Assembly: GCA_018715725.1 (NCBI GenBank)
Contig: DVLD01000012.1
Location: 113 to 64,112, forward strand
Direction: 5' to 3'
Origin: Candidatus Aveggerthella excrementigallinarum
Lineage (GTDB): Bacteria > Actinomycetota > Coriobacteriia > Coriobacteriales > Eggerthellaceae
Length of the DNA: 64,000 nt
Below are positions 1-64,000 of this stretch, piece by piece (positions within the stretch are counted from its first letter, which is position 1; each line of letters starts with the position of its first letter). Position numbers and translations under genes: made by a program. The notes beneath the pieces were generated by a model that had not been told where the DNA came from, did not search any database, and was given only the letters and a program-made list of their open reading frames with translations.

Positions 1-52
1 GCCCGGACGCGCTGCCCGCGCGGAGTTTACGAGACTGGTCGATAGAGGGCGC

Positions 53-487
53 CTAGTCGAGCGCCATGATCTTCTCGACGCGGCCAGCGTGGCGACCGCC
101 ACCGAAGTCGGTCGTGAGGAAGGTGCGCAGAATCTCTTCGTTGACCTCGGGCTCGACGAAACGGCCGGAGAGCGTGATGACGTTCGCGTCGTTGTGCTCG
201 CGGCAGAGCGCGGCGAACTGCGGCGTGATGATGTTCGCGGCGCGCACGCCCGCGATCTTGTCCGCAGCGAGCGCCATGCCAATGCCCGTGCCGCACACGA
301 GCACGCCGCGGTCGGCGCGGCCTTCCGCCACGTCTTTCGCCACCGGCACGGCGTAGTCCGGGTAGTCCACGCGGTCGTCGGTGGCAGGGCCGTGGTCGCA
401 CACTTCGTGGCCCAGGCCCTCAAGGAACGCGCGCAGGTGCTCTTTCTGCTCGAACCCGGCGTGGTCGCTGGCGATGCTGATCTTCAT
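53..487 (-). CDS. rpiB: Ribose-5-phosphate isomerase B (RpiB/LacAB family)
   Basis: MKISIASDHAG, DYPD, VCGTGIGM, EHNDANV and FGGGRHAGRV motifs; start taken at ATG 487 after an AAGGA RBS. Confidence 0.95.
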   Translation of the reverse strand: MKISIASDHAGFEQKEHLRAFLEGLGHEVCDHGPATDDRVDYPDYAVPVAKDVAEGRADRGVLVCGTGIGMALAADKIAGVRAANIITPQFAALCREHNDANVITLSGRFVEPEVNEEILRTFLTTDFGGGRHAGRVEKIMALD

Positions 488-605
488 GAATCCCCGTCCT
501 TTCGGTCTGCTTGCTTCCGCTACTGTGGACCGATTGCGCCCCGCGCGCAAGATGCCGCGGCGAATCAGCGCGAGGAAACCGCCAGTTCAGTCTTTTTCGG
601 CGCCT

Positions 606-1208
606 TCAGCACAGCGCCGCGATGTCCTTGATAGTGATAGCGCCTTCGCGCACGACGGTCGGGTGGTCCTTCGTGCAGTCCAGCACGGTGGACGAGACGC
701 CGCTTTTCTCCTCGTCGTCGTCCAGGAATGCGGCCACCTGGTCGAGCAGCTCGGGGTCGACTTCGTCGAACGACTGCGGCGGCGTGCAGCCGGAGAAATT
801 GGCCGACGTGGTGGCGAGCGGCGCGCCCACGCGCTCGATGAGCTCGAGCACCGTGCGGTTGTCCGGCATGCGCAGGCCGATGGTGCCCTCCTGCGAGCGG
901 AACGCGGGCGGCACCTTCTCGCTCGCGTTCACGATGAGCGTGAGCGGCCCTGGCCAGAACGTCCGCGCGATCGCGCGCGCGAAGTCCGGCACACCGCTGC
1001 CATAGCGCTCCAGTTCGTCCACCGACCCCACGAGCCAGGCGACCGGCTTGCCGTGCGGGCGCCGTTTGATGTCGAAGAGGACGTCCGGGGCCTCCGCGCG
1101 CCCCACGGCGACGCCGATGCCGTAGACCGTCTCGGTCGGGTAGACGGCAGGCTTGCCCGCCGCGAGCGCGGCTGCCGTCTGCGCCATCTGGGGGTTGTCG
1201 TATGCCAT
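606..1208 (-). CDS. tsaC: L-threonylcarbamoyladenylate synthase (TsaC/Sua5/YrdC family)
   Basis: PTETVYG, KRRP, FWPGPLT, LATTSANFSG and SSTVLD motifs; ATG 1208 with GAAGGAG RBS. The N-terminal part of the track ORF 606..1877 is a shadow of the upstream gene. Confidence 0.93.
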   Translation of the reverse strand: MAYDNPQMAQTAAALAAGKPAVYPTETVYGIGVAVGRAEAPDVLFDIKRRPHGKPVAWLVGSVDELERYGSGVPDFARAIARTFWPGPLTLIVNASEKVPPAFRSQEGTIGLRMPDNRTVLELIERVGAPLATTSANFSGCTPPQSFDEVDPELLDQVAAFLDDDEEKSGVSSTVLDCTKDHPTVVREGAITIKDIAALC

Positions 1209-1218
1209 AAGGACTCCT

Positions 1219-1992
1219 TCAACACCGCGGTGACCGGCCGCGACCTGCGCTTTTCTGCTCAAGGCGCATTGTAGCACGCACAGGATACTGCCCTTCGCCC
1301 ACCAAGGCGTACTTCGCGCGGATGCGCTCCAGCTTGCGCCGCCACGGCGCCCAGATGACGAGCAGGAACGCCACCGTCGCCACGCCGTGGACCACGTTGA
1401 ACGGCATGCCCGCGCCGTAGGCGAGCAACGCCCCTTGCCAGGTGAGCGGGTTGACGTAGCCGATGACATGCCATGAATCCAGAATGACGCCGTAGAGCAA
1501 CGCCGAGCAGAACCCGTAAACGTACACCGTCGGCCGGAAGCGCTCGAACACGCCCGCGTCGGCCAGCACGCCCGCCAGGTAGCCCACGAGGCCCCAGCCA
1601 TACATCTGCCACGGCGTCCACGGGCCCTGCCCGAAGAAGAAGTTCGAGACGAGCGCCGCAAGCGCGCCCACCATGAAGCCGCACCGCCGGCCGAACACCG
1701 CGCCCGCCAGGATGCAGATCGCCGAGACCGGCTTGCAGTCCGGCAGGGGCGCGAACAGCACACGTCCCGCCGCCGCGATGGCACCGAGCACCACGGCGGG
1801 CATGACCTGGCGCAACCCCGGCTTCGAGCGCTCGAACCCAGCGAACAGCAGGCAGACCGCCGCGACCACCACGGCAAGCGATAGCAGCGCCGCCTGCGCG
1901 AAACCTGATAAAGCAGCGAGCGCGAGGACGACGGGCACCGCCGCCAGCACGATGGCGTCGAGCGCGCGCCCGCCCCGGGAACGCGCGCTCAT
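1219..1992 (-). CDS. ECF transporter S component (probably cobalamin-specific, CbrT-like)
   Basis: Multi-TM protein with P.CKPV, VSNFFFGQGPWTPWQM motifs; ATGA overlap with the upstream ATPase; lies in a B12-riboswitch operon. Confidence 0.85.
   Translation of the reverse strand: MSARSRGGRALDAIVLAAVPVVLALAALSGFAQAALLSLAVVVAAVCLLFAGFERSKPGLRQVMPAVVLGAIAAAGRVLFAPLPDCKPVSAICILAGAVFGRRCGFMVGALAALVSNFFFGQGPWTPWQMYGWGLVGYLAGVLADAGVFERFRPTVYVYGFCSALLYGVILDSWHVIGYVNPLTWQGALLAYGAGMPFNVVHGVATVAFLLVIWAPWRRKLERIRAKYALVGEGQYPVRATMRLEQKSAGRGRSPRC
1268..1276 (-). promoter_or_regulatory. Putative extended -10 promoter (TGCTACAAT) for tsaC, inside the 3' end of the ECF S gene
   Basis: TGn-TACAAT about 60 nt upstream of the tsaC start; the same TGnTAnnnT pattern precedes many genes in this window. 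Confidence 0.55.
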
Positions 1993-3617
1993 CGCGCGCC
2001 CTCCTGCGCCCACAGCCGCGTGAAGCCGTCGGGCTCGGGGCGGAAGAACAGGTTGCCCTCGAAGAACGCCGCCGCCGGCTCGGTGCACGCGTCCTCACCG
2101 TCGAAGAGCATGGTCACCTCGTCGGCAACGAAGGAGACGAAGCTCAGATCGTGCGAGACCATGACGATGGTCGCCCCCCGCTCCCGCTCCGCGCGCAGCG
2201 AACGGGCGACCGCGAGCTTCGACGCGGCGTCAAGGCCTTTCGCCGGCTCGTCGAGCAACAGCAGGCGCGGGCGTGTGAGCAGCACCTTCGCCTCGGCGAG
2301 CAGCTGTTGCTGGCCGCCGCTCAGATCGGACGGATGGCGCTCAAGCAGGCTCTCAAGCCCGAACCGGGCCGCCATGGCGCGCGCCTCGTCCTCGCCGTAG
2401 CGCGCGGGGCCCGCCCATTCCATGAGCTCTTCGCGCACCGTGTCGCACGCGAAGAGCGCGCGGGGGTCCTGCGGCACGAGCGCCTGAGCGTCGCGCAGGG
2501 CGTTGCGCACGCGACCGCGCTCGGGCTTGAGCACGCCGGCCGCCACGCGCAGGGCCGTGGACTTGCCGCAGCCGTTGCCGCCCACGATGGCGTGCACCGT
2601 GCCGGGCGCCGCGCGCAGGCACATACCCGCCAGCACCCACGGCAGGTCGCGCTCGTAGCGGAACGAGACCTCGCGCAACTCAAGAGCGGGGCTCGACGAG
2701 CGCACCACAGCGGCAGGCGCGCGCGGAGAAGAGGCCAGCACGTGCGCAACAGCCTCCTCGCCACCGCGCGCAGGCGTCGCCGTCGTGCCCGTCGCGTCTT
2801 CCGCCGCGAGGGTTTCGCCCCTACACGCCATATCGCCCCCTCCCGACGCAGACTGCGGCAGGAACTCTTCGAGGCGGGCGGGCGCGATGCGGCCTTCCTC
2901 CAGGCGAACCGCCGCGGTGGCGTACGCCGCCGCCGACTCGGGGGCGTGCGTGGCCATCACGACCGTGATGCCGCATTCGCGGTTCACGCGGAAGAGCGCA
3001 TGCAGGAAGTTTTTCGCCGCCACCGGGTCGAGCTGTCCCGTCGGCTCGTCGAGCAAGAGGACGCGCGGTCGCAGCGCCAGGGCGGAGGCAAGGTTCAACA
3101 GCTGCTTCTGCCCGCCGGAGAGATTCGCCGTCTCCCGCCCGAACCATGGCTCGATGCCGAAGAAGTGCGCCACCTCCGCCACGCGCCGACGCATGAGCGC
3201 CGGCGGCGTGCCCGCGTTCTCGAGCCCGAAGGCGAGCTCGTGCCACACCGTGTCGCACACGATCTGCGTCTCGGGGTTCTGCGCCACGTAGCCGATCAGC
3301 TGCGAGGCGGGCGCTTCGCGAGCGGCATCGGCGGCAGGGGCGGCTGCGGCGTCTTCGACGTCTTCGGCGTCTTCGGAGGCGTCGTTGGCGCCTTCGCCGT
3401 ATAGCGAACGGCCGAACGCGCGAACCTCGCCCGACCGCTCCCCCGCCACCGCAAGCTCGGGCTTGGCGCAGCGCAACAACGTCGTCTTGCCCGAGCCGGT
3501 GGCGCCTACCAGGATGACGAACGCGCCTGCCGGAACGCGCCAGTCGACGGCGCGCAGCACCGGCGCGTCGGCCCCTGGATACGCGTACGAGAAGCCTTGA
3601 AAGCTCAGCGCGTCCAT
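1989..3617 (-). CDS. ECF/ABC ATPase with two fused nucleotide-binding domains
   Basis: Walker A GATGSGKT and GGNGCGKS, signatures LSGGQKQ and LSGGQQQ, Walker B LLLDEP twice; start MDALSF at 3617. Confidence 0.9.
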   Translation of the reverse strand: MDALSFQGFSYAYPGADAPVLRAVDWRVPAGAFVILVGATGSGKTTLLRCAKPELAVAGERSGEVRAFGRSLYGEGANDASEDAEDVEDAAAAPAADAAREAPASQLIGYVAQNPETQIVCDTVWHELAFGLENAGTPPALMRRRVAEVAHFFGIEPWFGRETANLSGGQKQLLNLASALALRPRVLLLDEPTGQLDPVAAKNFLHALFRVNRECGITVVMATHAPESAAAYATAAVRLEEGRIAPARLEEFLPQSASGGGDMACRGETLAAEDATGTTATPARGGEEAVAHVLASSPRAPAAVVRSSSPALELREVSFRYERDLPWVLAGMCLRAAPGTVHAIVGGNGCGKSTALRVAAGVLKPERGRVRNALRDAQALVPQDPRALFACDTVREELMEWAGPARYGEDEARAMAARFGLESLLERHPSDLSGGQQQLLAEAKVLLTRPRLLLLDEPAKGLDAASKLAVARSLRAERERGATIVMVSHDLSFVSFVADEVTMLFDGEDACTEPAAAFFEGNLFFRPEPDGFTRLWAQEGAR

Positions 3618-4456
3618 CGCAGCGCCTCCTCTCCCCGCGCAATGAACGGGAACAGCAGAAATGCCGCATACACGGCGTAGCCCCACCACCAGTGCAGCGG
3701 GTCCATGGTGGGATAGAACCGATACGTGGAAGCAGCGGCCCACGCGACAGCGAACGCCGCGACGGCGAGCGCCGCAAGCAGCGCCGCGAGCGCAGCGTCG
3801 TGCGAGGTGAAGCGCCCGCGACGGTAGCGCGTGCGCCTCCGTCCGCTCTGCCACCCGCGCGCACGCATGGCGTCGGCCGTCTCGAGCGAATCCTCCATGC
3901 TCCATTCCATCAGCACGGACGTCTGGCGCACGCGCGCCGCGAAATCCCGCGCGCCCGCGCGCGCGACCGTGCACGCGTCGTGCGCAGCAGCGATCTCGCG
4001 CCCGCGGTCGACGAAGTGCGGCACCAAGCGCAGCGCCATGGACACCATGAGCGAGACCGTGGGCAAGCGGTTGCCCAGGACGGCCATGACCTTGTCGGAC
4101 GTGAGCACGCGCGCGGCGTTCGAGAACCACGCGATGACCGCGGCGAGCATGAGGCCCATGACCGCGCCGTAGCAGAGGCTTTCCAGGTAGACCGCGCGCA
4201 GGCCGATGCGGAAGAGCTCGGTGGACCCCGACGCGGAGAACAGCGGGTTCGCCACCGCGACGAGCAGGACGAGCGGAATCTGCCAGCACAGGGAGCGAAG
4301 CGTTCGGAGCCAGCCGCGCAGCAGCACGCCGCACGACAGCGCCGCAGCCAGCGAGATGACCGTGAGCACCGGCTGCACGGCCGCCATGGTGAGCGCGAGC
4401 GCCGCCGCGAAGAACGCGGCGGGCACGGCTGGATGGCACGAGTCGAGCGCCGTTAC
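3605..4456 (-). CDS. ECF transporter T component (CbiQ/EcfT); start uncertain
   Basis: HPAV N-terminus, ANPLFS, MALRLVP and MRARG motifs. Family-like sequence begins at a GTA codon (4456); the next in-frame ATG is 4387. Confidence 0.8.
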   Translation of the reverse strand, partial: VTALDSCHPAVPAAFFAAALALTMAAVQPVLTVISLAAALSCGVLLRGWLRTLRSLCWQIPLVLLVAVANPLFSASGSTELFRIGLRAVYLESLCYGAVMGLMLAAVIAWFSNAARVLTSDKVMAVLGNRLPTVSLMVSMALRLVPHFVDRGREIAAAHDACTVARAGARDFAARVRQTSVLMEWSMEDSLETADAMRARGWQSGRRRTRYRRGRFTSHDAALAALLAALAVAAFAVAWAAASTYRFYPTMDPLHWWWGYAVYAAFLLFPFIARGEEALRWTR

Positions 4457-4554
4457 GCGACGCTCAGGGCGTAGCTGATCACCACGCCCAAGCCGCCGAC
4501 GACCGCGATGATCGCCATCACGACGGCCACGATCGGATTCTTGAAGAAGCCCAT
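4453..4554 (-). CDS. 33-aa single-TM small protein MGFFKNPIVAVVMAIIAVVGGLGVVISYALSVA
   Basis: Strong RBS (GAAAGGAA) before the ATG, GC3-rich codons, one hydrophobic helix, stop abuts the EcfT N-terminus. Confidence 0.7.
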   Translation of the reverse strand: MGFFKNPIVAVVMAIIAVVGGLGVVISYALSVA

Positions 4555-4583
4555 CGACGTTTCCTTTCGCTTCGTACTGCGCC

Positions 4584-4592
4584 ACCATAGCA
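4584..4592 (-). promoter_or_regulatory. Putative internal extended -10 (TGCTATGGT) upstream of the small protein and ECF module
   Basis: TGn-TATGGT about 30 nt upstream of ATG 4554. Confidence 0.45.
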
Positions 4593-4595
4593 CGC

Positions 4596-5585
4596 CTAGC
4601 CCACCGTGGTGTAGAACCATTTCACGACGTCGCCCGGCTGCACCGTGCACGCGCTGGCAGACACCATGACCACCTCGCCGTTCACGCTGTACTTCCAGCC
4701 GCTTTGCGAACCATGGTCCTTCTCCGCCAGGCCCCCGACAGCGCTCACGTAGACGCCGAACGCCGAGCTCTCGGCGTTGTACGGCAGCCCCGTCTCCACC
4801 AGGACGTCGAAGACGGTCATGCCCTCCCGGTACTCAACCGTGCCCTCGAAGGAGACGCCGCCTCCCACGGACGAGGAGTCCACCTGCACGGTGACGGTCT
4901 GCACGGCCGGCTCCTCCGCGGGCGGGACCTGCGGGGATTCCGGCTGCTGGCTGTCGGAAGGAACGACGCCGCTCGATTCCGAAGGCGCGCCGCCCGAAGC
5001 CCCCTCACCGCTCGGAGCGCTCGAGCCGCTCGCGCCGCCCGCAGCGTGTGCGCCCGGCCGCACGCCCCCCGGCGTCGCGCCGGCCGAGCCGTCGTTCGCG
5101 CCCGCGCCTGCGTCGGCAGCGCCCTGCGCAACGTTGCCTTGCGCGCTGCCCGCCGCACCCGCCGCCGCGCTGCCAGAGGAATCCGCAGCCTGCTCGTTCG
5201 CTTGCTCGCTCTTTTCGTCCGTCGTGGATTCGGAGGGCTCTGCCTCCCTCCGCTCGTCCGCAGCCTGCGCCGCGGCAAAGGACACCTCCGCGCTATCCGC
5301 GCCAGACGAGGGCGCGCCGCCCTGCGCGAGCGCGATGCCCACCGCGACGGCGGCGACGACCGCCGCCGCGCCGATGACCGCGCCCCATCGGAGGGCGCGG
5401 CGCTTGGAGGACGGCGCCGCCTCGTCCGGCGAGCCGGATTCTTCGCGAGAATCCTCCGTCGCGGCCTCGGCAGCGTCTGCCAAGGCGCTGTCGCCCGCAG
5501 GCGCCTCGTCCTCCCGCGCGCCCCCGAACGTCACCACGCGCTCATCGCGCGGTGCGGAGGTGCTATTCGATTCGTCTTTTGCCAT
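4596..5585 (-). CDS. Membrane-anchored DUF4430 (transcobalamin-like C-terminal domain) protein
   Basis: N-terminal TM, long A/S/G/E linker, C-terminal TVFDVL...YVSAVGGLAEKDHGSQSGWKYSVNG...GDVVKWFYT; AAAGGAG RBS. Confidence 0.8.
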   Translation of the reverse strand: MAKDESNSTSAPRDERVVTFGGAREDEAPAGDSALADAAEAATEDSREESGSPDEAAPSSKRRALRWGAVIGAAAVVAAVAVGIALAQGGAPSSGADSAEVSFAAAQAADERREAEPSESTTDEKSEQANEQAADSSGSAAAGAAGSAQGNVAQGAADAGAGANDGSAGATPGGVRPGAHAAGGASGSSAPSGEGASGGAPSESSGVVPSDSQQPESPQVPPAEEPAVQTVTVQVDSSSVGGGVSFEGTVEYREGMTVFDVLVETGLPYNAESSAFGVYVSAVGGLAEKDHGSQSGWKYSVNGEVVMVSASACTVQPGDVVKWFYTTVG

Positions 5586-5651
5586 GAAATCCGCTCCTTT
5601 GCACAGGTGGGCGCCCCGCAGGACGCCCACCTCCAACCGTTTAAAGCCCGC

Positions 5652-7598
5652 TTACCCGATCACCTCGAGCGTCTTCACGATCATTTTCGCCATCATGGCG
5701 CGGTTGGCGCCACTCTGCGGATTGAGCTGCGGCGTATCCGTCGTCAGGTCACCGGACAGAATGCCGTTCGCGCAGCACCACACGAGGCCTTCGCGCGCCC
5801 AATCGGACGCCAGTTCCGAGCCGCCCATGCCCTCGAACGCCGCTGGGTCGGCTGCGGAGATGACCGCACCGCCCTCTTCGGCGGCATACTGCGCGAGCAT
5901 CTTCGCTAGCTGCTCGCGCGTGACCGGATCGTTCGGGCCGAACAGGTTCGTGTCGCCATAGCCCGACACGATGCCCTCCGCGCGCGCCCAGCTCACGGCG
6001 TCGTGGTAGAACGCGTCCTCGGCGACGTCGGAGAACGGGTAGGCCTGTCCCGCCCCGGGTTCTCCCGCCGCGCGATACAGCACCGCGACCACTTCGCCGC
6101 GCGTGATGCCGTCCCACGGACGGAACAGCCCCTCGTAGCCCTGCATGAGCCCCCGGGAGACAACGCGCTCGAGCATGCCCTCCTGCACGACCCAGTCGGT
6201 TGACGCAACGTCGGCAAACCCGCACGTCACGTCGTGCGAGAGGGCGAACAGCGTGCCGGAATCGTTCGCGTAGAACAGGCGGCCTTCGCCGTCCGCGGCG
6301 GGAGACGCCATGCAGTAGTTCTGGTCTTCGACCGCCGGCTCGAACACCGTGAACGCGGCGGGCGCACCGTCACCCAGGCGCACGCCATAGAGCGCGCCCG
6401 GCGTGGTGTTGCAGGTGAAGTAGGCGTGCCACAGGCCGTCGGCGCCCTGCGCCACAACCGGCGCGCTCTTCACGTCGCCCGCGGCAGCATGCTTCGCGAC
6501 GATGGTCATGGCACTCAGGTCGACCTCAGCGAGCACGCCCGTGTAGTCGGCCTCGGAACCGCCCACGACCGCCACGCCGTCCACGACGGCCGGCGTGCCC
6601 GTGCTCGAGGCGGCGAACTGCACGCGACCAGCCACGGCGATGGAGCCATCCGCCGCAATGGACGCCTTCACGAGCTCGCCCGCGGTCGTGGAGAACACGA
6701 CCTCGTTCTCGCCGCACGGCACGATCTTCGAGCGAACGCGCGCGTCCTGGGCGACCACGGTCTCGGACAACTCCTCGCCCGTGGCGAAGTCGACGACGCG
6801 CAGCGCGCCGTTGTCCAGGCCAACGACCACCATGCCGTTCACGACCGCGGCGCCACCCCAATACGAGCCGTCCTCGTCATCGTTCAGACGCCACCTAAGA
6901 TCGCCCGTCTGCGCGTCCACGCGCACCAAGGTCGATGCGGCGGCGGTCCAGTCCGCGCTCAGCTCGGCGGACGTGTGGACGAAGCAGCCGTCGCACGCCG
7001 CCACGCTGTTCAGGCTCTGCGCGCTGTCGGCCAGGCCGGACTCGACGAACCAGCGCGGTTCCAGCGTGTCGGCCGCCACGCCCAGCAGCCCGCCTCCCGA
7101 AACCGGAATGGCGATGATGCCGTCGGCATAGGCCATGCGGCATGCGGAGTCGATAGCATACGGCAGATCCCACGTTTTCTTGAGCTCGCCGGTCTGGGCG
7201 TCGTAGGCGCGCAATACGGCGTTCGTCACCGTGCTGCCCGCTTCGGTCCAGACCGAGTCGCTTTCAGCGACGTACACCAGACCGTCCACGACAAGCAGGT
7301 TGGACACGTTGGCGAAGCCGCCTTCGGTGCGCAGCAAGTCCTGTTCCCAGGACAGCTCGGCGCTTTCCTGCGCCAGCGGCAGCGCGCCCGTCGTCACGCC
7401 AGCGGCGTCACCGCCAAACGAGCCCCACGCCACGTTGTCGGAGGCAGCGAGCGGCGCATCGGATGCGCTTTCGGCGCCGCCGTTCACCGTCCCCTCGTCA
7501 GCCGCGAACGCGAGCGTCGGGCAGAGCCCGAACGCCAACGCCACCGCAAGCGCCCACGCCAGCACGACATGCTGGCGCGAAACCAGTTGGTTTTTCAT
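5652..7598 (-). CDS. Secreted PQQ-like beta-propeller protein with C-terminal SLH domains
   Basis: Signal peptide ending AFA; propeller-blade repeats (AYDAQTGE, VDAQTGDLRW, VDFATGE); SLH motifs ITRGE, VTREQ, ANRAM and F.DV. Confidence 0.85.
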   Translation of the reverse strand: MKNQLVSRQHVVLAWALAVALAFGLCPTLAFAADEGTVNGGAESASDAPLAASDNVAWGSFGGDAAGVTTGALPLAQESAELSWEQDLLRTEGGFANVSNLLVVDGLVYVAESDSVWTEAGSTVTNAVLRAYDAQTGELKKTWDLPYAIDSACRMAYADGIIAIPVSGGGLLGVAADTLEPRWFVESGLADSAQSLNSVAACDGCFVHTSAELSADWTAAASTLVRVDAQTGDLRWRLNDDEDGSYWGGAAVVNGMVVVGLDNGALRVVDFATGEELSETVVAQDARVRSKIVPCGENEVVFSTTAGELVKASIAADGSIAVAGRVQFAASSTGTPAVVDGVAVVGGSEADYTGVLAEVDLSAMTIVAKHAAAGDVKSAPVVAQGADGLWHAYFTCNTTPGALYGVRLGDGAPAAFTVFEPAVEDQNYCMASPAADGEGRLFYANDSGTLFALSHDVTCGFADVASTDWVVQEGMLERVVSRGLMQGYEGLFRPWDGITRGEVVAVLYRAAGEPGAGQAYPFSDVAEDAFYHDAVSWARAEGIVSGYGDTNLFGPNDPVTREQLAKMLAQYAAEEGGAVISAADPAAFEGMGGSELASDWAREGLVWCCANGILSGDLTTDTPQLNPQSGANRAMMAKMIVKTLEVIG

Positions 7599-7624
7599 GG
7601 GAGTTCACCTTTCTTCCAGAGCAT

Positions 7625-7845
7625 CGTGACGACAGGTGTTCCGACTTCGTCGCGCAATTCGGTCGTATCGGAGTGGTCGGCAGCGGGCCATCATGCCCGA
7701 CCGTCGCGCATCCGATTAGAGCCGCGTGCTCGCGACGGCGGGCAGCCCGCCTCGCCGTCGCGCGATCCATACGGTTACTGGCATAGCGCGGGATTCTCAC
7801 CCGCATTCCCCTGGCGGCGCTTCGCCGCTCGCTTCTCGATCGTCG
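7625..7845 (-). ncRNA. Cobalamin riboswitch (atypical peripheral region)
   Basis: Minus strand reads AGGGGAAUGCGGGUGAGAAUCCCGCGCUAUGCCAGUAACCGUA...AAGUCGGAACACCUG, matching the B12-element core and B12 box; upstream of DUF4430/ECF genes; TGCTAGAAT -10 at 7864-7872. Confidence 0.8.
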
Positions 7846-7928
7846 ATGCCATTCGGCGTGCACATTCTAGCACGCGCATCCATCGCGCGCGAACGGCGCA
7901 CGCCCACGTCAAGCGCCCTCAAACCCGC

Positions 7929-9743
7929 TCAACCAGCGAAAGGCTCCTCGGCCGCGAACGTGCGCGCCAGCGCTTCGGCCGTGCGCAGGCCGTCGACGGC
8001 GGCGCTCATGATGCCGCCCGCGTAGCCAGCGCCCTCTCCGCAGGGATAGACCCCGCTCGGGCGCCCCGCACCCGGCATCCACGCCTGACGATCGTCCTCG
8101 CGCAGGATGCGCACCGGACTGGAGCTGCGCGTCTCGGCGCCCGTCATGACCGCCTGCGGGTGGGCGAAGCCGGCAAGCTTGCGGTCGAGCAGTGGCAATG
8201 CCTCCGCCAGCGCATCGCACACGAACGGCGGCAGCACCTCGCGCAGGCTGCACCAGGCGACACCGCGCGCGTACGTGGGCTCAACGAGCGACGACGCCAT
8301 GGAGCCGGGCTCGCCGGCGCGGGCGCTCTCGTTTACCCCGCCCTCCGTCGCACCGCCCTGCGCGCACGCCGCCACGTCGGCCGTCGCGCACGCGGCCGTC
8401 TCGCCGCCGCGCGCCTCGGCCAGGAAGCCCCCGACCGTTTGCGCGGGCGCGCGGTACGCGGCGTCAGCCTCGTTCACCCCCGCCCGCAGCGCCGCCTCGC
8501 GCGCCGCGCGGTACGCCGCGCGCTCGATGCGTCGCTGGAAGTCCACGCCCGCAAGCGGGCCCGCACCGCCAAAGTCCTCTGGGTCGACGCCCACGAGCAC
8601 CGCGCTGTTGGCATTGCGCCCGTCGCGCGCGAAGTTGCTCATGCCGTTCACGACCACGCCGCCTTCTTCGCTGGCAGCGCACACCACCTCACCGCCTGGG
8701 CACATGCAGAAGGTGTAGACGCCGCGCCCGTTAGGCAGGTGCACGGCAAGCTTGTACTCCGCCGCGCCGAGCGCCGGGTGCGCGGCGGCGGAGCCCCATT
8801 GCGCCCGATTCACCAGCTCTTGCGGATGCTCGATGCGCACGCCCACGGAGAACGGCTTCGGCTCAAGCGCGAACCCGGCATGCTGCAGCAGCTCGAACAC
8901 GTCGCGCGCCGAGTGGCCGCACGCCACGATGACCTGCCGCGCTGGCAGCTCTTCCTGCGCGCCCGTGCGCGCGTCCTCGACCATCACGGCCGTTGCGCAC
9001 CCCGCCTCGGTGCGGATGCCGCGCACGCGCGCATGGAAGCGCACGTCGCCGCCGCGCGCTTCGATCTCTTGGCGAATGGACGCCACCACGCTCGGCAGCC
9101 GGTCGCTGCCGATGTGCGGGTGCGCCTGCCAGAGAATCTCCTCCGGAGCGCCGGCGTCCGCGAAGATGCGCAGCACGTGCTTCGTGTAGGGATTCTTCGC
9201 GTTCGTGGTCAGCTTGCCGTCGGAGAACGTGCCCGCACCGCCTTCGCCGAACTGGACGTTCGAATCGGGGTCCAGAACGCCCTGCCTCTGGAACGCTTCA
9301 ACATCGCGCGCGCGCTCGTCGACGCGCGCGCCGCGTTCGAGCACGAGCGGGCGCAGCCCCGCGCGCGCCAGGTACAGCCCGGCGAACAGCCCCGCCGGCC
9401 CCGCGCCCACCACGATGGGGCGCACGAACGCCGGACTTGCCGCCGCGGCAGTGCAGTCGGGAATGGGCAGCGGCTCGTAGGGTGTACGCGCTTTCACGTT
9501 CTTGACGCCCGCCGCAAGCACGCGCTCCTCGGCTTGCGTCCCGCCAGCAAGCTCCACCCCCAGCGTGGCGACGAAGTGGACGTCGCGCTTCTTGCGCGCG
9601 TCGACACTGCGCTTGAGCGTGCGGACCGCCGTCACCTCGCGCGCGGGCACGCCGAGCGCTTTCGCCGCCGCCTTGCGCACAAGGCGGGCACCCTCCGGCA
9701 TGCCGGCATCAAGCGGCAAGCGTACGTTCGCAATCTCGAGCAT
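7929..9743 (-). CDS. FAD-dependent oxidoreductase (COG2509-like)
   Basis: GAGPAG, NVQFGEGGAGTFSDGKL, HPHIGSD, TFCMCPGG, ETRSSSP and GEGAGYAGGIMSAAVDG motifs. Confidence 0.9.
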   Translation of the reverse strand: MLEIANVRLPLDAGMPEGARLVRKAAAKALGVPAREVTAVRTLKRSVDARKKRDVHFVATLGVELAGGTQAEERVLAAGVKNVKARTPYEPLPIPDCTAAAASPAFVRPIVVGAGPAGLFAGLYLARAGLRPLVLERGARVDERARDVEAFQRQGVLDPDSNVQFGEGGAGTFSDGKLTTNAKNPYTKHVLRIFADAGAPEEILWQAHPHIGSDRLPSVVASIRQEIEARGGDVRFHARVRGIRTEAGCATAVMVEDARTGAQEELPARQVIVACGHSARDVFELLQHAGFALEPKPFSVGVRIEHPQELVNRAQWGSAAAHPALGAAEYKLAVHLPNGRGVYTFCMCPGGEVVCAASEEGGVVVNGMSNFARDGRNANSAVLVGVDPEDFGGAGPLAGVDFQRRIERAAYRAAREAALRAGVNEADAAYRAPAQTVGGFLAEARGGETAACATADVAACAQGGATEGGVNESARAGEPGSMASSLVEPTYARGVAWCSLREVLPPFVCDALAEALPLLDRKLAGFAHPQAVMTGAETRSSSPVRILREDDRQAWMPGAGRPSGVYPCGEGAGYAGGIMSAAVDGLRTAEALARTFAAEEPFAG

Positions 9744-9774
9744 GACGCTCCTCCTTCACTGCGGCACGCGCCGC

Positions 9775-11145
9775 CTACTCGCCTTCGTGGGAAACGCTGC
9801 CGGGGCGCGGCGCGCCTGCGCGCTCTCCCGCGCCCTGGGCCGCGACCGATGTGCCCGCCACGCGACCGGCGAGCATACCCGAGGTCCATGCCCAGTGCAG
9901 GTTGAAACCGCCGCACGCCGCGTCCACATCAAGCGCTTCGCCCGCCGCGTACAGGCCTGGAACCGCGCTTGCTTCGAGCGTCATGCTGCTGAACCCGCGC
10001 ACGTCCAACCCTCCGCGGGTAACCTGGCATTGCTTCGCGTCGCCCCCGCCGCGCACCGTGACAGCGAAGCGCTTGAGCGCCCCGGCGAGCGCGCCAAGGT
10101 CATCCCGGCGCGCCGGAGCGGACGGGTCCCTGTTCGCCTGCGCGAGCACGCAACGTGCCACCTGCGGAAGCAGCATGCCGCACGTGATGTCGAGCAGCGT
10201 AGGGCGCCACCGCCCCGCCCCGCCATGGGAGAGCACCCCGCGATCCCAACGCTGTTCCAAGCACGACCGCAGCTCGCATTCGCGAATCCACGGGATGAAA
10301 TCGAACACGACGCGGTCGCCGGGCTCCGCATGGCGCGACACGTCGAACGCGGCAATGCCCGAGATGCCGTAATCGCGGAACAGGACCTCGCCCTCCTCGC
10401 GCGCTTTCACGCCGCCTTCGGGCGACTCGAGCGCGATGGCGCACTGCACGCGAACGTTGTTGAGCCCTTTGATGGGCGCCGTGTCGGTGCGCAGCGGGCC
10501 CAAGACGGGACGCTGCCTCACGAACGCAAGTTCCTCCGGCGCAAGCGCGCGGGCGATATGCCCGCCGCATGCAAGCACGACCGCGTCGGCGAACGCCGGC
10601 TCGCCCTCGGCGAAGTCGATGCGGAAGCGCCCGGCCGCTCCCTTCGCGCCGCCGGCGAGCGGGCGCACCCTCACGGCTCGATGCCCGCAGCGCTCTTCCA
10701 CGCCATACGACGCGAGCGCCTGGCGCAGGACGTCCACGACGGTGGTCGCCTTGTTCGTGAGCGGGTACAGACGGCCGTCCTCTTCGCGCCGCAGCATCCC
10801 GAGGCGCGCAAAGAAGTCCGTCACGGCGTGCGGGCCGTCGAACGCGCGCGCATCGGACTCGAAATCGCGCACGTCGGACTCGAGACTGCGCGCATCAAGC
10901 TCGATCTCGCGCGCGTACAGCTTCTCCTGCGCCGCCAGGACAGATGCGACGAACGGCGCGTTGCGGTAGTCGCCGTCCGCGGGATTGGCGTTCGAGAAAT
11001 TGCAACGCCCGTTGCCCGTGGCCAGAATGGGCTTTCCCACGCGGTCTACCGCCTCGAACAGCAGCACCTCGGCGCCCGCGCGCGCCGCCTCGGTAGCAGC
11101 CGCCAAACCCGATGCCCCGCCGCCGATGATGGCAACCGTTCCCAT
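9775..11145 (-). CDS. HI0933/BaiN-family (aminoacetone oxidase-like) flavoprotein
   Basis: IIGGGASG, GKPILATGNGRCNFSN, QVTRGG and GEALDVDAACGGFNL motifs; TGCTATCAT -10 at 11180-11188. Confidence 0.9.
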   Translation of the reverse strand: MGTVAIIGGGASGLAAATEAARAGAEVLLFEAVDRVGKPILATGNGRCNFSNANPADGDYRNAPFVASVLAAQEKLYAREIELDARSLESDVRDFESDARAFDGPHAVTDFFARLGMLRREEDGRLYPLTNKATTVVDVLRQALASYGVEERCGHRAVRVRPLAGGAKGAAGRFRIDFAEGEPAFADAVVLACGGHIARALAPEELAFVRQRPVLGPLRTDTAPIKGLNNVRVQCAIALESPEGGVKAREEGEVLFRDYGISGIAAFDVSRHAEPGDRVVFDFIPWIRECELRSCLEQRWDRGVLSHGGAGRWRPTLLDITCGMLLPQVARCVLAQANRDPSAPARRDDLGALAGALKRFAVTVRGGGDAKQCQVTRGGLDVRGFSSMTLEASAVPGLYAAGEALDVDAACGGFNLHWAWTSGMLAGRVAGTSVAAQGAGERAGAPRPGSVSHEGE

Positions 11146-11265
11146 GCCGCCCCTTCCGCTCTCGTTTTTCCGTTTGCCCATGATAGCAAACGGGGCCTCG
11201 GTCACCCGAAGCCCCGTCGCTCGCGCATGCGATGTCCGCGATGTTCGCCGCCCGGAACGCTGCCG

Positions 11266-11646
11266 TTAGACGGTCGCCTTCCACAGGCCGTGCAGGTTGC
11301 AGTACTCGTAGACCGCCACGATCTCGTCGCCCTCGGCCAGGGCGAAATCGGCCTTCGGCTCGTCGGTCGGAGCAAGCTCGGCAATCTGGTAGCCGTTCTT
11401 CGTCTCGAGCACGATGAAGGAGATCTGGTGCTCCTCGGTCATGGGATGAGCGACCTCGCCGACGACCACGTGGACGGCAGAGCCTTCCACGGTGACAACC
11501 GGGACGTGCTTCTCGACCGCAGCGTCGACGGTGTTAGCGGTAAGCTCGGTCATCTTCTCGCCGCAGCACATCAGCGGCACGCCCTTGTCGTAGGGCTTCA
11601 CGGCAACGTTGCCGCAGTGGTTGCACTGGTAGAACTTCAGAGCCAT
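11266..11646 (-). CDS. dfx: Desulfoferrodoxin (2Fe superoxide reductase)
   Basis: CxxC...CCG desulforedoxin centre, EKHVP, HPMTEEH, CNLHGLW. Confidence 0.95.
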   Translation of the reverse strand: MALKFYQCNHCGNVAVKPYDKGVPLMCCGEKMTELTANTVDAAVEKHVPVVTVEGSAVHVVVGEVAHPMTEEHQISFIVLETKNGYQIAELAPTDEPKADFALAEGDEIVAVYEYCNLHGLWKATV

Positions 11647-11712
11647 GGGAGACTCCCTTCCGGCCTTTCAGCCTCTCGCCTTTGTTTCGTATCAAATGAT
11701 ACTACGAGAGTA

Positions 11713-12531
11713 TCATTCATCAAGCCCCTTTTGCGGCAATTTCGTCCGAACGGCATACGCAAGCACGCCAACGCCCACCAGCACGAGCGGCACCGAGAGC
11801 AACTGCCCCATGGTGAGCCACCCGCCCCACAGATAGCCCAGCTGCGCGTCGGGCTCGCGCACGAACTCGACGAGGAAGCGGAACGTGCCGTACATGACGA
11901 GGAACGCGCCCAAAAACGTGCCACGCGGACGCGGCGGCACTTTGCGCGAGAGCGCGGAGAGCACGAGGAAGATGACGACGCCCTCGAGCAGCGCCTCGTA
12001 GAGCTGCGAGGGATGGCGCGGCATGCTGCCGGCAGCGCCGCCGAAGACCACGCCCCACGGCAGGTCGGTCGGCGCGCCCCAAAGCTCGCCGTTCACGAAA
12101 TTGGCGCACCGGCCGAAGAACAGGCCGATAGGAGCCGCGATGCAGCCCAAGTCCGCCAGCGTCAGGTACGGCACGTGCGCGATGCGCGCCGCCACGATAC
12201 CGCCAAGCAGCGCGCCCATGAGCCCGCCATGGAAACTCATGCCGCCGTGGTTGAGCGCGAGAATCTCTGCCGGGTGCTGCAGGTAATACCCCTCGCCATA
12301 GAACAGGACATAGCCGAGACGCCCGCCCAGGATAACGCCGAGCATAGCGCAGATCATGACCGTGAGCAGGGTGTCCACGTCCAAGCGCACCTTCCATCGG
12401 CGCGCCGTGAAGTACAGCACAAGCGCGGCGCACACGAAGCCGAGCACGTACGCAAGACCGTACCAGCGCACGGTCAGAGGCCCGAGCGAGAGCGCGATCG
12501 GGTCAAGCTGTTGGTATATCTCGTTGAGCAC
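11713..12531 (-). CDS. lgt: Prolipoprotein diacylglyceryl transferase
   Basis: RWYG, GGRLGYV, GGMSFHGG, GRCANFVNGELWG, HPSQLYE and RFLVEFVREPD motifs; GTG start assumed. Confidence 0.95.
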   Translation of the reverse strand: MLNEIYQQLDPIALSLGPLTVRWYGLAYVLGFVCAALVLYFTARRWKVRLDVDTLLTVMICAMLGVILGGRLGYVLFYGEGYYLQHPAEILALNHGGMSFHGGLMGALLGGIVAARIAHVPYLTLADLGCIAAPIGLFFGRCANFVNGELWGAPTDLPWGVVFGGAAGSMPRHPSQLYEALLEGVVIFLVLSALSRKVPPRPRGTFLGAFLVMYGTFRFLVEFVREPDAQLGYLWGGWLTMGQLLSVPLVLVGVGVLAYAVRTKLPQKGLDE

Positions 12532-12591
12532 AGGGATTCCTCGCGACAATCTCCATCAGGGCAGGAGCCGCTTGCGCCACGGCGGCGGGAG

Positions 12592-12810
12592 CTACTCGCA
12601 GCCCATGCCGGCGCCGGTCTCGATGGCGGCAAAGCGGACTTCTTCGCGCAGGGAGGACGGGATGTTCGCAAGCGACGAGACCGACGTGCCGCACCCCGGA
12701 CAACGCAGCGTGAACAGCGCCACGTCGGCGCTCAGCACCATCATGGAATCGTATGTGGTCAGGTCGAAGCGGGTCTCTCCGCAATTCGGGCATTTCATGA
12801 TCTTGCCCAT
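12592..12810 (-). CDS. Small zinc-ribbon protein (72 aa)
   Basis: CPNC and CPGC pairs, AGGGAG RBS, TGCTACACT -10 at 12846-12854. Confidence 0.75.
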   Translation of the reverse strand: MGKIMKCPNCGETRFDLTTYDSMMVLSADVALFTLRCPGCGTSVSSLANIPSSLREEVRFAAIETGAGMGCE

Positions 12811-12969
12811 CGCTGCTCCCTTGTTCGTAAGCGAAGCTTTGCCCCAGTGTAGCACAAGCCTTTTGCGGCGCAGCGGCGGCCGGACGTCAGACGGCGCTGC
12901 GACGGCGCGGCATCGGCCCCTTGCCCGCACGAAGGCAAGCCATCGCAGCAAACGGCCCTTCGAAACCGA

Positions 12970-13257
12970 TTACAGCAGAAAGCGGTTCGGGTTGCCCTGG
13001 CGCTTCGGAACCTCCACCTCGCCCACCTTCGGCCCGTGCTCGAGGAAGAACTCGCAGAAATGGCATACCTCCTTGACCGCGGCGTTGTATTCGCGCTCGG
13101 GGTTCAGCAGCACGACCGGGTCGGTGGCGACCGCGTGCGTCGGGCGTAGGCAGGCGGCGAACTGGCAGTCTGCCGGGCACGGCTCGCCCGGAATATTGTG
13201 CGGGCAGTACGATTGCATCTCTTCGTCGCATCCGCGCATTTCCCAGCATTTCGGCAT
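12970..13257 (-). CDS. Small Cys-rich protein (95 aa, KCWE..GC start)
   Basis: AAGGAGG RBS; eight Cys including a terminal CxxC. Confidence 0.75.
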   Translation of the reverse strand: MPKCWEMRGCDEEMQSYCPHNIPGEPCPADCQFAACLRPTHAVATDPVVLLNPEREYNAAVKEVCHFCEFFLEHGPKVGEVEVPKRQGNPNRFLL

Positions 13258-13452
13258 CTCAGGCCTCCTTGGCTACTCGTTCTCGTCACTGCGCCTTGCG
13301 CGCAAGGACAGGCGGTCGGAATCCGCGCCGGCCAGCATCGTTGCCGCCGCACAACGCACGAAGGCCGACGGCGCCACGCGCCTGCCGGCCTTCGCTGCAT
13401 GCTTGCTTGTACGCTCGCTGCCTTGGGTGCGGATCGGGATTGCCCCGCGCGC

Positions 13453-13686
13453 TTACATGCTCGCCGGGACGACGCTCGTCACGCCCGGGACGCGCTCCTT
13501 GAGGATGCGCTCGACGCCGTTCGCCAGCGTCATCTGGGACATCGGGCAGCCCTTGCACGCGCCCTGCAGCTCCACCGTGACCACGCCGTTCTCGTCAACG
13601 TCGATGAGCTTCACATCGCCGCCGTCAGCCTGCAGGCTGGGACGGATGAGTTCGAGCACGGCAGCAACGTCGGTTTTCTCGACCAT
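13453..13686 (-). CDS. NifU/NfuA-type Fe-S carrier (NifU C-terminal domain)
   Basis: IRPSLQADGGDV and LQGACKGCP motifs; AAAGGAG RBS; TGGTATCAT -10 at 13721-13729. Confidence 0.92.
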   Translation of the reverse strand: MVEKTDVAAVLELIRPSLQADGGDVKLIDVDENGVVTVELQGACKGCPMSQMTLANGVERILKERVPGVTSVVPASM

Positions 13687-13745
13687 AGTGACTCCTTTGT
13701 TTGTCTGTCTTTCGCGGGGCATGATACCACACGCCCGCGCGATGA

Positions 13746-15239
13746 CTACGCCGTGGGCAGGTAATCTCGGCCGATCATCACCAAGACGTCGGAATCGAAA
13801 GAATAGTAAGCGCTCGCGTTCGTGATGCGACCCGTCCCCATGGCGTCCACGACCGCCTGCGCGCACGCTTCCTTCGCATCGTCCTTGTAGATGACGAGCG
13901 TCTCTTCGTACACCTGACTGTCGGCGTTGCCGGTGTCCGTGACCTGGAAGCCTTGCTCCGTCAGGATGGAGGCGAAGTTCGCCGCAGCGCCCGTGATGCC
14001 GCCGCCGTTGCGCACGATAATCGTGAAGCTGGCGGGATCAACCCCTGACGTGTCGACGCCGGAGGACGCCTCGACCGTGCCGTTGTTCTTGAAGGAGTCA
14101 AGCGCCGTGCTCCACGAGGACGACTCCGTGAACTCCGTTTGGCCTTCGTTGTTCGTGGACACGTAGCCCGGCAGCTGCACCTTCGCCACCGACGAGACGT
14201 CCATGCCGCGCAGCGCTTCGACGAGCGCAGTGATATCGGACGCCTTCCAGTCCGTCTTCACGGAGCCGGAAAGCGCCTCGACCACGCCCGGCAGGCCTGT
14301 CGTGCCAGCATCGAAGACCTTCTGCGCGAGCGCCGTCATGATGTCGAGCTGCGCCTCTTGACGCTGGATGGTGCTGTCGGCGTAGTTGCGCGCGCGAGCG
14401 TAGACGAGCGCCTGCTCGCCCGAAAGCGTCTGCTCGCCCGCGGGGATGTAGATGCTGCCAGCGTACGGGTCGTCCACCTCTTCGGGCACGTTGACCGTGA
14501 TGCCGCCGACCGCGTCCACCAGGCGCACGAAAGCCTCGGCGTCGACCCGCACATAATGCGCAATGTCCACGCCCGCAAGCTGCGCGGCGGCCTTGATGAG
14601 CGCCGCGCAGCCGCCGTTCTCGCACGTTTTGGAGAGGAACGTCTCGCTGCTGCCCGACCCTACCACCACGTTGGGCGGCAGCGACGCCAGCGAGACCTGC
14701 TTGCTCGCCGTGTCCACGCGCGCCAGGGCGAGCGCGTCGGCGTCCTCTTGGCCGCCTTGCTCGCTGAAGAAGCCCGCCACGAGCACGTAGTACGGCTGGT
14801 CCGCCGTCGGCGCGACCAGGGCGGCCCGCGCCTCGGGGTCGTCAAGGCTCATGTTGGAGCTCACGGAGTTCACGTACGTGAAGCCCGCGACGGCGGCGAC
14901 GGCGACGGCGATAACCACCAGAATGCCCACGATGAGCCCCACGCGCTGGAAGCGGTCACGCCGCATGGCGCGCTTGCTGAAATCAAGCTGGGCAACGCGG
15001 CGGGAATAAGCGCGCGCGTCCTCGCCCGACCTGGTGTTGGGCGTGACGACGTCGATCAGGCCGCTGTTGGCGCGAGCGCTCTTTCGACGGCTCGAGAAAT
15101 TAATGTCGTTGCCATAGCCTTTCGCATGACGAGCGTGCAGCGAGCCGCCCGCGTGCGACCCGAGAGTGGAACGGTTCACATCGCGCGAGATGCGGCGCGA
15201 ATGCTCGCGCATGCGACGGTTTTGAGAATCACCGAACAT
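13746..15239 (-). CDS. LCP (LytR-CpsA-Psr) family protein with C-terminal LytR_C domain
   Basis: Basic cytoplasmic N-terminus, one TM, LVDAVGGITV, GEQALVYARAR, C-terminal VRNGGGITGAA...DVLVMIGRDY. Confidence 0.85.
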   Translation of the reverse strand: MFGDSQNRRMREHSRRISRDVNRSTLGSHAGGSLHARHAKGYGNDINFSSRRKSARANSGLIDVVTPNTRSGEDARAYSRRVAQLDFSKRAMRRDRFQRVGLIVGILVVIAVAVAAVAGFTYVNSVSSNMSLDDPEARAALVAPTADQPYYVLVAGFFSEQGGQEDADALALARVDTASKQVSLASLPPNVVVGSGSSETFLSKTCENGGCAALIKAAAQLAGVDIAHYVRVDAEAFVRLVDAVGGITVNVPEEVDDPYAGSIYIPAGEQTLSGEQALVYARARNYADSTIQRQEAQLDIMTALAQKVFDAGTTGLPGVVEALSGSVKTDWKASDITALVEALRGMDVSSVAKVQLPGYVSTNNEGQTEFTESSSWSTALDSFKNNGTVEASSGVDTSGVDPASFTIIVRNGGGITGAAANFASILTEQGFQVTDTGNADSQVYEETLVIYKDDAKEACAQAVVDAMGTGRITNASAYYSFDSDVLVMIGRDYLPTA

Positions 15240-15250
15240 GGACGGCTCCG

Positions 15251-16522
15251 CTATTCGACGACGACGCGCTCGACGTCGGCGCCCAAGGCGCACAGTTTGC
15301 CCACGTAGTCTTCGTAGCCACGGTCGATATGGCTGATCTTGTGAATCTTCGTCTCGCCCTCCGCCACGATGCCGGCGAGCACGAGCGCCGCACCGCCGCG
15401 CAGGTCAGTGGACTTGACCGGCGCGCCTTGCAGGCCCCTCACCCCGCGCACGAGCGCGTGGTGGTCTTCCAGCGAGATATCGGCGCCCATGCGCGTAAGC
15501 TCCGCCGCGAACATGAAGCGGTTCTCGAACACATTCTCCGTAATGACGGAGACGCCGTCAGCCAGGGCCGCCAGCAGCATGTACTGCGCCTGCAAGTCCG
15601 TCGGAAAGCCGGGATGCGGCAGCGTCTGGATGTCCGTCGGAACGAGCGGGCGCTCGCGCTTGACGGTAATCCAGTCCTCGCCCGTCTCAACCTCGCAGCC
15701 CATGGCGGCAAGCTTCATAAGCGCCATGCGGAGGAACGAGGGATCGATGCCGCGCACCGTGAGCGGGCCGCCCGTGAGCGCGCCGCCCACCAGGAACGTG
15801 CCCGCCTCAATGCGGTCGCCCACCGTGGTGTGGTCGCACGGATGGAGCGTGTCGAAACCCACGCCGCGAATGCGAATCGTGGGCGTGCCCGCGCCCTGCA
15901 CGTCGGCGCCCATGCTGTTGAGCATGTTCGCCAAGTCCGCGATCTCGGGCTCGCACGCGGCGTTTTCGAGCACGGTGTCGCCCGTGGCCACGATAGCGGC
16001 CATCATGAGGTTTTCGGTGGCGCCAACGCTCGGGAACTCCAGGAACACTTGCGCACCGCGCAGGCCGTTGGGCGTGCGCGCCTCAAGATAGCCGTGGTCG
16101 ACCGAGAACTCGACGCCAAGGGCGTGCAGGCCCACGAGGTGCATGTCGATCTTGCGCTCGCCAATCTGGCAACCGCCCGGCATGGCCACGCGCGCCTGGC
16201 CGAAGCGAGCGATCAGCGGACCGAGGACCGAGATGCTCGCGCGCATCTTGGAGACGAGTTCGTAGGGGGTTTCGCACTTATCGACGTTCGTGGTGTCGAT
16301 GGTAAGGGTATGGCCCTCGCGCTCGACCGTGGCGCCCAGGCAGCGCAGCACGTCCGACATGATGCGGATGTCCGAAATCATGGGAACGTTGCGAATGGTG
16401 GAGACGCCCTGGCCAAGAATGGAAGCAGCGAGCAGCTTCAGCGCGGAGTTCTTTGCGCCGGCAACCGTCACTTCGCCCGAAAGGGTGTTGTTGCCATGGA
16501 CGACGATGATTTCTTGGGACAT
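15251..16522 (-). CDS. murA: UDP-N-acetylglucosamine 1-carboxyvinyltransferase
   Basis: GAKNS, MRAS, PGGCQIG, SVGATEN, PGFPTDLQ, DLRGG and HIDRGYE motifs. Confidence 0.97.
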   Translation of the reverse strand: MSQEIIVVHGNNTLSGEVTVAGAKNSALKLLAASILGQGVSTIRNVPMISDIRIMSDVLRCLGATVEREGHTLTIDTTNVDKCETPYELVSKMRASISVLGPLIARFGQARVAMPGGCQIGERKIDMHLVGLHALGVEFSVDHGYLEARTPNGLRGAQVFLEFPSVGATENLMMAAIVATGDTVLENAACEPEIADLANMLNSMGADVQGAGTPTIRIRGVGFDTLHPCDHTTVGDRIEAGTFLVGGALTGGPLTVRGIDPSFLRMALMKLAAMGCEVETGEDWITVKRERPLVPTDIQTLPHPGFPTDLQAQYMLLAALADGVSVITENVFENRFMFAAELTRMGADISLEDHHALVRGVRGLQGAPVKSTDLRGGAALVLAGIVAEGETKIHKISHIDRGYEDYVGKLCALGADVERVVVE

Positions 16523-16582
16523 GTATGCCGCCTCCTTGCTCGGTGCGAGCTGCTATCGATGTGAGGTTTGTTGCGAACACCG

Positions 16583-16588
16583 ATTATA
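16583..16588 (-). promoter_or_regulatory. Consensus -10 (TATAAT) for murA
   Basis: Perfect TATAAT about 60 nt upstream of the murA ATG in a high-GC background. Confidence 0.55.
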
Positions 16589-16757
16589 AAGCGCGCGTCA
16601 CACCCCGCCAACTTCCCACACCTTGCTCAACGCGTCTTCACAACTGCGCTCATAAGGCGTGGATTCCGGGCGGGCGGCGTGCCGTGCGCCCGCCCGGAGT
16701 CCCTGCACGCTTCCGCAGGTTGCACGCGAGACCGCACAGGTCGTTCGCAACGACAGC

Positions 16758-16821
16758 GAGGGGCGTTCTGATGGAGGGACGTCCTGATGGAGGGACGTTC
16801 TGATGGAGGGGCGTTCTGATG
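16758..16821. repeat. Four tandem 16-bp repeats GAGGGRCGTYCTGATG
   Basis: Copies at 16758, 16774, 16790 and 16806; inverted copy CATCAGAACGCCCC at 16895-16908. Confidence 0.9.
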
Positions 16822-16835
16822 CGCCGGATGGGCAT

Positions 16836-16875
16836 GAAAAAGGGCCATGGCTGGACATTGGTCCGCCATGGCCCT
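16836..16875 (-). terminator. Intrinsic terminator of rpsB-tsf
   Basis: Stem AGGGCCATGGC/GCCATGGCCCT followed by a T-run on the minus strand. Confidence 0.75.
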
Positions 16876-16951
16876 CTTGAATGGCTCGATGGGGCATCAG
16901 AACGCCCCGCAGCGTCAAGCCGTTTCGCCGGCCGGAAGCCGGCGAAGCAAA

Positions 16952-17812
16952 CTACTCGCCCATCACGAAGCGAGCGAAGCCCTCCACCTTGATGGTGCCG
17001 CCAAGCTCCTTGGCAACGCCGTCAACGTACTCGGAGATGGTCTGATCCGGGTTCTTGACGAACTCCTGCTCGGTCAGGACGCTCTCCTTGAAGAACTTCT
17101 CCAAACGACCGGTGGCGATCTTCTCCTGGATGGCCTCCGGCTTGCCGGACTCGGCGGCCTGAGCCTTGTAGATGCTCATCTCATGCTCGATGACGGCCGG
17201 GTCGACGGACTCGCGGTTCGCGGCCACCGGAGCGGCAGCGGCAACCTGCATGGCGACGTCATGGCCGCAGGTCTTGAACGCCTCGGCGGTCGGGTCGATG
17301 CCCTCAAGGCCGAACTGCACCAGAACGCCGATCTTGCCGCCGCCATGGATGTAGGAAGCGATGGCGTCGGCCTCGACGACCTGGAAGCGAGCGAGTTCGG
17401 TGTTCTCGCCCATCACGTGGATGGCGTCGGTCACGATGGCCTCGACGGTCTCGCCGTCAATCTCGGAAGCCTTGAGAGCGTCCAGGTCGGCCGGCTTGTT
17501 GGCCAGCGCGGCGCGGGCGATCTTCTCGGCATAGCCCTTGAACTTCTCGTTCATGGAGACGAAGTCAGTCTCGCAGTTCAGCTCGACGAGGGCGCCGGTC
17601 TTGCCGTCCTCGGAAACGAGCGCCATGACGGTGCCTTCGTTGGTGGCACGGCCGGCCTTCTTGGCAACGGCGGCCAGACCGCGGGTGCGCAGGACGTCGA
17701 CGGCCTTGTCCAGGTCGCCTTCGGCCTCGACGAGGGCCTTCTTGCACTCCATCATGCCAGCGCCGGTCATTTCGCGGAGTTCCTTGACGAGAGCTGCGGT
17801 GATTTCAGCCAT
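16952..17812 (-). CDS. tsf: Elongation factor Ts
   Basis: ITAALVKELREMTGAGMMECKKAL, ELNCETDFV and VAMQVAA motifs. Confidence 0.98.
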   Translation of the reverse strand: MAEITAALVKELREMTGAGMMECKKALVEAEGDLDKAVDVLRTRGLAAVAKKAGRATNEGTVMALVSEDGKTGALVELNCETDFVSMNEKFKGYAEKIARAALANKPADLDALKASEIDGETVEAIVTDAIHVMGENTELARFQVVEADAIASYIHGGGKIGVLVQFGLEGIDPTAEAFKTCGHDVAMQVAAAAPVAANRESVDPAVIEHEMSIYKAQAAESGKPEAIQEKIATGRLEKFFKESVLTEQEFVKNPDQTISEYVDGVAKELGGTIKVEGFARFVMGE

Positions 17813-17893
17813 GTTCTTCCTTTCTGGAGAAGGGCGGCAGGCCCTTTTGCCCGTCGCCCTTTTTGCTGATCGGTATGACGTGTGCGCGATGCG

Positions 17894-18661
17894 CTACTCG
17901 GCGGCCGGAGCCTCGGCAGCCGGGGCCTCCTCAGCGGCCGGAGCCTCAGCCTCGGCGGCCATCTCCTCAGCGGAGACCGGGGCGACGCCGCCGGCCAGAA
18001 CCGCGTCGGCCATGAAGTCGGACAGCAGGCGGACCGAGCGGATGGCGTCGTCGTTGGCCGGGATGCCGTAATCGACGTCGTCCGGATCGCAGTTGGTATC
18101 GAGCGTGCCGACGATGGTGATGCCCAGGCGGCGGGCCTCATGGACGGCAATCTGCTCGCGGTTGGTGTCGATGATGAAGATGGCGTCCGGAACCTTCTTC
18201 ATGTTGCGGATGCCGTTGAGGTTGGTCTGCAGCTTGGACAGCTCCTTGCGCAGCAGAATCTGCTCCTTCTTCGGCAGCTTCTCCATGCGACCGTCGGTCT
18301 CCATGGCCTCGAGCTCCTCCATGCGCTGCACGCGGGAGCGGATGGTCACGAAGTTGGTCAGCATGCCGCCGAGCCAGCGGGCGTTGACGTAGGGCATGCC
18401 GCAGCGGTTCGCAGCCTCGGCAACGGGCTCCTGAGCCTGCTTCTTCGTGCCGACGAACAGCAGGGTGCCGCCCTTCTTGGCCAGGTCGCAGGCGTAGGTG
18501 TAAGCCTGGTCGAGGCCGACGAGGGTCTGCTTGAGGTCGAGGATGTAGATGTCACCGCGGTTGCCGAAGATGTACGGACGCATCTTCGGGTTCCAACGGC
18601 GCGTCTGGTGGCCGAAGTGAGCGCCTGCGTCAAGCAGGGTCTGCAGATTGATTTTTGCCAT
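17894..18661 (-). CDS. rpsB: 30S ribosomal protein S2
   Basis: [30 protein letters not shown] and PANDDAIRS motifs. Confidence 0.98.
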
Positions 18662-18955
18662 TTCTTTCTCCGTTCGTTAATCCTCTGCGAAGCTTCATCC
18701 CCCGGCCCGCAGCCCCGCGGGGCCACTGGCAGACCGAAGTCCCCTCCGCATGCGTAATCAGAAACTGCAAAAGAATAACACCCTGGGCGCAAGCGCGCAA
18801 GGATGATGGACACGCAAGGCTCATGACGCATAAGCCCAAACACACTTCGCGGCACATAAGGCCGACATCCCCTCGTTCATCCCTGTCGCTCATCCGGCGG
18901 CGCTCAGTCGCCCTTTCGAAGGTGCCGACCATCCTTCGGCCGCATCCACGTCGCT

Positions 18956-19060
18956 TTCCTGCGGCATCCAGCCGCTCATCCGACACGTCGCCTTCCCGCA
19001 GCATCCAGCCACTCGTCCGACACATTGCCTTCCTGCAGCATCCAGCTGCTCGTCCGACAC
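18956..19060. repeat. About three tandem 37-bp repeats (TTCCYGCRGCATCCAGCYRCTCRTCCGACAC...)
   Basis: Units start at 18956, 18993 and 19030; contiguous, with no spacers. Confidence 0.85.
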
Positions 19061-19267
19061 ACGTAGACGGAAATAATTGGCGTTTCTGCACCCGTTTTCG
19101 AAGTTTTTGACCAAAATATCCGTTCACCGTTGGGAGAGCGTAAACCCGTCTGGCCATGGGTTGACTAGACGCGACAAGTGCATGCCCCTGAACTGGTGTT
19201 TTGCAATTGTTCCTTGCAGTCAGTCGCCCCTATTCGTCACCCAACGACTACCGCAGCCGCCTCCGGA

Positions 19268-19322
19268 CGACACTCGCCGGAAATTATTGCCGCCATCGCG
19301 ACACTAGCCGGAAATTCTTGCC
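19268..19322. repeat. 24-bp direct repeat CGACACTMGCCGGAAATTMTTGCC, 31-bp period
   Basis: Copies at 19268-19291 and 19299-19322 differ at 2 positions; a degenerate third copy lies at about 19055-19081. Confidence 0.85.
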
Positions 19323-19551
19323 AAAAACCGCGATTTCGCTTGCGCGGCCCGCAAAGAAGAGCTTGGGCTCGCATATTCAGACGGCGCGGGCAGAGAAGGG
19401 CATGTCGCAGCGTCAGCTTGCGCTCGTGACGGGCACCAGCCGCTCGTACCTGTGGCGCATTGAGTCGGGCACGGCGGACGTGGGCATCGACGTGCTGTGC
19501 CGTATCTCCCGCGCGCTCGACGTCGAGGTAGCCGACCTCATCGATTTCTAG
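19318..19551 (+). CDS. XRE/Cro-type HTH protein (start uncertain)
   Basis: LGSHIQTARAEKGMSQRQLA...SRSYLWRIESG...RISRALDV is a typical HTH_3 pattern; in-frame TTG at 19318 used, no clear RBS. Confidence 0.75.
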   Translation: MPKTAISLARPAKKSLGSHIQTARAEKGMSQRQLALVTGTSRSYLWRIESGTADVGIDVLCRISRALDVEVADLIDF

Positions 19552-19617
19552 CAGGCACGCGCGTCGTCACGCATGTCGTCACGCGCCTCACCATACCGCT
19601 CCGACCAGCGGGATTCC

Positions 19618-19632
19618 TCAGTTGCCAACTGA
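19618..19632. promoter_or_regulatory. Palindromic operator candidate TCAGTTG-C-CAACTGA, copy 1
   Basis: Perfect 7-1-7 inverted repeat, 24 nt before the TAGCAT hexamer of an extended -10 upstream of the 19692 gene. Confidence 0.7.
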
Positions 19633-19691
19633 ATAGCCCGGCGATGCGGCGTGTGCTAGCATGCGGTGCGACCGACCACGAAGGAGCGCGC

Positions 19692-20126
19692 ATGCCTGCC
19701 GAAAAGCTCACCGAAGACCTGCTCGAACGCTTGCTCGCCGCCACGAGCCCCGAAGCGTACCTGGCCGAGGGCGAGACGCTCGACCGCGAGCTGAAGGACT
19801 ACCTGCATGAGCTGATCGACGAGCGCGGCATGACGCGTGCCGACGTCTACCGCGCCGCGAAGCTCAACCCCACCGTCGTCTACGACATCTTCGCCGGCAA
19901 AAGCAGGCCCGGACGCGACAACGCGCTCATGCTCGCTTTCGGCATGCGATGCGACCTCAAGGAAACGCAACGCCTCCTGCGCCTCGCGGGCGTCTCGGAG
20001 CTGTGGCCGAAAGTGCGCCGTGACGCCATCGTCATCTGGTGCGTTGAGCACGGCATGACGCTCAACGAATGCGACGAGGAGCTGTGGCGCCTGGGCGAAA
20101 AGACCCTCTTCGACTCTGAGCGATAG
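19692..20126 (+). CDS. XRE-like HTH transcriptional regulator (144 aa)
   Basis: AAGGAG RBS; central HTH (RGMTRADVYRAAKLNPTVVYDIFAGKSRPGRD); 4 bp from the kinase gene. Confidence 0.8.
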   Translation: MPAEKLTEDLLERLLAATSPEAYLAEGETLDRELKDYLHELIDERGMTRADVYRAAKLNPTVVYDIFAGKSRPGRDNALMLAFGMRCDLKETQRLLRLAGVSELWPKVRRDAIVIWCVEHGMTLNECDEELWRLGEKTLFDSER

Positions 20127-20130
20127 CGCC

Positions 20131-21882
20131 GTGACCACCCCGCAGCCAAACAGCCAGGACGAACGTCGCGTGGCGCACGCCATGAGCATCGACGACGCGT
20201 ATCGCGTTGAACGCGTGCTCGCACGGAACGCGCAGGGGATCACCGAGCTTGTCACCATCGACGGGGCAGGCCCTTTCGTTCGCAAGAAAATCCCGTGCGC
20301 CCTCGCCCACCGCACCGTGTGGGCGGCGTTGGCAACCTGCTCGAACCCCGGCCTTCCGCGCGTCCAAGCGACGTACGAGACGCCTGATTGGTTCGCCGTG
20401 GTGCTCGAGTTCGTCCCTGGCGAAACGCTTGAGCACATCGTCGAAGCGACCGGCGCCATGCCCGCGAACGAGGCGGCTCGGCGCGCGCTCGGCATCTGCT
20501 CCGCCGTTGAGGAGCTGCACACCCACGGCATCATCCACCGCGACCTCTCGCCGACGAACGTGGTGGCAAACGGCGACGGCGTTCACCTCATCGACCTGGG
20601 CACTGCGCACATGACAACCGAGCCCGCCTCCCCCAGCGAGCCGCCGTTTGGCACGTGGGGCTTCGCCGCGCCCGAACAGCACGGATTCGCCGAGGCGGAC
20701 GAGCGTTCAGACGTCTATGCGATCGGACGGCTGCTCGGCTACCTGCTCACCGGAGCTCGGCCCGACGACCAGCAGTTCGAGCAAATCCTGAACGACGAAA
20801 GCGTCGTCCCTCCGCGCCTGCGCACCGTCATCGAGCGCGCCTGCGCCTTCGAGCCGAGCGCCCGCTACCAAAGCGCCCGCGAGCTGGCGGCGGCGATTGG
20901 CGGGAAAGAGCGCGCAAGTGCGCCGGTCGTTCACACGGCCATGCCAGCACCTGCGGCTGCCGCGCAGCCTGCCCCCGCCAGCGCAAGCGCCGTCCCCACG
21001 CACGCTACCAGCAAAAACGCGTCCGCACGAAATCATCGCCCGCCCATCGTGTTCGGCGCCGCGGTGGTCGCGGCCATCGCCGTGATTGGCGCCGTTTGCT
21101 GGGCAGGGCTCAACGGCATGCACGAAGGCCCCGCGCAAAACCGTGCGAGCGTCTCCGAGGGCGGCATCGAGTGCACCGCCGAACAGCAACCCGAACGCGG
21201 CGACAAACAGCAGCCTGAGCGCAACGACGAAAGCGCAAGCGAACAGTCCGACGCCGCGCCCTCTCACGATGCGGCCTCAGCCACCGCTGCATCCACCGCC
21301 TCAGACGCCTCGCTTGAGCTCGTCGAATCTGGGTGGTCGCCCATCGAGCACGGGCTCGTCAGCTACGCGTTCGGCATCCGCAACACAAGCGAGACCGAGA
21401 CCATCGACTACCCCGAAGTCGTGATCACCGGACGGGCGGCGGACGGCGCGGTCGTGTTTTCGCAACCTCAAGCCCTCATGTCCATCGCTCCGGGCGAAAC
21501 GCTGTACTTCGGCGGTCCGGCAGGATCAGGCACCGCTCCCGCAACCGTCGAATTCTCGGTCAGCGCGCCAAGCGCGCGCGACGCCTCGAGCGCGCACGAG
21601 AAGCGCGCGACGCTTTCCACGTCGCCCACCGTCAGCGCGCAGGAAGGCTCGTTCGGCACCGTCGTGTTCTCAGGGGGCGTGACCATGTCCGAAGGCGCCG
21701 TGCCCGACCTGACGAGCAGCGTCATGGTGACCATCGTGCTGCGCGACGAGACGGGCGCCATCGTCTACGGCGCCACCACGAACACGAGCATCCCCAGCCC
21801 AGGACAGAACGCCCCTTTCGCCTGCGAGGTGTATAACCCGCCCGCATACCTGACCATCGAAGCGCACGCCCAGTTTTGGTAG
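20131..21882 (+). CDS. Membrane-spanning Hanks-type Ser/Thr protein kinase
   Basis: HRDLSPTN, LIDLG, GTWGFAAPEQ and DVYAIG motifs; one TM (IVFGAAVVAAIAVIGAVCWAGL); beta-rich extracellular region. Confidence 0.9.
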   Translation: MTTPQPNSQDERRVAHAMSIDDAYRVERVLARNAQGITELVTIDGAGPFVRKKIPCALAHRTVWAALATCSNPGLPRVQATYETPDWFAVVLEFVPGETLEHIVEATGAMPANEAARRALGICSAVEELHTHGIIHRDLSPTNVVANGDGVHLIDLGTAHMTTEPASPSEPPFGTWGFAAPEQHGFAEADERSDVYAIGRLLGYLLTGARPDDQQFEQILNDESVVPPRLRTVIERACAFEPSARYQSARELAAAIGGKERASAPVVHTAMPAPAAAAQPAPASASAVPTHATSKNASARNHRPPIVFGAAVVAAIAVIGAVCWAGLNGMHEGPAQNRASVSEGGIECTAEQQPERGDKQQPERNDESASEQSDAAPSHDAASATAASTASDASLELVESGWSPIEHGLVSYAFGIRNTSETETIDYPEVVITGRAADGAVVFSQPQALMSIAPGETLYFGGPAGSGTAPATVEFSVSAPSARDASSAHEKRATLSTSPTVSAQEGSFGTVVFSGGVTMSEGAVPDLTSSVMVTIVLRDETGAIVYGATTNTSIPSPGQNAPFACEVYNPPAYLTIEAHAQFW

Positions 21883-21899
21883 GTTCCGGCGCAAAGGAT

Positions 21900-21914
21900 T
21901 CAGTTGGCAACTGA
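21900..21914. promoter_or_regulatory. Palindromic operator candidate TCAGTTG-G-CAACTGA, copy 2
   Basis: Same 7-1-7 inverted repeat as 19618-19632, 22 nt before a CACAAT -10-like hexamer upstream of the lipoprotein gene. Confidence 0.7.
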
Positions 21915-22008
21915 TGCGCGCCCCTGCTCGATTCGGCACAATCGCCAGAACGCCTTCATGCCCGCACGACGTCGCTCGTGCCACCAAAACGAGAGGGGAC
22001 GAAACACC

Positions 22009-22878
22009 ATGAATCGCATCGCCATTATCGTCATCGCGCTCGCGCTGGCTTCCTGCCTTGCCGCCTGCACGACGAGCGTGCCGACCGACCAAACCACCAC
22101 ATCAAACACCGACAGCCAGGGCAGCCCCTCCACATCCCCCGAACGCGCCGTGAGCGCCGAGGACATCGCGTGGACCGTGGAACCGGGCTCGATCGAAGGG
22201 AACGACATGATCGTGCTCAACTACACGAACAATTCCTCGGTCGACGTGTTCGGTGTCCGGCTCGAGTTCAGGCAGGCGGACGGGGTGACCGACGAGCAGC
22301 GCGCCGTCTTCGACGAGCTCTACGAATCGAACAGCATGTGGGAGGACATGAACGGAGGCAAGGACGAAGTGTACGTGGGCGCGTCGAGCGAGCGCTACCT
22401 GCAGCCCGGCGAGAGCAACACGACGCCCTGCACGTTCAATTTCACCGCGACCCCCGTGTCGAGCATGGAGCAATACGAGCTCATGGAGCCTAAAACCCTG
22501 AGCATCGCCTACAAAAACGGCGACCGCGTCTATCTCGAATATTACGACTTCGCCACCGACAGCTACTCGTCTTCGAGCCAGGGCGACAAACAGGCCGTCA
22601 CCTGGTCGAACTCCGAGATCGCGCAGCTGATTCCCCGCATCGAAGCGCCCGTTGTCGGCGTTTCGAGCGACTCGAGCGACTACTTCTCGGCAAGCGCGTA
22701 CGGCGTGACGCGCGGACAGTACGAGTCGTACGTCGCCGAGCTGGAGAACCGAGGGTTCACCGCGGACGCAAGCAAGAGCACGAACTACTTCATGGCGTCG
22801 AACGCCGACGGATACGACGTGACCGCCAGCTTCAACGGCCCCGACGAGTCTATGAGCGTCAACATCAACACGTACTAG
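22009..22878 (+). CDS. Lipoprotein of unknown function (289 aa)
   Basis: GAGGGG RBS; signal peptide with lipobox LAAC; T/S-rich linker; acidic globular region. Confidence 0.85.
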   Translation: MNRIAIIVIALALASCLAACTTSVPTDQTTTSNTDSQGSPSTSPERAVSAEDIAWTVEPGSIEGNDMIVLNYTNNSSVDVFGVRLEFRQADGVTDEQRAVFDELYESNSMWEDMNGGKDEVYVGASSERYLQPGESNTTPCTFNFTATPVSSMEQYELMEPKTLSIAYKNGDRVYLEYYDFATDSYSSSSQGDKQAVTWSNSEIAQLIPRIEAPVVGVSSDSSDYFSASAYGVTRGQYESYVAELENRGFTADASKSTNYFMASNADGYDVTASFNGPDESMSVNINTY

Positions 22879-22956
22879 GCAGCCTGCGGCGCAAGGCAGA
22901 AACTCCACGCCTCACGGCTCGCGCCGCACGCCTCGCGCCGCACCCCCTCCAACACC

Positions 22957-22996
22957 ACGAAAGCCGCCGCGCCCATCAGGACGCGGCGGCTTTCGT
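22957..22996. terminator. Hairpin terminator between the convergent lipoprotein and tig genes
   Basis: ACGAAAGCCGCCGC/GCGGCGGCTTTCGT inverted repeat. Confidence 0.8.
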
Positions 22997-23024
22997 TCGC
23001 ACGGAGCTTCGTGTTGTCCTGCGC

Positions 23025-24308
23025 TTAGTCGGTGTAGGTGATGTCGGCGTGCTCGACGACCCAGCGGGCGGCCTTGTTGCGCTCGGCCATCTCGCGCAGG
23101 GCGTAGCCGTTGCCCGTCTCCTCCATCTGCATGCGCGCCAACTGCGGACCCTGCGGGTTGATGATGCGGCAGGTCTCCATGATGTCCTCGTCGGTGAGGG
23201 TCAGCTTCTCGTGGCGGTACACCGCGTCGAGCGCGAAGCCGTTCACGAGCGCCATGCGGGTCTGCACCATGAGCATCATGCCGAACTGCTGCTGGCCGCC
23301 GTTCTGTTCGATGAACTTGTCGAGCGACATGCCCTGGGCCTGCAGCTCGGTGCTCAGCTGCTTGAGCTGCGTCTCGCGCATAGCCTCGTAGAGGGCATCG
23401 TCGATGGAGCCCTTGAAGCGCTGCGAGAGCTTCGTGAGCGCCAGGTTCTCTAGGTAGGCGTTGTACTCCTGGCGATGGGCGCTCTCGAGCTGGTACTCAA
23501 TGCTCTCGCGGAACGCCTTCGCGTCGCGGAAGAACGGCATGTTCTTGGCAACCCACTCGTCCGTGATCTCGGGCACGACCTGCTTTTGCAGCTCGAGCAC
23601 CTTCACGTGGCAGGTGACCTTGACCACGTCGTCGCCGCCCGGCGCCTGGAAGGCGAAATCCTTCTCCTGGCCCGGCTCCATGCCGACGAGCTGGTCGTCG
23701 AAGGCGCCCGGCATGTAGCCCTGGCCGACCGGGTAGGTGCGGCGCTCGGTGTTGAACGCGGCGAAGTCCTCGCCGTCCTGCTTCGTGTCGGAGATGGAGA
23801 TCTCCACGAAGTCGCCCTTCTTGACCGGACGCGGGTCGATGGCCTCGTAGCTGCAGAAGCCCTGCGCCGCGGCCTTCACTTGCTCGTCCACTTCGCGCGG
23901 GTCGATGGAGAAGCGCTTCGCCGTGAACGCGACCGGCTCGTAGGAATCAAGCTCGTACTCCGGCTTCGGCAGGATCTCCATGGTGAACGTGAACTCCTCG
24001 CCGCGCTTGAGCGTGGTCTGCGCCACCGGCTTCGGCGGGAACGCCGGCACGATGCCCTTCTTGTCGATGGCGAAGGGCACAAGGAACTCCGGCACGCGCG
24101 GCATCACGAGCGCGTCCAGGTTCGGCACGCCCAGGCGCTCTTCCGCCTGCTCGGCGAACGGCTTGCCCTGCTCGGGCTCCACGCCCATCTGCTGCAGGAA
24201 CGCCACCGACGCCCAGTCGAACGCCTTGTCCACGTCGACCGCGGATGCGGTAGCCTCCACGAGCACGCGCTTGCCCACCAGCTTCTTCTGCACAACCTTC
24301 ATGCGCAT
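23025..24308 (-). CDS. Trigger factor-like protein (divergent paralog)
   Basis: Trigger-factor length and architecture; FKBP-like domain (VKKGDFV...FDDQLVGMEPGQEKDF), VPEITDEWV; canonical GFRxGxxP loop absent. Confidence 0.8.
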   Translation of the reverse strand: MRMKVVQKKLVGKRVLVEATASAVDVDKAFDWASVAFLQQMGVEPEQGKPFAEQAEERLGVPNLDALVMPRVPEFLVPFAIDKKGIVPAFPPKPVAQTTLKRGEEFTFTMEILPKPEYELDSYEPVAFTAKRFSIDPREVDEQVKAAAQGFCSYEAIDPRPVKKGDFVEISISDTKQDGEDFAAFNTERRTYPVGQGYMPGAFDDQLVGMEPGQEKDFAFQAPGGDDVVKVTCHVKVLELQKQVVPEITDEWVAKNMPFFRDAKAFRESIEYQLESAHRQEYNAYLENLALTKLSQRFKGSIDDALYEAMRETQLKQLSTELQAQGMSLDKFIEQNGGQQQFGMMLMVQTRMALVNGFALDAVYRHEKLTLTDEDIMETCRIINPQGPQLARMQMEETGNGYALREMAERNKAARWVVEHADITYTD

Positions 24309-24512
24309 TCTCTCCTTGCCTATCGCCCACCGTGCGCAGCCTCCGACGGCGGCGCGCCGCGCGGGCCGCCCAGCGCCAGGGCGCGGGCGGTTCCTTCTCG
24401 TCTCCTCGCCGCCACGAAGCGCGGCGGCGTTCGTTCACTTCGCTTGCGTATTGTATCCGAACCAGGACGAAACGCGGCACGAATCGTGCGCGCGCCGCGT
24501 CCGCCCCTGGTG

Positions 24513-24547
24513 AAAAACAGCCCCGAACCGCAGGGTTCGGGGCTGTC
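24513..24547 (-). terminator. Intrinsic terminator after the EF-G-like gene
   Basis: ACAGCCCCGAAC/GTTCGGGGCTGT stem with an A-run (T-run on the minus strand). Confidence 0.8.
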
Positions 24548-24567
24548 ATTCTCAGGCTGCTGCGCGC

Positions 24568-26628
24568 TTAGGCGCGGGATGCCTCGTACTGCTCGATGAG
24601 CTTCTTCTGCACATCGTGCGGGGCCTCTTCGTAGCCGTTCACCTCGATGGTGTAGGAGCCGCTGCCGCGCGAGAGCGAGCGCAAATCCTTCGTGTAGCTC
24701 ACGACCTCAGCATAGGGCACGCGCACCAGGATGACGGTCTCGCCCGCGTCGTTGGAGTCGGTGCCGACGATGCGACCGCGCTTCATGGAAATGTCGCCCA
24801 TGATGGTGCCGGCGTACTCTTCGCCCACCGTGATGGCCATGTCGGCCATGGGCTCAAGGATGACCGGGCTCGCCTTCTCGCACGCGGCGCGGAAGCCGAT
24901 GCGCGCGGCGGTCTTGAACGCCATCTCGTTGGAGTCGACGCTGTGGTAGCTGCCGTCGAAGACCGTGCACTTGATGTCCTGCATCGGATAGCCCGCCACG
25001 AAGCCCTCGGCCATGGCCTCCTGGACGCCCTTGTCGACGGCCGGAATCAGGCCGTTCGGAATGGCGCCGCCCTTGATCTCGTCCACGAACTCGTAGCCCG
25101 CGCCCGGGTTGGGCTCAAGGCGCAGCCAGCAATCGCCGAACTGGCCAGCGCCGCCAGTCTGCTTCTTGTGGCGACCCTGCGCCTCGGCGGTCTTGCGGAT
25201 GGTCTCGCGGTACGGGATGCGCACGGGCACGAGGCGCGCCTCGACGCCGGCCTGGGCCTTCATGCGGTTGAGCATGGCGTCGATCTGCGTCTCGCCCAGG
25301 GCGTAGACGAGAGTCTGGTGCGTCTCGTCGTTGCGCTCGATGCGGATGGTCGGGTCGGAATCGGCCGTGCGGGTCAAGAACGTGCCGACCTTGTCCTCCT
25401 CGTTGCGGTTGGCCGCCTCGATGGCCACCGGGTACAGCGGCGTGGGCAGCGGGAACGGGTCGATGGCCATATCGCCGCTCTGGGAGAGCGTGTCGCCGGT
25501 CTTCGCGTCGGACAGCTTCGGGATGACCACGATGTCGCCCGCCTTCGCGGACTTCACGTCGGTGGTCTCCTTGCCCATCATGACGTTGATCTTGCCAATG
25601 CGGTCCTTCTTGCCGGTGCGGGAGTTGATGAGCTCCTGGCCAGGCTCGAGGACGCCGGTGATGACCTTCACGAAGCTCAGGCGGCCGACGTACGGGTCCG
25701 AGACGGTCTTGAACACGAAGAAGCTCGTCTCGCCCTCGGTGGTGACCATGGTCTCCTCGCCGTTTGACAGGCGGAAGCGACCGTGCGCGGTCGGGCTCGG
25801 GAAGTACGTGGCAACGTCCTCCATGAAGCCCTTGATGCCCTGCTCGATGATGGTGGAGCCCACGTACACCGGGATGAACAGCTCCTGCGCGATGGCCTTG
25901 TCCAGCAGGCTCTCCAGCTCTTCCTGGGTGAGCTGCTCTTCGCCCTCCAGGTACTTCATCATGAGCTCGTCGTCAGCCTCGGCCACCTGGTCGCAGAGCT
26001 TATCGCGCGCAGCCTGGGCGGCGTCCTGGTACTCGGCCGGAATCTCGTCGATGACCTCGCCGCCGTCGACGGTGTAGTAGCGCGCTTTCATGCGCAGGAT
26101 GTCGATGACGCCCTTGAAGTCCTTGTCGACGCCGATCGGGATGGTGACCGGGCCCAGGCGCGAGCCGAAGCGCGCGTGCAGCATGGCCATGGCAGTGTCG
26201 AAATTGGCGTTCTCGCGGTCGATATGGTTGATGAACACGGCTCGGCAAAGTCGCATGTCCTCCGCTTCGCGCCACAGCTTGTTGTGCATGACCTGCGGGC
26301 CGGCAACGGCGTCGACCACGAACAGCGCGGTCTCGGCGGCCTGCATGGACGCCAGGGCGTCGCCCAGGAAGTCGGGCTGACCCGACGTGTCGATCAGGTT
26401 GATCTTGAAGTCCTTGTAGGGGATGGGCGCCAGAGAGGTGCCGATGGTGAAACGACGGCGGATCTCCTCGTCGTCGTAGTCCAGGTACGATTTGCCATCG
26501 TGCGTGGTGCCCATGCGAGGGGTCTTGCCGGACACGTGAAGCATGGCCTCGGCGAACGAGGTCTTGCCCGAGCCGTCCTGGCCGACCAGCACGATGTTTC
26601 GCACATGTTCGGTAGCGGGAGCTGCCAT
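24568..26628 (-). CDS. Elongation factor G-like protein (EF-G2 type)
   Basis: Five-domain EF-G layout, PYRETI, KKQTGGAGQFG and DGSYHSVDS motifs; G-motifs are altered. Confidence 0.9.
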   Translation of the reverse strand: MAAPATEHVRNIVLVGQDGSGKTSFAEAMLHVSGKTPRMGTTHDGKSYLDYDDEEIRRRFTIGTSLAPIPYKDFKINLIDTSGQPDFLGDALASMQAAETALFVVDAVAGPQVMHNKLWREAEDMRLCRAVFINHIDRENANFDTAMAMLHARFGSRLGPVTIPIGVDKDFKGVIDILRMKARYYTVDGGEVIDEIPAEYQDAAQAARDKLCDQVAEADDELMMKYLEGEEQLTQEELESLLDKAIAQELFIPVYVGSTIIEQGIKGFMEDVATYFPSPTAHGRFRLSNGEETMVTTEGETSFFVFKTVSDPYVGRLSFVKVITGVLEPGQELINSRTGKKDRIGKINVMMGKETTDVKSAKAGDIVVIPKLSDAKTGDTLSQSGDMAIDPFPLPTPLYPVAIEAANRNEEDKVGTFLTRTADSDPTIRIERNDETHQTLVYALGETQIDAMLNRMKAQAGVEARLVPVRIPYRETIRKTAEAQGRHKKQTGGAGQFGDCWLRLEPNPGAGYEFVDEIKGGAIPNGLIPAVDKGVQEAMAEGFVAGYPMQDIKCTVFDGSYHSVDSNEMAFKTAARIGFRAACEKASPVILEPMADMAITVGEEYAGTIMGDISMKRGRIVGTDSNDAGETVILVRVPYAEVVSYTKDLRSLSRGSGSYTIEVNGYEEAPHDVQKKLIEQYEASRA

Positions 26629-26900
26629 GATGAACCACCAACTTTCCTGTTGTGTGGCCAAGTTCCGTGCCCATTGCCCTGCGCAAAAGGCACGGTCCTT
26701 TGCCGAGCCTTACACAAACAAAACAATGGCGTTAGTGTATCGCATTTTCTCCACAACTCCGACGGCGATGACGGGCGTTCTCTGTGTCAAGAGGGATTTG
26801 CGAAAAGGAAGCGCGCCCGAAACGCGCGACGCCCGCCGGCGGGAGCCGACGGGCGTCGTTGCGCACTATGAAACGACGAGGGGACGCTCGCGCCCGAAGG

Positions 26901-28274
26901 CTACAGCGTGATCAAGCCGAACGTCTGGGCCACGTAGGCAATCAAGATGAGTACGATGCAGATCGGAGCGATGAACTTGATCGTGACGGTCCACACCTTC
27001 TCGAGCTTGAACGCGGCGGACTCCTTCACCTCGTCGGCGATGACCTTCGGGCCGATGATCCAGCCGACGAAGATGCACGTCATGAGCGCCGCCAGCGGCA
27101 TCATGACGGAGTTGGACAGGAAGTCCATGAAGTCCAGGATGCTCGTGCCCTCGCCGAGCGGCTGGATGAACGCCAGGTTGCTGTAGCCCAGGTTCACGAT
27201 GAAGCCCACCACCGTGATGAAGATCACGGACAGCACGATGGCGCGCTTGCGGGTGCAGCCGGCGCCGTCATGGATGATGGAGACGCACGCCTCGGTCAGC
27301 GACACGGAGCTCGTGAGCGCCGCGAAGATGACCAGGATGAAGAACACAAAGCCGATGATGCCACCCGCGGCACCCATGTTGTTGAACACCTGCGGCAGGA
27401 TCACGAACATGAGGGACGGGCCGGCGTTCTGCGCCACCGCGTCGCCCGAGCCCAACGCTGCGAACGTGGCAGGAACCACCATAAGGCCCGCCAGCAGCGA
27501 GACCGCGAACGTGGTGCCGGCGATCTGCACGACGCTGGAGGTGAGCTTCTCCTTCTTCTCCAGGTAGGAGCCGTAGGTGAACATGATGCCCATGGCCAGC
27601 GACAGCGTGAAGAACGTTTGGCCCAACGCCGCGATAATGAGCTCGGGCGAGAACTTGCTCAAATCCGGGATCAGGTAGAACGCCAGGCCGTCGAGCGCGC
27701 CGGGCAGCGTGAGCGCGTAGATGCCGAGCGCCAACGACACCACGATGAGCGCGGGCATCATGACGAGGTTCGCCTTCTCGATGCCGTTGTTCACGCCAAG
27801 CGCCACGATGGCGTATGTGGCCACCATGAAGATGAGCATGAAGACCGCGCTCTCCCACCCGCTCGAGATGAAGCTATTAAAGTAGTCGCCGCCGTCGGCC
27901 AGCGCGGCAGGGCCGGCGCTCAGGTACGCGGTCATGTACTTGACCGTCCAGCCGCCGATGACGCAGTAGTACGGCACGATGATGAACGGCACGCACGACG
28001 CGAACACGCCGATGGGCGCGTACTTCTTGCCGAACGACTTGAACGCGCCGATGCAGCTCTGACCCGTTTTGCGGCCGAACGCCGTCTCCAAGAGCAGGAG
28101 CGCGATGCCAATGGTGAACACGAACACCAGGTACAGGAACAGGAACGTGCCGCCGCCGTATTTCGCGGCCAGGTACGGGAAGCGCCACATGCTGCCCAGG
28201 CCGACCGCCGAAGCGGCGCCCGCCAGCACGAACGCGAGCTTGTTCGACCACGTCGCTCGCTGAACGTTTGCCAT
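26901..28274 (-). CDS. Sodium-dependent transporter, NSS/SNF family
   Basis: ASAVGLGSMWRFPY, GGGTFL, GIEKAN and ALGQTFFTLSL motifs; TGGTACAAT -10 at 28380-28388. Confidence 0.93.
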   Translation of the reverse strand: MANVQRATWSNKLAFVLAGAASAVGLGSMWRFPYLAAKYGGGTFLFLYLVFVFTIGIALLLLETAFGRKTGQSCIGAFKSFGKKYAPIGVFASCVPFIIVPYYCVIGGWTVKYMTAYLSAGPAALADGGDYFNSFISSGWESAVFMLIFMVATYAIVALGVNNGIEKANLVMMPALIVVSLALGIYALTLPGALDGLAFYLIPDLSKFSPELIIAALGQTFFTLSLAMGIMFTYGSYLEKKEKLTSSVVQIAGTTFAVSLLAGLMVVPATFAALGSGDAVAQNAGPSLMFVILPQVFNNMGAAGGIIGFVFFILVIFAALTSSVSLTEACVSIIHDGAGCTRKRAIVLSVIFITVVGFIVNLGYSNLAFIQPLGEGTSILDFMDFLSNSVMMPLAALMTCIFVGWIIGPKVIADEVKESAAFKLEKVWTVTIKFIAPICIVLILIAYVAQTFGLITL

Positions 28275-28416
28275 GTCTTTCGTCCTCGCAATCTATCTAG
28301 CTCGCCCGTCACGGCTCCGGCGCGAAACGCGCCGGAGCCGTTCTCTCCATCGCGGGCAGGGTGAATCGCCGAATGTGCGATTGTACCAGGAAGCAAGCGG
28401 ACGAAGCCCATCTCCT

Positions 28417-29169
28417 CTAGAGCACCACGCCGAACGCGACGACTGCGGCGGTCAGCGCGAGCGCCGCGGCGTCGAGCGCGCCGAAGGGATAGTCGCGGTA
28501 GCCGGACGCGCGGTCGCGCAGGTAGAACCCGCGCGTCTCCGCCGCCAGCGCGCTCTGCTGCACGCGGCCGACCGAGCTTACGAGCATGGGTATGCACAGC
28601 GGCAGGATCAGGCTCACCTTGCGCAACGGGTTGCCGGTGTCGAACTCCACGCCGCGCGCAGTCTGCGCCTCCATGATCTGGCGCATCTCGCCCGTGAACA
28701 CGGGGATGAAGCGCAGTGCCGTGGTGAACGCGAACGCGTAATGGTACGGCAGGCGAGCCACCTTCACGAGTGCGTTCGAAAGGTCGCTCATGGGCGTGAG
28801 CGCCAGCATGAGCGCAAGCGGCATGGTCGCCACGATCAAGCGCAGGACCACCAGGAATGCCGTATGCACGCCCGCGTCGGTCACGAAGAAGAACACCGGC
28901 GTGCCCGAGCGGATGAACAGTACCTGGAGCACGAAGAGGAACACGCTCACCTTCACCAGGCCAGAGAGCAGGCGCAGCGTGCGCTGCGGGATGCCGCCCG
29001 CGCAGCCCGCTGCCACGTCGAGCGCGAGCAGCGCGCAGAGCGCCGGCAGACTTTCCGTCAGGAACGCCGCCACGCACGTGCAGAACGCGAAGACGATCTT
29101 CACGATGGGGTTCAGCCGGTGTACGACCGTCGTGCCCGGCGCGTAGTCCAGGATGCCGCCCATGATCAT
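28417..29169 (-). CDS. ECF transporter T component
   Basis: HRLNPIVK, ALRFIP, AQTARG and AAETRGF motifs. Confidence 0.9.
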   Translation of the reverse strand: MIMGGILDYAPGTTVVHRLNPIVKIVFAFCTCVAAFLTESLPALCALLALDVAAGCAGGIPQRTLRLLSGLVKVSVFLFVLQVLFIRSGTPVFFFVTDAGVHTAFLVVLRLIVATMPLALMLALTPMSDLSNALVKVARLPYHYAFAFTTALRFIPVFTGEMRQIMEAQTARGVEFDTGNPLRKVSLILPLCIPMLVSSVGRVQQSALAAETRGFYLRDRASGYRDYPFGALDAAALALTAAVVAFGVVL

Positions 29170-30179
29170 GCCTCACTTCCCGCGCACGCCGTCAACACGC
29201 GCGCATCCGTTGCGAACGCGTCGTCCTCGGGAGACTCCCCGCGGACGATCGCCTCCGCCGCTGCCACCACCTCGGCGGCCGCCCCTGCGCCGCGCGCGCA
29301 GGACGCCACGGCCGCCACCATGTCCCGCACGCCCATGACGCGGGAGAACGCCTCGGCAGAAGCGCTCCCCTCGCGCCCGAGGCCCTCTTCCAGGCGCAGG
29401 GCCAGCTCCACCATCTGCGGCGGCATGACCGAAGCGCACTCGAGAGCGGCGCGGTCGCGGAACACCTCTTCCGGCGTGCTGTCCGCCACGATGCGCCCGT
29501 TCGCCATGACCACCACGCGCTGCGCGAAGTCGGCGACGAGCTCCATGTCGTGGCAGACCATGATGACGGCGGTGCCGGCGTGGTTGAGCTCGCACACACG
29601 CGTCATGATGCGCGTGCACTCGCGGTAGTCCAGGCCCGTCGTCGGCTCGTCGAGGATGAGCACGCCGGGCTCCCCCGCCACCACCGACGCGAGCGCCAGA
29701 CGCTGCCGCTCGCCGCGGCTCAGCGCGAACGGCGACGCGTCCGCGGGCAGCCCGAAGTCCTCGGCCACGCGGGCGGCGCGCTCGTCGGCGCGCTCGGCGC
29801 CCTGCAAGCGCAGCCCGAAGGCGATCTCCTCGAGCACCGTGCCCTGGCAAATCTGCCGGTCGGGGTTCTGGAACAGCATGCCCACGCGCGCGGCGAGGGC
29901 GCTCGTACGCAGCTCGGTGGTGGGCACGCCGTCGATGCGCACCGTACCGGACTGCGGCTTCAACAGGCCGTTCGCCAGCTTGGAGAGCGTCGTTTTGCCC
30001 GCGCCGTTGTTCCCGATCACGGCGACGAACTCGCCCGGGTGCACGGCGAAGGAGACGTCGTGCACGCCCGAGGCGGGGCCCTGCGAAGCGTCCGCCGACC
30101 GCGCGCGGCCGAACAGCCCTTGCTTCGTCGGCGCGCCGTACTCGAACGTCACCTGGTCGAACTCGATGGCCGGAATCAT
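29166..30179 (-). CDS. ECF ATPase (EcfA')
   Basis: GNNGAGKT, FQNPD, LSRGERQR and LDEPTTGLD motifs. Confidence 0.9.
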   Translation of the reverse strand: MIPAIEFDQVTFEYGAPTKQGLFGRARSADASQGPASGVHDVSFAVHPGEFVAVIGNNGAGKTTLSKLANGLLKPQSGTVRIDGVPTTELRTSALAARVGMLFQNPDRQICQGTVLEEIAFGLRLQGAERADERAARVAEDFGLPADASPFALSRGERQRLALASVVAGEPGVLILDEPTTGLDYRECTRIMTRVCELNHAGTAVIMVCHDMELVADFAQRVVVMANGRIVADSTPEEVFRDRAALECASVMPPQMVELALRLEEGLGREGSASAEAFSRVMGVRDMVAAVASCARGAGAAAEVVAAAEAIVRGESPEDDAFATDARVLTACAGSEA

Positions 30180-31012
30180 GCGATCGCCTCCTTCACGAGG
30201 GCCTCGGCTTCGTCCACGTCAACGCATAGGCGGCCCGGGCCCACGCCCGCCGCCCGCAGGCCGAGCGAGAACGTGGTCACGCGCGGCACGTTCACGCCGA
30301 CCCCTTTCAAGTCGAGCGCCCGGGCCAGGATCGAGCGCGTCTCGCCGTAGAAGCTCAAGCGGCCGCCGTCCATGACCGCCAGGTGCCGCGCGAACTCGCC
30401 CAGGAGCATGATCTTCTGCTCGATGACCACAATGGTGGTGCCCTGCTCGTTCAGCGCGCGGAGCAGCTCGAAGACTTGGCGGGAGCTCTGCGGGTCCAGC
30501 TCGCCGGTGGGCTCGTCGAGCACGAGCGCCCGCGGCCGCAGCGCCAGCACCGCGGCGAGCGCCACCTTCTGCTTCTGGCCGCCGGACAGCGACGCGATCT
30601 CGCGGTGGCGCAGATCGGCGATGCCCACCTGCGCCAGGACTTCCGCGATGCGCGCCTCGCCTGCTTCGCGCGGCGCTCCGAAGTTCTCGAGCCCGAAGGC
30701 CACCTCGTCCTCGACGACGGTGGCGACCATCTGGGCGTCGATGTCCTGGAAGACGGCGCCCACCACGCGAGCGAGCTCGGTGAGGTCGGTCTCGAAGGTG
30801 TCGCGCCCGTCGACGCGCACGCTGCCGTAGAAGTCGCCGTGCAGGCTGTGCGGGATGGCTCCCATGGCGGCGTAGGCCAGCGTGGACTTGCCGGCGCCTG
30901 AGGGGCCGATGATGCCCAGGAAGTCACCGGATTCCACGCGCAGGCTCACGCCATCGAGCGCTTTGTACTGCGAGCCTTCGTAGGAGAAGGTCACGTCTTC
31001 GAACGCGATCAT
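30176..31012 (-). CDS. ECF ATPase (EcfA)
   Basis: GPSGAGKS, LSGGQKQ and LDEPTGELD motifs. Confidence 0.9.
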   Translation of the reverse strand: MIAFEDVTFSYEGSQYKALDGVSLRVESGDFLGIIGPSGAGKSTLAYAAMGAIPHSLHGDFYGSVRVDGRDTFETDLTELARVVGAVFQDIDAQMVATVVEDEVAFGLENFGAPREAGEARIAEVLAQVGIADLRHREIASLSGGQKQKVALAAVLALRPRALVLDEPTGELDPQSSRQVFELLRALNEQGTTIVVIEQKIMLLGEFARHLAVMDGGRLSFYGETRSILARALDLKGVGVNVPRVTTFSLGLRAAGVGPGRLCVDVDEAEALVKEAIA

Positions 31013-31054
31013 CGCTCACCCTCCTTCGCGGTGTGCCGTACGGACAATCTGCTG

Positions 31055-31699
31055 CTACGCCGCGGCGCCCGCCGGAGCGGCGGCGTCCTTCTTCAGGACC
31101 TTGCGCAGCGGCAGGTACAGCGCCTGGACGATGACGGTGTTGATGACGGCGGTGCAAAGCACGATGGGCACGTAGGCCACCATGGCGGAGGCGTCGGCGC
31201 CGGCGAACAGGAACAGGCACACGGTGTAGACGCTGCCGGAGATCACGGTGGAGACGAACGTGGCGACCGGCGCCTTGATGTCGAGCTTGCCGAGCTTCAT
31301 CGGCAGGAGGATGAGCGCGCCCATCGCCGTAGCGCCGCACAGCTCGGAGATGAAGTTGATGTAGGGCGTGCCCGGCAGGACCTGGCAGACCGCGCCGGCG
31401 AGCAGGCCGATGACCGCCGCCTGGCCGACCTTCGGCCGCACGAGCAGGATGGCCAGGCAATACATGGCGATGATGAAGTTCGGTTTCATGCCGGCGATGT
31501 TGACGACCGAGCCGACCGTCATCTTGAGCACGGCGCCGGCTGCCAGGAGCACGGCGACCAGGATGAGCGACGCCACGTCGAAGCTACCCGAGCGGCGCGC
31601 GGCCGACGTCGCGTTCAGCGTGCGCTTGCGCTGCTCGGCAGACGTGCTGGTCGCGTCGTTGTTGATGGAGGTGCGGGTGGAATTGGTGTTCGCGGTCAT
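31055..31699 (-). CDS. ECF S component, TrpP-like tryptophan transporter
   Basis: About 5-6 TMs with a GMKPNFIIAMY motif resembling TrpP; preceded by a Trp T-box. Confidence 0.75.
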   Translation of the reverse strand: MTANTNSTRTSINNDATSTSAEQRKRTLNATSAARRSGSFDVASLILVAVLLAAGAVLKMTVGSVVNIAGMKPNFIIAMYCLAILLVRPKVGQAAVIGLLAGAVCQVLPGTPYINFISELCGATAMGALILLPMKLGKLDIKAPVATFVSTVISGSVYTVCLFLFAGADASAMVAYVPIVLCTAVINTVIVQALYLPLRKVLKKDAAAPAGAAA

Positions 31700-31834
31700 G
31701 GTGATCGCTCCTTTCTTGGCGCTGCGCGCCGGTCATGTCCGTCCCCGGACGTTTGGAAACGCCAACCGAAACGCGTTTCCGTGCTTGCATGCCGGCACGA
31801 GCCTGAAAGGAGCGACGTCGAGGGTGCCCCGAAA

Positions 31835-32108
31835 AACAAAAACGACCTGTCCTTCGGTCAAAGGACAGGTCGTCAAAAACCTGCGGTGCCACCTTTGTTG
31901 ACCCTCGACGGGCCCACTCACGAAAATGCCAACACATTTTCTGTCATTAACGCAGACTCACGGTCCAGATACTCAGCCTCCGGAACCCCTTCGGCCTTTC
32001 CCCTTTCCCTCGGCGAACCATTATGCTACCCGGCTTACTGCGGAACTCTCAGCGCCGTCCACTCTCTGTGAGCGCCTGGCGGTAGTTTTACTCTCGCCTC
32101 AAAGGTTT
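31835..32108 (-). ncRNA. T-box riboswitch, tryptophan-specific, transcription-termination type
   Basis: AGUA loop, AGAGAG and GCUGAGAG boxes, specifier UGG at 32020-32018, T-box AAGGUGGCACCGC at 31895-31883, terminator stem at 31838-31873 with a U-run. Confidence 0.88.
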
Positions 32109-32187
32109 GGTGTATTCGGTTGTTGGGCAAGCATGATGCCGGATGCCGCCCTGCGCGTCAACCCCATTTTGCAAGCGCATAGCACGC

Positions 32188-32220
32188 AAAAAGGCGAGCG
32201 GCGCTGAAGCGCCGCTCGCT
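32188..32220 (-). terminator. Intrinsic terminator after the small acidic protein gene
   Basis: GCGAGCGGCGC/GCGCCGCTCGC stem plus an A-run. Confidence 0.75.
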
Positions 32221-32252
32221 CACAATGCACACGGTTGACGGGATGCGGAGGT

Positions 32253-32510
32253 TTACTCCTTGTCGCCGCCGAAGATGCCCTCGAGCACGCCGCCCAGGCC
32301 TTCCTGCGCGCCCTCGACCAGACCGCTCGCCCCTTCGGCGATGCTGCCCAAATCAACGTTCTCGGCGATGCCGCCGATGGCGTCCTGCGCGCCCTCGACG
32401 ATACCGCCCAGGTCAACGCCCTCGGTCACGTTGCCCAGCGCGTCCTGCGCGCCTTCGACCGCGTTGCCCGCCATGTCACCAATCTGGCCCAGAATATCCT
32501 GCAAAGCCAT
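32253..32510 (-). CDS. Small acidic Gly/Ala-rich repeat protein (85 aa)
   Basis: GAAAGGAG RBS, own -10 (GGTACAAT near 32586) and terminator; VEGAQ repeats. Confidence 0.8.
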   Translation of the reverse strand: MALQDILGQIGDMAGNAVEGAQDALGNVTEGVDLGGIVEGAQDAIGGIAENVDLGSIAEGASGLVEGAQEGLGGVLEGIFGGDKE

Positions 32511-32753
32511 GAGAGCTCCTTTCATCGTCGGCGCGCCGAGCCCACACCCGTGCGCCTCCTGCACGCCGCGCTGTCATTGCGCGCCATTGTACCGTCCGCG
32601 CAGAGCCCGGAGAGAAGCTGTCACCAGAATTTGAACCAGGAGATTCCTTCTTGCAGCGCCACGAACGCCGGCGAAAGGCGCACCGGGGGGATCTCCCTCT
32701 CGGTGCGCCCGCCCGCACGGCGAGGCGCCGCCCCTGCCGCGCGGGGGCGCTCT

Positions 32754-35222
32754 TTAGCCGCGAACCTCGGCGCCGGTGGCGGCGCAGACCTTCTTCACGA
32801 GCTTCTCGTGGGCCTTCTCGACCTCTTCGCTCGTGAGCGTGCGGTCGGCCGCGCGGTATGCAAGCGCGTAGGCCATGGACTTCTTGCCCGCGCCCAGGCG
32901 CGTTTCGTCACGGTAGACGTCGAACAGGCGCGCGTCCTCCAGCAGCTTGCCGCCCGCCGAGGACATGCACTGCACGAGGCGCTCGTGGGTGACATCCTCG
33001 CCCACCACGAAGGCCACGTCCATGGTCACGGCCGGGAACTGCGGCACGTCCACGTAGGGGCGCGACGGCTGGCTTTCGCGCACGAGCGCCGCTATATCGA
33101 GCTCGAAGGCGACGACCGGGCCGTTCACCTCGAACGCGGCCACGGCGAGCGGATGCAGCTCGCCCACCCAGCCGAGCACCGTGCCACCGGCCATGACCTG
33201 CGCGGCACGGCCAGGCTGCAGGTGCGGCGCCTCTTCAGCGGAGAGCGCCTTCACGCGGAACTTCGGCAACGCCAGCTCGCGCGCGAGGCTTTCCACGACG
33301 CCCTTGCCGTCGAAGAAGTCGAAGGCGGCATGCTGGACGTTCCAGCCGTCTTCGCCCATGGCGCCCACGAGCACGCCGGCCACGCGCTTGCGCTCCTTCG
33401 GCAGCTGGCGGCCTTCGCCGGCATGGAAGGTGTTGCCGATCTCGTAGAGCTGGATGTTCTTCACGCCGTGCGCCTGGTTGTGCGCCACGCTGCGCAAAAG
33501 GCCCGGGATGACGCTCCGGCGCAGGACGGACTGCTCGGCGTTCATGGGGTTGATGAGCTCCACCGGATCGCCCAGGCCCTCCGGGCTCATGCGCAGGCGC
33601 TCCAGGTCGTCGGGCATGGCGAAGGAGTAGGTCATGGTCTCGTTCATGCCGCTTGCGCGCAGCGTGCGGTTCACGACGTCGAGCTTGAGCTCCTCGACGC
33701 TGCGCACGCCGACGCGCCCCGGGCCGCCCGGCAGCGTGGAGGGCACGCGGTCCATGCCCCACAGGCGTAGGACCTCTTCGTACAGGTCGATTTCGCGCTC
33801 GAGATCGGGGCGGAACGTGGGAGCCACGACGGCCAACACGTCGGCGTCGTCGGTGGCGGAGACCTCGCAGCCCAGGCGCGCCAGGATGTCCTCGATGAAC
33901 GCGCGCGGGATCTCGGCGCCCATCATCTTCTGGAAGCGCGGGATGCGGAACGCAAGGTGCGGCGCTTCGGTCTGGCGCGGCCAGACGTCAACGATGCCCG
34001 CGCCGTCGCCCAGCACGCGGCTCACGGTGCCGCCGGCGACCTCCACTATGAGCGCCGCCGCGGCCGCGGAGCGCGCTTCGATGCCGTGGTCGTCCACGCC
34101 GCGCTCGTAGCGCATGGAGCTTTCGGAGATCAGGCCCAGGTTGCGGCTCGTGCGGCTCGTGCGGCCCGCTTCGAAGGCGGCGGCCTCCAGCAGGATGTCC
34201 GTCGTCTCTTCCGTGACCTCCGTCTCCAGGCCGCCCATGACGCCCGCAAGCGCCACCGCGCGCTCGGGCGTGGCAATGACGGTCATGTCGGACGTGAGCG
34301 TGCGCTCTTCGCCGTCCAGCGTGGTCAGGACCTCGCCGTCGCGCGCCGCGCGCACGATGACGTGCGCCGTGCCGTCGGCGCTCTTGAGCTTGTTCAGGTC
34401 GAAAGCGTGCAGCGGCTGGCCGAGCAGGAACAGGATGTAGTTCGTCACGTCAACGATGTTGTTGATGGAGCGTTGCCCGATGGCGGCCAGGCGCTCGACC
34501 ATCCAGTCGGGGCTCGGGCCCACTTTCACGCCGCGGATGACGCGGGCGGAGTAGCGCGGGCAGCGCACGTCGTCCTCGATCTCGACGGTGGCGTCGGACG
34601 CCGCCGGGTCGCCCTCGCCCGAGAGCTCCAGGCGCGCGGCCATCTCGGCGAGCGGGTTGGCCCAATCCTGTTGGTACATGGCGCCCACCTCGCGCGCGAA
34701 GCCCGCGATGGAGAGGCTGTCAGGGCGATTCGGCGTGATCTCCAGGTCGAGCACCGTGTCGGAAAGCTGCAGGTAGTCGGCGATCGGCTGGCCCACCGGC
34801 GCGTCATCGGGCAGCACCCAGATGCCGGAATGGTCCGTGCCCATGCCCAACTCGCGCTTCGAGCAGCACATGCCCAGGCTCACCACACCGCGCAGCTTCG
34901 ACTTCTTGATCTTGAAATCGCCCGGCAGGACGGCGCCCACCGTGGCCACCGGCACCTTGATGCCGGCCGCGATGTTCGGCGCGCCGCAGACGATCTGCAC
35001 CGGATCGCCCGCGCCCACGTCCACCGTGACCACGTGCATGTGGTCGGAATCGGGGTGCTCCTCACAGGTGAGCACATGGCCGACCACCACGCCGTCGAAC
35101 TGGGCGCCCGTCTTCTCGACGCCTTCCACGCCCGTGCCCGTCAGATCAAGCCGGTCGCAGAACTCCTTGATATCAGCAGGCACCTCCACATACTCGGAGA
35201 GCCACTTCAGGGAAACTTTCAT
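32754..35222 (-). CDS. pheT: Phenylalanine--tRNA ligase beta subunit
   Basis: MKVSLKWL, QIVCGAPN, EITPNRPD, RPDLEREIDLYEE motifs and C-terminal anticodon-binding domain. Confidence 0.98.
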   Translation of the reverse strand: MKVSLKWLSEYVEVPADIKEFCDRLDLTGTGVEGVEKTGAQFDGVVVGHVLTCEEHPDSDHMHVVTVDVGAGDPVQIVCGAPNIAAGIKVPVATVGAVLPGDFKIKKSKLRGVVSLGMCCSKRELGMGTDHSGIWVLPDDAPVGQPIADYLQLSDTVLDLEITPNRPDSLSIAGFAREVGAMYQQDWANPLAEMAARLELSGEGDPAASDATVEIEDDVRCPRYSARVIRGVKVGPSPDWMVERLAAIGQRSINNIVDVTNYILFLLGQPLHAFDLNKLKSADGTAHVIVRAARDGEVLTTLDGEERTLTSDMTVIATPERAVALAGVMGGLETEVTEETTDILLEAAAFEAGRTSRTSRNLGLISESSMRYERGVDDHGIEARSAAAAALIVEVAGGTVSRVLGDGAGIVDVWPRQTEAPHLAFRIPRFQKMMGAEIPRAFIEDILARLGCEVSATDDADVLAVVAPTFRPDLEREIDLYEEVLRLWGMDRVPSTLPGGPGRVGVRSVEELKLDVVNRTLRASGMNETMTYSFAMPDDLERLRMSPEGLGDPVELINPMNAEQSVLRRSVIPGLLRSVAHNQAHGVKNIQLYEIGNTFHAGEGRQLPKERKRVAGVLVGAMGEDGWNVQHAAFDFFDGKGVVESLARELALPKFRVKALSAEEAPHLQPGRAAQVMAGGTVLGWVGELHPLAVAAFEVNGPVVAFELDIAALVRESQPSRPYVDVPQFPAVTMDVAFVVGEDVTHERLVQCMSSAGGKLLEDARLFDVYRDETRLGAGKKSMAYALAYRAADRTLTSEEVEKAHEKLVKKVCAATGAEVRG

Positions 35223-35448
35223 GTATCTTCCTTTTCCCGCTTACGCCGCCCGAGGTCTTCGGCGGCAGAAACCGTTTGTTCAAAACGCATGCTTTCGCGC
35301 AATTCCTCGCGAGACAAGCGTCGGGATCGGCGCTGTGCCCATAATGCGAGTTCCGCACGAGCCGAGCATGCCGTTCCCGGCATGTTCGCGCGAGCCCAGG
35401 ACCGTCCGAGCGACTGGACATGGCGCCGAGCCCGACGCGTTCTCGCGG

Positions 35449-36513
35449 TTAGAATTGACGCAAGAAGCGCATGTCGCCTTCGACCAGCATGCGCAGATCC
35501 GGCACGTTGTACTTCAGGCAGGCGATGCGCTCCACGCCCATGCCGAACGCGAAACCGGAGTACTTCTCCGGGTCGATGCCGGCGTAACCGTAGACGTTCG
35601 GGTCCACCATGCCACAGCCCAGAATCTCCAGCCAGCCCGTGCCCTTGCAGAAACGGCAGCCTTCGCCGTGGCAGATACCGCAGCTCACGTCCACTTCCGC
35701 GGACGGCTCGGTGAACGGGAAGTAGTGCGCGCGGAAGCGGGTCTTGCGCTCTTCGCCGAAGATCTGCTTGCAGACGTACTCGAGCGTGCCCTTCAGGTCG
35801 CCGAACGTGATGCCCTCGTCCACGACCAGGCCTTCGATCTGGTGGAACTGCGGCAGGTGGGACGGGTCGGCCACGTCGCGGCGGTAGACCTTGCCGGGGC
35901 TGATGATGTAGATGGGCGGCTTCTGCGCCTCCATGACGCGCGCCTGGACCGGCGAGGTCTGGGTGCGCAGCAGAACGCTCGACTCGCCCTTGACGTGCAC
36001 GTGCGCGTCGTCGGAGCGGTCGACCACGTAGAACGTGTCGGCCAGGCCACGGCTCGGGTGGTCCTCCGGCGCGTTCAGGGCGTTGAAGTTGTAGTACTCG
36101 GTCTCGACCTCAGGGCCGTTGGCGATGGAATAGCCCAGGCCGAGGAAGATCTCGGCGATCTCGTCCGCAATGCGGTTGATGAGATGGCGCGTGCCCAGCT
36201 GCTGCACGCGGCCCGGCAGCGTCACGTCCACGGCGCTCGCGCTGATGGACGCCTCGAGCTCCGCCGCCGCCAGGGCGGTCTTGCGCGCTTCGAGGGCGGC
36301 CTCCACCTCCTGATGCGCCTGGTTCACGGTCTTGCCCACCGTGGCTCGCTCCTCCGGCGGAATCTGGCCCATGGAGCGCAGGTAGCCCGTGAGCGAGCCT
36401 TTCTTGCCAAGGACGGCCACGCGCACTTCTTCGAGCTGCGCGGTCGTCTCGGCCGCCGCGATGTCGCCGAGCACACGCTCGCGCAACGCGACGATCTCTT
36501 CTGCAACCGACAT
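35449..36513 (-). CDS. pheS: Phenylalanine--tRNA ligase alpha subunit
   Basis: LGKKG, NFNALN, LLRTQTSPVQ, YFPFTEPS and GFAFGMGVER motifs. Confidence 0.98.
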   Translation of the reverse strand: MSVAEEIVALRERVLGDIAAAETTAQLEEVRVAVLGKKGSLTGYLRSMGQIPPEERATVGKTVNQAHQEVEAALEARKTALAAAELEASISASAVDVTLPGRVQQLGTRHLINRIADEIAEIFLGLGYSIANGPEVETEYYNFNALNAPEDHPSRGLADTFYVVDRSDDAHVHVKGESSVLLRTQTSPVQARVMEAQKPPIYIISPGKVYRRDVADPSHLPQFHQIEGLVVDEGITFGDLKGTLEYVCKQIFGEERKTRFRAHYFPFTEPSAEVDVSCGICHGEGCRFCKGTGWLEILGCGMVDPNVYGYAGIDPEKYSGFAFGMGVERIACLKYNVPDLRMLVEGDMRFLRQF

Positions 36514-36639
36514 ACTTCGCCTTTCGTTCGGTGGCCGCACGGGCGCCCTCCTCCCAGCCCGCACCCCTGCCCGGAACCTCAGCCCGGCGCCGACGACGTG
36601 CGAGCGGGCGGCGCGAACAGCCCCTGCGACCGCTGCCAA

Positions 36640-36960
36640 CAAAAAAGCCGCTTCCCGTCCAACCCAAGGACGAGAAGCGGCTCTCGCGGTACCACCCTGG
36701 TTGCCGACTCGACCCGCCACGGCCTCGCGCTCGGACGCCCGCAGGCGGCGTTCGCGCGATGCCGCGGCCGGCTTCGCCGACCACTCTTCGCCCTGTGACG
36801 GGAGCACCCGGCGCCCCTACTGACATCCGCCGCTCGCGCGGCCCTGCGTTCAGGTTGCTGCTCGGAAGGGAATCGCCGTGCTGTTTCGCTGGGCCCTTTC
36901 AGCCGAGAGGCCCTCTCTGGAAGCGAAGCGTGCGCGCGGCGCTGTCTTCGTCTGCGCATT
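36640..36960 (-). ncRNA. T-box riboswitch, phenylalanine-specific
   Basis: AGAGAG and GCUGAAAG boxes, specifier UUC at 36872-36870, T-box AGGGUGGUACCGC at 36698-36686, terminator at 36641-36682; upstream of pheS. Confidence 0.92.
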
Positions 36961-37215
36961 TGGTTCTTCGGATTTCAAAGTTTCCCGATTGTAGCGCAAG
37001 GCCGGCGCTCGGGAAAGCGCTCACGCCCAAAAGCCACAGCGTCGAAACACGACGGCATGCGGGCTGCGCACGACGAATCGCGCGCTCGCACGCAGCCCGC
37101 TCCCTCGCGCGGCACAAACCCGCGCACCGCGCCCGAGTCCATACGAAAGCGCCCACGGCAAGAAGGCCGCGGGCGCCGTACGTTTCGATTTCGAGCCCGA
37201 CCGCTCTTTCGGCGG

Positions 37216-38634
37216 CTATTTCGTGTCGAACTGCGGTATGGGCGTCTCGTCCTTCTCGTCGAGGTTCTTGTCCCATACGTAGTGCTTCGTCTCGCGGGCG
37301 ATCAGGCCGGAGAGCGCCAGCACCATGATGATGTTCGGGATGACCATGAGGGCGTTCGTGATGTCGGAGATGGTCCAGACGATGTCGCCCACACCGATGG
37401 CCCCCAGGAACGCGATGATGATGTAGATCACCTGGTACGGGCGGATGGCGCGCTTGCCGAACAGGTAGGTGACGCAGCGGTTGCCGTAGTAGGACCAACC
37501 CAGGATGGTGGAGTACGCGAACGTGGACATGCCCAGAATCAGGATGGGCGTGCCGATGTAGGGGATGGTGGCGAACGCCGCGCTCGTGAGCTGGGCGCCT
37601 TCGGTGATGGTGCCGTTCGTCACGATCTCGGGATGCGCGCACATGGTGGAGACGAGCACGATGCCCGTGAGCGCGCAGACGACCACGGTGTCCCAGAACG
37701 TGCCGGTCATGGAGACGAGCGCTTGGCGAGCCGGATTCTTCGTGGTGGCAGCCGCGGCGACGATGGGCGCGGAGCCCAGGCCGGACTCGTTGGAGAACAG
37801 GCCGCGTGCGCAACCGAACTGGATGGCCGCCATCATGCCGGAGCCGACCGCGCCGCCGAACGCGGCTTCAGGCGTGAACGCGCACCGGACGATGAGCGCC
37901 AGGGCCTCGCCCACGTACTCGATGTTCATGCCGATGATGACGATGCAGCCCCACGCATACGCGATGGCCATGAACGGCACGAGCGCCTCGCAGACCTTCG
38001 AGAGGATCTGGATGCCGCCCAAGAGCACGATGGCGACGGAGATGACGATGGCCAAGCCGACAGCCCAATCGGGGACGCCCGGGAAATTGGAGACGACGAC
38101 GTCGACCATGGAGCCGGACTGCACGGCAGAGCCGATGCCGAACGCGGCGATGGACGCGAACACGGCAAACGCCACGGCGCCCAGCTTCGCCCACGGCGGT
38201 GTGGAGCCGTCCTTGCGCTTGAAGGCGCGCTCCCAGGCGTACATGGCACCGCCGAGCATCTCGCCCTTGTGGTCTTTGACGCGGTACTTGACCGACGCGA
38301 AGACCTCGGAGTACTTCGTGGCGATGCCGAACACGCCCGTGAGCCACACCCAGAGCACCGCGCCCGGGCCGCCCGAGAGGATAGCCGTCGCCACGCCCAC
38401 GATATTGCCCGTGCCGATGGTGGCGGCGAGCGCCGTGGTGAGCGCGCCGAACTGGCTGATGTCGCCCTCGGCGTCCTTGTCCTTCTGCAGGGACATCTTG
38501 ATGGCGGTCGGCAGCTTGCGCTGGATGACGCGCGTGCGGATGGTCAGGAAAATGTGCGAGCCCAGCAGCAGAATGATCATGGGCGGGCCCCAGACTGCGC
38601 CGTCGATGGCGTTGATGATGCCAACGATGTCCAT
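37216..38634 (-). CDS. Alanine/glycine:cation symporter (AGCS family), copy 1
   Basis: LAATIGTGNIVGVA, GGPGA, RGLFSNESGLGS and FWDTVVVC motifs. Confidence 0.93.
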   Translation of the reverse strand: MDIVGIINAIDGAVWGPPMIILLLGSHIFLTIRTRVIQRKLPTAIKMSLQKDKDAEGDISQFGALTTALAATIGTGNIVGVATAILSGGPGAVLWVWLTGVFGIATKYSEVFASVKYRVKDHKGEMLGGAMYAWERAFKRKDGSTPPWAKLGAVAFAVFASIAAFGIGSAVQSGSMVDVVVSNFPGVPDWAVGLAIVISVAIVLLGGIQILSKVCEALVPFMAIAYAWGCIVIIGMNIEYVGEALALIVRCAFTPEAAFGGAVGSGMMAAIQFGCARGLFSNESGLGSAPIVAAAATTKNPARQALVSMTGTFWDTVVVCALTGIVLVSTMCAHPEIVTNGTITEGAQLTSAAFATIPYIGTPILILGMSTFAYSTILGWSYYGNRCVTYLFGKRAIRPYQVIYIIIAFLGAIGVGDIVWTISDITNALMVIPNIIMVLALSGLIARETKHYVWDKNLDEKDETPIPQFDTK

Positions 38635-38913
38635 TACAGCCCCCTTACCTTGCTCTGACGGAACCTTGATGCAAGTATGAGGGGCGGCGCGTTTCCCAAT
38701 CGTTAACTTCGCCCGTCGCACGGCCACAGGCCGGTATTTCCCCTGTTTCGGCGCTTTATCACGCGCTAGCGTCGCAGGTCATGCCGCTCGCCGTGCACTG
38801 GCGCACGGCGAGCGGTCACGGCATGCGGGGTCTTACGCCCGGCACTCGCCATCGTCAAGGCGACCAACGTCATCGTGGGCGTGGAATAGCCGCGACGCAC
38901 AACGACCGCACGC

Positions 38914-38947
38914 ACGAAGGCCCTGGGCGCATGCCCAGGGCCTTCGT
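38914..38947 (-). terminator. Hairpin downstream of the aldehyde dehydrogenase gene
   Basis: ACGAAGGCCCTGGGC/GCCCAGGGCCTTCGT perfect 15-bp stem. Confidence 0.7.
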
Positions 38948-38950
38948 CGT

Positions 38951-39086
38951 TGCTGCGCGCGATGCACTGCCGTGCCGCCCACCATCGCGAGTAGCTGCGC
39001 AGGACGCGACGTCGCGCAACCCGCCATCGCGGGATGCTGCGCGCGATGCGGCTGCCGTGCCGTCCGCCGCTGTGGGATGTTGCGCG
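38951..39086. repeat. About three degenerate 42-43-bp tandem repeats
   Basis: GCTGCGCGCGATGC..CTGCCGTGCCG recurs near 38952 and 39036, with a more diverged unit at 38994. Confidence 0.6.
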
Positions 39087-39107
39087 CCCTCCGAGGGCGC
39101 GGCCGCC

Positions 39108-40544
39108 CTAGAAGCGCGGCCGCGCCTGGACGCTCACCCACTGCTCGGTGGTGAACTTGTCGACCACCCACTGGGCGTTGAAGCGACCGACGCCCGAGCA
39201 CTTCTCGCCGCCGAACATGCACTGCGGCTCGTCGTTGATGGACTGGTCGTTCACGTGGACCATGCCGCTCTCGATGCGGCGCGCCACCTCCATGCCATGG
39301 AACAGGTCGGTGGTGAACACGCTGCCGGACAGGCCGTAGTCCGTGTCGTTGGCGATGCGCACGGCCTCGTCCTCGTCGGCGGCCTTGATCAGGCAGCACA
39401 CCGGGCCGAACACCTCGTTGCAGCAGGCGGGCATGTCGTTCGTGCAGTCCGCCAGAATCCACGGGCTGATCACGTTGCCCTCGGTGCGGCCCTCCAGCGC
39501 CACGCGCGCGCCGGCGTCGATGGTCTGCTGCACATAGTTCTCGATGGACGCCACCTGGCCCTCATTGATGATCGGGCCCATGAACGCCGTCGGGTCGGCA
39601 GGGTCGCCCGCCTTCAGCTGCGACGCCGCCGCGACGAACGCGCGCTCGAACGCCTCGTACGCGGGCGCCTCCACGATGATGCGGTTGAGCGCCATGCACA
39701 CCTGGCCCTGGTGGAAGTACGCGCCGAAGCACGCAGCCGCCGCCGCGCGCTCGACGTCGGCGTCGGCCAGCACGACCATGGCGTTGTTGCCGCCCAGCTC
39801 GAGCGAGACGTCCTTAATCTGCCCGCCGGCGACCGCGCCAATGCGGCGGCCGACCTCGGTCGAGCCCGTGAACGAGATGAGCGACGGTACCGGGTGCTCC
39901 ACGAAGTAGTCGCCGATCTCGCTGCCGCGGCCGGCGACGACGTTGACGACGCCCGCTGGGAAGCCGGCGCGCTCGAAGAACTCGGCGATGAGGAACGCGG
40001 ACGCCGGGGTGTCGGACGCGGGCTTCACGACCACGGTGTTGCCCGTGGCCACAGCCGGCACGACCGAGCGCATGGCCAGCACGAGAGGCACGTTCCACGG
40101 CGCGATAACGCCGATGACGCCCTTCGGCTTCTTGTAGACGTAGTTTTCCTTGCCCGGGATGTCGGACGGGATGATCTGCCCCTTGAGCGCGTACGGGAAC
40201 GCCATGGCCTGGCGCGCGATCGTGGCGCTCGTGCCGCACTCGAAGCCGACTTTCGGCGCGGCGGAGCCGCCCTCCTCGATGAGCACGGCGGCGATGTCGT
40301 CGTGCATCTCCTCGATCACGGCCGCGAGCTTCTCGAGCAGCGCGGCCTTCTCGGCCGGCGGCACCTGTTCCCACGCAGGCTGTGCGGCAGCGGCGGCTTC
40401 GTACGCGTCGTCGATGTCCTGGGCGCTCGCAGCGCGGTAGGAGTAGATGAGCTCCCCGGTGTACGGGTTGCGGTTCTCCATGACCTTCTCGCTCGTGCCC
40501 TCGCGCCATTGTCCGTTGATGTACTGCTTGTCGTAAATCTTCAT
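39108..40544 (-). CDS. NAD(P)-dependent aldehyde dehydrogenase
   Basis: APWNVP, KPASDTP, FTGSTEVG, LELGGN, GQVCM and EVFGP motifs. Confidence 0.95.
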   Translation of the reverse strand: MKIYDKQYINGQWREGTSEKVMENRNPYTGELIYSYRAASAQDIDDAYEAAAAAQPAWEQVPPAEKAALLEKLAAVIEEMHDDIAAVLIEEGGSAAPKVGFECGTSATIARQAMAFPYALKGQIIPSDIPGKENYVYKKPKGVIGVIAPWNVPLVLAMRSVVPAVATGNTVVVKPASDTPASAFLIAEFFERAGFPAGVVNVVAGRGSEIGDYFVEHPVPSLISFTGSTEVGRRIGAVAGGQIKDVSLELGGNNAMVVLADADVERAAAAACFGAYFHQGQVCMALNRIIVEAPAYEAFERAFVAAASQLKAGDPADPTAFMGPIINEGQVASIENYVQQTIDAGARVALEGRTEGNVISPWILADCTNDMPACCNEVFGPVCCLIKAADEDEAVRIANDTDYGLSGSVFTTDLFHGMEVARRIESGMVHVNDQSINDEPQCMFGGEKCSGVGRFNAQWVVDKFTTEQWVSVQARPRF

Positions 40545-40977
40545 GGAGGCCTCCTGCCTAGCTCGCGTGATTCCGCCGACGTGAGATGTCCCGATGCGGG
40601 CGCTCGCGCTGACGACCCGTCGCGCGCCCGGCGGCTTGCACCCACGATACGCCCGCGCACGCACCGCCCCGCACGCATGCTCGCCGAAGGGGTGTTTTGC
40701 TACGCAAAAGGTGACAATTCGGAAAGACGCCCGCGAGCACGACCGCTCGCGGCGCGAAACCGTCCATTAAGCGCTCGTTGACGAACGCGCTCGCTCGCCA
40801 GGGAAGCCTGCTGGGACGGCTATCATCTTCGCCGGCAGTGCAAACAACAAGCCGGAAGCCGCGAAGCCGCACGCAATCGCCCTCCCTCGGGCGAGCTCGG
40901 GCAGCCGCGCGTGCGAACATCGCCGCGCAGCAGCTGCCGCGCCAAGACCGCGGGCTTCCGGTCCGAGAGGAGCGACC

Positions 40978-41157
40978 ATGGGCAAGTTCGTCATCAAGAC
41001 CACCGAGAAGGGCAGCCACTTCGTGCTGAAGGCCGACAACGGCGAGGTCATCGCCACGTCGCAGGTCTACAAATCCAAGGATTCGTGCAAGAAGGGCATC
41101 GAGAGCGTCAAGCGCAACGCCCCCGACGCCGAGATCGTCGAAGAGGTCGTCGAGTAA
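40978..41157 (+). CDS. YegP/DUF1508 family small protein (59 aa, absent from the ORF track)
   Basis: GAGGAG RBS; my translation gives MGKFVIKTTEKGSHFVLKADNGEVIATSQVYKSKDSCKKGIESVKRNAPDAEIVEEVVE. Confidence 0.9.
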   Translation: MGKFVIKTTEKGSHFVLKADNGEVIATSQVYKSKDSCKKGIESVKRNAPDAEIVEEVVE

Positions 41158-41275
41158 CCTCGAGAGCGACGCCCTGCCGCCCGCCGCATGGCGGGCATGG
41201 CTCATACGGTACACAAGCGCCCTCCGCCATCAGGCTGGAGGGCGCTTGTGTACCGGGGTATTTCCGAACGCGACG

Positions 41276-42697
41276 CTACTTCGAGTCGAGCGTGGGGATC
41301 GGGTCGTCCGCCACTTCATCGAGGTTATCATCGTAGATGTAGTGTTTCGTCTCGCGCGCGATCAGGCCGGAGATGGCCAGCACCACGATGATGTTCGGGA
41401 TGGCCATGAGCGCATTGCCGATGTCGGAGATGGTCCAGACCACGTCGCCCACGCCAATGGCGCCCAGGAACGCGACGGCCACATAAAGAATCTGGTACGG
41501 GATGACGGCGCGCTTGCCGAACAGGTACGCGGCGCAGCGGTTGCCGTAGTACGACCAACCCAGGATGGTGGAGTACGAGAACGCGATCATGCCGAGCACG
41601 AGGATGGGCGTGCCGATGACGGGAATCTTCGCGAACGCCAGGCTGGAGAGCTGGGCGCCGGTGAAGCCCTGCGGGTCCGCCAGGATGGCCTGCTGGATGT
41701 CCGGGTAGGCAATCATGGTGGAGACGAGCACGACGCCCGTGAGCGCGCAGATGACGACGGTGGACCAGAAGGTGCCCGTCATGGCGATGAGCGCCTGCTT
41801 GGCCGGGTTCTTCGTGATGGCGGCGGCAGCCACGATGGGCGCGGAGCCGAGGCCGGACTCGTTCGAGAACAGGCCGCGCGCGCAGCCGAACTGCAGTGCC
41901 GTCATGAGGCCTGAGCCGACCGCGCCGCCGAACGCCGCCTTCGCCGTGAACGCGCACTCGAAGATCATGCCGATGGCCTGGCCGAGAAACGGGCCGTTCA
42001 TGACGAGGATGGCGATACAGCCCGCCGCGTAGCCGACGGCCATGATGGGCACGAGCCATTCGCACACCTTCGAGATGGAGCCGACGCCGCCGAAGATGAC
42101 GACGGCCGTGAGAATGACGATGACCGCGCCGATGATGCGCGCATCGACCGGGAAGTTCGAGGTGATGATGCCGGTCATGGCGCTCGCCTGAACCGCAGAG
42201 CCGGTGCCGATGGAGGCGATAGCGGCGAACAGCGCGAACAGCACCGCGCCGAGCTTCGCCCACGCGGGCACGCGGCCGTCCTTCTTCTGGAAGGCGCGCT
42301 CCCACACGAACATGGCGCCGCCGAGCATCTCGCCACGGTGGTCCTTCACGCGGTACTTCACGGCGGCGAACACCTCAGCGTACTTCGTAGCGATGCCGAA
42401 CACGCCGGTGAGCCACATCCAGAAGACGGCGCCCGGGCCGCCCGCCAGGACCGCCGTGGCCACGCCGACGATGGAGCCGGTTCCCACGGTGGCGGCAAGC
42501 GCCGTGACGAGCGCGCCGAATTGGCTGATGTCGCCTTCGGCGTCGGATTCCTTCGAGATGGACATCTTGATGGCCGCCGGCAGCTTGCGCTGGATGAAGC
42601 CGGTGCGAACGGTGAGGAACAGGTGGCTGCCCAGCAGGAGCACGATCATGGCAGGGCCCCACACGAAGGCGTCGATCTGGTTCAGAATCTCGATCAT
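41276..42697 (-). CDS. Alanine/glycine:cation symporter (AGCS family), copy 2
   Basis: LAATVGTGSIVGVA and RGLFSNESGLGS motifs; clearly paralogous to 37216..38634. Confidence 0.93.
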   Translation of the reverse strand: MIEILNQIDAFVWGPAMIVLLLGSHLFLTVRTGFIQRKLPAAIKMSISKESDAEGDISQFGALVTALAATVGTGSIVGVATAVLAGGPGAVFWMWLTGVFGIATKYAEVFAAVKYRVKDHRGEMLGGAMFVWERAFQKKDGRVPAWAKLGAVLFALFAAIASIGTGSAVQASAMTGIITSNFPVDARIIGAVIVILTAVVIFGGVGSISKVCEWLVPIMAVGYAAGCIAILVMNGPFLGQAIGMIFECAFTAKAAFGGAVGSGLMTALQFGCARGLFSNESGLGSAPIVAAAAITKNPAKQALIAMTGTFWSTVVICALTGVVLVSTMIAYPDIQQAILADPQGFTGAQLSSLAFAKIPVIGTPILVLGMIAFSYSTILGWSYYGNRCAAYLFGKRAVIPYQILYVAVAFLGAIGVGDVVWTISDIGNALMAIPNIIVVLAISGLIARETKHYIYDDNLDEVADDPIPTLDSK

Positions 42698-43120
42698 GGC
42701 GGTACGGTGCTTCTCTCTTGTACAGCCCGACCGCCGCTGCCAGAAACGCGCCCTTCTCGGGAGCGCGTCCGCAAGCATGCGAGCCGTCGGGGATTTGACG
42801 GAAACTTTACCTTGCCACAACCCCCGCGCGACGGCAAGAAACCGCCCGCTAACGCGCCCTGATGCGCCGGGAGCGAAAACCATCAACAACCATGATTTGA
42901 GGAAGCTTGTGCGAAGTAGGATACCCATCTCCCCCACGCCTCACGAAAGCTCCCGCCGCCCTGCCGCACGCGACCGACACGAAAACCTTTAGCCGACCTA
43001 AGCGTCAACGACACCGTAACGATGGCGCGGGACGCTCGAACCCGCGCAGGAAGCGTCCTATAGTCGCGCGGATGGCCTGCCGTTCGAAGGCGGGCCGAAC
43101 GTTCGAAAGGAGCCGCGACT

Positions 43121-45850
43121 ATGAGAAACATTGCGCGCGTGCTCAAACGCGACCTCTTCCGCCTGCTGAAGGCCCCGATCGCCCTTCTGGTCGTCAGCGC
43201 GCTTCTCATCCTGCCCTCCGCGTACACGTGGTACAACGTCGTGGGCTTTTGGAATCCCTACGAGCACACGGGCAACCTGCGCGTGTGCGTGGTCGACGAG
43301 GACGCCGGCGGCTCGAGCGAGCTGACCGGAGCGCTTGACGTGGGCGGCATGATCGTGGAGCAGCTTGAGCAGAACGACCAGCTCGCGTGGGCATTCACCG
43401 ACCGGACGAGCGCCATGAACGAATTGAACGCGGGCTCGTGCTACGCCGTCTTCGTCATTCCCGAGGATTTCACCGAGCGGCTGCTAGCGATTTCGAAGGG
43501 CGTCAGCAGCGCGTCCGAGCAACCCCATATCGAATACTACGTCAACGAGAAGACCGGGCCTGTGTCCCCCAAAATCACCGACACGGGCGCCACCACGCTG
43601 GACGAGACCGTGAACTCCGCGTTCGTCTCGGCCGTGAGCGACGCCGTGGTGAGCGCGGCGGAGCAAGCGGTCGGCAGCGTGGAGGCCGCCGGCGCCCAGG
43701 CGCGCTCGCAGGCGGTCGACGGGGCGGAGCGCGGCGCGCAGGCGCTCGCCGACGCGCGCGCTTCGCTTTCCGAGGTGTCCCGCCTGGCGCAGGACGCCCA
43801 CGCGCCCGTCGCCTCCTCGCGCGAGGCGCTCGGGCACGCGGACGACCAGATCTCCGCGGCGACCGACCTGCTCGACGACGTGTCCGCCGGCGCGCTGCAG
43901 GCGCAGCAGAAGCTCTCGGAGTTCTCAGCCGCCGCCGCGCCGCTCGCAAGCTCCAGCCTGCAGGAGGTCGCGCAGGCGTCCGACGAGGCGAACCAGGCGC
44001 TCCAGCCCGTCCTGGACGAGCTCGGCGCCGTCAACGGCGACGCCGCCGCTGCCCTCTCCCGCGCGCAGGCGGCCCTCGACGAGGGTGCCGCGCTCGCCAG
44101 CATGCTGCAGTCCGCGAGCGACGCGCTGCCCGAGGGCGACGCCGCCAAGGAAGGCCTCGCGTCCGCTGCCGCTTCGCTGTCCGAGCACAACGCGGTGCTG
44201 CAGGAGAAGCTGGACGGCCTCACGTCCCTGAACGACCAGGCAGGCGCGGCGAACCAGGCCGCCTCCGACGCGCTCGCCCCGCTCGACGACGCGGTGCAGC
44301 AGGCGACCAGCGGGCTTTCCTCGTACACGGCGGGGCTGTTCGGCAGCACCGTTCCCGCCGTGAGCCAGGACTTGGCAGACATCGCCTCGACCGCCGCCTC
44401 GCTGTCGGGCGCCCTTGCCAGCCAGCAGTCGCTCGCCGACCAAGCGGCGCTCCTGCTGGACGAGCTCGACGGGACGCTGAACGCCGCCGTGGACACCATC
44501 GGCCAGGCCGACGCCCTGCTTGCGGGGCTCGAGGACGACTTCGAGACCGTCCGCACCGATCTCTCGGCGCTGGAAGGGTCGAGCGCCCTGTCGAAGCTCT
44601 TCGGCGAAGGCGGGCTGGACGCCCAGCAGGTCGCCTCGTTCATCGGCTCGCCCACGAAGGTGGCGACCGTGCAGCTGTACCCGGTGGAATCCTACGGCGC
44701 CGCGATGGCGCCGCTGTTCATGAACCTCACGTTCTGGATCGGCGCGTTCATGCTGCTCGTGGTCATGAAGCAGGAGGTCGACGACGAAGGCGTGCCTGGG
44801 CTCACGCTCGCCCAGCGCTACATCGCGCGACTCTCGTTCTTTGCCGTGCTGGCCGTGCTGCAGGCCGTGATCTGCTGTGCCGGCCTGCTCGTCATCGACG
44901 TGGCGCCCGCCAACGCGCCGGCGCTGTTCTTCGCCGCGGCGGTGGCGTCGCTGTCGTATCTGGGCATCATCTACGCGCTCTCCGTCTCGCTCCAGCACGT
45001 GGGCAAGGGACTGTGCGTCGTGCTGGTGTTCGCGCAGATCCCCGGAGCGACCGGCCTCTATCCGGTGGAGATGACCTCGTCGTTCTTCCAGGCGGTCTCG
45101 CCCCTCTTCCCCTTCACCTACGGCATCGGCGCCATGCGCGAGGCTATCTGCGGGCTGTACGAGCTGCACTACGCGCGGGATATCGCCATGCTCTGCCTGT
45201 TCTTCGTCGGCGCGTGCGCCGCCGGCCTGCTGCTGCGCCCGCTGCTGGCCAACGCGAACCGCATGACCGCGCGGCAGGTGCGCGAGGGCGGCATCTACAA
45301 CGGCGAGGCCGTGGAGCTGCCGGCGCGCCCCTTCCGTCTCGGGCAAATCTTGAGCGCGCTTTCGGAGAAGGACCGGTACCGCGCCCGGCTGGAAGCGCGC
45401 ACCGAACGGTTCGCCCGCTGGTACCCCCGCTTGATGCGCGGGGCGATCGTCACCGGCATCGCGGTGCCTGTGGGCCTGGGGCTCCTGTTCGCACTGACGC
45501 CGGCGGAGAAGGTGACGCTGCTGACGGCGGCGCTCGTATGGTTCGCCCTGATAGCGGCGTTTCTGGTGGCGGTCGAGAGCGCCCGCTACGGGCTGGAGCG
45601 CCAGGCCGCGTTCGAGGGCGCGCCGGACGAGCAGCTCATCGGCCTGTACGCGCACCGCAACGACCTCGTCCGCGCCGGGGAGCACGGGTCGCACGCCACG
45701 CCGGCGCCTGACGGCGCGCAGGATGAAGCGGGCGCCCGGGAAGCCGCGTGCGAACCGACGACGGAGGGCGCCGCGTCCGGCGACCCCACAACGGAGGGCG
45801 CCGCGCACGACGGACGCAAGAACCCGGAAGGGGGTGATGACCGTGCGTAA
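43121..45850 (+). CDS. YhgE/Pip family membrane protein 1
   Basis: LPSAYTWYN...WNPY, YYVNEK..PKIT, long Ala-rich coiled region, YGAAMAP, multi-TM C-terminus. Confidence 0.9.
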   Translation: MRNIARVLKRDLFRLLKAPIALLVVSALLILPSAYTWYNVVGFWNPYEHTGNLRVCVVDEDAGGSSELTGALDVGGMIVEQLEQNDQLAWAFTDRTSAMNELNAGSCYAVFVIPEDFTERLLAISKGVSSASEQPHIEYYVNEKTGPVSPKITDTGATTLDETVNSAFVSAVSDAVVSAAEQAVGSVEAAGAQARSQAVDGAERGAQALADARASLSEVSRLAQDAHAPVASSREALGHADDQISAATDLLDDVSAGALQAQQKLSEFSAAAAPLASSSLQEVAQASDEANQALQPVLDELGAVNGDAAAALSRAQAALDEGAALASMLQSASDALPEGDAAKEGLASAAASLSEHNAVLQEKLDGLTSLNDQAGAANQAASDALAPLDDAVQQATSGLSSYTAGLFGSTVPAVSQDLADIASTAASLSGALASQQSLADQAALLLDELDGTLNAAVDTIGQADALLAGLEDDFETVRTDLSALEGSSALSKLFGEGGLDAQQVASFIGSPTKVATVQLYPVESYGAAMAPLFMNLTFWIGAFMLLVVMKQEVDDEGVPGLTLAQRYIARLSFFAVLAVLQAVICCAGLLVIDVAPANAPALFFAAAVASLSYLGIIYALSVSLQHVGKGLCVVLVFAQIPGATGLYPVEMTSSFFQAVSPLFPFTYGIGAMREAICGLYELHYARDIAMLCLFFVGACAAGLLLRPLLANANRMTARQVREGGIYNGEAVELPARPFRLGQILSALSEKDRYRARLEARTERFARWYPRLMRGAIVTGIAVPVGLGLLFALTPAEKVTLLTAALVWFALIAAFLVAVESARYGLERQAAFEGAPDEQLIGLYAHRNDLVRAGEHGSHATPAPDGAQDEAGAREAACEPTTEGAASGDPTTEGAAHDGRKNPEGGDDRA

Positions 45851-48026
45851 CGTCTGGACCCTCTTCCGCGCTGAGCTCCCCCGCTTGTTCGCGAACGCCA
45901 TCAGCATCATCATCACCATCGGGCTGGTGGTACTGCCCTCGCTGTTCTCCTGGTACAACATCCTGGCCTGCTGGAACGTCTTCGACAACACCGGGAACCT
46001 GAAGGTGGCGGTGGCGAACTCCGACGCGGGCTACGAAAGCGACCTCGTGCCGCTGCGCGTGAACGTGGGCGACCAGGTGGTCTCCGCCCTGCGCGCGAAC
46101 GACCAGATCGGCTGGGTCTTCACGGACGAGGAGGACGCCGTGGAGGGCGCGCGCTCCGGCGCGTACTACGCGGCAGTGGTCATCCCCGAGCAGTTCAGCC
46201 AGGACATGCTGACCTTCTACGCCGACGGCGCCGAGAAGGCGCAGATCGTGTACTACTCGAACGGCAAGAAGAACGCCATCGCGCCGAAGATCACCGACCA
46301 AGGCGCCGACACCATCTCCTACCAGGTGAACGAGGCGTTCGCGCAGACCCTCTCCGAGGTCTCGCTCACCCTTGCCGAGGCGCTGTCGCGCACGGTGGAC
46401 GACGCCGACGCCTCGGGGGCGATCGCCGTGCTGTCGGGCCATCTGGACGACACCGCCGGCCAGATGTCGCAGGCGGCGAACGTGCTCGACTCGTTCGCAA
46501 CGCTCGCGGACTCGTCGCGGAACCTGGCGGACGGGTCGGCGAACCTCATGACCTCGGCGCAAGCTCAGGTGAAAGACATTGCGAGCACTGCGACTGACGG
46601 CGCCGCGCCCGCGAGCGGACTGGCGGACGAGCTCGCGGCGTCCGTGCGCGACCTGTCCGCCACGCTCGATGCGAGCGCGGAGGCGTTCGCCGGCACCTCG
46701 GGAAGCGTGGATGCCGCCTTCGACGCCACGGGAGCGACCGCCGCGGAGACGGCGTCCCAGCTGCGCGCCCGCGCCGAGGACGTGGCCGCGCAGGCGGCGG
46801 GCTACCGCTCTGTCGTCGAAAGCCTCCAGACCGTGCAGGCGGCGCTTCCCGAGGCACTGCCGTCCCTGGACGGCGCCATCGCCATGGGCACCGCGGCGGC
46901 AGAGCTGCTCGAGAACGTGCGCAACGACCTGAACGCGGCGGCGGACGACCTGGACGCCGGCGTGGCGAGCATCGACGAGGCGCGCGCGAGCGCGAAGGCG
47001 CACGCCGAGTCCGCCCGCCAGGCCATCGACTGCGTACGCACGAGCTTCAAGCAAGACGCGAAGCCCACGTTGGAACAGCTTGCGAGCGACGCCGCCGCGC
47101 TCTCCGACAGCGTCGCGAGCGGTGCGCGGGCGCTCGACGAGGCCGGGAACGACCTTGCCGGGTCGGTCGGCTCGGTGGGCAGCGTGCTCGGCGAGACCCA
47201 CGACCGCACCGCCGCGGCAGGCATGATCCTGCGCGATGCGGCGCGCGAGCTGCAGGGGCTCTCGGACCGCATCGACAGCGCGCTGGCGGCGGGCGACACG
47301 TCCCGGCTGCGCGACATCCTAACCTCCGATGTGCACACGCTCTCGAACGCGCTCGCCGCGCCCGTCGGCATCGAGCGGACGGCCGTGTACCCCGTGCAGA
47401 ACTTCGGCTCCGCCATGGCGCCGCTCTACACGACGCTCGCGCTGTTCATCGGCTCGCTGCTCATCTTGGTGGCGGTGCGTCCGCAGCCTTCGCCGCAGGC
47501 GACGGAACGCCTTGCGAACCCCCGCCCCTCCCAGCTATTCCTGGGCCATTTCGGTGTGGTGGCGGTGCTGTCGCTGTGCCAGTCGACCGTCATGGGGCTG
47601 GGCAGCCTGCTGTTCCTGCAGGTGCAGGCGGCCCACCCCTTGCTGTACATGGCGTGCCTGTGGATTGCGGGCCTCGTGTTCGCGTTCCTCGTGTACGCGC
47701 TCGTGGCGGCGTTCGCCAACCTGGGCAAAGCGATCGCCGTGCTGTTGCTGGTGGTGCAGGTCACCGGTTGCGGCGGGTCCTACCCGCTGCAGATCATGCC
47801 CGGTTTCGTGCAGGCCGTGAGCCCCTACCTGCCCGCCACCCACGTCGTGAACGCCCTGCGCGCCGCCATGATGGGAACCTACGGCAACGACTACGGGCAC
47901 GCCGTCGGGATGCTGCTCCTGTTCCTGATTCCGGCCGCCGTCATCGGGCTCGTCCTGCGCAGGCCGCTCGCGCGGTTCATGGCATGGTTCGTCCACCACG
48001 CGGAGGCTTCGAAGCTCATCGAGTAG
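45843..48026 (+). CDS. YhgE/Pip family membrane protein 2
   Basis: LPSLFSWYN, KKNAIAPKIT, NFGSAMAPLY and GGSYP motifs; overlaps gene 1; GTG start after a G-rich RBS. Confidence 0.9.
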   Translation: MRNVWTLFRAELPRLFANAISIIITIGLVVLPSLFSWYNILACWNVFDNTGNLKVAVANSDAGYESDLVPLRVNVGDQVVSALRANDQIGWVFTDEEDAVEGARSGAYYAAVVIPEQFSQDMLTFYADGAEKAQIVYYSNGKKNAIAPKITDQGADTISYQVNEAFAQTLSEVSLTLAEALSRTVDDADASGAIAVLSGHLDDTAGQMSQAANVLDSFATLADSSRNLADGSANLMTSAQAQVKDIASTATDGAAPASGLADELAASVRDLSATLDASAEAFAGTSGSVDAAFDATGATAAETASQLRARAEDVAAQAAGYRSVVESLQTVQAALPEALPSLDGAIAMGTAAAELLENVRNDLNAAADDLDAGVASIDEARASAKAHAESARQAIDCVRTSFKQDAKPTLEQLASDAAALSDSVASGARALDEAGNDLAGSVGSVGSVLGETHDRTAAAGMILRDAARELQGLSDRIDSALAAGDTSRLRDILTSDVHTLSNALAAPVGIERTAVYPVQNFGSAMAPLYTTLALFIGSLLILVAVRPQPSPQATERLANPRPSQLFLGHFGVVAVLSLCQSTVMGLGSLLFLQVQAAHPLLYMACLWIAGLVFAFLVYALVAAFANLGKAIAVLLLVVQVTGCGGSYPLQIMPGFVQAVSPYLPATHVVNALRAAMMGTYGNDYGHAVGMLLLFLIPAAVIGLVLRRPLARFMAWFVHHAEASKLIE

Positions 48027-48083
48027 CGTCGGGCGACAACAGCGCGCATGAGAAATGTGAAAAAGTACCTGACCCTTTTTCAC

Positions 48084-48112
48084 AAAAAAGAGCCCGGCAC
48101 GGGGCCGGGCTC
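48084..48112 (-). terminator. Terminator between the convergent Pip-2 and mscL genes
   Basis: GAGCCCGGC/GCCGGGCTC stem with an A6 run. Confidence 0.75.
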
Positions 48113-48137
48113 GCGAGATTCGCTCTGTGGAACGATG

Positions 48138-48623
48138 TTACGCCTTCGGCGTCGAGGCGGCCGGGGCGGGCAGCTCGCCGGCGCAGTGCGGGCAGCGCGT
48201 GGCGCCTTCCTTGAGCTCCTCGAGGCAGAACGGGCAGGTGGGCGGAACCATCTCGACCTCGACCTCTTCGCCGTCCTTGCCGATGATCTTGCTGGTCAGG
48301 CCCTTCGCCAGGCCGGAGCCCAGGCTCTGCGCCTGGTTGAACGCCTTCACGATGACGAAGACGACCACCGCGGCGATGAGGAAGTTGATGACGGCGCTGA
48401 TGAACGCGCTGAAGTCGATGCCGTTCTCGGTGCCCGGGACCGGGATGGTCAGGCCGGCGACCTCGGTGCCGCCGCCGGTAACCAGCTTGATGAGCGGGTT
48501 GATGATGTCGTTGGTGAGCGACGTCACGATGGAGGTGAACGCGCCGCCGATGATGACACCGACTGCCATGTCCATCACGTTGCCGCGGTTGATGAAGTCT
48601 TTGAACTCGGAGATGAGGCTCAT
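48138..48623 (-). CDS. mscL: Large-conductance mechanosensitive channel with C-terminal zinc ribbon
   Basis: EFKDFINRGNVMDMAVGVIIGGAF and FISAVINFLI motifs; tail CPFC...CPHC. Confidence 0.93.
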   Translation of the reverse strand: MSLISEFKDFINRGNVMDMAVGVIIGGAFTSIVTSLTNDIINPLIKLVTGGGTEVAGLTIPVPGTENGIDFSAFISAVINFLIAAVVVFVIVKAFNQAQSLGSGLAKGLTSKIIGKDGEEVEVEMVPPTCPFCLEELKEGATRCPHCAGELPAPAASTPKA

Positions 48624-48785
48624 GCGCCCGTCCTTTTTTGAAACCGTACTCGGCCGCACCGTCCTCCCCTCCACGGCGAGAGCGCGGTATCGAATGCCGT
48701 ACATATCGGCGACCGAATACGATAACGGGGCGAACGGCAATCTCTGAGTTCAATCTTAAATTGAGCCAAGCGGTCAACCGCGCGT

Positions 48786-49250
48786 TTAGAGCTCGATGGG
48801 CTTCCAGTCGCCCTCACCGTGGCCGCAGATCCAGGCCTTCGGCTCCTCCACGGAGAAGAACACGAGGCGCGCATCGTCCGGCCCGTCGTACGCCTCGCCC
48901 AGGGTGGTGAGGTGGCGGTAGCCCATCTCGCGCATCTCGGGGCGCGCCCGGTCCTCGAACCCGGCGACGCCGCGCAGGATGAGCCAGCCGTGCCCCGGCC
49001 ACCAGGCGGTCGCCTCGAACTTCGGGTTCTGCACGAGTTCTTCCCACACGTCCTTCGTCTTCGCGGTGCAGAACCAGATTTTCCCGTCCTGCTCGGCGGC
49101 GAAGCTGAACGGGCGCACGTGCGGCTGGCCGTCGACGCTCGTGGCCAGGTACCACGCAGGGACGTTCGTCAGGTACGCGAGCGCCTGCTTCACGCCCTCG
49201 CTCGCGTCGGGCGTGGGCGGCAGGGTCTGGTCGGGGAATGCGGATGCCAT
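48786..49250 (-). CDS. Pyridoxamine 5'-phosphate oxidase-like (FMN-binding split barrel) protein
   Basis: YLATSVDGQPHVRPF and WFCTAKTKDV..ELVQNPKFE motifs; AAGGAG RBS. Confidence 0.85.
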   Translation of the reverse strand: MASAFPDQTLPPTPDASEGVKQALAYLTNVPAWYLATSVDGQPHVRPFSFAAEQDGKIWFCTAKTKDVWEELVQNPKFEATAWWPGHGWLILRGVAGFEDRARPEMREMGYRHLTTLGEAYDGPDDARLVFFSVEEPKAWICGHGEGDWKPIEL

Positions 49251-49263
49251 AGGGTGCTCCTTT

Positions 49264-50067
49264 CTATGCCAACACGTTCACGGCCAGCACGCACGCCAGC
49301 ATGAGCGCCATGACGGCGCACGCCACCGCGTCGCGCGGGGCGTAGCGCAGCGGGCGCAGGCGCGTGCGGCCCGTGCCGCCGTGGTAGCAGCGCGCGTCCA
49401 TGGCGAGCGAGAGCGTCTCGGCATGGCGGAACGCGCTCGTGAACAGCGGCACCATCAGGCTCGAGAGCATGCGCAGCGCGCCGCGGCGAGGGCTTTCCGC
49501 CAGCTTCGCCCCACGGCTCACCTGCGCCTGGTAGATGATGGCGAACTCCTGCGCGAACTGCGGTAGGAAGCGCAGCGCGATGCCCATGATCATGGCGATC
49601 TCGTGCGCCGGGAAACCGAAGCGCGCAAGCGGGCGCATGAGGCTTTCCGTCGCCTCGGAGATGTCGAGCGTGGGCGTGGTCATGGTGACGAGCGTCATGG
49701 CGAACATCATGAGCAGCACGCGCGCGGCCACGAACAGGCACTGGCGCACGCCCGCCTCGCTCACGCGGACGAACCCCCACTCAATGAGCACGGCGCCGCC
49801 CTGCACCACGAACAGGTTCAGCACGGCGGCCACCACCGCGATGAGCGCGAGCGGCCCGATCGAGCGCAGCGCCTTGCCCGCCGGCAACCGCGCGATGAGG
49901 AAGAACGCGAGCGCGAAGACAGCGCACACGGCAAGCGAGACGAAGTCCTGCGCCACGAGCGCGATGATGATGAACGCGCAGCCGAGCACGAGCTTGGCGC
50001 GCGGATCCATGCGATGCAGCGGGCTGTCGCCCGGAAGGTAGCTGCCGAAGGAGAACGCGTTGATCAT
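49264..50067 (-). CDS. ECF transporter T component
   Basis: GSYLPGDSPLHRMDPRAK, IALRFLP, AQVSRG and AMDARCY motifs. Confidence 0.92.
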   Translation of the reverse strand: MINAFSFGSYLPGDSPLHRMDPRAKLVLGCAFIIIALVAQDFVSLAVCAVFALAFFLIARLPAGKALRSIGPLALIAVVAAVLNLFVVQGGAVLIEWGFVRVSEAGVRQCLFVAARVLLMMFAMTLVTMTTPTLDISEATESLMRPLARFGFPAHEIAMIMGIALRFLPQFAQEFAIIYQAQVSRGAKLAESPRRGALRMLSSLMVPLFTSAFRHAETLSLAMDARCYHGGTGRTRLRPLRYAPRDAVACAVMALMLACVLAVNVLA

Positions 50068-51896
50068 GACGTCCTCCCTGCCAGCGCGGCGATGTCGCTC
50101 GCCAGCCGAGCGCGGTCGTACAGTCCGCGTGCGCTCAGGGGCACGCCCGCTTCGCGCAGCTCGTTCGCGAAGCGCTGCGGCGCCGGCACGCCCAGGCCGA
50201 TATCGTGCAGCTCATGCCCGCGGGCGAACACCTCCTCTGGCGTTCCGCTCATGTAGACCGAGCCGCCGTTCAGCACGAGCATCCAGGTGGAAAGGTCCGC
50301 CAGGTCGTCCATGTCGTGGGACACCATGACGATCGTCAGGCCCTGCTCGTGCAGGCCCTTGATGAACGTCAGGAAATCGGCGCGCGCGGCAGGGTCCAGC
50401 CCGGCGACCGGCTCGTCCAGGATGAGCGTGCGCGGGCGCATGGCCAGCACGCCGGCGAACGCGACGCGGCGCTGCTGGCCGCCCGAGAGCGCGAAGGGGC
50501 TCTTCTCGCGCAGCTCGTCGAAGTCCAGGCCGACGAGCTCCAGCGAGGCGCGCACGCGCTCGTCCACCTCTTCGGCGGACAGACCGAGGTTGCGAGGGCC
50601 GAAGGCCACGTCCTCGTACACGGTGGCGGCGAACAGCTGGTGCTCGGGGTACTGGAAGACCAGCCCCACCTGCCCGCGCACGTGCGCGGCGACCCGGCGG
50701 TCGGAGAGGTCCTCGCCGCCGACGAGCACGCGCCCTTCCGTGGGCGCAAGCAGGCCGTTCATGTGCTGGAGCAGCGTCGACTTGCCCGAGCCCGTGTGCC
50801 CTGCGATACCGAGGAAGTCGCCCTCGCGCACCGCGAAGTCGATATCGCGCAGCGCCCAGGCGGCGTCAGGGCTCGCGCCCCAGGCGGGTCCGTCGGAAGG
50901 GTCCGCCGCCTTCGCGCGGCGCGCGCGCTTCTTGAGCTTGCGGCGCTCGGCGTTGTTCAGGTAGGCGAAGCTCACGTGGTCGAACTGGATGAGCGGCGTG
51001 CCGAGCGAATCCGCGGGAGCGTCGTCCAGGTGGCCGTCGTCCGCCAGGCCATCGTTCGCCTCGGCAGCTTCGGACGCGCCGACGTCCACGCGGGCCGCGA
51101 TGTCACGCGCGAGCGCTTTCTCGTCCACCGTGGTGTGCACGGGCACGCCCCGCTTCTGAAGGTCGAGCGCGAGCTCGCACGCGAACGGCACCTCGAGGTT
51201 CAAGCTCGCGAGCTCGTCGGCGCGCGTGAGCACCTCTTCCGGCGTCCCTTCCAGGCAGACGGCCCCGTCCTTCAGCACGATCACGCGGTCGGCGAGCGCC
51301 GCCTCCTCCATGAAGTGCGTGATCATGACGATGGTCATGCCGTGCTCGTGCAGGTCGCGGCATACGCGCAGCAGCCCGTCGCGCCCGCGCGGGTCGAGCA
51401 TGGACGACGCCTCGTCGAGCACGAGGATGCGCGGCTCCATGGCCAAGACACCGGCGATCGCGACACGCTGCTTCTGGCCGCCGGACAGCGCCGCCGTCTC
51501 TTTCCGCTCGAAGCCCACGAACCCCACGTCGCGCAGCGCCTTCGTCACGCGCTCGCGCAGCTCGGGCGTAGGCACGCCCAGGTTCTCCGGCCCGAACGCC
51601 ACGTCGTTTTCCACCAGGCTCGCGACGAGCTGGTCGTCGGGGTTCTGGAACACCATGCCCGCCGTGCTGCGCACCAAGTAGGTGCACGCAGGGTCCGCCG
51701 TGTCATGGCCGTCCACCACCACGCGCCCCTCGTCGGGCGTGAACAGGGCGTTCACGTGCTTCGCCAGCGTGCTCTTGCCGCTGCCGTTACCGCCGAGCAC
51801 GCACAGGAACTCGCCCTGCCGCACCTGCAGGCTCACACCCTGCAGCACGTTGCGCGCTCCGTCGTAGGTGAAGCTGACGTTCTCGAATTCGATCAT
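50064..51896 (-). CDS. ECF ATPase, fused EcfA-EcfA'
   Basis: GGNGSGKS and GHTGSGKS Walker A motifs, LSGGQKQR and LSGGQQRR signatures. Confidence 0.92.
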   Translation of the reverse strand: MIEFENVSFTYDGARNVLQGVSLQVRQGEFLCVLGGNGSGKSTLAKHVNALFTPDEGRVVVDGHDTADPACTYLVRSTAGMVFQNPDDQLVASLVENDVAFGPENLGVPTPELRERVTKALRDVGFVGFERKETAALSGGQKQRVAIAGVLAMEPRILVLDEASSMLDPRGRDGLLRVCRDLHEHGMTIVMITHFMEEAALADRVIVLKDGAVCLEGTPEEVLTRADELASLNLEVPFACELALDLQKRGVPVHTTVDEKALARDIAARVDVGASEAAEANDGLADDGHLDDAPADSLGTPLIQFDHVSFAYLNNAERRKLKKRARRAKAADPSDGPAWGASPDAAWALRDIDFAVREGDFLGIAGHTGSGKSTLLQHMNGLLAPTEGRVLVGGEDLSDRRVAAHVRGQVGLVFQYPEHQLFAATVYEDVAFGPRNLGLSAEEVDERVRASLELVGLDFDELREKSPFALSGGQQRRVAFAGVLAMRPRTLILDEPVAGLDPAARADFLTFIKGLHEQGLTIVMVSHDMDDLADLSTWMLVLNGGSVYMSGTPEEVFARGHELHDIGLGVPAPQRFANELREAGVPLSARGLYDRARLASDIAALAGRTS

Positions 51897-52001
51897 GGCG
51901 TTTCTACGGGTCCTTTCTGCGGGCGCCCACGTGACGGCGCCCTGCCCTTCACGGGAAGCGCCGCGCGATATCGCGCGGCGCACGATGGACATATCCTGCA
52001 G

Positions 52002-52598
52002 CTACTTGCCCTTCACCTGGTCCTTCTCAGGCGTGATCAGATTGGAGACCGCCTTGTAGACGACGATGGTGAGCACGGCGTTCAACGCGCTCTTCGCCAG
52101 GTTGAACGGCACGACGGCGGGCAGCAGCAGCGGGATGATGGCATCCGGCGTGCCGTACCAGAACGCCACGCCAATGGTCAGGTTCGTGACAAGGGCGCCC
52201 AGCGTGGCCACGATGGTGCTCAGCACCAGGCCTCCGATGGCGACGCCGTAGGTGCGGTGCTTGCGGTAGAGCAGCGCGGCCGGCAGCACGAAGAACACCG
52301 TGGCGCAGATGTTCATGAGGGAGCCCACCCATTCGCCCAGGATAAGGCCGTGGATGACGGCGGCGACGGCGCCCACGATGACGCCGGCGCCCGGTCCGAA
52401 GGCGAAGCCGCAGACCATGGCGGGCATGAGCGAGGGGTCGTACGTCAGAAACGTCACGCCCGGGATGAGGGGGATCTGGATGAACGAGAGCAGCGCGGCG
52501 ATGGCGCACATGAGCGCCATGGTGACGAGCTGCTTCGTCGACCATTTGTTGGTGTTCTCGAACTGGTAGTCGGAGATGTTCTTCGTTTGCGCGTTCAC
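52002..52598 (-). CDS. ribU: ECF S component, riboflavin transporter RibU-like
   Basis: TKQLVTMALMCAIA, FLTYDPS and PFNLAK motifs; directly downstream of an FMN riboswitch; GTG start with AAAGGAAGG RBS. Confidence 0.82.
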   Translation of the reverse strand: MNAQTKNISDYQFENTNKWSTKQLVTMALMCAIAALLSFIQIPLIPGVTFLTYDPSLMPAMVCGFAFGPGAGVIVGAVAAVIHGLILGEWVGSLMNICATVFFVLPAALLYRKHRTYGVAIGGLVLSTIVATLGALVTNLTIGVAFWYGTPDAIIPLLLPAVVPFNLAKSALNAVLTIVVYKAVSNLITPEKDQVKGK

Positions 52599-52783
52599 GG
52601 CAAACCCCTTCCTTTCAGCAAGGCTCCTTCGGAAGGACCGGTTTTCCGCCTTGAAAAGAAAACAGGCCCGCATGAATTCCTTTCATACAGGCCTTTGGGT
52701 TTGCGAAACGTTCGAACGGGCACCACCCCGAGCGCGGCGAAGGACAAGCGCCTTGCCGCAGGGCCCGCCCATCACGTCGTGCA

Positions 52784-52920
52784 AGCTCTGCCTCTTCCAT
52801 CCGGACTGTAACCGTTGGTCTCGGATTCGCACCGAGTCAGCCCGCTTGCGCGGGGTCGCGGACTTCCGGCGTATGCCGGTCACCGCCAGTGAGGACTTTC
52901 ACCTCGCCCTGAAACAGAAT
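52784..52920 (-). ncRNA. FMN riboswitch (RFN element)
   Basis: Minus strand reads AGGGCGAGGUGAAAGUCCUCACUGGCGGU...AGUCCGCGA...GACUCGGUGCGAAUCCGAGACCAACGGUUACAGUCCGGAUGGAAGAG. Confidence 0.95.
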
Positions 52921-53097
52921 TCATTGCGGACATTGTAGGCACTCTGCCCGGATGCTGTAAACACCCGAACGGGCTCGAACCCATTCGAAAACAACGTGGC
53001 AAGCGCCGCAAATGATAGCGCTTAGGCGCGCTCTCAAGGATGGCGCGGAGCGCAAGGACAGCGCGCGTAATCGCTGCGCGCGAACAACGCGGGGCGC

Positions 53098-53445
53098 TTA
53101 CGCTTCCGAAACCTCCTTCACCACCACGAGCAGCATCTTGAAACGCTCGGGAGCCTTCACGGCGTGCGGCACGCCGGCGGGCATCACGATGGCGCTGCCC
53201 GCCTCGACGCGGTTCGCTTCGCCATCGATTGTAATCTCGGCAGCCCCTTCCAGCACGTACGCGAGCGCATCGCCCGGGGCCGCGTGGGTGGTAATGCCCT
53301 CCCCCGCATCAAACGAGAACAGCGTCATCTTGCATCCCGGAGTCTGGGAAAGCGTGATGCTGTTGACTTTCCCCTCCTCGAACACCACCAGGTCTGCCAC
53401 GTCGAACGGAATACGGTGCTCGACGTTTTTAATCAGCTCGCTCAT
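53098..53445 (-). CDS. Cupin domain protein
   Basis: TLFSFDAGEGITTHAAPGDA..VLEG and MPAGVPHAVKA motifs; AAAGGAG RBS. Confidence 0.9.
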   Translation of the reverse strand: MSELIKNVEHRIPFDVADLVVFEEGKVNSITLSQTPGCKMTLFSFDAGEGITTHAAPGDALAYVLEGAAEITIDGEANRVEAGSAIVMPAGVPHAVKAPERFKMLLVVVKEVSEA

Positions 53446-53532
53446 AGCTCGCTCCTTTCTCCGCCCGTCGACGGAATGTCAGTTAGATTCTTGTGCACGC
53501 TCAGGAGGTGCGACGCGCCACCGCAAAACGTC

Positions 53533-53859
53533 CTACACGCACACCTGCAGCAGCTTGAACGCGCTACGCCCTTCCACTGCGTGCAGCACATGCGCAGGCA
53601 CCATCAGAACCTCGCCCGCCGCAAGCGCCACGCGTCGATTCGGCAGCACGATGTCGCACGAGCCTTCGATTGCGTAGTACAACATGTCTCCGAAGTACTC
53701 CTCTTCGCTGACGCTCTCGCCGTCGTCGAACGCGAGCACCGTAATGCTTGCGCCAGCTTCGAGCGTGGTGAGTGTCCTACTTGAAACGTGACCGGGATGG
53801 TACGCCGTCAAATCGCTCAGGCGCATCGGCGCCTCGGTAGGAAGATTCCGCAATCCCAT
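53533..53859 (-). CDS. Cupin domain protein (paralog with altered metal motif)
   Basis: VLAFDDGESVSEEEYFGD and VPAHVLHAV motifs; AAAGGA RBS. Confidence 0.85.
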   Translation of the reverse strand: MGLRNLPTEAPMRLSDLTAYHPGHVSSRTLTTLEAGASITVLAFDDGESVSEEEYFGDMLYYAIEGSCDIVLPNRRVALAAGEVLMVPAHVLHAVEGRSAFKLLQVCV

Positions 53860-53934
53860 GCCTGTCCTTTCCTCGCATGCGCGGCAGACGCGCGAAAGAA
53901 TACCGCTACGATACCTTCGCACGCGACGTTCGTT

Positions 53935-53950
53935 TGTTGCCGCGGCAACA
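53935..53950. promoter_or_regulatory. Crp/Fnr-family box candidate TGTTGC-CGCG-GCAACA
   Basis: Perfect 16-bp palindrome upstream of the cupin pair, next to a Crp/Fnr gene. Confidence 0.7.
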
Positions 53951-54015
53951 CAGCTAACCGCTGGAGCATATTGAGAGGTCGCCGCCTGTCGCTGCCACTA
54001 TGCGCCTGCAGCGCG

Positions 54016-54708
54016 CTATTTCAAAAACGAGACGTCGACCACGGTGATGTCCTTGCCATCAAGCCGCACGATGCCCTCGTCGCGCATGCGCCCGAGCTCG
54101 CGCGAGAGAGCGCTGCGATCCACGCACAAATACCGCGCAAGCTCGCTGCGCGAAAACGACGCCCGTTGCTGCCCGCTTCCAGACGTGCAATCGTTCAGAT
54201 ACAGCTTCACGCGGTCACGAAGGCGCTTTTGGGCAAGAATGTGCACCTTCCTGTTGAGGAACACGTTCTTGCGCGAAAGCAACCCTACCAGGTTGCCCAG
54301 CATACACCCCGCGCTGCGCGGGGCACCGAAAGAACCGGCACGCCTAATCCGATCGGCGGAAAGCCACAGGACCGCACTGTCCTCGGACGCGAGCGCCTGG
54401 ACCGGGGACGGCACGCCCGCGCATGCGATGCTCTCGGCGAACACGTCGCCCGGCCTCATGCGGGTCACGTTCGCAAGAGAGCCGGACTCGTCGTAAAAGC
54501 CCACTTCAATGTCGCCCTCAACGACCATGCCTACCCGCGCCTGGGCGTCTCCGATGCGTACGAGCAGGCTTCCCTCTTCGTACGAGCGCACCGTGCCGTC
54601 AAGGTAAGCGAGCAGCTCTTCGTACGACCCCTCGTCAATGCCAGCGAACAGCGCGCTCGTTGCCATTGCCTGAGTGAGCGCGGAATATTTCTTGCCCGCC
54701 GTTGCCAT
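54016..54708 (-). CDS. Crp/Fnr family transcriptional regulator
   Basis: cNMP-like domain (GDVFAE) and C-terminal HTH SRSELARYLCVDRSALSREL. Confidence 0.93.
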   Translation of the reverse strand: MATAGKKYSALTQAMATSALFAGIDEGSYEELLAYLDGTVRSYEEGSLLVRIGDAQARVGMVVEGDIEVGFYDESGSLANVTRMRPGDVFAESIACAGVPSPVQALASEDSAVLWLSADRIRRAGSFGAPRSAGCMLGNLVGLLSRKNVFLNRKVHILAQKRLRDRVKLYLNDCTSGSGQQRASFSRSELARYLCVDRSALSRELGRMRDEGIVRLDGKDITVVDVSFLK

Positions 54709-54715
54709 GGCAACG
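54700..54715. promoter_or_regulatory. Second Crp/Fnr box candidate CGTTGC-CATG-GCAACG over the regulator start codon
   Basis: Perfect 16-bp palindrome sharing GTTGC-N4-GCAAC with 53935-53950; TTGACA at 54733-54738 on the plus strand. Confidence 0.6.
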
Positions 54716-54796
54716 CGCCTCCTTTGTTAGCTTTGACATACTTCATTGTGAGTTATATGAGGCTTACATTTTAAGCACAATCGACAGGAGGTGCCA

Positions 54797-55852
54797 ATGG
54801 CACGAAACATCAACCGCCGGCAATTCTTCGCGCTGGCAGGAACCGCCGGCGCCGCATTCGCCCTAGGCGGAGCGCTCGCCGGCTGCAGCTCGTCGAACGA
54901 CGCCGCTCCAAGCACGAGCGAAAGCGCCAGCTCCGAGACTGCATCCGAGAGCACGGCCTCATCCGGCCCCATTGAGGTCACGCTCGGCGTGCCGACCGCC
55001 CCGCCGACGCTGCCCGTCCTGCGCATGATTGACTCGAAGGCGCTCGGCGAGGACGTGACGATCAACCTGGATGTATGGACGGCGCCCGACCAACTCATCG
55101 CGATGGTGCAGGACACTGAGCACGACATGTTCGCCTTCCCGCTCACCGTGGTCTCCACGCTGTTCAACAAAGGCCTCGACGTGCGCCTCATGAACGTGAA
55201 CACGTGGGGTGTGACGTACTTCCTCACGACCGACCCGAACTTCGGCAGCTGGTCGGATCTGAAAGGCAAAACCGTCCACATCCCGCTGCAGTCCTCCCCT
55301 CCCGACGCGCTAACCCAGTACTTCATCGATGAGGCCGGGCTTGTCCCTGGAGAGGACGTCGAAATCGTCTACGCATCGACTGACGAGGTCACACAGCTGC
55401 TCGCTTCCGGCCAAGCGCAGTACGCCACGCAAATCGAACCACAGGTCACGGCGGCGCTTTCGAAGAACCCAAATCTGCGCCGCGCCCTGAGTTTCGAGGA
55501 AGAGTGGCAGCGCGTGACCGGCACAGACACCATGATTCCCAACGCCGGCTTCGGCACGAAGCAGTCGTTCGTCGACGAGAATCCCGATTTCGTGGCAGCT
55601 TTCCAAGACGCCTACCAGGAAGCGCTCGAATGGGTCGTCGCGAATCCGGCCGAAGCTGCAAAACTCGCCGAGGCGGAGCTCGGCATGCAGGCAGCCCTGG
55701 TCGAACAGGCCATCCCGAACATGGGCTTGCACTTCAAGACGGCGCCCGATGCTGCAGCAGAACTCGCCGATTTCTACGAGCTCCTGCACACCTACGACCC
55801 GTCCATGATCGGCGGGGACCTCCCGACCGAGGAGATGTACTACCAGGCTTAG
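54797..55852 (+). CDS. NitT/TauT (SsuA/NMT1-like) ABC substrate-binding lipoprotein with Tat signal
   Basis: NRRQFF twin-arginine motif, lipobox LAGC, SWSDLKGKTV, IEPQVT; AGGAGG RBS. Confidence 0.9.
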   Translation: MARNINRRQFFALAGTAGAAFALGGALAGCSSSNDAAPSTSESASSETASESTASSGPIEVTLGVPTAPPTLPVLRMIDSKALGEDVTINLDVWTAPDQLIAMVQDTEHDMFAFPLTVVSTLFNKGLDVRLMNVNTWGVTYFLTTDPNFGSWSDLKGKTVHIPLQSSPPDALTQYFIDEAGLVPGEDVEIVYASTDEVTQLLASGQAQYATQIEPQVTAALSKNPNLRRALSFEEEWQRVTGTDTMIPNAGFGTKQSFVDENPDFVAAFQDAYQEALEWVVANPAEAAKLAEAELGMQAALVEQAIPNMGLHFKTAPDAAAELADFYELLHTYDPSMIGGDLPTEEMYYQA

Positions 55853-55884
55853 CGCACCCGTTGGCCATGTCCTCGCAAGCGAAC

Positions 55885-55914
55885 GCGACGCCCCCGTCCC
55901 ACCGGGGGCGTCGC
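55885..55914 (+). other. GC-rich hairpin between the substrate-binding and permease genes
   Basis: GCGACGCCCCCG/CGGGGGCGTCGC stem without a T-run; plausibly stabilises the upstream mRNA. Confidence 0.6.
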
Positions 55915-55928
55915 TCTGAAAGGATGCC

Positions 55929-56693
55929 ATGCCGCCGCTGATTCGATCATTTGCACGAAAGCTACCCGCCCGCCTTGCTGCCGCCGCCATCGTGCTCGGC
56001 GTCTGGTGGGCACTTTCGCTTGCCTTCCCTCCGCTCGTCGTGCCGGACATCCCGACGGTCGCCGTTTCGCTCAGGGACATCCTCACCTCGCCCGATGGAC
56101 AGGAGGCCATCTTCACCACTGTCCAGCGACTCGCGCTCGGGCTTGCGAGCGGCCTGGCGCTCGGCGGTGCCATCGGCCTGCTCGCTGGCTTCAGCACCAG
56201 GTTCCACGATGTGTGCTCCCCCATCATCGGCATCCTGCAGACAGTTCCGCCCGTCTGCTGGGTCGTCATGGCTCTCGTATGGTTCGGGTTCAACGGGCGG
56301 CCGGCCATCTTCATTGTGGCGGTTTCGACCATTCCTTACGTGGTGGTGAACCTGAGCGAGGGCGTGCGCAACGTGGATCCCAAGCTCTTGGAAATGGCAC
56401 ACTGCTACCGGTTTTCGCGCGCGAAGGTCCTCCGCCACATCATTCTTCCGTCAGTGAAGCCTTATTTCCGCTCGGCGCTCAAAATCTCGACCGGCGCCGC
56501 CTGGAAAATCGTCGTAATGGGCGAGGTCCTCACGACCTCCACCGGCATTGGCGGCGAAATCGTCACAGCCCGCCTGAACCTCGCGCCCGAAGCCATTATC
56601 GCCTGGGCGGTCGTCGTGGTGGTCCTGTACTACCTCTGCCAGGCGATGTTCTCCCTGCACCTTCCAAAAACCCTTATGAAAGGACCGCGATGA
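55929..56693 (+). CDS. NitT/TauT ABC permease
   Basis: About 6 TMs, LQTVPPVCW, EAA-like loop GVRNVDPKLLEMA...HIILPS. Confidence 0.92.
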   Translation: MPPLIRSFARKLPARLAAAAIVLGVWWALSLAFPPLVVPDIPTVAVSLRDILTSPDGQEAIFTTVQRLALGLASGLALGGAIGLLAGFSTRFHDVCSPIIGILQTVPPVCWVVMALVWFGFNGRPAIFIVAVSTIPYVVVNLSEGVRNVDPKLLEMAHCYRFSRAKVLRHIILPSVKPYFRSALKISTGAAWKIVVMGEVLTTSTGIGGEIVTARLNLAPEAIIAWAVVVVVLYYLCQAMFSLHLPKTLMKGPR

Positions 56694-59600
56694 TCTCGTT
56701 CGACCACGTCTCGAAAAGCCTCGACGGCCTGCCGGTCGTGGAAGACTTCGGCCTTACCGTCGCCGACGGGGAGGTCGTCGTGCTCATCGGCCCTTCCGGC
56801 TGCGGAAAATCGACGCTGCTGAACATGGCCGCAGGGCTCGCTGAGCCTGACGAAGGCTCCGTCGCCACCGATGGAGGGGCGGTCGGCTATGTGTTCCAAG
56901 AGAACCGCCTGCTGCCGTGGCGATCCGTGCGCGAGAACATCGAGCTGGTGAACCCGCAGGCAAGCGACGCCGACGTCAGCCGCATCATTGCTTCGGTCGG
57001 GCTGCGCGGGTTCGAGGACTATCCGCCCGTCCGTCTGTCAGGCGGCATGGCGAAGCGCTGCGCGCTCGCTCGCGCGTTCAATTTCCCCAGCACGACGCTG
57101 CTCATGGACGAGCCGTTCTCTGGCCTTGATTACAGCCTGCGCATGGAGATGGCGGAGCTCTTGCTGAGCATGTGGCGCGAGCAGCGTCACGCCGTGCTGT
57201 TCGTCACGCACGAGATTGACGAGGCGCTCATGCTCGCCACGCGCATCGTCGTGCTTTCAGATCGGCCTTCGCGCATTGTTCGCACGTTCGCACTGCCAGG
57301 CGCCGAAGGCCGCGATCCCGCCGACGCCGCCCTTGCCACCATCAGGCGGCAGATCGTCTCTCTCGTTTCAGGGAAATGCTCCGCAGCGAGTGCCATCGCT
57401 TGGAAAGACACGCCCGCGCAAGGTTTCGCATGCGAAAGCGCGCGTTTGGCCATCGGCCTTGATTGCGGCGCATTTTCCACGAAGCTCGTCGCACTCGACG
57501 CTGCGGGCAGCACGGCGTTTTCCTGCGAGGTCCGCCACAACGGCTCGCCGCGCACGTCGACTGCCGCAGCGCTGCAAAAGCTTGCCACTGCCCTGCCCGC
57601 CGCGCTCGACGCGCCATGCCAGGCAACCGGCGTCCACAGTGCGAAACTGCTCGGCAACGTGAAAGCGAGCGCCTTGATTGAAGAGATGCCCGCCCTCGTC
57701 ACCGGCATGAGGAAACTCTGCCCGCAGGCACGCTCGCTCGTCGACATCGGCGCCCAGAGCGCCCGCTACGTCACGTCGCTTTCAGAAGGCCTGCCACCAC
57801 AGTTTGCGCGCAACCAACATTGCGCAAGCGGCACGGGATCGTTCTTCGAGGATCAGATGGGCAGGCTTGGGCTTCCTATCGAGCGCATCTCCGAAGTTGA
57901 GGCGTACGCCACGTCGTGCCCGCAGATCTCCGGGCGCTGTGCGGTGTTCGCAAAGTCGGACATCGTTCATCGGCAGCAAGAAGGCGCCACCACTCCTGAC
58001 GTCCTGGCAGGGTTGTGCCGCGCCGTCGCGCGCAATTTCAAGGCAACCGTCGTTCGCAATCTCCCCATCGAAACGCCCGTAGCGCTCGCGGGCGGCACCG
58101 TGCGCAACGAAGGCCTGGTGAAGGCGTTGCGCGCCACGTTTGGCCTCGACGAAGCCGAACTGGTCGTTCCCGATGACGCCCCGCTCGCCCTTGCAATCGG
58201 GGCCGCGGTCGAGGCGCGCGGCGCGATAGGCGCCCCTTCGTGTTCGGAGCTCGTGCAGGTTGTGGCCGCCGCCCGCGTGGACGAACTGCCACGCCTTGCC
58301 GCGCTCGGCCCCTGGGCAGCGCCCGCCCAAAGCGACCCGCACCATCTGCCCGTACCGCACGATGCGCCCTGCTTCGTCGGAGTTGATGTCGGGTCAACGA
58401 GCACCGACCTTGCCGTCTGCGGAACGGACGGCACGCTTCTCGACCACTGGTACGTGCGCACCGGGGGCGACTCCTCCGCTGCAGTGCGCAACGTGTTCAA
58501 CCAGTTCGCGCGCGCTCACCCTCATGCAATCGTGGGCGCGGTTGGCGTGACCGGGTCAGGACGCATCAAGGTGGGTCGAGCCCTGAGCGCCGATGTCGTT
58601 GAAAACGAGATCACCGCCCAAGCGACCGCCGCCATCCGCCTGTTCCCCGATGCCACGAGCGTGCTTGAGATTGGGGGCCAGGACTCGAAGTTCATTCAGC
58701 TGGAAAACGGCGTTCCCGTCGATTTCTGCATGAATAAAATCTGCGCGGCAGGCACGGGATCGTTCGTGGAGGAGCAAGCGGCGCGCCTTGGCCTGCCGAT
58801 TGACGAGGTGGGCGATCGTGCAGTGGGCGCACCCAATCCGGTCTATGTTGGCGAACGGTGCACCGTGTTCATGGAAAGCGCCGTGAACGACGCCTTGTGC
58901 GCCGGTGCGGACGTCGATGATGTCGCCGCCGGCATCTGCCATGCTGTCGTGGCAAATTACCGCGCGAAGGTCGTCGGCGGGCGTCCGGTCGGCCCTCGCC
59001 CCATCCTGCAAGGTGGCGTCGCATACAACCGCGGCGTCGTCGCAGCCTTCCGCGCTGCCTTCGGACAGGAGCTCACGGTGTCGCCCTGCTTCTCCGTCAG
59101 CGGTGCGTATGGCGCTGCCCTGCTCGCGCGTGAGAAAGCTCGCGAGCCTGGGTTTGCGAGCGGATTCTGCGGCATCGACACGGCAACGGGCGCTGTGCGG
59201 CAGCGCGCGGACGCCACCCAGCCTGCACGCGATGAGCCCCGACCGCACGACAATGCGTCCTCCCATGGTCAGGCGACCCTGCCCCATGAGCCAAACCCGC
59301 TGCTCGCTGGCTACGATAGAACGATCGACCCGCGCAAGCGCACAGTCGGCATTCCCTTCGTCCTCATGATTCACAAGTTTTTCCCGATGGCGAACGCGTT
59401 CTTTACCGAACTTGGCTACAACGTCCTGCTCTCGCAGCCGACAAACGAGCGCATTGTCAAGCAGTCGCAAGACCTCGCGCAGACCGAAGCCTGCTACCCC
59501 GTCAAGCTCGTGTACGGGCACATGGCGCAGCTTGCCGAACTCGGGGTTGACTACCTGTTCCTACCCGCAGTCTACTCCATGCGCAACGAGCACTCCGCGG

Positions 59601-61408
59601 CTGCGCACTGCTACGGATGCGTTCATTTACAGACCGCCGGGCGTGCCGTGTTCGAATCGCTCGGGCTCGAGCAGCAAGGAGTGAAGCTGCTCAACCCCAC
59701 CTTCGACCTCGAACGCGGCAAACGAGGCATGGCGGGCGCCATGGTGCGCATGGCAGTGCAGCTCGGACACTCGCGCCCACAAGTCATGCGTGCGCTCGCC
59801 AAGGGAAAAGCAGCGATGGACCGCGCCCAGAAAGCACGGCGGTCAAGCGCCCAGTCAACGCTTGATGCGCTTCTGCCGGGCGAGAAAGCCATCGTGCTTA
59901 TCACGCGACCGTACGGCACGAATGACCCAGTGCTCAATATGGGCATCCCGCACATCCTGCGAGAGCGCGGCTACCGCGTGATCACGCAAAGCGCACTGCC
60001 GCTTGAGAACGTGGACCTTTCACGCGACTATCCGGACATGTGCTGGCCGTTCGGCGAGCACATCATTGCTGCAGCGCGCATCGTCGCCGCAAACCCGCGT
60101 CTGTTCGCCATTTACCTGACCAACCACGGATGCGGCCCCGACAGCATGTTGTCACATCTGGTAAAGCACGAGCTCGGAAACAAACCAAACTTATGCGTCG
60201 AGACTGACGAGCATTTTTCGCCAGTCGGGCTCATCACGCGCATCGAAGCGTTTTTGCGCTGCATCGAGGCATGGAGCCCCGCCGACGCGCAGTCGCGCAC
60301 ACTACCGGCAGTCCCGGTCATAGCCGATCGTCCCGAACGCGCAGAAACCGTTTTGTTGCCCAGGTGCGCGGCGACACCGTACATTGCCCGCTATCTCGAA
60401 ACCACCGGTGTACGCTGCGAGACGCTTCCCGCCGTCGACGAAGAAATCCTTCGCGCCGGCAATGCCGCCGTCGATGCGAAAGAGTACGTCGACTTCATCG
60501 CGTACGCTGGACTGATGGGAATCGCGCGCAAAATCGCGCACGATCGCAGCAGCAACGGCGCAGCAACGGAAGCGGGCTCGGACGCCAGCACGATTCTGCT
60601 CGTTCCTTCGACGGAAGGCGCCGAGGCAGACAGCCAGTACGCGCATGTCCTTGCGCGCATGCTGCCCGCAGACGAACAGCTGCGCCTTTGGGCGCCGAAG
60701 CTGGAAACTCTGTTCGAGCGCGCGCACGACCCCGAGCTTCTATTCCGTGCGATCGTCACATCCGACCTCGTCGGCGCGGCACGCCCGTCCGCGCGTGCCG
60801 CCCTTGAGCGCGACGTGCTCGCTGGCGGCATCCCGCATACATCCGACCTTCCGGACCTTGCGCGCCTCGCGCACGCAACGTGGAGTGACGACGCTCCGCG
60901 CCTCGGCATAGTCGGCGCGCTCTCGTGCGTGCACCTTATCGACGGCGGCATCGGGGAAGAACTCGAGTCGCGCGGGTATCGGCTGCTCCGCATGCCGCTC
61001 TCCGAAAGCCTCTGGTTCCTGTGCGGCGACGCGGCGCCCTCGCCCGATCGACAGCGAATCGCAGAACTATTCGCACGCACACTGCGCGCTATCGACAAAG
61101 CGTGCCAGGGAGACTCCCCGTTCTCTGCGGACCCGGCGTCCCTGACCCGAGATGCGGATGCGCTTTTCCCCCGCTTTGCCGGAGGACTTGGCCGTTATCG
61201 CGCTGCAAAAGCTGTGCAGCTTTCACGCTCATGCGACGCCGTGCTAAGCATGGCCCCTGAATACGAGAACACCGAAGCCGTGCTCTCGCTCGCGCGGCTC
61301 CCACTCTCCGGTCCGCTGTTCCGCTGCGCGGTCGGCGGCATGTGGGAAGCGGACGCGTGGAGCGCGCTCGACTCGTTCCTCCACTACGTAAAACGTCCAA
61401 ACGCGTGA
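56690..61408 (+). CDS. Fusion of an ABC ATPase with an acyl-CoA dehydratase activase-like protein (2x BcrAD/BadFG plus DUF2229-like region), 1572 aa
   Basis: ATG overlaps the permease stop after an AAAGGA RBS; GPSGCGKS, LSGGM, LLMDEPF and VTHE, then GLDCG/DIGAQ/CASGTG/RCAVF and GVDVGSTS/EIGGQDSK/CAAGTG/RCTVF, then CYPVKLVYGH and GCGPDS; no stop between them. Confidence 0.85.
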   Translation: MISFDHVSKSLDGLPVVEDFGLTVADGEVVVLIGPSGCGKSTLLNMAAGLAEPDEGSVATDGGAVGYVFQENRLLPWRSVRENIELVNPQASDADVSRIIASVGLRGFEDYPPVRLSGGMAKRCALARAFNFPSTTLLMDEPFSGLDYSLRMEMAELLLSMWREQRHAVLFVTHEIDEALMLATRIVVLSDRPSRIVRTFALPGAEGRDPADAALATIRRQIVSLVSGKCSAASAIAWKDTPAQGFACESARLAIGLDCGAFSTKLVALDAAGSTAFSCEVRHNGSPRTSTAAALQKLATALPAALDAPCQATGVHSAKLLGNVKASALIEEMPALVTGMRKLCPQARSLVDIGAQSARYVTSLSEGLPPQFARNQHCASGTGSFFEDQMGRLGLPIERISEVEAYATSCPQISGRCAVFAKSDIVHRQQEGATTPDVLAGLCRAVARNFKATVVRNLPIETPVALAGGTVRNEGLVKALRATFGLDEAELVVPDDAPLALAIGAAVEARGAIGAPSCSELVQVVAAARVDELPRLAALGPWAAPAQSDPHHLPVPHDAPCFVGVDVGSTSTDLAVCGTDGTLLDHWYVRTGGDSSAAVRNVFNQFARAHPHAIVGAVGVTGSGRIKVGRALSADVVENEITAQATAAIRLFPDATSVLEIGGQDSKFIQLENGVPVDFCMNKICAAGTGSFVEEQAARLGLPIDEVGDRAVGAPNPVYVGERCTVFMESAVNDALCAGADVDDVAAGICHAVVANYRAKVVGGRPVGPRPILQGGVAYNRGVVAAFRAAFGQELTVSPCFSVSGAYGAALLAREKAREPGFASGFCGIDTATGAVRQRADATQPARDEPRPHDNASSHGQATLPHEPNPLLAGYDRTIDPRKRTVGIPFVLMIHKFFPMANAFFTELGYNVLLSQPTNERIVKQSQDLAQTEACYPVKLVYGHMAQLAELGVDYLFLPAVYSMRNEHSAAAHCYGCVHLQTAGRAVFESLGLEQQGVKLLNPTFDLERGKRGMAGAMVRMAVQLGHSRPQVMRALAKGKAAMDRAQKARRSSAQSTLDALLPGEKAIVLITRPYGTNDPVLNMGIPHILRERGYRVITQSALPLENVDLSRDYPDMCWPFGEHIIAAARIVAANPRLFAIYLTNHGCGPDSMLSHLVKHELGNKPNLCVETDEHFSPVGLITRIEAFLRCIEAWSPADAQSRTLPAVPVIADRPERAETVLLPRCAATPYIARYLETTGVRCETLPAVDEEILRAGNAAVDAKEYVDFIAYAGLMGIARKIAHDRSSNGAATEAGSDASTILLVPSTEGAEADSQYAHVLARMLPADEQLRLWAPKLETLFERAHDPELLFRAIVTSDLVGAARPSARAALERDVLAGGIPHTSDLPDLARLAHATWSDDAPRLGIVGALSCVHLIDGGIGEELESRGYRLLRMPLSESLWFLCGDAAPSPDRQRIAELFARTLRAIDKACQGDSPFSADPASLTRDADALFPRFAGGLGRYRAAKAVQLSRSCDAVLSMAPEYENTEAVLSLARLPLSGPLFRCAVGGMWEADAWSALDSFLHYVKRPNA

Positions 61409-61572
61409 GATGCGGCAGAACCCTCTCGGTGCCGCCGCATCCGTCATCTCGCACCATGCCGCGAGATGCGAAAGGGCCGAGCGCCGACGGCAACCTGCCA
61501 TGGCGTTCGGCCTTGCGCGGAACGATTGCGAATACCACCTGACGCGCGAGCGCGCCATCCGTGCACGGCAAT

Positions 61573-61893
61573 CTATTCGAAGTCGTACAGATCCTTCGTG
61601 GCGGCCTTGAACTCCTCGTAGATCTCTTCCGCGAAAGCCTCGTCCTCCACGAGCTCGAAGGCGGCCGGCTGGCCGTCCTCGTCCAGCTCCGTGACCTCCA
61701 GCATGACGACCTCGCCCGAGGACAGCGCCGGATCGTCCTCCGTGACCGGGAAGAAGAAGCCGTAACGCGCTTCCCCGTGCAGAATCAGCCCCAGGAACTC
61801 CAGATCGACGTGCTCGCCCTGCTCGTCCTCGAAAGTGAGCACCATGCCCTCTTCCACCGGCGGGCAGAAATTCGGTGCGCTTCCCGTCCTCAT
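61573..61893 (-). CDS. DUF1292-like small acidic protein
   Basis: LTFEDEQGE...Y....P...ELVEDE..AEEIYEEF pattern; AGAAAGG RBS; -10 TATAGT near 61944-61950. Confidence 0.8.
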   Translation of the reverse strand: MRTGSAPNFCPPVEEGMVLTFEDEQGEHVDLEFLGLILHGEARYGFFFPVTEDDPALSSGEVVMLEVTELDEDGQPAAFELVEDEAFAEEIYEEFKAATKDLYDFE

Positions 61894-62010
61894 AGCGTGC
61901 CTTTCTCCTCGCGCCCGCGCAGGGCGTCCAATCATGTCCGTGCCACTATACCGCGAAGCGCCCATCCTGCGCGCGGCGCGTTCGGTAGTGCGCCGTGCAA
62001 CAACGCACAC

Positions 62011-62050
62011 GAAAAAGCCCGCCGCACCTGCGGAGGTGCGGCGGGCTTCG
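62011..62050 (-). terminator. Intrinsic terminator after secDF
   Basis: AAGCCCGCCGCACC/GGTGCGGCGGGCTT stem with an A-run. Confidence 0.8.
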
Positions 62051-62071
62051 TTTCGTGCTGGAAGGTGCAGG

Positions 62072-64000
62072 CTATTCGGCCTTCTTCTCCTTCTCGGCGT
62101 CCTCGGCGGCAGGAGCCTCGGTATCGGCGACCTCAGCAGCCTCGGTGGCGGGAGCGGCATCCTCGAGTGCGCTCTCCACGAACGCCTCGGCTTGCTCGGC
62201 AGCCGCCGGAGCGGCGTCAACGTCGGCGTCGGCGTCGCGGTCGGCATCGGCGTCGGCAGCGTCGACCGGCTCGGCCTTCTCGGGCGCGGAGGTCACGAGC
62301 TGGCCGCGACGACCGCGGCCACGACGGCCTTCCTCGACCGGCTTGAACTCCAGCTCCGGCGGCGCGTCGACCTTCTTGGCCTTGGACGCCTCGTCCGGAT
62401 CGTCCGCGTGCAGCTTCGCCCAGGCGTCGGCCATGGACGTCACCTCTTCGGCGCCCTCGGCCTCCTGCGCGCGGCGCGCCTGCTGAGCGCTGGCGGCAGG
62501 CGTGGCCTTCGCGGCGGCCTTGCGCTTGTAGTGCGGCGCCGGCGCAGACGGCGCGGATTTCTTCGCCTTGCTCGCGCCGGTCGCGGAAGCGCTCTCCGCG
62601 CCTTCGGCGGCGTCGGAAGCGGCCTTCTTCGCCGTCTTGGCGATCGGCGTGGAAATGCTCGGGTGCGCGAACTCGAAGCGGCCCACCTCGTCGCCGTACT
62701 TCGCGGCCAGGCGCTTGTAGGACGGCTCGCGCGTCTTCCAGATGGCGTAGAGCGGGGTGGCCACGGCGATGGACGAGTAGGAGCCGCACACCAGGCCGAT
62801 GGTCATGGCGAAGGCGAAGTCGCGCAGCGTCTCGCCGCCGAACAGCAGCATGGCCACGACCGGGATGAGCGTGGACAGCGTCGTGTTGATCGTGCGGACG
62901 AACACCTGGTTGATGGAGTGGTTCGCCATGGTCATGAACGTGCACTTGATGTCGGTGTTCTGCATGTTGTCGTTGATGCGGTGGAACACGACGACCGTGT
63001 CGTAGAGCGAATAGCCCATGATAGTGAGCAGCGCGGCGATGGTGTTCGGCGTGACCTCGCGCCCGAAGAGCGCGTAGACGCCCATGACGAGCACCAGGTC
63101 GTGCAAGAGCGCGATAACGGCCGTGACGCCCATCTTGTACTCGAAGCGGATGCCGATGTAGGCGATGATCAGCAGCAGCGAGACCACGAACGCGATGAGC
63201 GAGGCTTCGACCACGCTGGCGCCCCAGTCCGGGCCGATCGTGGAGACCTCGATGGCGTCGTTCTGCAGGCCCAGCTGGTCGGCCACCTGATTCGCCGCCG
63301 CGCTCGCGTCCTCGGCGGACGTGGTGGCGGTGCGGACGAGGAAGCCTTCTTCGCCGTCGGCGTTGGTGGTCTGGACGGTGGCGTCCGGCTCGCCCGCGTC
63401 GTTGAACGCGTCGCGCATCTGCTCGATGGTCACGTCGCCCGTGCCATGGAAGGCGATGGAAGTGCCGCCCACGAACTCGATGCCGAAGTTCAGGCCGCGC
63501 ACGCCGGTGATGACGAGCGCCAGGACCACCAGGGCGGCGGAGATGCTCAGCAGCACCTTGCGCACGCCCAGGAAGTTGATGTCGTGCTTGATGAAGCGGC
63601 CGCGCGGCTTGTGAGCGGCCTCGGCGGCGGCAGCGCCCGCGGCGCCGGCGCGCTTCTCGGCGTTGGCCGCCGTGGCGGCGGCGTTCATCTCTTCGCCGGT
63701 CTCGGCGGCTGCCACGGACATGCCCTCGGCCTCAGCCAAACGCTTGTAGTCCTCGGCGGCGGCCAGGCTCTCGCGCGTGCCCCAGAAACCCGGGTGCTTC
63801 GCGATGGTGCGCGGCGCCATGATGCGGATGAGCGGCGCTTTGAAGAGCAGCATCATGATGATGTCGCACAGGATGCCGAGCGCCAGCGTCAGGCCGAAGC
63901 CCTTGACGGAGGCGGACGCCAGGAAGAACAGCGTGAGCGCCGAGACCAGGGTCACCAGGTCGGCGTCGATGGAGGTCTGGATGGCGTGGCGCACGCCGGT
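62072..64000 (-). CDS. secDF: Fused protein translocase SecDF (5' end outside the window) with long low-complexity tail
   Basis: SecD end VKGFGLTLALGI followed in frame by SecF motifs GLNFGIEFVGG, IGPDWG, ALLHD and GYSLYDTVVVFHRI. Confidence 0.93.
   Translation of the reverse strand, partial: TGVRHAIQTSIDADLVTLVSALTLFFLASASVKGFGLTLALGILCDIIMMLLFKAPLIRIMAPRTIAKHPGFWGTRESLAAAEDYKRLAEAEGMSVAAAETGEEMNAAATAANAEKRAGAAGAAAAEAAHKPRGRFIKHDINFLGVRKVLLSISAALVVLALVITGVRGLNFGIEFVGGTSIAFHGTGDVTIEQMRDAFNDAGEPDATVQTTNADGEEGFLVRTATTSAEDASAAANQVADQLGLQNDAIEVSTIGPDWGASVVEASLIAFVVSLLLIIAYIGIRFEYKMGVTAVIALLHDLVLVMGVYALFGREVTPNTIAALLTIMGYSLYDTVVVFHRINDNMQNTDIKCTFMTMANHSINQVFVRTINTTLSTLIPVVAMLLFGGETLRDFAFAMTIGLVCGSYSSIAVATPLYAIWKTREPSYKRLAAKYGDEVGRFEFAHPSISTPIAKTAKKAASDAAEGAESASATGASKAKKSAPSAPAPHYKRKAAAKATPAASAQQARRAQEAEGAEEVTSMADAWAKLHADDPDEASKAKKVDAPPELEFKPVEEGRRGRGRRGQLVTSAPEKAEPVDAADADADRDADADVDAAPAAAEQAEAFVESALEDAAPATEAAEVADTEAPAAEDAEKEKKAE

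Follow-up and report, generated by a model that had tools for sequence, protein, structure and literature searches.

The window analysed here, a stretch of 64,000 nucleotides from Candidatus Aveggerthella excrementigallinarum, contains a short locus between rpsB-tsf and tig in which two copies of a 15-bp palindrome accompany an HTH-kinase gene pair and a lipoprotein gene. The features of the locus are as follows:

19318 to 19551, plus strand: XRE1, a small HTH protein of the classic Cro/C1 type (Pfam HTH_3, 5.1e-13), whose TTG start lies at either 19318 or 19363
19590 to 19595, minus strand: left-facing -10-like hexamer TATGGT (plus strand ACCATA), separated by 22 nt from the GGAA-flanked side of site 1
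19618 to 19632, no strand: operator site 1, TCAGTTGCCAACTGA, from the sequence and from mismatch scans of the window and the genome
19654 to 19662, plus strand: extended -10-like element TGcTAGCAT (24 nt past site 1), from which the HTH2-kinase operon is putatively transcribed
19692 to 20126, plus strand: HTH2 (P0003), 144 amino acids, divergent XRE fold, proposed operator-binding regulator
20131 to 21882, plus strand: P0001, membrane Hanks-type Ser/Thr kinase of 583 amino acids (Pfam Pkinase)
21900 to 21914, no strand: operator site 2, TCAGTTGGCAACTGA, 17 nt past the kinase stop codon
21937 to 21942, plus strand: -10-like hexamer CACAAT, exactly 22 nt downstream of site 2; it putatively serves the lipoprotein gene as an activator-dependent promoter
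22009 to 22878, plus strand: lipoprotein P0004, 289 amino acids, of which residues 195-287 make up a DUF6591 half-domain; predicted target gene of site 2
22960 to 22993, no strand: GC-rich hairpin, read from the sequence, that separates the lipoprotein gene from tig, which converges on it

The HTH2 gene ends at 20126, 4 nt before the GTG start codon of the kinase gene at 20131. P0001 consists of a kinase domain (residues ~20-260), one hydrophobic span (~313-337) and, beyond it, some 245 C-terminal residues predicted to lie outside the cell, among which residues 390-583 form a predicted extracytoplasmic tandem beta-sandwich; the last 190 residues were modelled as two beta-sandwiches with a pLDDT of 92. 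An earlier reading made from the letters of the window (the sequence-only reading) had described a 4-bp gap between the XRE gene and the kinase gene, and a kinase with a single transmembrane segment and an extracellular domain, and both descriptions were borne out. A fold search with the outer domain returned only generic beta-sandwich matches (transglutaminase C-terminal domains and ApaG, for example) and no clue to a ligand, an Atlas search gave only unnamed kinase and lipoprotein clusters, and no similarity was found between the outer domain and the lipoprotein. The N-terminus of P0004, MNRIAIIVIALALASCLAAC, has a signal peptide and a lipobox Cys, and its match to DUF6591 (PF20234; 59.2 bits against 27.1) covers half of the profile. 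The hairpin following the gene is likely to mark the end of the unit; it was not called by a terminator scan that requires a T-run.

By sequence, HTH2 is a divergent member of the XRE (Cro/cI) family. It falls short of the Pfam gathering cut-offs (HTH_26, 21.1 bits against 22; HTH_3, 19.7 against 23) and its best PDB sequence match, HipB(Lp), is not significant (E 0.24). The AF2 model (pLDDT 88) has the five-helix Cro/cI-type HTH fold, preceded by an N-terminal helix with Thr7 and followed by a two-helix C-terminal extension; the recognition helix is PTVVYDIFAGKS, residues 60-71. In a Foldseek search the neighbours of HTH2 were the N-domain of DdrO, 434 Cro, P22 c2, C.AhdI and ClgR, with target-normalised TM-scores of 0.7-0.8 and an rmsd of 1.6-2.6 Å to 434 Cro, P22 c2, the DdrO N-domain and C.AhdI, and also HipB and HigA.

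The palindrome, TCAGTTGSCAACTGA, occurs at 19618-19632 and 21900-21914, as the sequence-only reading had reported, and nowhere else in the 2.03-Mb genome. With up to two mismatches allowed, the window still holds only these two matches, against 0.10 expected, and none of 100 shuffled sequences reached two; the earlier observation that the window has no further copy therefore holds. With up to one mismatch, sites 1 and 2 are the sole copies in the assembly, which is 87 % complete. The genome scan that the sequence-only reading had proposed thus rejects a genome-wide repeat. A role as an RNA hairpin or terminator was also rejected, since a 7-bp stem cannot close on a loop of 1 nt, and it is further contradicted by the tie of the element to -10 hexamers at the DNA level.

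Conservation of the palindrome was followed in 151 genomes of the order and 301 of the class. With up to one mismatch it was found in 20 of the 23 genomes that encode a window-type HTH2 and in 17 of the 128 that do not; co-occurrence with the XRE-kinase pair was the check that the earlier reading had proposed. A reversed pattern, used as the background control, matched in 12 of the 151 genomes, and the 17 genomes without HTH2 are near this background; those examined had coding matches or a prophage copy. One-mismatch matches in genus g67 lie inside the RNase H coding sequence of genomes that have no HTH2 homologue, exact copies in G093, G231, G259 and G313 belong to one shared prophage, in which they lie between the terminase and portal genes, and the exact copy in G399 is inside an ORF and has no -10 hexamer; all of these were discarded as sites of the circuit, and the exact copies in the prophage and in G399 count against it. 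The exact palindrome is present in 15 of the 301 genomes of the class, all of them within this order, with no control matches. Almost all copies lie within a few kb of an HTH-kinase pair, and the kinase gene comes directly after the HTH gene at all class-A loci and at 26 of the 27 class-B loci examined, class A being the window type. Site 1 is retained in position in G001, the closest relative (one mismatch), and in G013, and equivalents of site 2 follow the kinase gene in G273, G057, G051, G218, G129, G202, G144 and others. DUF6591 proteins are the commonest target beside class-A sites in other genomes. Judged by these comparisons, the boxes form a genuine operator that is kept at orthologous loci and tied to the HTH-kinase pair, which bears out the shared operator of the sequence-only reading. 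A paralogous module was found in 15 of 16 genomes sampled and is near-universal in the order.

Comparison of the paralogues showed that the operator class follows the class of the recognition helix. Proteins with the helix VVYDIF (VVYDIF.GKS) are paired with TCAGTT-N3-AACTGA sites, and those with TFGYQIF (TFGYQIF.G.R) with TTAGCT-N3-AGCTAA sites, the exact form of which is present in 27 of the 151 genomes against one for the control. When perfect palindromes were sought in front of the class-B HTH genes, nothing shared came up, and the class-B operator surfaced only with an N3 centre. In G110, the helix SPQLYRCFEG is accompanied by TCCCYT-N3-ARGGGA at the same two positions (QLYRCF with TCCCCT-N3-AGGGGA), and G371 has a B-type helix and a B-type site and lacks the A-type site. 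Three genomes have a window-type HTH2 and no A-type site, two of which are accounted for by helix class; G382 carries only the variant site TCAGGCGGAGGCTGA. No distinct operator was found at the intermediate locus of G058. The genome studied here has a second such circuit on contig C28, where TTAGCGCGCAGCTAA occurs twice only, before an HTH-kinase operon and before a lipoprotein gene, each copy with its -10 at 22 nt.

Because the operator class tracks its recognition-helix class, the 144-amino-acid HTH2 adjoining the kinase is likely to be the operator binder. The sequence-only reading had placed an XRE protein at the boxes; this is likely for HTH2 and unlikely for the classic XRE1 at ~19318-19551. 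XRE1 is a textbook HTH_3 protein beside site 1, and its orthologues (at least 66 % identity) share the neighbourhood in about nine genomes. However, such orthologues occur in only some of the palindrome-bearing genomes: none was found in the 19 genomes of family f3, which has the most sites (3-5 per genome), and G144, G001 and G013 likewise gave none; all of these genomes keep their sites. The phyletic pattern thus disfavours XRE1 as the binder, and it is probably a neighbour. Binding by XRE1, or by an unlinked regulator, with a different role for HTH2, is improbable on this pattern and on the correspondence of operator and helix.

The position of the operators relative to the promoters is also conserved. 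At 32 of 41 distinct class-A sites and at 19 of 25 class-B sites, exactly 22 nt separate the palindrome from the start of the -10-like hexamer, and other offsets score 0-3. In the window the spacing is 24 nt at site 1 and 22 nt at site 2, in agreement with the 22-24 nt given in the sequence-only reading, and its placing of the boxes near the -35 position typical of activators is matched by the fixed position abutting the -35 region at those 32 class-A sites. A 22-nt spacing puts the centre of the site near -42, which is the class II position, like that of lambda cI at OR2. With predicted transcription start sites, the sites lie near -41.5/-42, abut or replace a poor -35 element and have the -10 in a fixed register, as in class II-type activation. 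No canonical sigma-70 promoter (-35/-10 pair) was found in a scan of 18600-23100. At site 1, TAGCAT lies at 19657-19662 with TG at 19654-19655, an element identical in G001, and has no -35 match; this HTH2-facing promoter, with its extended -10 at 24 rather than 22 nt, may not need an activator. The GGAA flank usual in the family is absent at site 2 and at site 1 lies on the left-facing side, away from HTH2. Several operator sites are bidirectional. The left-facing TATGGT at 19590-19595, whose spacing fits the family consensus, would drive transcription antisense to XRE1 and is not conserved in G001.

The kinase is, by its sequence, an atypical Hanks-type enzyme. P0001 scores 81.7 bits against the Pfam Pkinase cut-off of 31.7, its nearest solved relative is PknB (best PDB match, 3.3e-17), and it also matches the RIO1 and Bud32 models in a profile search. 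The beta-3 Lys (FVRKK), HRD Asp, PTN Asn, DLG Asp and AAPE are present, and this set (beta-3 Lys, HRD Asp, loop Asn, D(F/L)G Asp and APE) is conserved family-wide in the 46 members read. The GxGxxG Gly-rich loop and the catalytic-loop Lys (HRDxKxxN) are absent, the loop being HRDLSPTN in P0001 and HRD[LI][ST]PxN in the family, and no conserved Glu was seen at the expected alpha-C position in the family alignment. P0001 may thus be a weak kinase or a mere scaffold. RIO and Bud32 kinases function with a similar H.DLS..N loop.

As to the acceptor, the sequence-only reading had pointed to the Thr in EKLTEDLL and had looked to an alignment for its conservation. This residue, Thr7, proved invariant in 51 of 51 homologues, down to 42 % identity, in an alignment (A1) that spans both main paralogue groups, and T61 and T138 are likewise nearly invariant. 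In the AF2 model, Thr7 sits at a helix N-cap and is followed by acidic residues, a position for which its conservation could be structural alone; it is a first candidate phosphosite. A search for HTH-kinase fusions gave none, only three singleton long forms, probably artefactual and none of them fused to a kinase.

Taken together, a self-contained circuit in which HTH2 activates at both operators with the kinase as its cognate input is somewhat favoured. An HTH2 dimer probably binds TCAGTT-N3-AACTGA, each operator abutting the -35 region of a promoter that has no -35 element, with its centre near -42, and would most likely recruit RNA polymerase in the manner of lambda cI at OR2 and of restriction-modification controller proteins. 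HTH2 would thereby activate two units, the operon that it shares with the kinase and the neighbouring gene of the DUF6591 lipoprotein. The co-transcribed bitopic kinase, with its outer domain of two beta-sandwiches, would provide the input: in response to a cue connected with the envelope, it would phosphorylate HTH2, Thr7 being the first candidate, and so switch its activity. We infer the dimer binding, the activation, the phosphotransfer, the acceptor residue and the signal.

The same parts could be joined differently. HTH2 might bind the palindrome as a repressor that occludes the -35 region and is relieved by kinase signalling, as in the autorepression of HipB, DdrO and ClgR-like proteins; many XRE proteins autorepress, DdrO, HipB and HigA are among the structural neighbours of HTH2, and the HTH2-facing promoter, with its extended -10 at the non-canonical 24 nt, could be constitutive and merely dampened. 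Repression is nevertheless unlikely in view of the absent -35 consensus and of a 22-nt spacing that recurs across three operator classes and across non-homologous promoters (the genes behind them encode kinases, DUF6591 and SPFH proteins, a small protein and a secreted protein), which together point to a stereospecific contact with RNA polymerase. The kinase-like protein might instead be a tether or pseudokinase that holds or frees HTH2, as an anti-sigma factor would, or simply a regulated target. The replaced Lys, the missing Gly-rich loop and the lack of a conserved alpha-C Glu would suit a tether, and the kinase gene is itself a target in families f3 and f5, where it is separated from the HTH2 gene by the operator. 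Against this, the remaining catalytic residues are conserved throughout the family and the matches to RIO1 and Bud32 fit kinases known to work with such a loop, which makes this reading quite unlikely.

A toxin-antitoxin module of the HipBA kind, or an anti-phage module with a defence kinase like PD-T4-6 or Stk2, is very improbable. The XRE gene 4 nt ahead of a kinase gene recalls the order of hipBA, and the PADLOC models for PD-T4-6 match the kinase domain at 1e-35. This match, however, reflects generic Pkinase similarity, no HipA domain was found with Pfam or NCBIfam, and P0001 is a Pkinase-family protein anchored in the membrane with a predicted outer domain; the near-universal presence of the paralogous module, the setting between rpsB-tsf and tig and the envelope proteins that are the predicted targets likewise speak against such a module.

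The circuit with an activating HTH2 may extend beyond this locus. We tentatively propose, as a reading with a little less than an even chance, an order-wide family of Hanks-type pairs of one kinase and one regulator, insulated like two-component systems. A few residues of the recognition helix would give every paralogous pair a separate operator code; each pair would act through class II-type geometry on a handful of envelope genes (for DUF6591 lipoproteins and SPFH/SHOCT proteins), and the switch would be an invariant N-terminal Thr phosphorylated by a Lys-less kinase. Bacterial Hanks-type kinases are usually seen as pleiotropic, and their links to specific promoters are hard to establish. 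The comparative data supply the parts of a one-to-one circuit, namely a regulator, an operator known in three specificity variants with candidate determinant residues, a promoter geometry, a local regulon and an invariant candidate phosphosite. Signalling from kinase to promoter can be tested directly with few proteins and oligonucleotides, and the paralogous pairs offer a natural system for how such pairs remain insulated. To our knowledge, signalling in gut Coriobacteriia has been little studied, and literature searches found no description of this HTH-kinase module.

The concept as such is not new, PknL-Rv2175c and PknH-EmbR (and also PknK-VirS) being precedents for pairs of a Hanks-type kinase and a regulator. 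PknL-Rv2175c of M. tuberculosis likewise combines a transmembrane Hanks-type kinase with a small neighbouring regulator that consists of a DNA-binding domain only. In the parts of PMC4601284 consulted, Thr9 in the N-terminal extension of Rv2175c is the phosphosite, its phosphomimetic change to Asp abolishes DNA binding, and the protein is thought to govern functions related to the cell envelope. The two systems differ in that Rv2175c is a winged HTH protein and HTH2 has the XRE fold, in that the N-terminal extension of Rv2175c is, according to PMC4601284, specific to M. tuberculosis whereas Thr7 of HTH2 is invariant order-wide, in the Lys-less catalytic loop of the kinase here, and in the operator code and fixed promoter geometry, which are present here and not described in those passages of PMC4601284. 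CapK-CapS is another adjacent kinase-substrate pair in which phosphorylation of the regulator controls a neighbouring operon (EMBO J 2026, PMC13373217), but CapK is an anti-sigma-type kinase and CapS a STAS-domain repressor, and they respond to ssDNA and control immune operons (PMC13373217).

HipB-HipA shares with the present locus an XRE-family HTH gene immediately upstream of a Ser/Thr kinase gene, and palindromic promoter operators; HipA is a soluble kinase of another family and part of a toxin-antitoxin system, whereas P0001 is a membrane receptor of the Pkinase family. For the promoter architecture, the closest parallels are lambda cI at OR2/PRM, C.AhdI and C.Esp1396I, whose XRE-fold dimers occupy a palindrome adjoining the -35 region, with its centre at ~-42. 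Lambda cI and the controller proteins activate promoters with a poor -35 element, and the structural neighbours of HTH2 include C proteins and phage repressors. HTH2 differs from them in its extra N- and C-terminal helices, and the proposed circuit in that it would be governed by a partner kinase rather than by concentration. In place of the His-Asp phosphorelay and receiver domain of two-component systems, the proposed chemistry is Hanks-type Thr phosphorylation. Like those systems, the proposed pair would join one membrane sensor kinase to a cognate, autoregulating DNA-binding regulator, with a small local regulon and with paralogous pairs that have separate operators.

The gene order of the locus, derived from a GC3-based gene call and family searches, starts with murA, tsf and rpsB on the minus strand, continues with XRE1, HTH2, a kinase gene and a lipoprotein gene, and ends with a convergent tig gene followed by an EF-G paralogue. 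Long plus-strand ORFs at 16847-17869 and 17882-18757 were rejected as shadows of tsf and rpsB, the true genes on the minus strand.

Features of the locus (window positions)
16952-17812, minus strand: tsf
17894-18661, minus strand: rpsB
about 19318-19551: XRE1, a small classic HTH_3 protein
19590-19595 (plus-strand numbering), minus strand: left-facing -10-like TATGGT, 22 nt from site 1 on its GGAA side
19618-19632: operator site 1, exact sequence TCAGTTGCCAACTGA
19657-19662: -10-like TAGCAT, 24 nt after site 1, with TG two bases upstream
19692-20126: HTH2, 144 aa
20131-21882: kinase, 583 aa, starting 4 nt past the HTH2 stop
21900-21914: operator site 2, exact sequence TCAGTTGGCAACTGA
21937-21942: -10-like CACAAT, 22 nt after site 2
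22009-22878: lipoprotein with a DUF6591 half-domain

The paired palindrome described by the sequence-only reading is real. Both 15-mers were found by sequence, and they were the only matches in the window at ≤2 mismatches, where chance would give 0.10; no shuffle out of 100 had as many as two. The own assembly (2.03 Mb, 200 contigs, 87 % complete) contained no other copy at ≤1 mismatch, so the claim that the window holds no third copy extends to the whole assembly, and the palindrome is not a genome-wide repeat. The spacing of 22-24 nt to the -10-like hexamers and the 4-bp gap between regulator and kinase were also as that reading had given them. No canonical -35/-10 promoter was present in 18600-23100.

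HTH2 scores slightly under the Pfam cut-offs for both HTH_26 and HTH_3, and the only label found for its family in the sources was XRE family transcriptional regulator. Its AlphaFold model (pLDDT 88) has a five-helix Cro/cI fold at its centre, which superposes on 434 Cro, P22 c2, the DdrO N-domain, R-M controller proteins and ClgR with target-normalised TM-scores of 0.7-0.8, and an additional N-terminal helix (7-24) and two additional C-terminal helices (109-133). Homologues were found in 41 of 61 related genomes, with a kinase gene directly after the HTH2 homologue on the same strand at essentially every locus examined. Most fall into one of two classes. Class A, to which the HTH2 of the window belongs (55-78 % identity), is patchy, occurring in 23 of 151 genomes of the order; class B (about 45-50 % identity) is present in most genomes of the order, including the own genome, where two of the five Pkinase genes are in HTH-kinase pairs. 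A profile built from the two classes together hit 15 of the 16 genomes sampled from the order and 0 of 235 others of the phylum. In the class-A module of one genome (G031:C16, L035, 3828-5077), HTH2 is interrupted by an in-frame TGA, the reading frame of the kinase changes, and the palindrome close by has two mismatches; this module looks damaged, or poorly assembled.

Of 301 genomes of the class, 15 had the exact palindrome, each with one or two copies and each belonging to this order; the reversed operator motif used as a control was present in none. At ≤1 mismatch it was found in 20 of the 23 genomes with a class-A HTH2 versus 17 of the 128 without, the co-occurrence that the sequence-only reading would predict, in counts from mutually related genomes that are not independent events. 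The 17 genomes are close to background, since the reversed control matched 12 genomes of the same 151-genome sample at ≤1 mismatch. Several exceptions were examined. Five genomes of genus g67, which have no HTH2 homologue, share a match inside an RNase H coding sequence, and the copy in G399 lies within an ORF and has no -10. In G401 a contig end truncates the HTH2 gene right beside the site. One common prophage in G093, G231, G259 and G313 (L064, L058, L059 and L062) carries an exact TCAGTTGSCAACTGA between its terminase and portal genes, beside a 109-aa ORF; class-A HTH2 is absent from G093 and G259 and lies 1.17 Mb away from this copy in G231, and the prophage copy is probably due to chance. 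At module loci, the site expected from the sequence-only reading is conserved upstream of HTH2, its place in the window, in G001 and G013, and lies between HTH2 and the kinase gene in families f3 and f5; a second site is usual just past the kinase, ahead of the neighbouring gene.

The strongest evidence for HTH2 as the putative protein binding the palindrome is that operator class and recognition helix vary together.

Recognition helices and operators
Class A: helix x-T-[VF]-V-Y-D-[IV]-F-x-G-K-S (residues 60-71 of the window's HTH2); operator TCAGTT-N3-AACTGA
Class B: helix [ED]-T-[FY]-G-Y-Q-[IV]-F-x-G-x-R; operator TTAGCT-N3-AGCTAA, TGAA flank usual
Class C (genome G110): helix SPQLYRCFEGKG; operators TCCCTTGCAAGGGGA and TCCCCTCGCAGGGGA

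The exact class-B operator, TTAGCTGNCAGCTAA, occurred in 27 of 151 genomes, versus one for the control. A second, paralogous HTH-kinase circuit, with the operator TTAGCGCGCAGCTAA, was found on contig C28 (L040) of the own genome, which contains no copies of this operator beyond the two on C28. One is ahead of the HTH-kinase operon and one ahead of a small lipoprotein gene, and both have a -10 spaced by 22 nt.

Features of contig C28
813-2507, minus strand: class-B HTH-kinase operon
2580-2594 and 3253-3267: class-B operator copies
3330-3746, plus strand: small lipoprotein gene

The class-C sites in G110:C4 (L096; 5438-5452 and 7349-7363; pattern TCCCYT-N3-ARGGGA) lie in the HTH2-kinase gap and just past the kinase, each likewise with a -10 at 22 nt. 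The HTH2 of G371 is class A by overall score, yet it has a B-type helix, and its genome carries a site of type B but none of type A. G382:C29 (L095) encodes a class-A recognition helix, yet its sole site is the variant TCAGGCGGAGGCTGA after the kinase (4285-4299), whose outward side has a -10 spaced by 22 nt. The neighbouring XRE1 has orthologues in some genomes only, with 0 of 19 in the family richest in sites, f3, and none in G144, G001 and G013.

A hexamer was counted as -10-like if its second base was A, its sixth was T, and four or more of its six bases agreed with TATAAT. Such a hexamer starts exactly 22 nt past the palindrome, to one or both sides, in 32 of 41 non-redundant class-A sites, and all remaining offsets from 8 to 44 score 0-2. 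The same spacing is exact in 19 of 25 class-B sites. The promoter-side flank of most class-A sites is GGAA, and at some sites the palindrome extends over 23 bp (TTCC...GGAA) and is flanked on either side by a -10, serving divergent genes. Site 2 obeys the 22-nt rule and lacks the GGAA flank. Site 1 departs from the usual pattern: the GGAA flank points left, and the HTH2-facing side has the 24-nt spacing and an extended -10, an arrangement also seen in G001. When the hexamer is taken as -12 to -7, the operator covers -49 to -35 with its centre at -42, and AGGAAn, a poor -35, occupies the -35 hexamer position. Simple occlusion by a protein bound at the operator seems less likely, as one register is shared by unrelated genes and by the operator classes; this argues instead for activation by stereospecific contact with RNA polymerase, the way in which lambda cI at OR2 and C-proteins activate.

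Recurrent targets adjacent to the sites are DUF6591 lipoproteins or membrane proteins, and an operon whose last gene encodes an SPFH (Band_7_1) and SHOCT protein. This protein type recalls YdjI/SamI of B. subtilis, which is described in PMC8581546 as linking PspA to the membrane. Genomes of family f3 have 3-5 sites each, the extra targets being secreted proteins and a small protein. At L017 a class-B operator is common to the module and a divergent gene pair encoding a zinc-ribbon and an SPFH-like protein. A leftward transcript from site 1, on the canonical GGAA side, would enter XRE1 antisense (window 19590-19632), and XRE1 is convergent at the end of an operator-driven target operon in G214, G051, G057, G273, G129 and G202, so that XRE1 may face convergent transcription while the circuit is active.

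The kinase clearly belongs to the Pkinase family, and its nearest solved relative is PknB. As the sequence-only reading had it, it has one TM span and an outer domain, modelled confidently as two beta-sandwiches (pLDDT 92); a fold search with this domain gave no informative structural match. Its family retains the beta-3 Lys (FVRKK), the HRD Asp, the loop Asn, the D(F/L)G Asp and APE, lacks the Gly-rich loop and has the catalytic-loop Lys replaced (HRD[LI][ST]PxN). RIO and Bud32 kinases have a comparable catalytic loop, which makes catalysis plausible. The bitopic class-A kinases carry some 200-250 residues as an outer domain. Class-B kinases (for example at L012, L015, L019 and L022) have 2-3 terminal TM helices and no outer domain, and the first gene of class-B operons often encodes a DUF4190-DUF5067 membrane protein, which could be their sensing partner.

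The N-terminal Thr proposed by the sequence-only reading as a phosphorylation site, Thr7, is the sole invariant Ser/Thr across 51 aligned HTH2 proteins of the two classes (46 % mean column identity), T61 and T138 being nearly invariant. Thr7 is a candidate phosphosite for the partner kinase. In the AlphaFold model it caps the N-terminal end of the first helix, just ahead of acidic residues, and it may therefore be kept for structural reasons.

The PADLOC matches of the kinase are generic. The housekeeping gene context, the membrane topology of the kinase and the envelope targets argue against a role in defence or as a toxin-antitoxin system. A kinase-regulator circuit acting at the two boxes, as originally interpreted, is largely plausible, and the module supplies an unusually complete, testable parts list.

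No paper on the HTH2-kinase family was found in the literature. The closest precedent is PknL-Rv2175c, described in PMC4601284 as an adjacent transmembrane Hanks kinase and DNA-binding-only regulator, Rv2175c having an N-terminal phosphosite, Thr9, and a suggested link to functions of the cell envelope. PknH-EmbR, CapK-CapS (PMC13373217) and HipBA share part of the same logic, and the promoter geometry of the module is like that of lambda cI and C-proteins.

Follow-up and report, generated by a model that had tools for sequence, protein, structure and literature searches.

Why should the ATPase of a solute importer be joined, in one reading frame, to an iron-sulfur redox enzyme, and is such a joint real? 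The question is raised by a window of 64,000 nucleotides from Candidatus Aveggerthella excrementigallinarum, a chicken-gut member of the Coriobacteriia (GCA_018715725.1 DVLD01000012.1:113-64112), in which a single stop-free open reading frame at 56690..61408 on the plus strand translates to 1572 residues, reading from an intact ABC ATPase through a linker of about 12 residues into two HgdC-type ATPase domains and a 713-residue C-terminal part. ATP-dependent enzymes of the 'archerase' kind perform the most demanding reductions known in anaerobes, and to our knowledge very few of their substrates are known. No described case was found of an archerase tied to a transport ATPase, nor of a member of the NitT/TauT importer group fused to a redox enzyme, and a search of the literature found no published description of the fusion architecture or of the gene set, which agrees with the original prediction that the arrangement had no known description; the fusion is both real and rare.

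The ABC nucleotide-binding domain with its normal C-terminal tail occupies residues 1-240 (56690..57409, plus strand), the ATG of the fusion gene overlapping the stop codon of the permease gene before it (ATGA). Pfam places ABC_tran at residues 18-143, with PF00005 scoring 93 bits against a cut-off of 25, and Walker A (GPSGCGKST), Q70, LSGGM, Walker B (LLMDEPF) and H174 can be read in the sequence; none of these catalytic motifs varies in alignments A3 or A6, as is proper to an importer-type nucleotide-binding subunit. The tail can be aligned with its counterpart in the unfused ATPase of locus L024, and the linker (residues 241-252, 57410..57445, plus strand) lies between the end of this alignment and the position of the start methionine of the unfused enzymes, which shortens to about 12 residues a linker first put at about 25 (57370-57450). 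There follow, on the same strand, activation domain 1, an HgdC/HadI-type ASKHA ATPase (residues 253-510, 57446..58219), activation domain 2 (residues 561-820, 58370..59149), the catalytic domain Red1, comprising DUF2229 and the end of HGD-D (residues 881-1195, 59330..60274), and Red2, a second domain of the HAD/BCR/DCCP fold (residues 1211-1572 and the stop codon, 60320..61408). Pfam matches BcrAD_BadFG twice (the second time at 563-813) and DUF2229 at 885-1101, after which comes a weak match to HGD-D at about 1140-1189, and NCBIfam matches TIGR00241 twice. The motifs CASGTG (C378), RCAVF (C417), CAAGTG (C685), RCTVF (C724), CYPVK (C935) and GCGPD (C1148) were all re-read in the translation, the four cluster cysteines being present across both HgdC-type domains. 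Translation, Pfam and NCBIfam alike bear out the prediction of a complete ABC ATPase, two BcrAD/BadFG domains and a DUF2229-like region in one frame of 1572 codons.

A joint of this kind could be an artefact of assembly or sequencing, or a recent pseudogene-like read-through joining two genes, as the source genome is a metagenome bin of 200 contigs and long open frames come easily at 66% G+C, the frame of the fusion gene being open upstream to 56006. However, the identical junction occurs in independent assemblies and studies. At least 16 distinct full-length variants of the fusion were found in independent assemblies, and the cluster members from Logan, ENA and NCBI assemblies include 12 distinct sequences of 1572 aa among 15 listed and 5 distinct sequences of 1566 aa. 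The region 57350-57470, where an indel or a stop had been asked about, is spanned by Logan contigs (assembled contigs, not raw reads) from four runs of four studies and is clean of both, the sole difference being a G>A at 57444 that turns an arginine of the linker into histidine. Close relatives are fused as well, genome G002 carrying a homologue of 95% identity and the lineage of P0003 one of 75% identity in an identical gene context. Compared with P0003, dS is about 1.0 and dN/dS 0.09-0.21 in every domain (0.10 in the ABC domain), and the linker, only 25% identical between the two fused lineages, is unchanged in length and frame. By these ratios the fused frame is kept under purifying selection in the 75%-identical lineage, on either side of the junction. 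The artefact is thus extremely improbable and already close to refuted, and the fusion is real, not an assembly error. Internal starts were also considered and rejected: at 57446 the fusion gene has an in-frame TTG where the P0003 lineage reads CTG, and the out-of-frame ATG at 57430, once seen as a possible sign of split genes, opens a frame of 10 codons only and is not conserved in that lineage. A joint in run X7 that skips 56820-57097 was treated as cross-mapping, its shorter side being only 24 letters and its position the Walker A region, to which contigs from many other organisms also map.

The partner of the ATPase was at first taken for a dehydratase activase of the normally stand-alone type. 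This has to be corrected, as Pfam and the fold matches place catalytic domains of its own in the same chain (PMC13159169, PMC12838417), and two tandem ATPase domains with catalytic domains in one chain differ from a stand-alone homodimeric activase. The partner is a whole enzyme of the PlsA/Ger architecture, with two activation domains and two domains of the HAD/BCR/DCCP fold, and not a lone activase. Activation domain 1 aligns full length to 4eht and 1hux, and activation domain 2 to 9gai_D and 1hux (E 1e-33 and 1e-32). C378 and C417 of the first, and C685 and C724 of the second, fall on C127 and C166 of HgdC, which we take to be the ligands of its [4Fe-4S] cluster. The AF2 model of Red1 (pLDDT 91.5) superposes in VIA-align on HadB-type 3o3m_B, BzdNO 8s02_B and DCCP 7yzm_A with Z of 15.0-15.4 (rmsd 4.2-4.5 Å, 277-286 residues aligned), and that of Red2 (pLDDT 93.9) matches DCCP, MbdON, HadB-type and BzdNO chains with Z of 10.1-10.2 over 259-268 residues, the next unrelated row standing at 7.4. 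The predicted models thus indicate that Red1 and Red2 share the fold of the HAD/BCR/DCCP catalytic subunits (PF06050 superfamily). Red1 has C935, C977 and C1148 in 39 of 39 clade members, and the clade alignment of Red2 holds no conserved cysteine column. Unfused, the architecture is very common, the C-terminal part alone finding 1492 representative relatives at E ≤ 1e-10, and the Protein Atlas has only generic 'activase' names for the enzyme.

The likeness to HadBC/HadI, HgdAB/HgdC, BzdNOPQ and MbdONPQ lies in activation domains that align full length with HadI, HgdC and MbdQ, cluster cysteines in place, and in the fold that Red1 (Z 15) and Red2 (Z 10) have in common with HadB/C, BzdNO and MbdON. 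Unlike the 2-hydroxyacyl-CoA dehydratases and class I benzoyl-CoA reductases, the fusion enzyme has all of its parts in one chain and only Red1 keeps cysteines, three in number. There is no CoA-ligase or CoA-transferase gene near the fusion gene, therefore a thioester substrate is not indicated. Matches to DCCP and DCCP-R (6eno, 7yyl) are equally strong (Z 15.1 and Z 10.2) and the logic of ATP-dependent reduction is common to both, but the invariant cysteines of the fusion clade are distributed as three in Red1 and none in Red2.

The PlsA/PlsR plasmalogen synthases and the Ger glycerol ester reductase of anaerobes, described as CPE1194-1195 in C. perfringens, a single-gene PlsA in E. faecalis and Tmari_0479 in T. 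maritima (PMC12838417, PMC13159169), convert the sn-1 acyl esters of glycerolipids to vinyl or alkyl ethers. Their BBD(H) architecture, two PF01869 domains followed by PF09989, with or without PF06050 (PMC13159169), is that of the chain described here, in which two BcrAD_BadFG domains are followed by DUF2229 and a trace of HGD-D, and an ATP-driven injection of electrons into a HAD/BCR-like catalytic module of the same protein is likewise predicted. The fusion protein might then be a true ether-lipid synthase acting on membrane phospholipids with the ABC ATPase as a mere membrane anchor, and since PlsA/Ger act on membrane lipids such a membrane address would make sense. Yet the enzyme part is only about 27-35% identical to the canonical PlsA/Ger-type proteins sampled and is some 100 residues shorter than PlsA/Ger, and its clade is without the CxxCxxxC...C that canonical proteins carry between the second activation domain and Red1, a working marker rather than a published criterion that is present in all 10 canonical-type representatives inspected. 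The motif is absent from P0001, P0003, P0141, P0143, P0155, P0162, P0166 and P0183, a similar one in P0208 lies only near the C-terminus and not between activation domain 2 and Red1, and it is present in P0219-P0269 and in a canonical paralogue, an open frame of 1542 aa and about 27% identity, that the same genome already carries on contig C61. In a tree of Red1, which holds no characterised PlsA or Ger, a long branch with an SH-aLRT of 100 divides the clade from the CxxC-bearing proteins, and by sequence the enzyme belongs to a clade separate from the sampled canonical PlsA/Ger-like proteins. Its conserved partners, unlike those of PlsA/Ger, are a dedicated Crp regulator, cupins and ABC solute importers, with the ABC ATPase fusion in addition here, and are not lipid genes. 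The substrate is probably not a membrane lipid, and synthesis of ether lipids by the fusion protein seems very unlikely; surveys of lipid biosynthesis should consider that a protein of BBD architecture is not always an ether-lipid synthase.

Upstream of the fusion gene, on the plus strand, lie genes for a substrate-binding lipoprotein (SBP) of NMT1/SsuA-like type (54791..55852, alternative ATG at 54797; Pfam NMT1, NMT1_2 and Phosphonate-bd) and for an ABC permease of the NitT/TauT group (55929..56693; Pfam BPD_transp_1), whose stop codon overlaps the start of the fusion gene. There is no second ATPase gene within this operon, and the fusion gene is its only ATPase, as had been claimed. The NitT/TauT importers (TauABC, SsuABC, NrtABCD, SaoA/SaoP) are the best family for the ATPase, the permease and the SBP alike, and the operon resembles them in having one ATPase gene and one permease gene. 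The closest NCBIfam class of the fused ATPase is taurine/nitrate/sulfonate, the nearest models of the permease (SaoP and NtrB) and the SsuA_fam match of the SBP fall below their cut-offs, and among PDB entries the SBP is matched best by 3hn0 (E 6e-17), whose deposited name is 'nitrate transport protein'. Scores against the curated families are far under the cut-offs, for example 117 against 295 bits for SaoP and 164 against 357 for TauB, therefore the importer falls in no named specificity class. The SAO organometallic system (bioRxiv 10.1101/2022.07.06.499078) supplies the nearest NCBIfam models for permease and ATPase but was rejected on that SaoP score together with 135 bits against 360 for SaoA.

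Divergent from the transporter operon is a gene for a Crp/Fnr-family regulator (54016..54708, minus strand; Pfam cNMP_binding and HTH_Crp_2), a homologue of which is found in 63 of 80 related loci. Beyond it, also on the minus strand, are two small cupin genes, cupin 1 (53098..53445, 115 aa), with homologues 57-64% identical beside a PlsA-like gene in many loci, that of L024 being annotated Cupin_2, and its paralogue cupin 2 (53533..53859, about 108 aa). By tblastn the pair is conserved in L015, L019-21, L024, L037-L053 and others, and in L029 and the Faecalibacterium-type loci the two are fused into a single bicupin gene, about 220-234 aa long. An operator-like palindrome, GTTGC-N4-GCAAC, lies upstream of the cupin pair (53936..53949), where it is conserved in G002 and at the P0003 locus, and a second copy lies over the start codon of the regulator gene, facing the SBP operon (54701..54714). 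Only 3 exact copies, the first palindrome among them, occur in the genome of 2.03 Mb, and the 80 related loci hold 83 copies where about 1 is expected; in 55 of these loci the palindrome stands at the borders of the operons for regulator, enzyme and transporter. The operator of the HcpR/HcpR2 regulon, whose regulator is linked to hcp, is instead GTAAC-N4-GTTAC (PMC1274295). A general link to hcp and nitrosative stress was dropped: hcp adjoins the cluster in the P0143 and P0162 loci, but only 2 of the 80 related loci, and about 4 when some 95 loci are counted, have it in the vicinity, and neither G000 (87% complete) nor G002 (98% complete) yielded one.

Across the 80 related loci the companions of the enzyme clade are a regulator of the Crp family, small cupins (one or two) and an ABC importer of NitT/TauT or FecCD type, two classes for which we know of no common substrate. 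Among the carriers of the gene set, several of which are cultured, are abundant commensals of the gut such as Faecalibacterium prausnitzii, Flavonifractor, Intestinimonas, Lachnospiraceae, Olsenella and Paraeggerthella. An ABC importer adjoins the enzyme gene in 29 of the 31 loci whose flanks reach at least 5 kb either way, 19 with NitT-type parts and 10 more with FecCD/Peripla_BP_2, and this persists despite varying gene order and strand. A comparison of homologous operons covered 258 relatives in 185,579 species genomes and 401 genomes of the class; only one genus and its sister lineage have the fused form, all others found having separate genes. Other possible fusions, matches starting at query residues 7-43, proved to be N-terminal open-frame extensions and not ABC domains. 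In nine other Coriobacteriia genomes the SBP, permease, ATPase and PlsA-like enzyme are separate genes in that order, in L024, L086 and L094 the order is SBP, permease, ATPase, cupin, cupin, enzyme, in some split loci cupin genes or the regulator gene stand between ATPase and enzyme, and in the Flavonifractor group the enzyme gene and the transporter operon even point away from each other. The original prediction of uptake physically coupled to reduction therefore stands in part: the importer in 29 of 31 loci and the shared operator favour the coupling, but because nearly all lineages keep ATPase and enzyme as separate proteins, with intervening or divergent genes, function does not call for a covalent bond between them, and the gain from the fusion may be small.

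These comparisons show that the fusion derives from neighbouring genes of a conserved Crp-regulated set of regulator, cupins, importer and reductase. Identity to the counterparts in Flavonifractor/Oscillibacter-type clusters is 54-72% for the SBP, permease, ATPase and cupin 1 (63-72% for the SBP against Oscillospiraceae-type clusters), but only 25-35% to those in clusters of the same family, and the cluster has a GC3 of 0.75-0.80 where the genes around it have 0.91-0.93. The Coriobacteriia lineage probably acquired the cluster horizontally from gut bacteria of the Clostridia type, and the fusion would have arisen once the cupin pair no longer separated the ATPase and enzyme genes.

The reading that we favour, and hold to be reasonably probable, is that one polypeptide joins an importer ATPase to a self-activating, ATP-dependent iron-sulfur reductase or dehydratase, with uptake and reduction side by side. 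Residues 1-240 are the nucleotide-binding subunit of an importer that depends on a binding protein and belongs to the NitT/TauT group, and after the linker follows a complete enzyme of PlsA/Ger architecture, whose HgdC-like domains form an internal pseudo-dimer, by homology with a [4Fe-4S] cluster on four cysteines, and would inject low-potential electrons into a catalytic pseudo-heterodimer of Red1, with its three invariant cysteines, and Red2. ABC ATPases function as dimers under the permease, and because of this two reductase modules would be held at the cytoplasmic mouth of the transporter; the imported solute, or a cupin product of it, would be the substrate. It is possible, though rather unlikely, that the fusion is neutral, a stop codon and spacer having been lost between adjacent co-expressed genes so that the ATPase drives import and the reductase does what it does elsewhere, the halves being independent with no channelling or allosteric coupling, although a link through a shared pathway may still hold. 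The confinement to one genus and a sister lineage, the tolerance of split forms for intervening genes and divergent transcription, and the fast evolution of the linker all fit such neutrality. They have to be set against the persistence of the fusion through a dS of about 1, during which purifying selection acted on both halves and the linker stayed constant in length, and against the shortness of a linker between two bulky modules that must spare dimerisation of the ATPase, which suggests a tolerated, defined geometry. If transporter and enzyme do act as one machine, this would be a new way of coupling uptake to chemistry, and the rare fusion is in any case a Rosetta-stone link to a widespread, operator-defined gene set for uptake and reduction in gut anaerobes. 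As several carriers are cultured, direct tests can be made of what the binding protein binds, what the regulator senses and which reaction the enzyme catalyses.

A more speculative proposal, which we regard as improbable at present, is that of an undescribed system in which the importer hands its cargo directly to the low-potential iron-sulfur reductase with the cupins as helpers, under a dedicated Crp-family sensor, the cargo being possibly a metal chelate, a tetrapyrrole (haem, corrinoid) or a hard-to-reduce oxyanion. The FecCD/BtuC-like importer in about a quarter of the loci is a weak hint in this direction, and so, equally weakly, is the sensing through haem by the Crp-family members CooA and HcpR. 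Were this reading of the cargo true, it would give strict gut anaerobes, including Faecalibacterium prausnitzii and Flavonifractor, an oxygen-independent processing route.

A further weak hint is a surface protein encoded directly upstream of the SBP in the type-B clusters. As a NEAT or Shp protein it gave no match in Pfam at relaxed thresholds or in single-sequence or profile searches of the PDB; a protein-language-model feature search places it nearest to the Shp/NEAT haem-binding proteins (score 0.90, with a low recognition value), as a lead only.

The original prediction of one uninterrupted open frame of 1572 codons at 56690-61408 (+) is borne out by translation, and every ABC catalytic motif and cysteine context quoted with it is present in the translated sequence. 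Pfam places ABC_tran at residues 18-143, two BcrAD_BadFG domains and DUF2229 at 885-1101, with a weak HGD-D match immediately C-terminal to DUF2229; of the NCBIfam models, an acyl-CoA dehydratase activase is matched twice and the ATPase is nearest to transporters of taurine, nitrate and sulfonate. The gene is the last of an operon that begins with a gene for a substrate-binding protein (SBP), which is NMT1/SsuA-like (54791-55852, +), and continues with a permease gene (55929-56693, +), whose stop codon is overlapped by the fusion start ATG (ATGA). The frame is open upstream as far as 56006 only because of the high G+C content, and the starts of homologues coincide with the ATG at 56690. The strand opposite to the transporter operon encodes a regulator of the Crp/Fnr family (54016-54708, -) and a pair of small cupins (53098-53445 and 53533-53859, -). 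An ECF transporter module, consisting of a CbiQ-type T component, a duplicated 642-aa ATPase and an S component, is found at 49264-52673 (-) and appears not to be related to the fusion.

The fusion is real. Many distinct full-length 1572-aa variants are found in the exact-sequence cluster (from Logan, ENA and NCBI assemblies), with five distinct 1566-aa variants in a second cluster, and the stretch occurs in the gut metagenomes of nine studies, mostly of chicken and other birds. The junction, at 57350-57470, had been singled out as the place where support was needed; contigs from four of the nine studies, which are assembled contigs rather than raw reads, span it free of indels and stop codons, the sole difference being G>A at 57444, by which a linker Arg becomes His. 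It had also been considered that close relatives might all be split with only this assembly fused, yet the fused gene is found at 95% identity in another species of this genus (G002, deposited under the name 'uncultured Coriobacteriia bacterium') and at 75% identity in a second fused lineage (P0003), with the same gene surroundings (cupins, Crp, SBP, permease, fusion gene, DUF1292). The window and P0003 are separated by a dS of ~1.0, with dN/dS at 0.10 in the ATPase domain, 0.15 and 0.12 in the two activation domains, and 0.09 and 0.21 in the two catalytic ones; the linker of 12 residues is 25% identical, with its length and frame unchanged. The out-of-frame ATG that had been flagged at the junction (57430) opens a frame of just 10 codons and is not kept in P0003, nor is an in-frame TTG at 57446 conserved there.

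The fused partner was thought to be a lone activase, but the catalytic module is carried in the same chain. Both activation domains give full-length alignments with HadI (4eht), HgdC (1hux) and MbdQ of 3-methylbenzoyl-CoA reductase. C378/C417 and C685/C724 align to C127/C166 of HgdC, the residues through which the HgdC dimer holds its bridging [4Fe-4S] cluster, thus the tandem pair resembles a dimer within one chain. The 713 residues that follow have a predicted fold of pLDDT 91.5 and pTM 0.92, the first half of which (~860-1195) matches 2-hydroxyisocaproyl-CoA dehydratase (3o3m_B), BzdNO (8s02_B) and the double-cubane protein DCCP with Z 15.0-15.4. The second half, modelled alone (pLDDT 93.9), matches the same families of HAD/BCR/DCCP type, four in all, over ~260 residues with Z 10.1-10.2, the best unrelated structure reaching Z 7.4. 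As the C-terminal part has the fold of a catalytic subunit, the activase domains do not lack a partner. C935, C977 and C1148, all in the first half of this part, are invariant in 39 of 39 aligned members of the clade of window-type enzymes. Plasmalogen synthase (PlsA/PlsR) and glycerol ester reductase (Ger) likewise have two activation domains with DUF2229 and HGD-D pieces, the same architecture as the reductase part of the fusion (PMC13159169; PMC12838417).

With the catalytic part as query, E<=1e-10 was reached by 1492 representatives in an exhaustive profile-free search. Of the top 150 listed, ~60 align along all 713 residues and have lengths of 1250-1370 aa, and proteins of 1400-1430 aa match the first half of the catalytic part only. 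The canonical PlsA/Ger-like proteins are longer and have, between the second activation domain and the first catalytic domain (Red1), a CxxCxxxC...C motif that is absent from the clade of the window enzyme. In a quick maximum-likelihood tree of Red1 from 85 near-full-length proteins a long branch (SH-aLRT 100) sets the motif-less proteins, among which the two fused lineages are sisters, apart from the rest; as no characterised PlsA or Ger sequence is among the 85, the other side is labelled canonical PlsA/Ger-like and not PlsA. The window's own genome has a canonical-type paralogue (contig C61, 2054-5362), a 1542-aa open frame ~27% identical to the fusion enzyme that carries the CxxCxxxC motif and is a probable candidate for an ether-lipid synthase. 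The genome further encodes a split pair of activase and DUF2229 (C58, 1347-4250), one more gene of this architecture, partial, at the end of a contig (C198), and a stand-alone activase (C4).

ABC_tran, BcrAD_BadFG and DUF2229 are combined only in the window's cluster and in P0003 among the proteins of 864-2751 residues in a collection of 5.8 billion, as judged from scoring the 8000 candidates sharing most words. Literature searches found no paper on the fusion, as had been supposed, and none on the gene set. The fusion is a rare form of a known kind of enzyme, and its main value lies in revealing that this clade of enzymes is linked to ABC importers.

In a scan of the class (E<=1e-100) the clade is present in 10 of 401 Coriobacteriia genomes. 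Among the Coriobacteriia examined the fused form is found only in genus g1, and nine genomes (seven from the class scan, plus G012 and G428) have separate SBP, permease, ATPase and enzyme genes in that order. A scan of 185,579 species genomes gave 258 relatives, with the G002 contig the only fused case. The best 80 of the 258, at 39-47% identity, include Faecalibacterium prausnitzii, Flavonifractor, Pseudoflavonifractor, Intestinimonas, Angelakisella, many Lachnospiraceae and Oscillospiraceae, Olsenella, Paraeggerthella hongkongensis and one Treponema. A Crp homologue is found in 63 of these 80 loci, a cupin in 54 and parts of a NitT/TauT-type transporter in 42, with a FecCD/Peripla_BP_2 importer replacing the latter in 19 others; where at least 5 kb is available on both flanks, either importer class is present in 29 of 31 loci. 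The 19 (L054, L055, L058, L112 and 15 others, e.g. L112:10013-13678), from Faecalibacterium, many Lachnospiraceae and others, combine the clade enzyme and regulator with a ~220-aa bicupin and the BtuC-like FecCD importer.

The order of the genes is variable. The Flavonifractor group has the enzyme gene divergent from a series of Crp, SBP, permease, ATPase and two cupin genes; Lacrimispora and Petroclostridium have the in-line order SBP, permease, ATPase, two cupins and enzyme; other loci have SBP, permease, ATPase, Crp, enzyme and cupin in line; and one Firmicute has the enzyme gene first, followed by ATPase, SBP and permease. That the association outlasts shuffling of order and strand, as well as a swap of importer class, argues for a functional link between enzyme and importer. 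In one Coriobacteriia genus (L022, G148:C8, ~7447-8169) the Crp gene separates the ATPase gene from the enzyme gene, all on the same strand, an order seen again in L082, L084, L100, L104, L105 and L108.

A palindrome, GTTGC-N4-GCAAC, occurs as three exact copies in the 2.03-Mb genome, two of which (53936-53949 and 54701-54714) flank the Crp gene. The third (C118:3721), between an undecaprenyl-diphosphatase-like ORF and the next gene, may be due to chance. The palindrome is retained in G002, the P0003 locus and two split-form Coriobacteriia, and 83 copies are found in the 80 related loci (L033-L112, several phyla; 0.99 Mb) against ~1 expected from base composition. It is present in 55 of the 80, at the boundaries of regulator, enzyme and transporter operons, and also upstream of the Faecalibacterium FecCD-type operon; this placement unites the regulator with the enzyme, the cupins and the importer in a single regulon. 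The palindrome is a strongly conserved operator of an uncharacterised branch of the Crp family. The box of HcpR2, GTAAC-N4-GTTAC, is similar in layout but different in sequence (PMC1274295). No hcp gene was found in the window's genome or G002, and hcp is rare near clade loci; a hybrid cluster protein gene adjoins the gene set in two distant members (L024:1-2569, where it is accompanied by ferredoxin, DsrE and HD genes, and L026:3-1272) and is no general feature across the loci.

With these parts, their conservation and their regulon observed, homology suggests how the protein could work. The ATPase domains would dimerise beneath the permease dimer, and ATP hydrolysis by the tandem activation domains would drive an electron from the bridging [4Fe-4S] cluster to a predicted three-Cys [4Fe-4S] cluster in Red1, which with the second catalytic domain would form the substrate site. 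From the gene context, the substrate of the reductase may enter via the importer, in which case the fusion would set two reductase modules at the transporter exit. That such coupling is physically obligatory is argued against by the fact that most lineages are unfused. The NitT/TauT-type parts matched no named specificity class; the FecCD-type parts are nearest to corrinoid, haem and siderophore systems, with the SBP nearest to 4ovk, an uncharacterised structure, and then HI_1472. Directly upstream of the SBP gene in 17 type-B loci is a membrane-anchored surface protein of 500-1340 aa (L108:101-1888, L013:1105-5127, L019:55-3063 and 14 more), made of repeated ~150-aa modules with the consensus start PGTYTVTANL that have no Pfam family. 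A language-model feature search places it nearest to Shp/NEAT haem-binding proteins, a likeness unconfirmed by sequence and profile searches.

As to the origin of the fusion, its residues to ~240 align with the normal C-terminal tail of the unfused ATPase of the related locus L024, and unfused enzymes begin with a Met that aligns to residue 251-252, making the new linker only ~12 residues and not the ~25 aa first proposed. The SBP, permease, ATPase and cupin 1 of the window are 54-72% identical to clusters of Clostridia type, several from chicken-gut bacteria, and only 25-35% identical to those of other genera in its family. GC3 is 0.75-0.80 across the cluster (53098-61408) compared to 0.91-0.93 in flanking housekeeping genes, and the cluster looks to have been acquired horizontally. 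In the simplest history an in-line cluster would have been acquired in this manner, the cupin pair would then have moved beside the regulator, and the stop and spacer between ATPase and enzyme would have been lost once, before the two fused lineages split. A second fusion event in the same gene set is seen at L029:5243-5947, the locus of the related protein P0155, where both small cupins are fused as a 234-aa bicupin between ATPase and enzyme.
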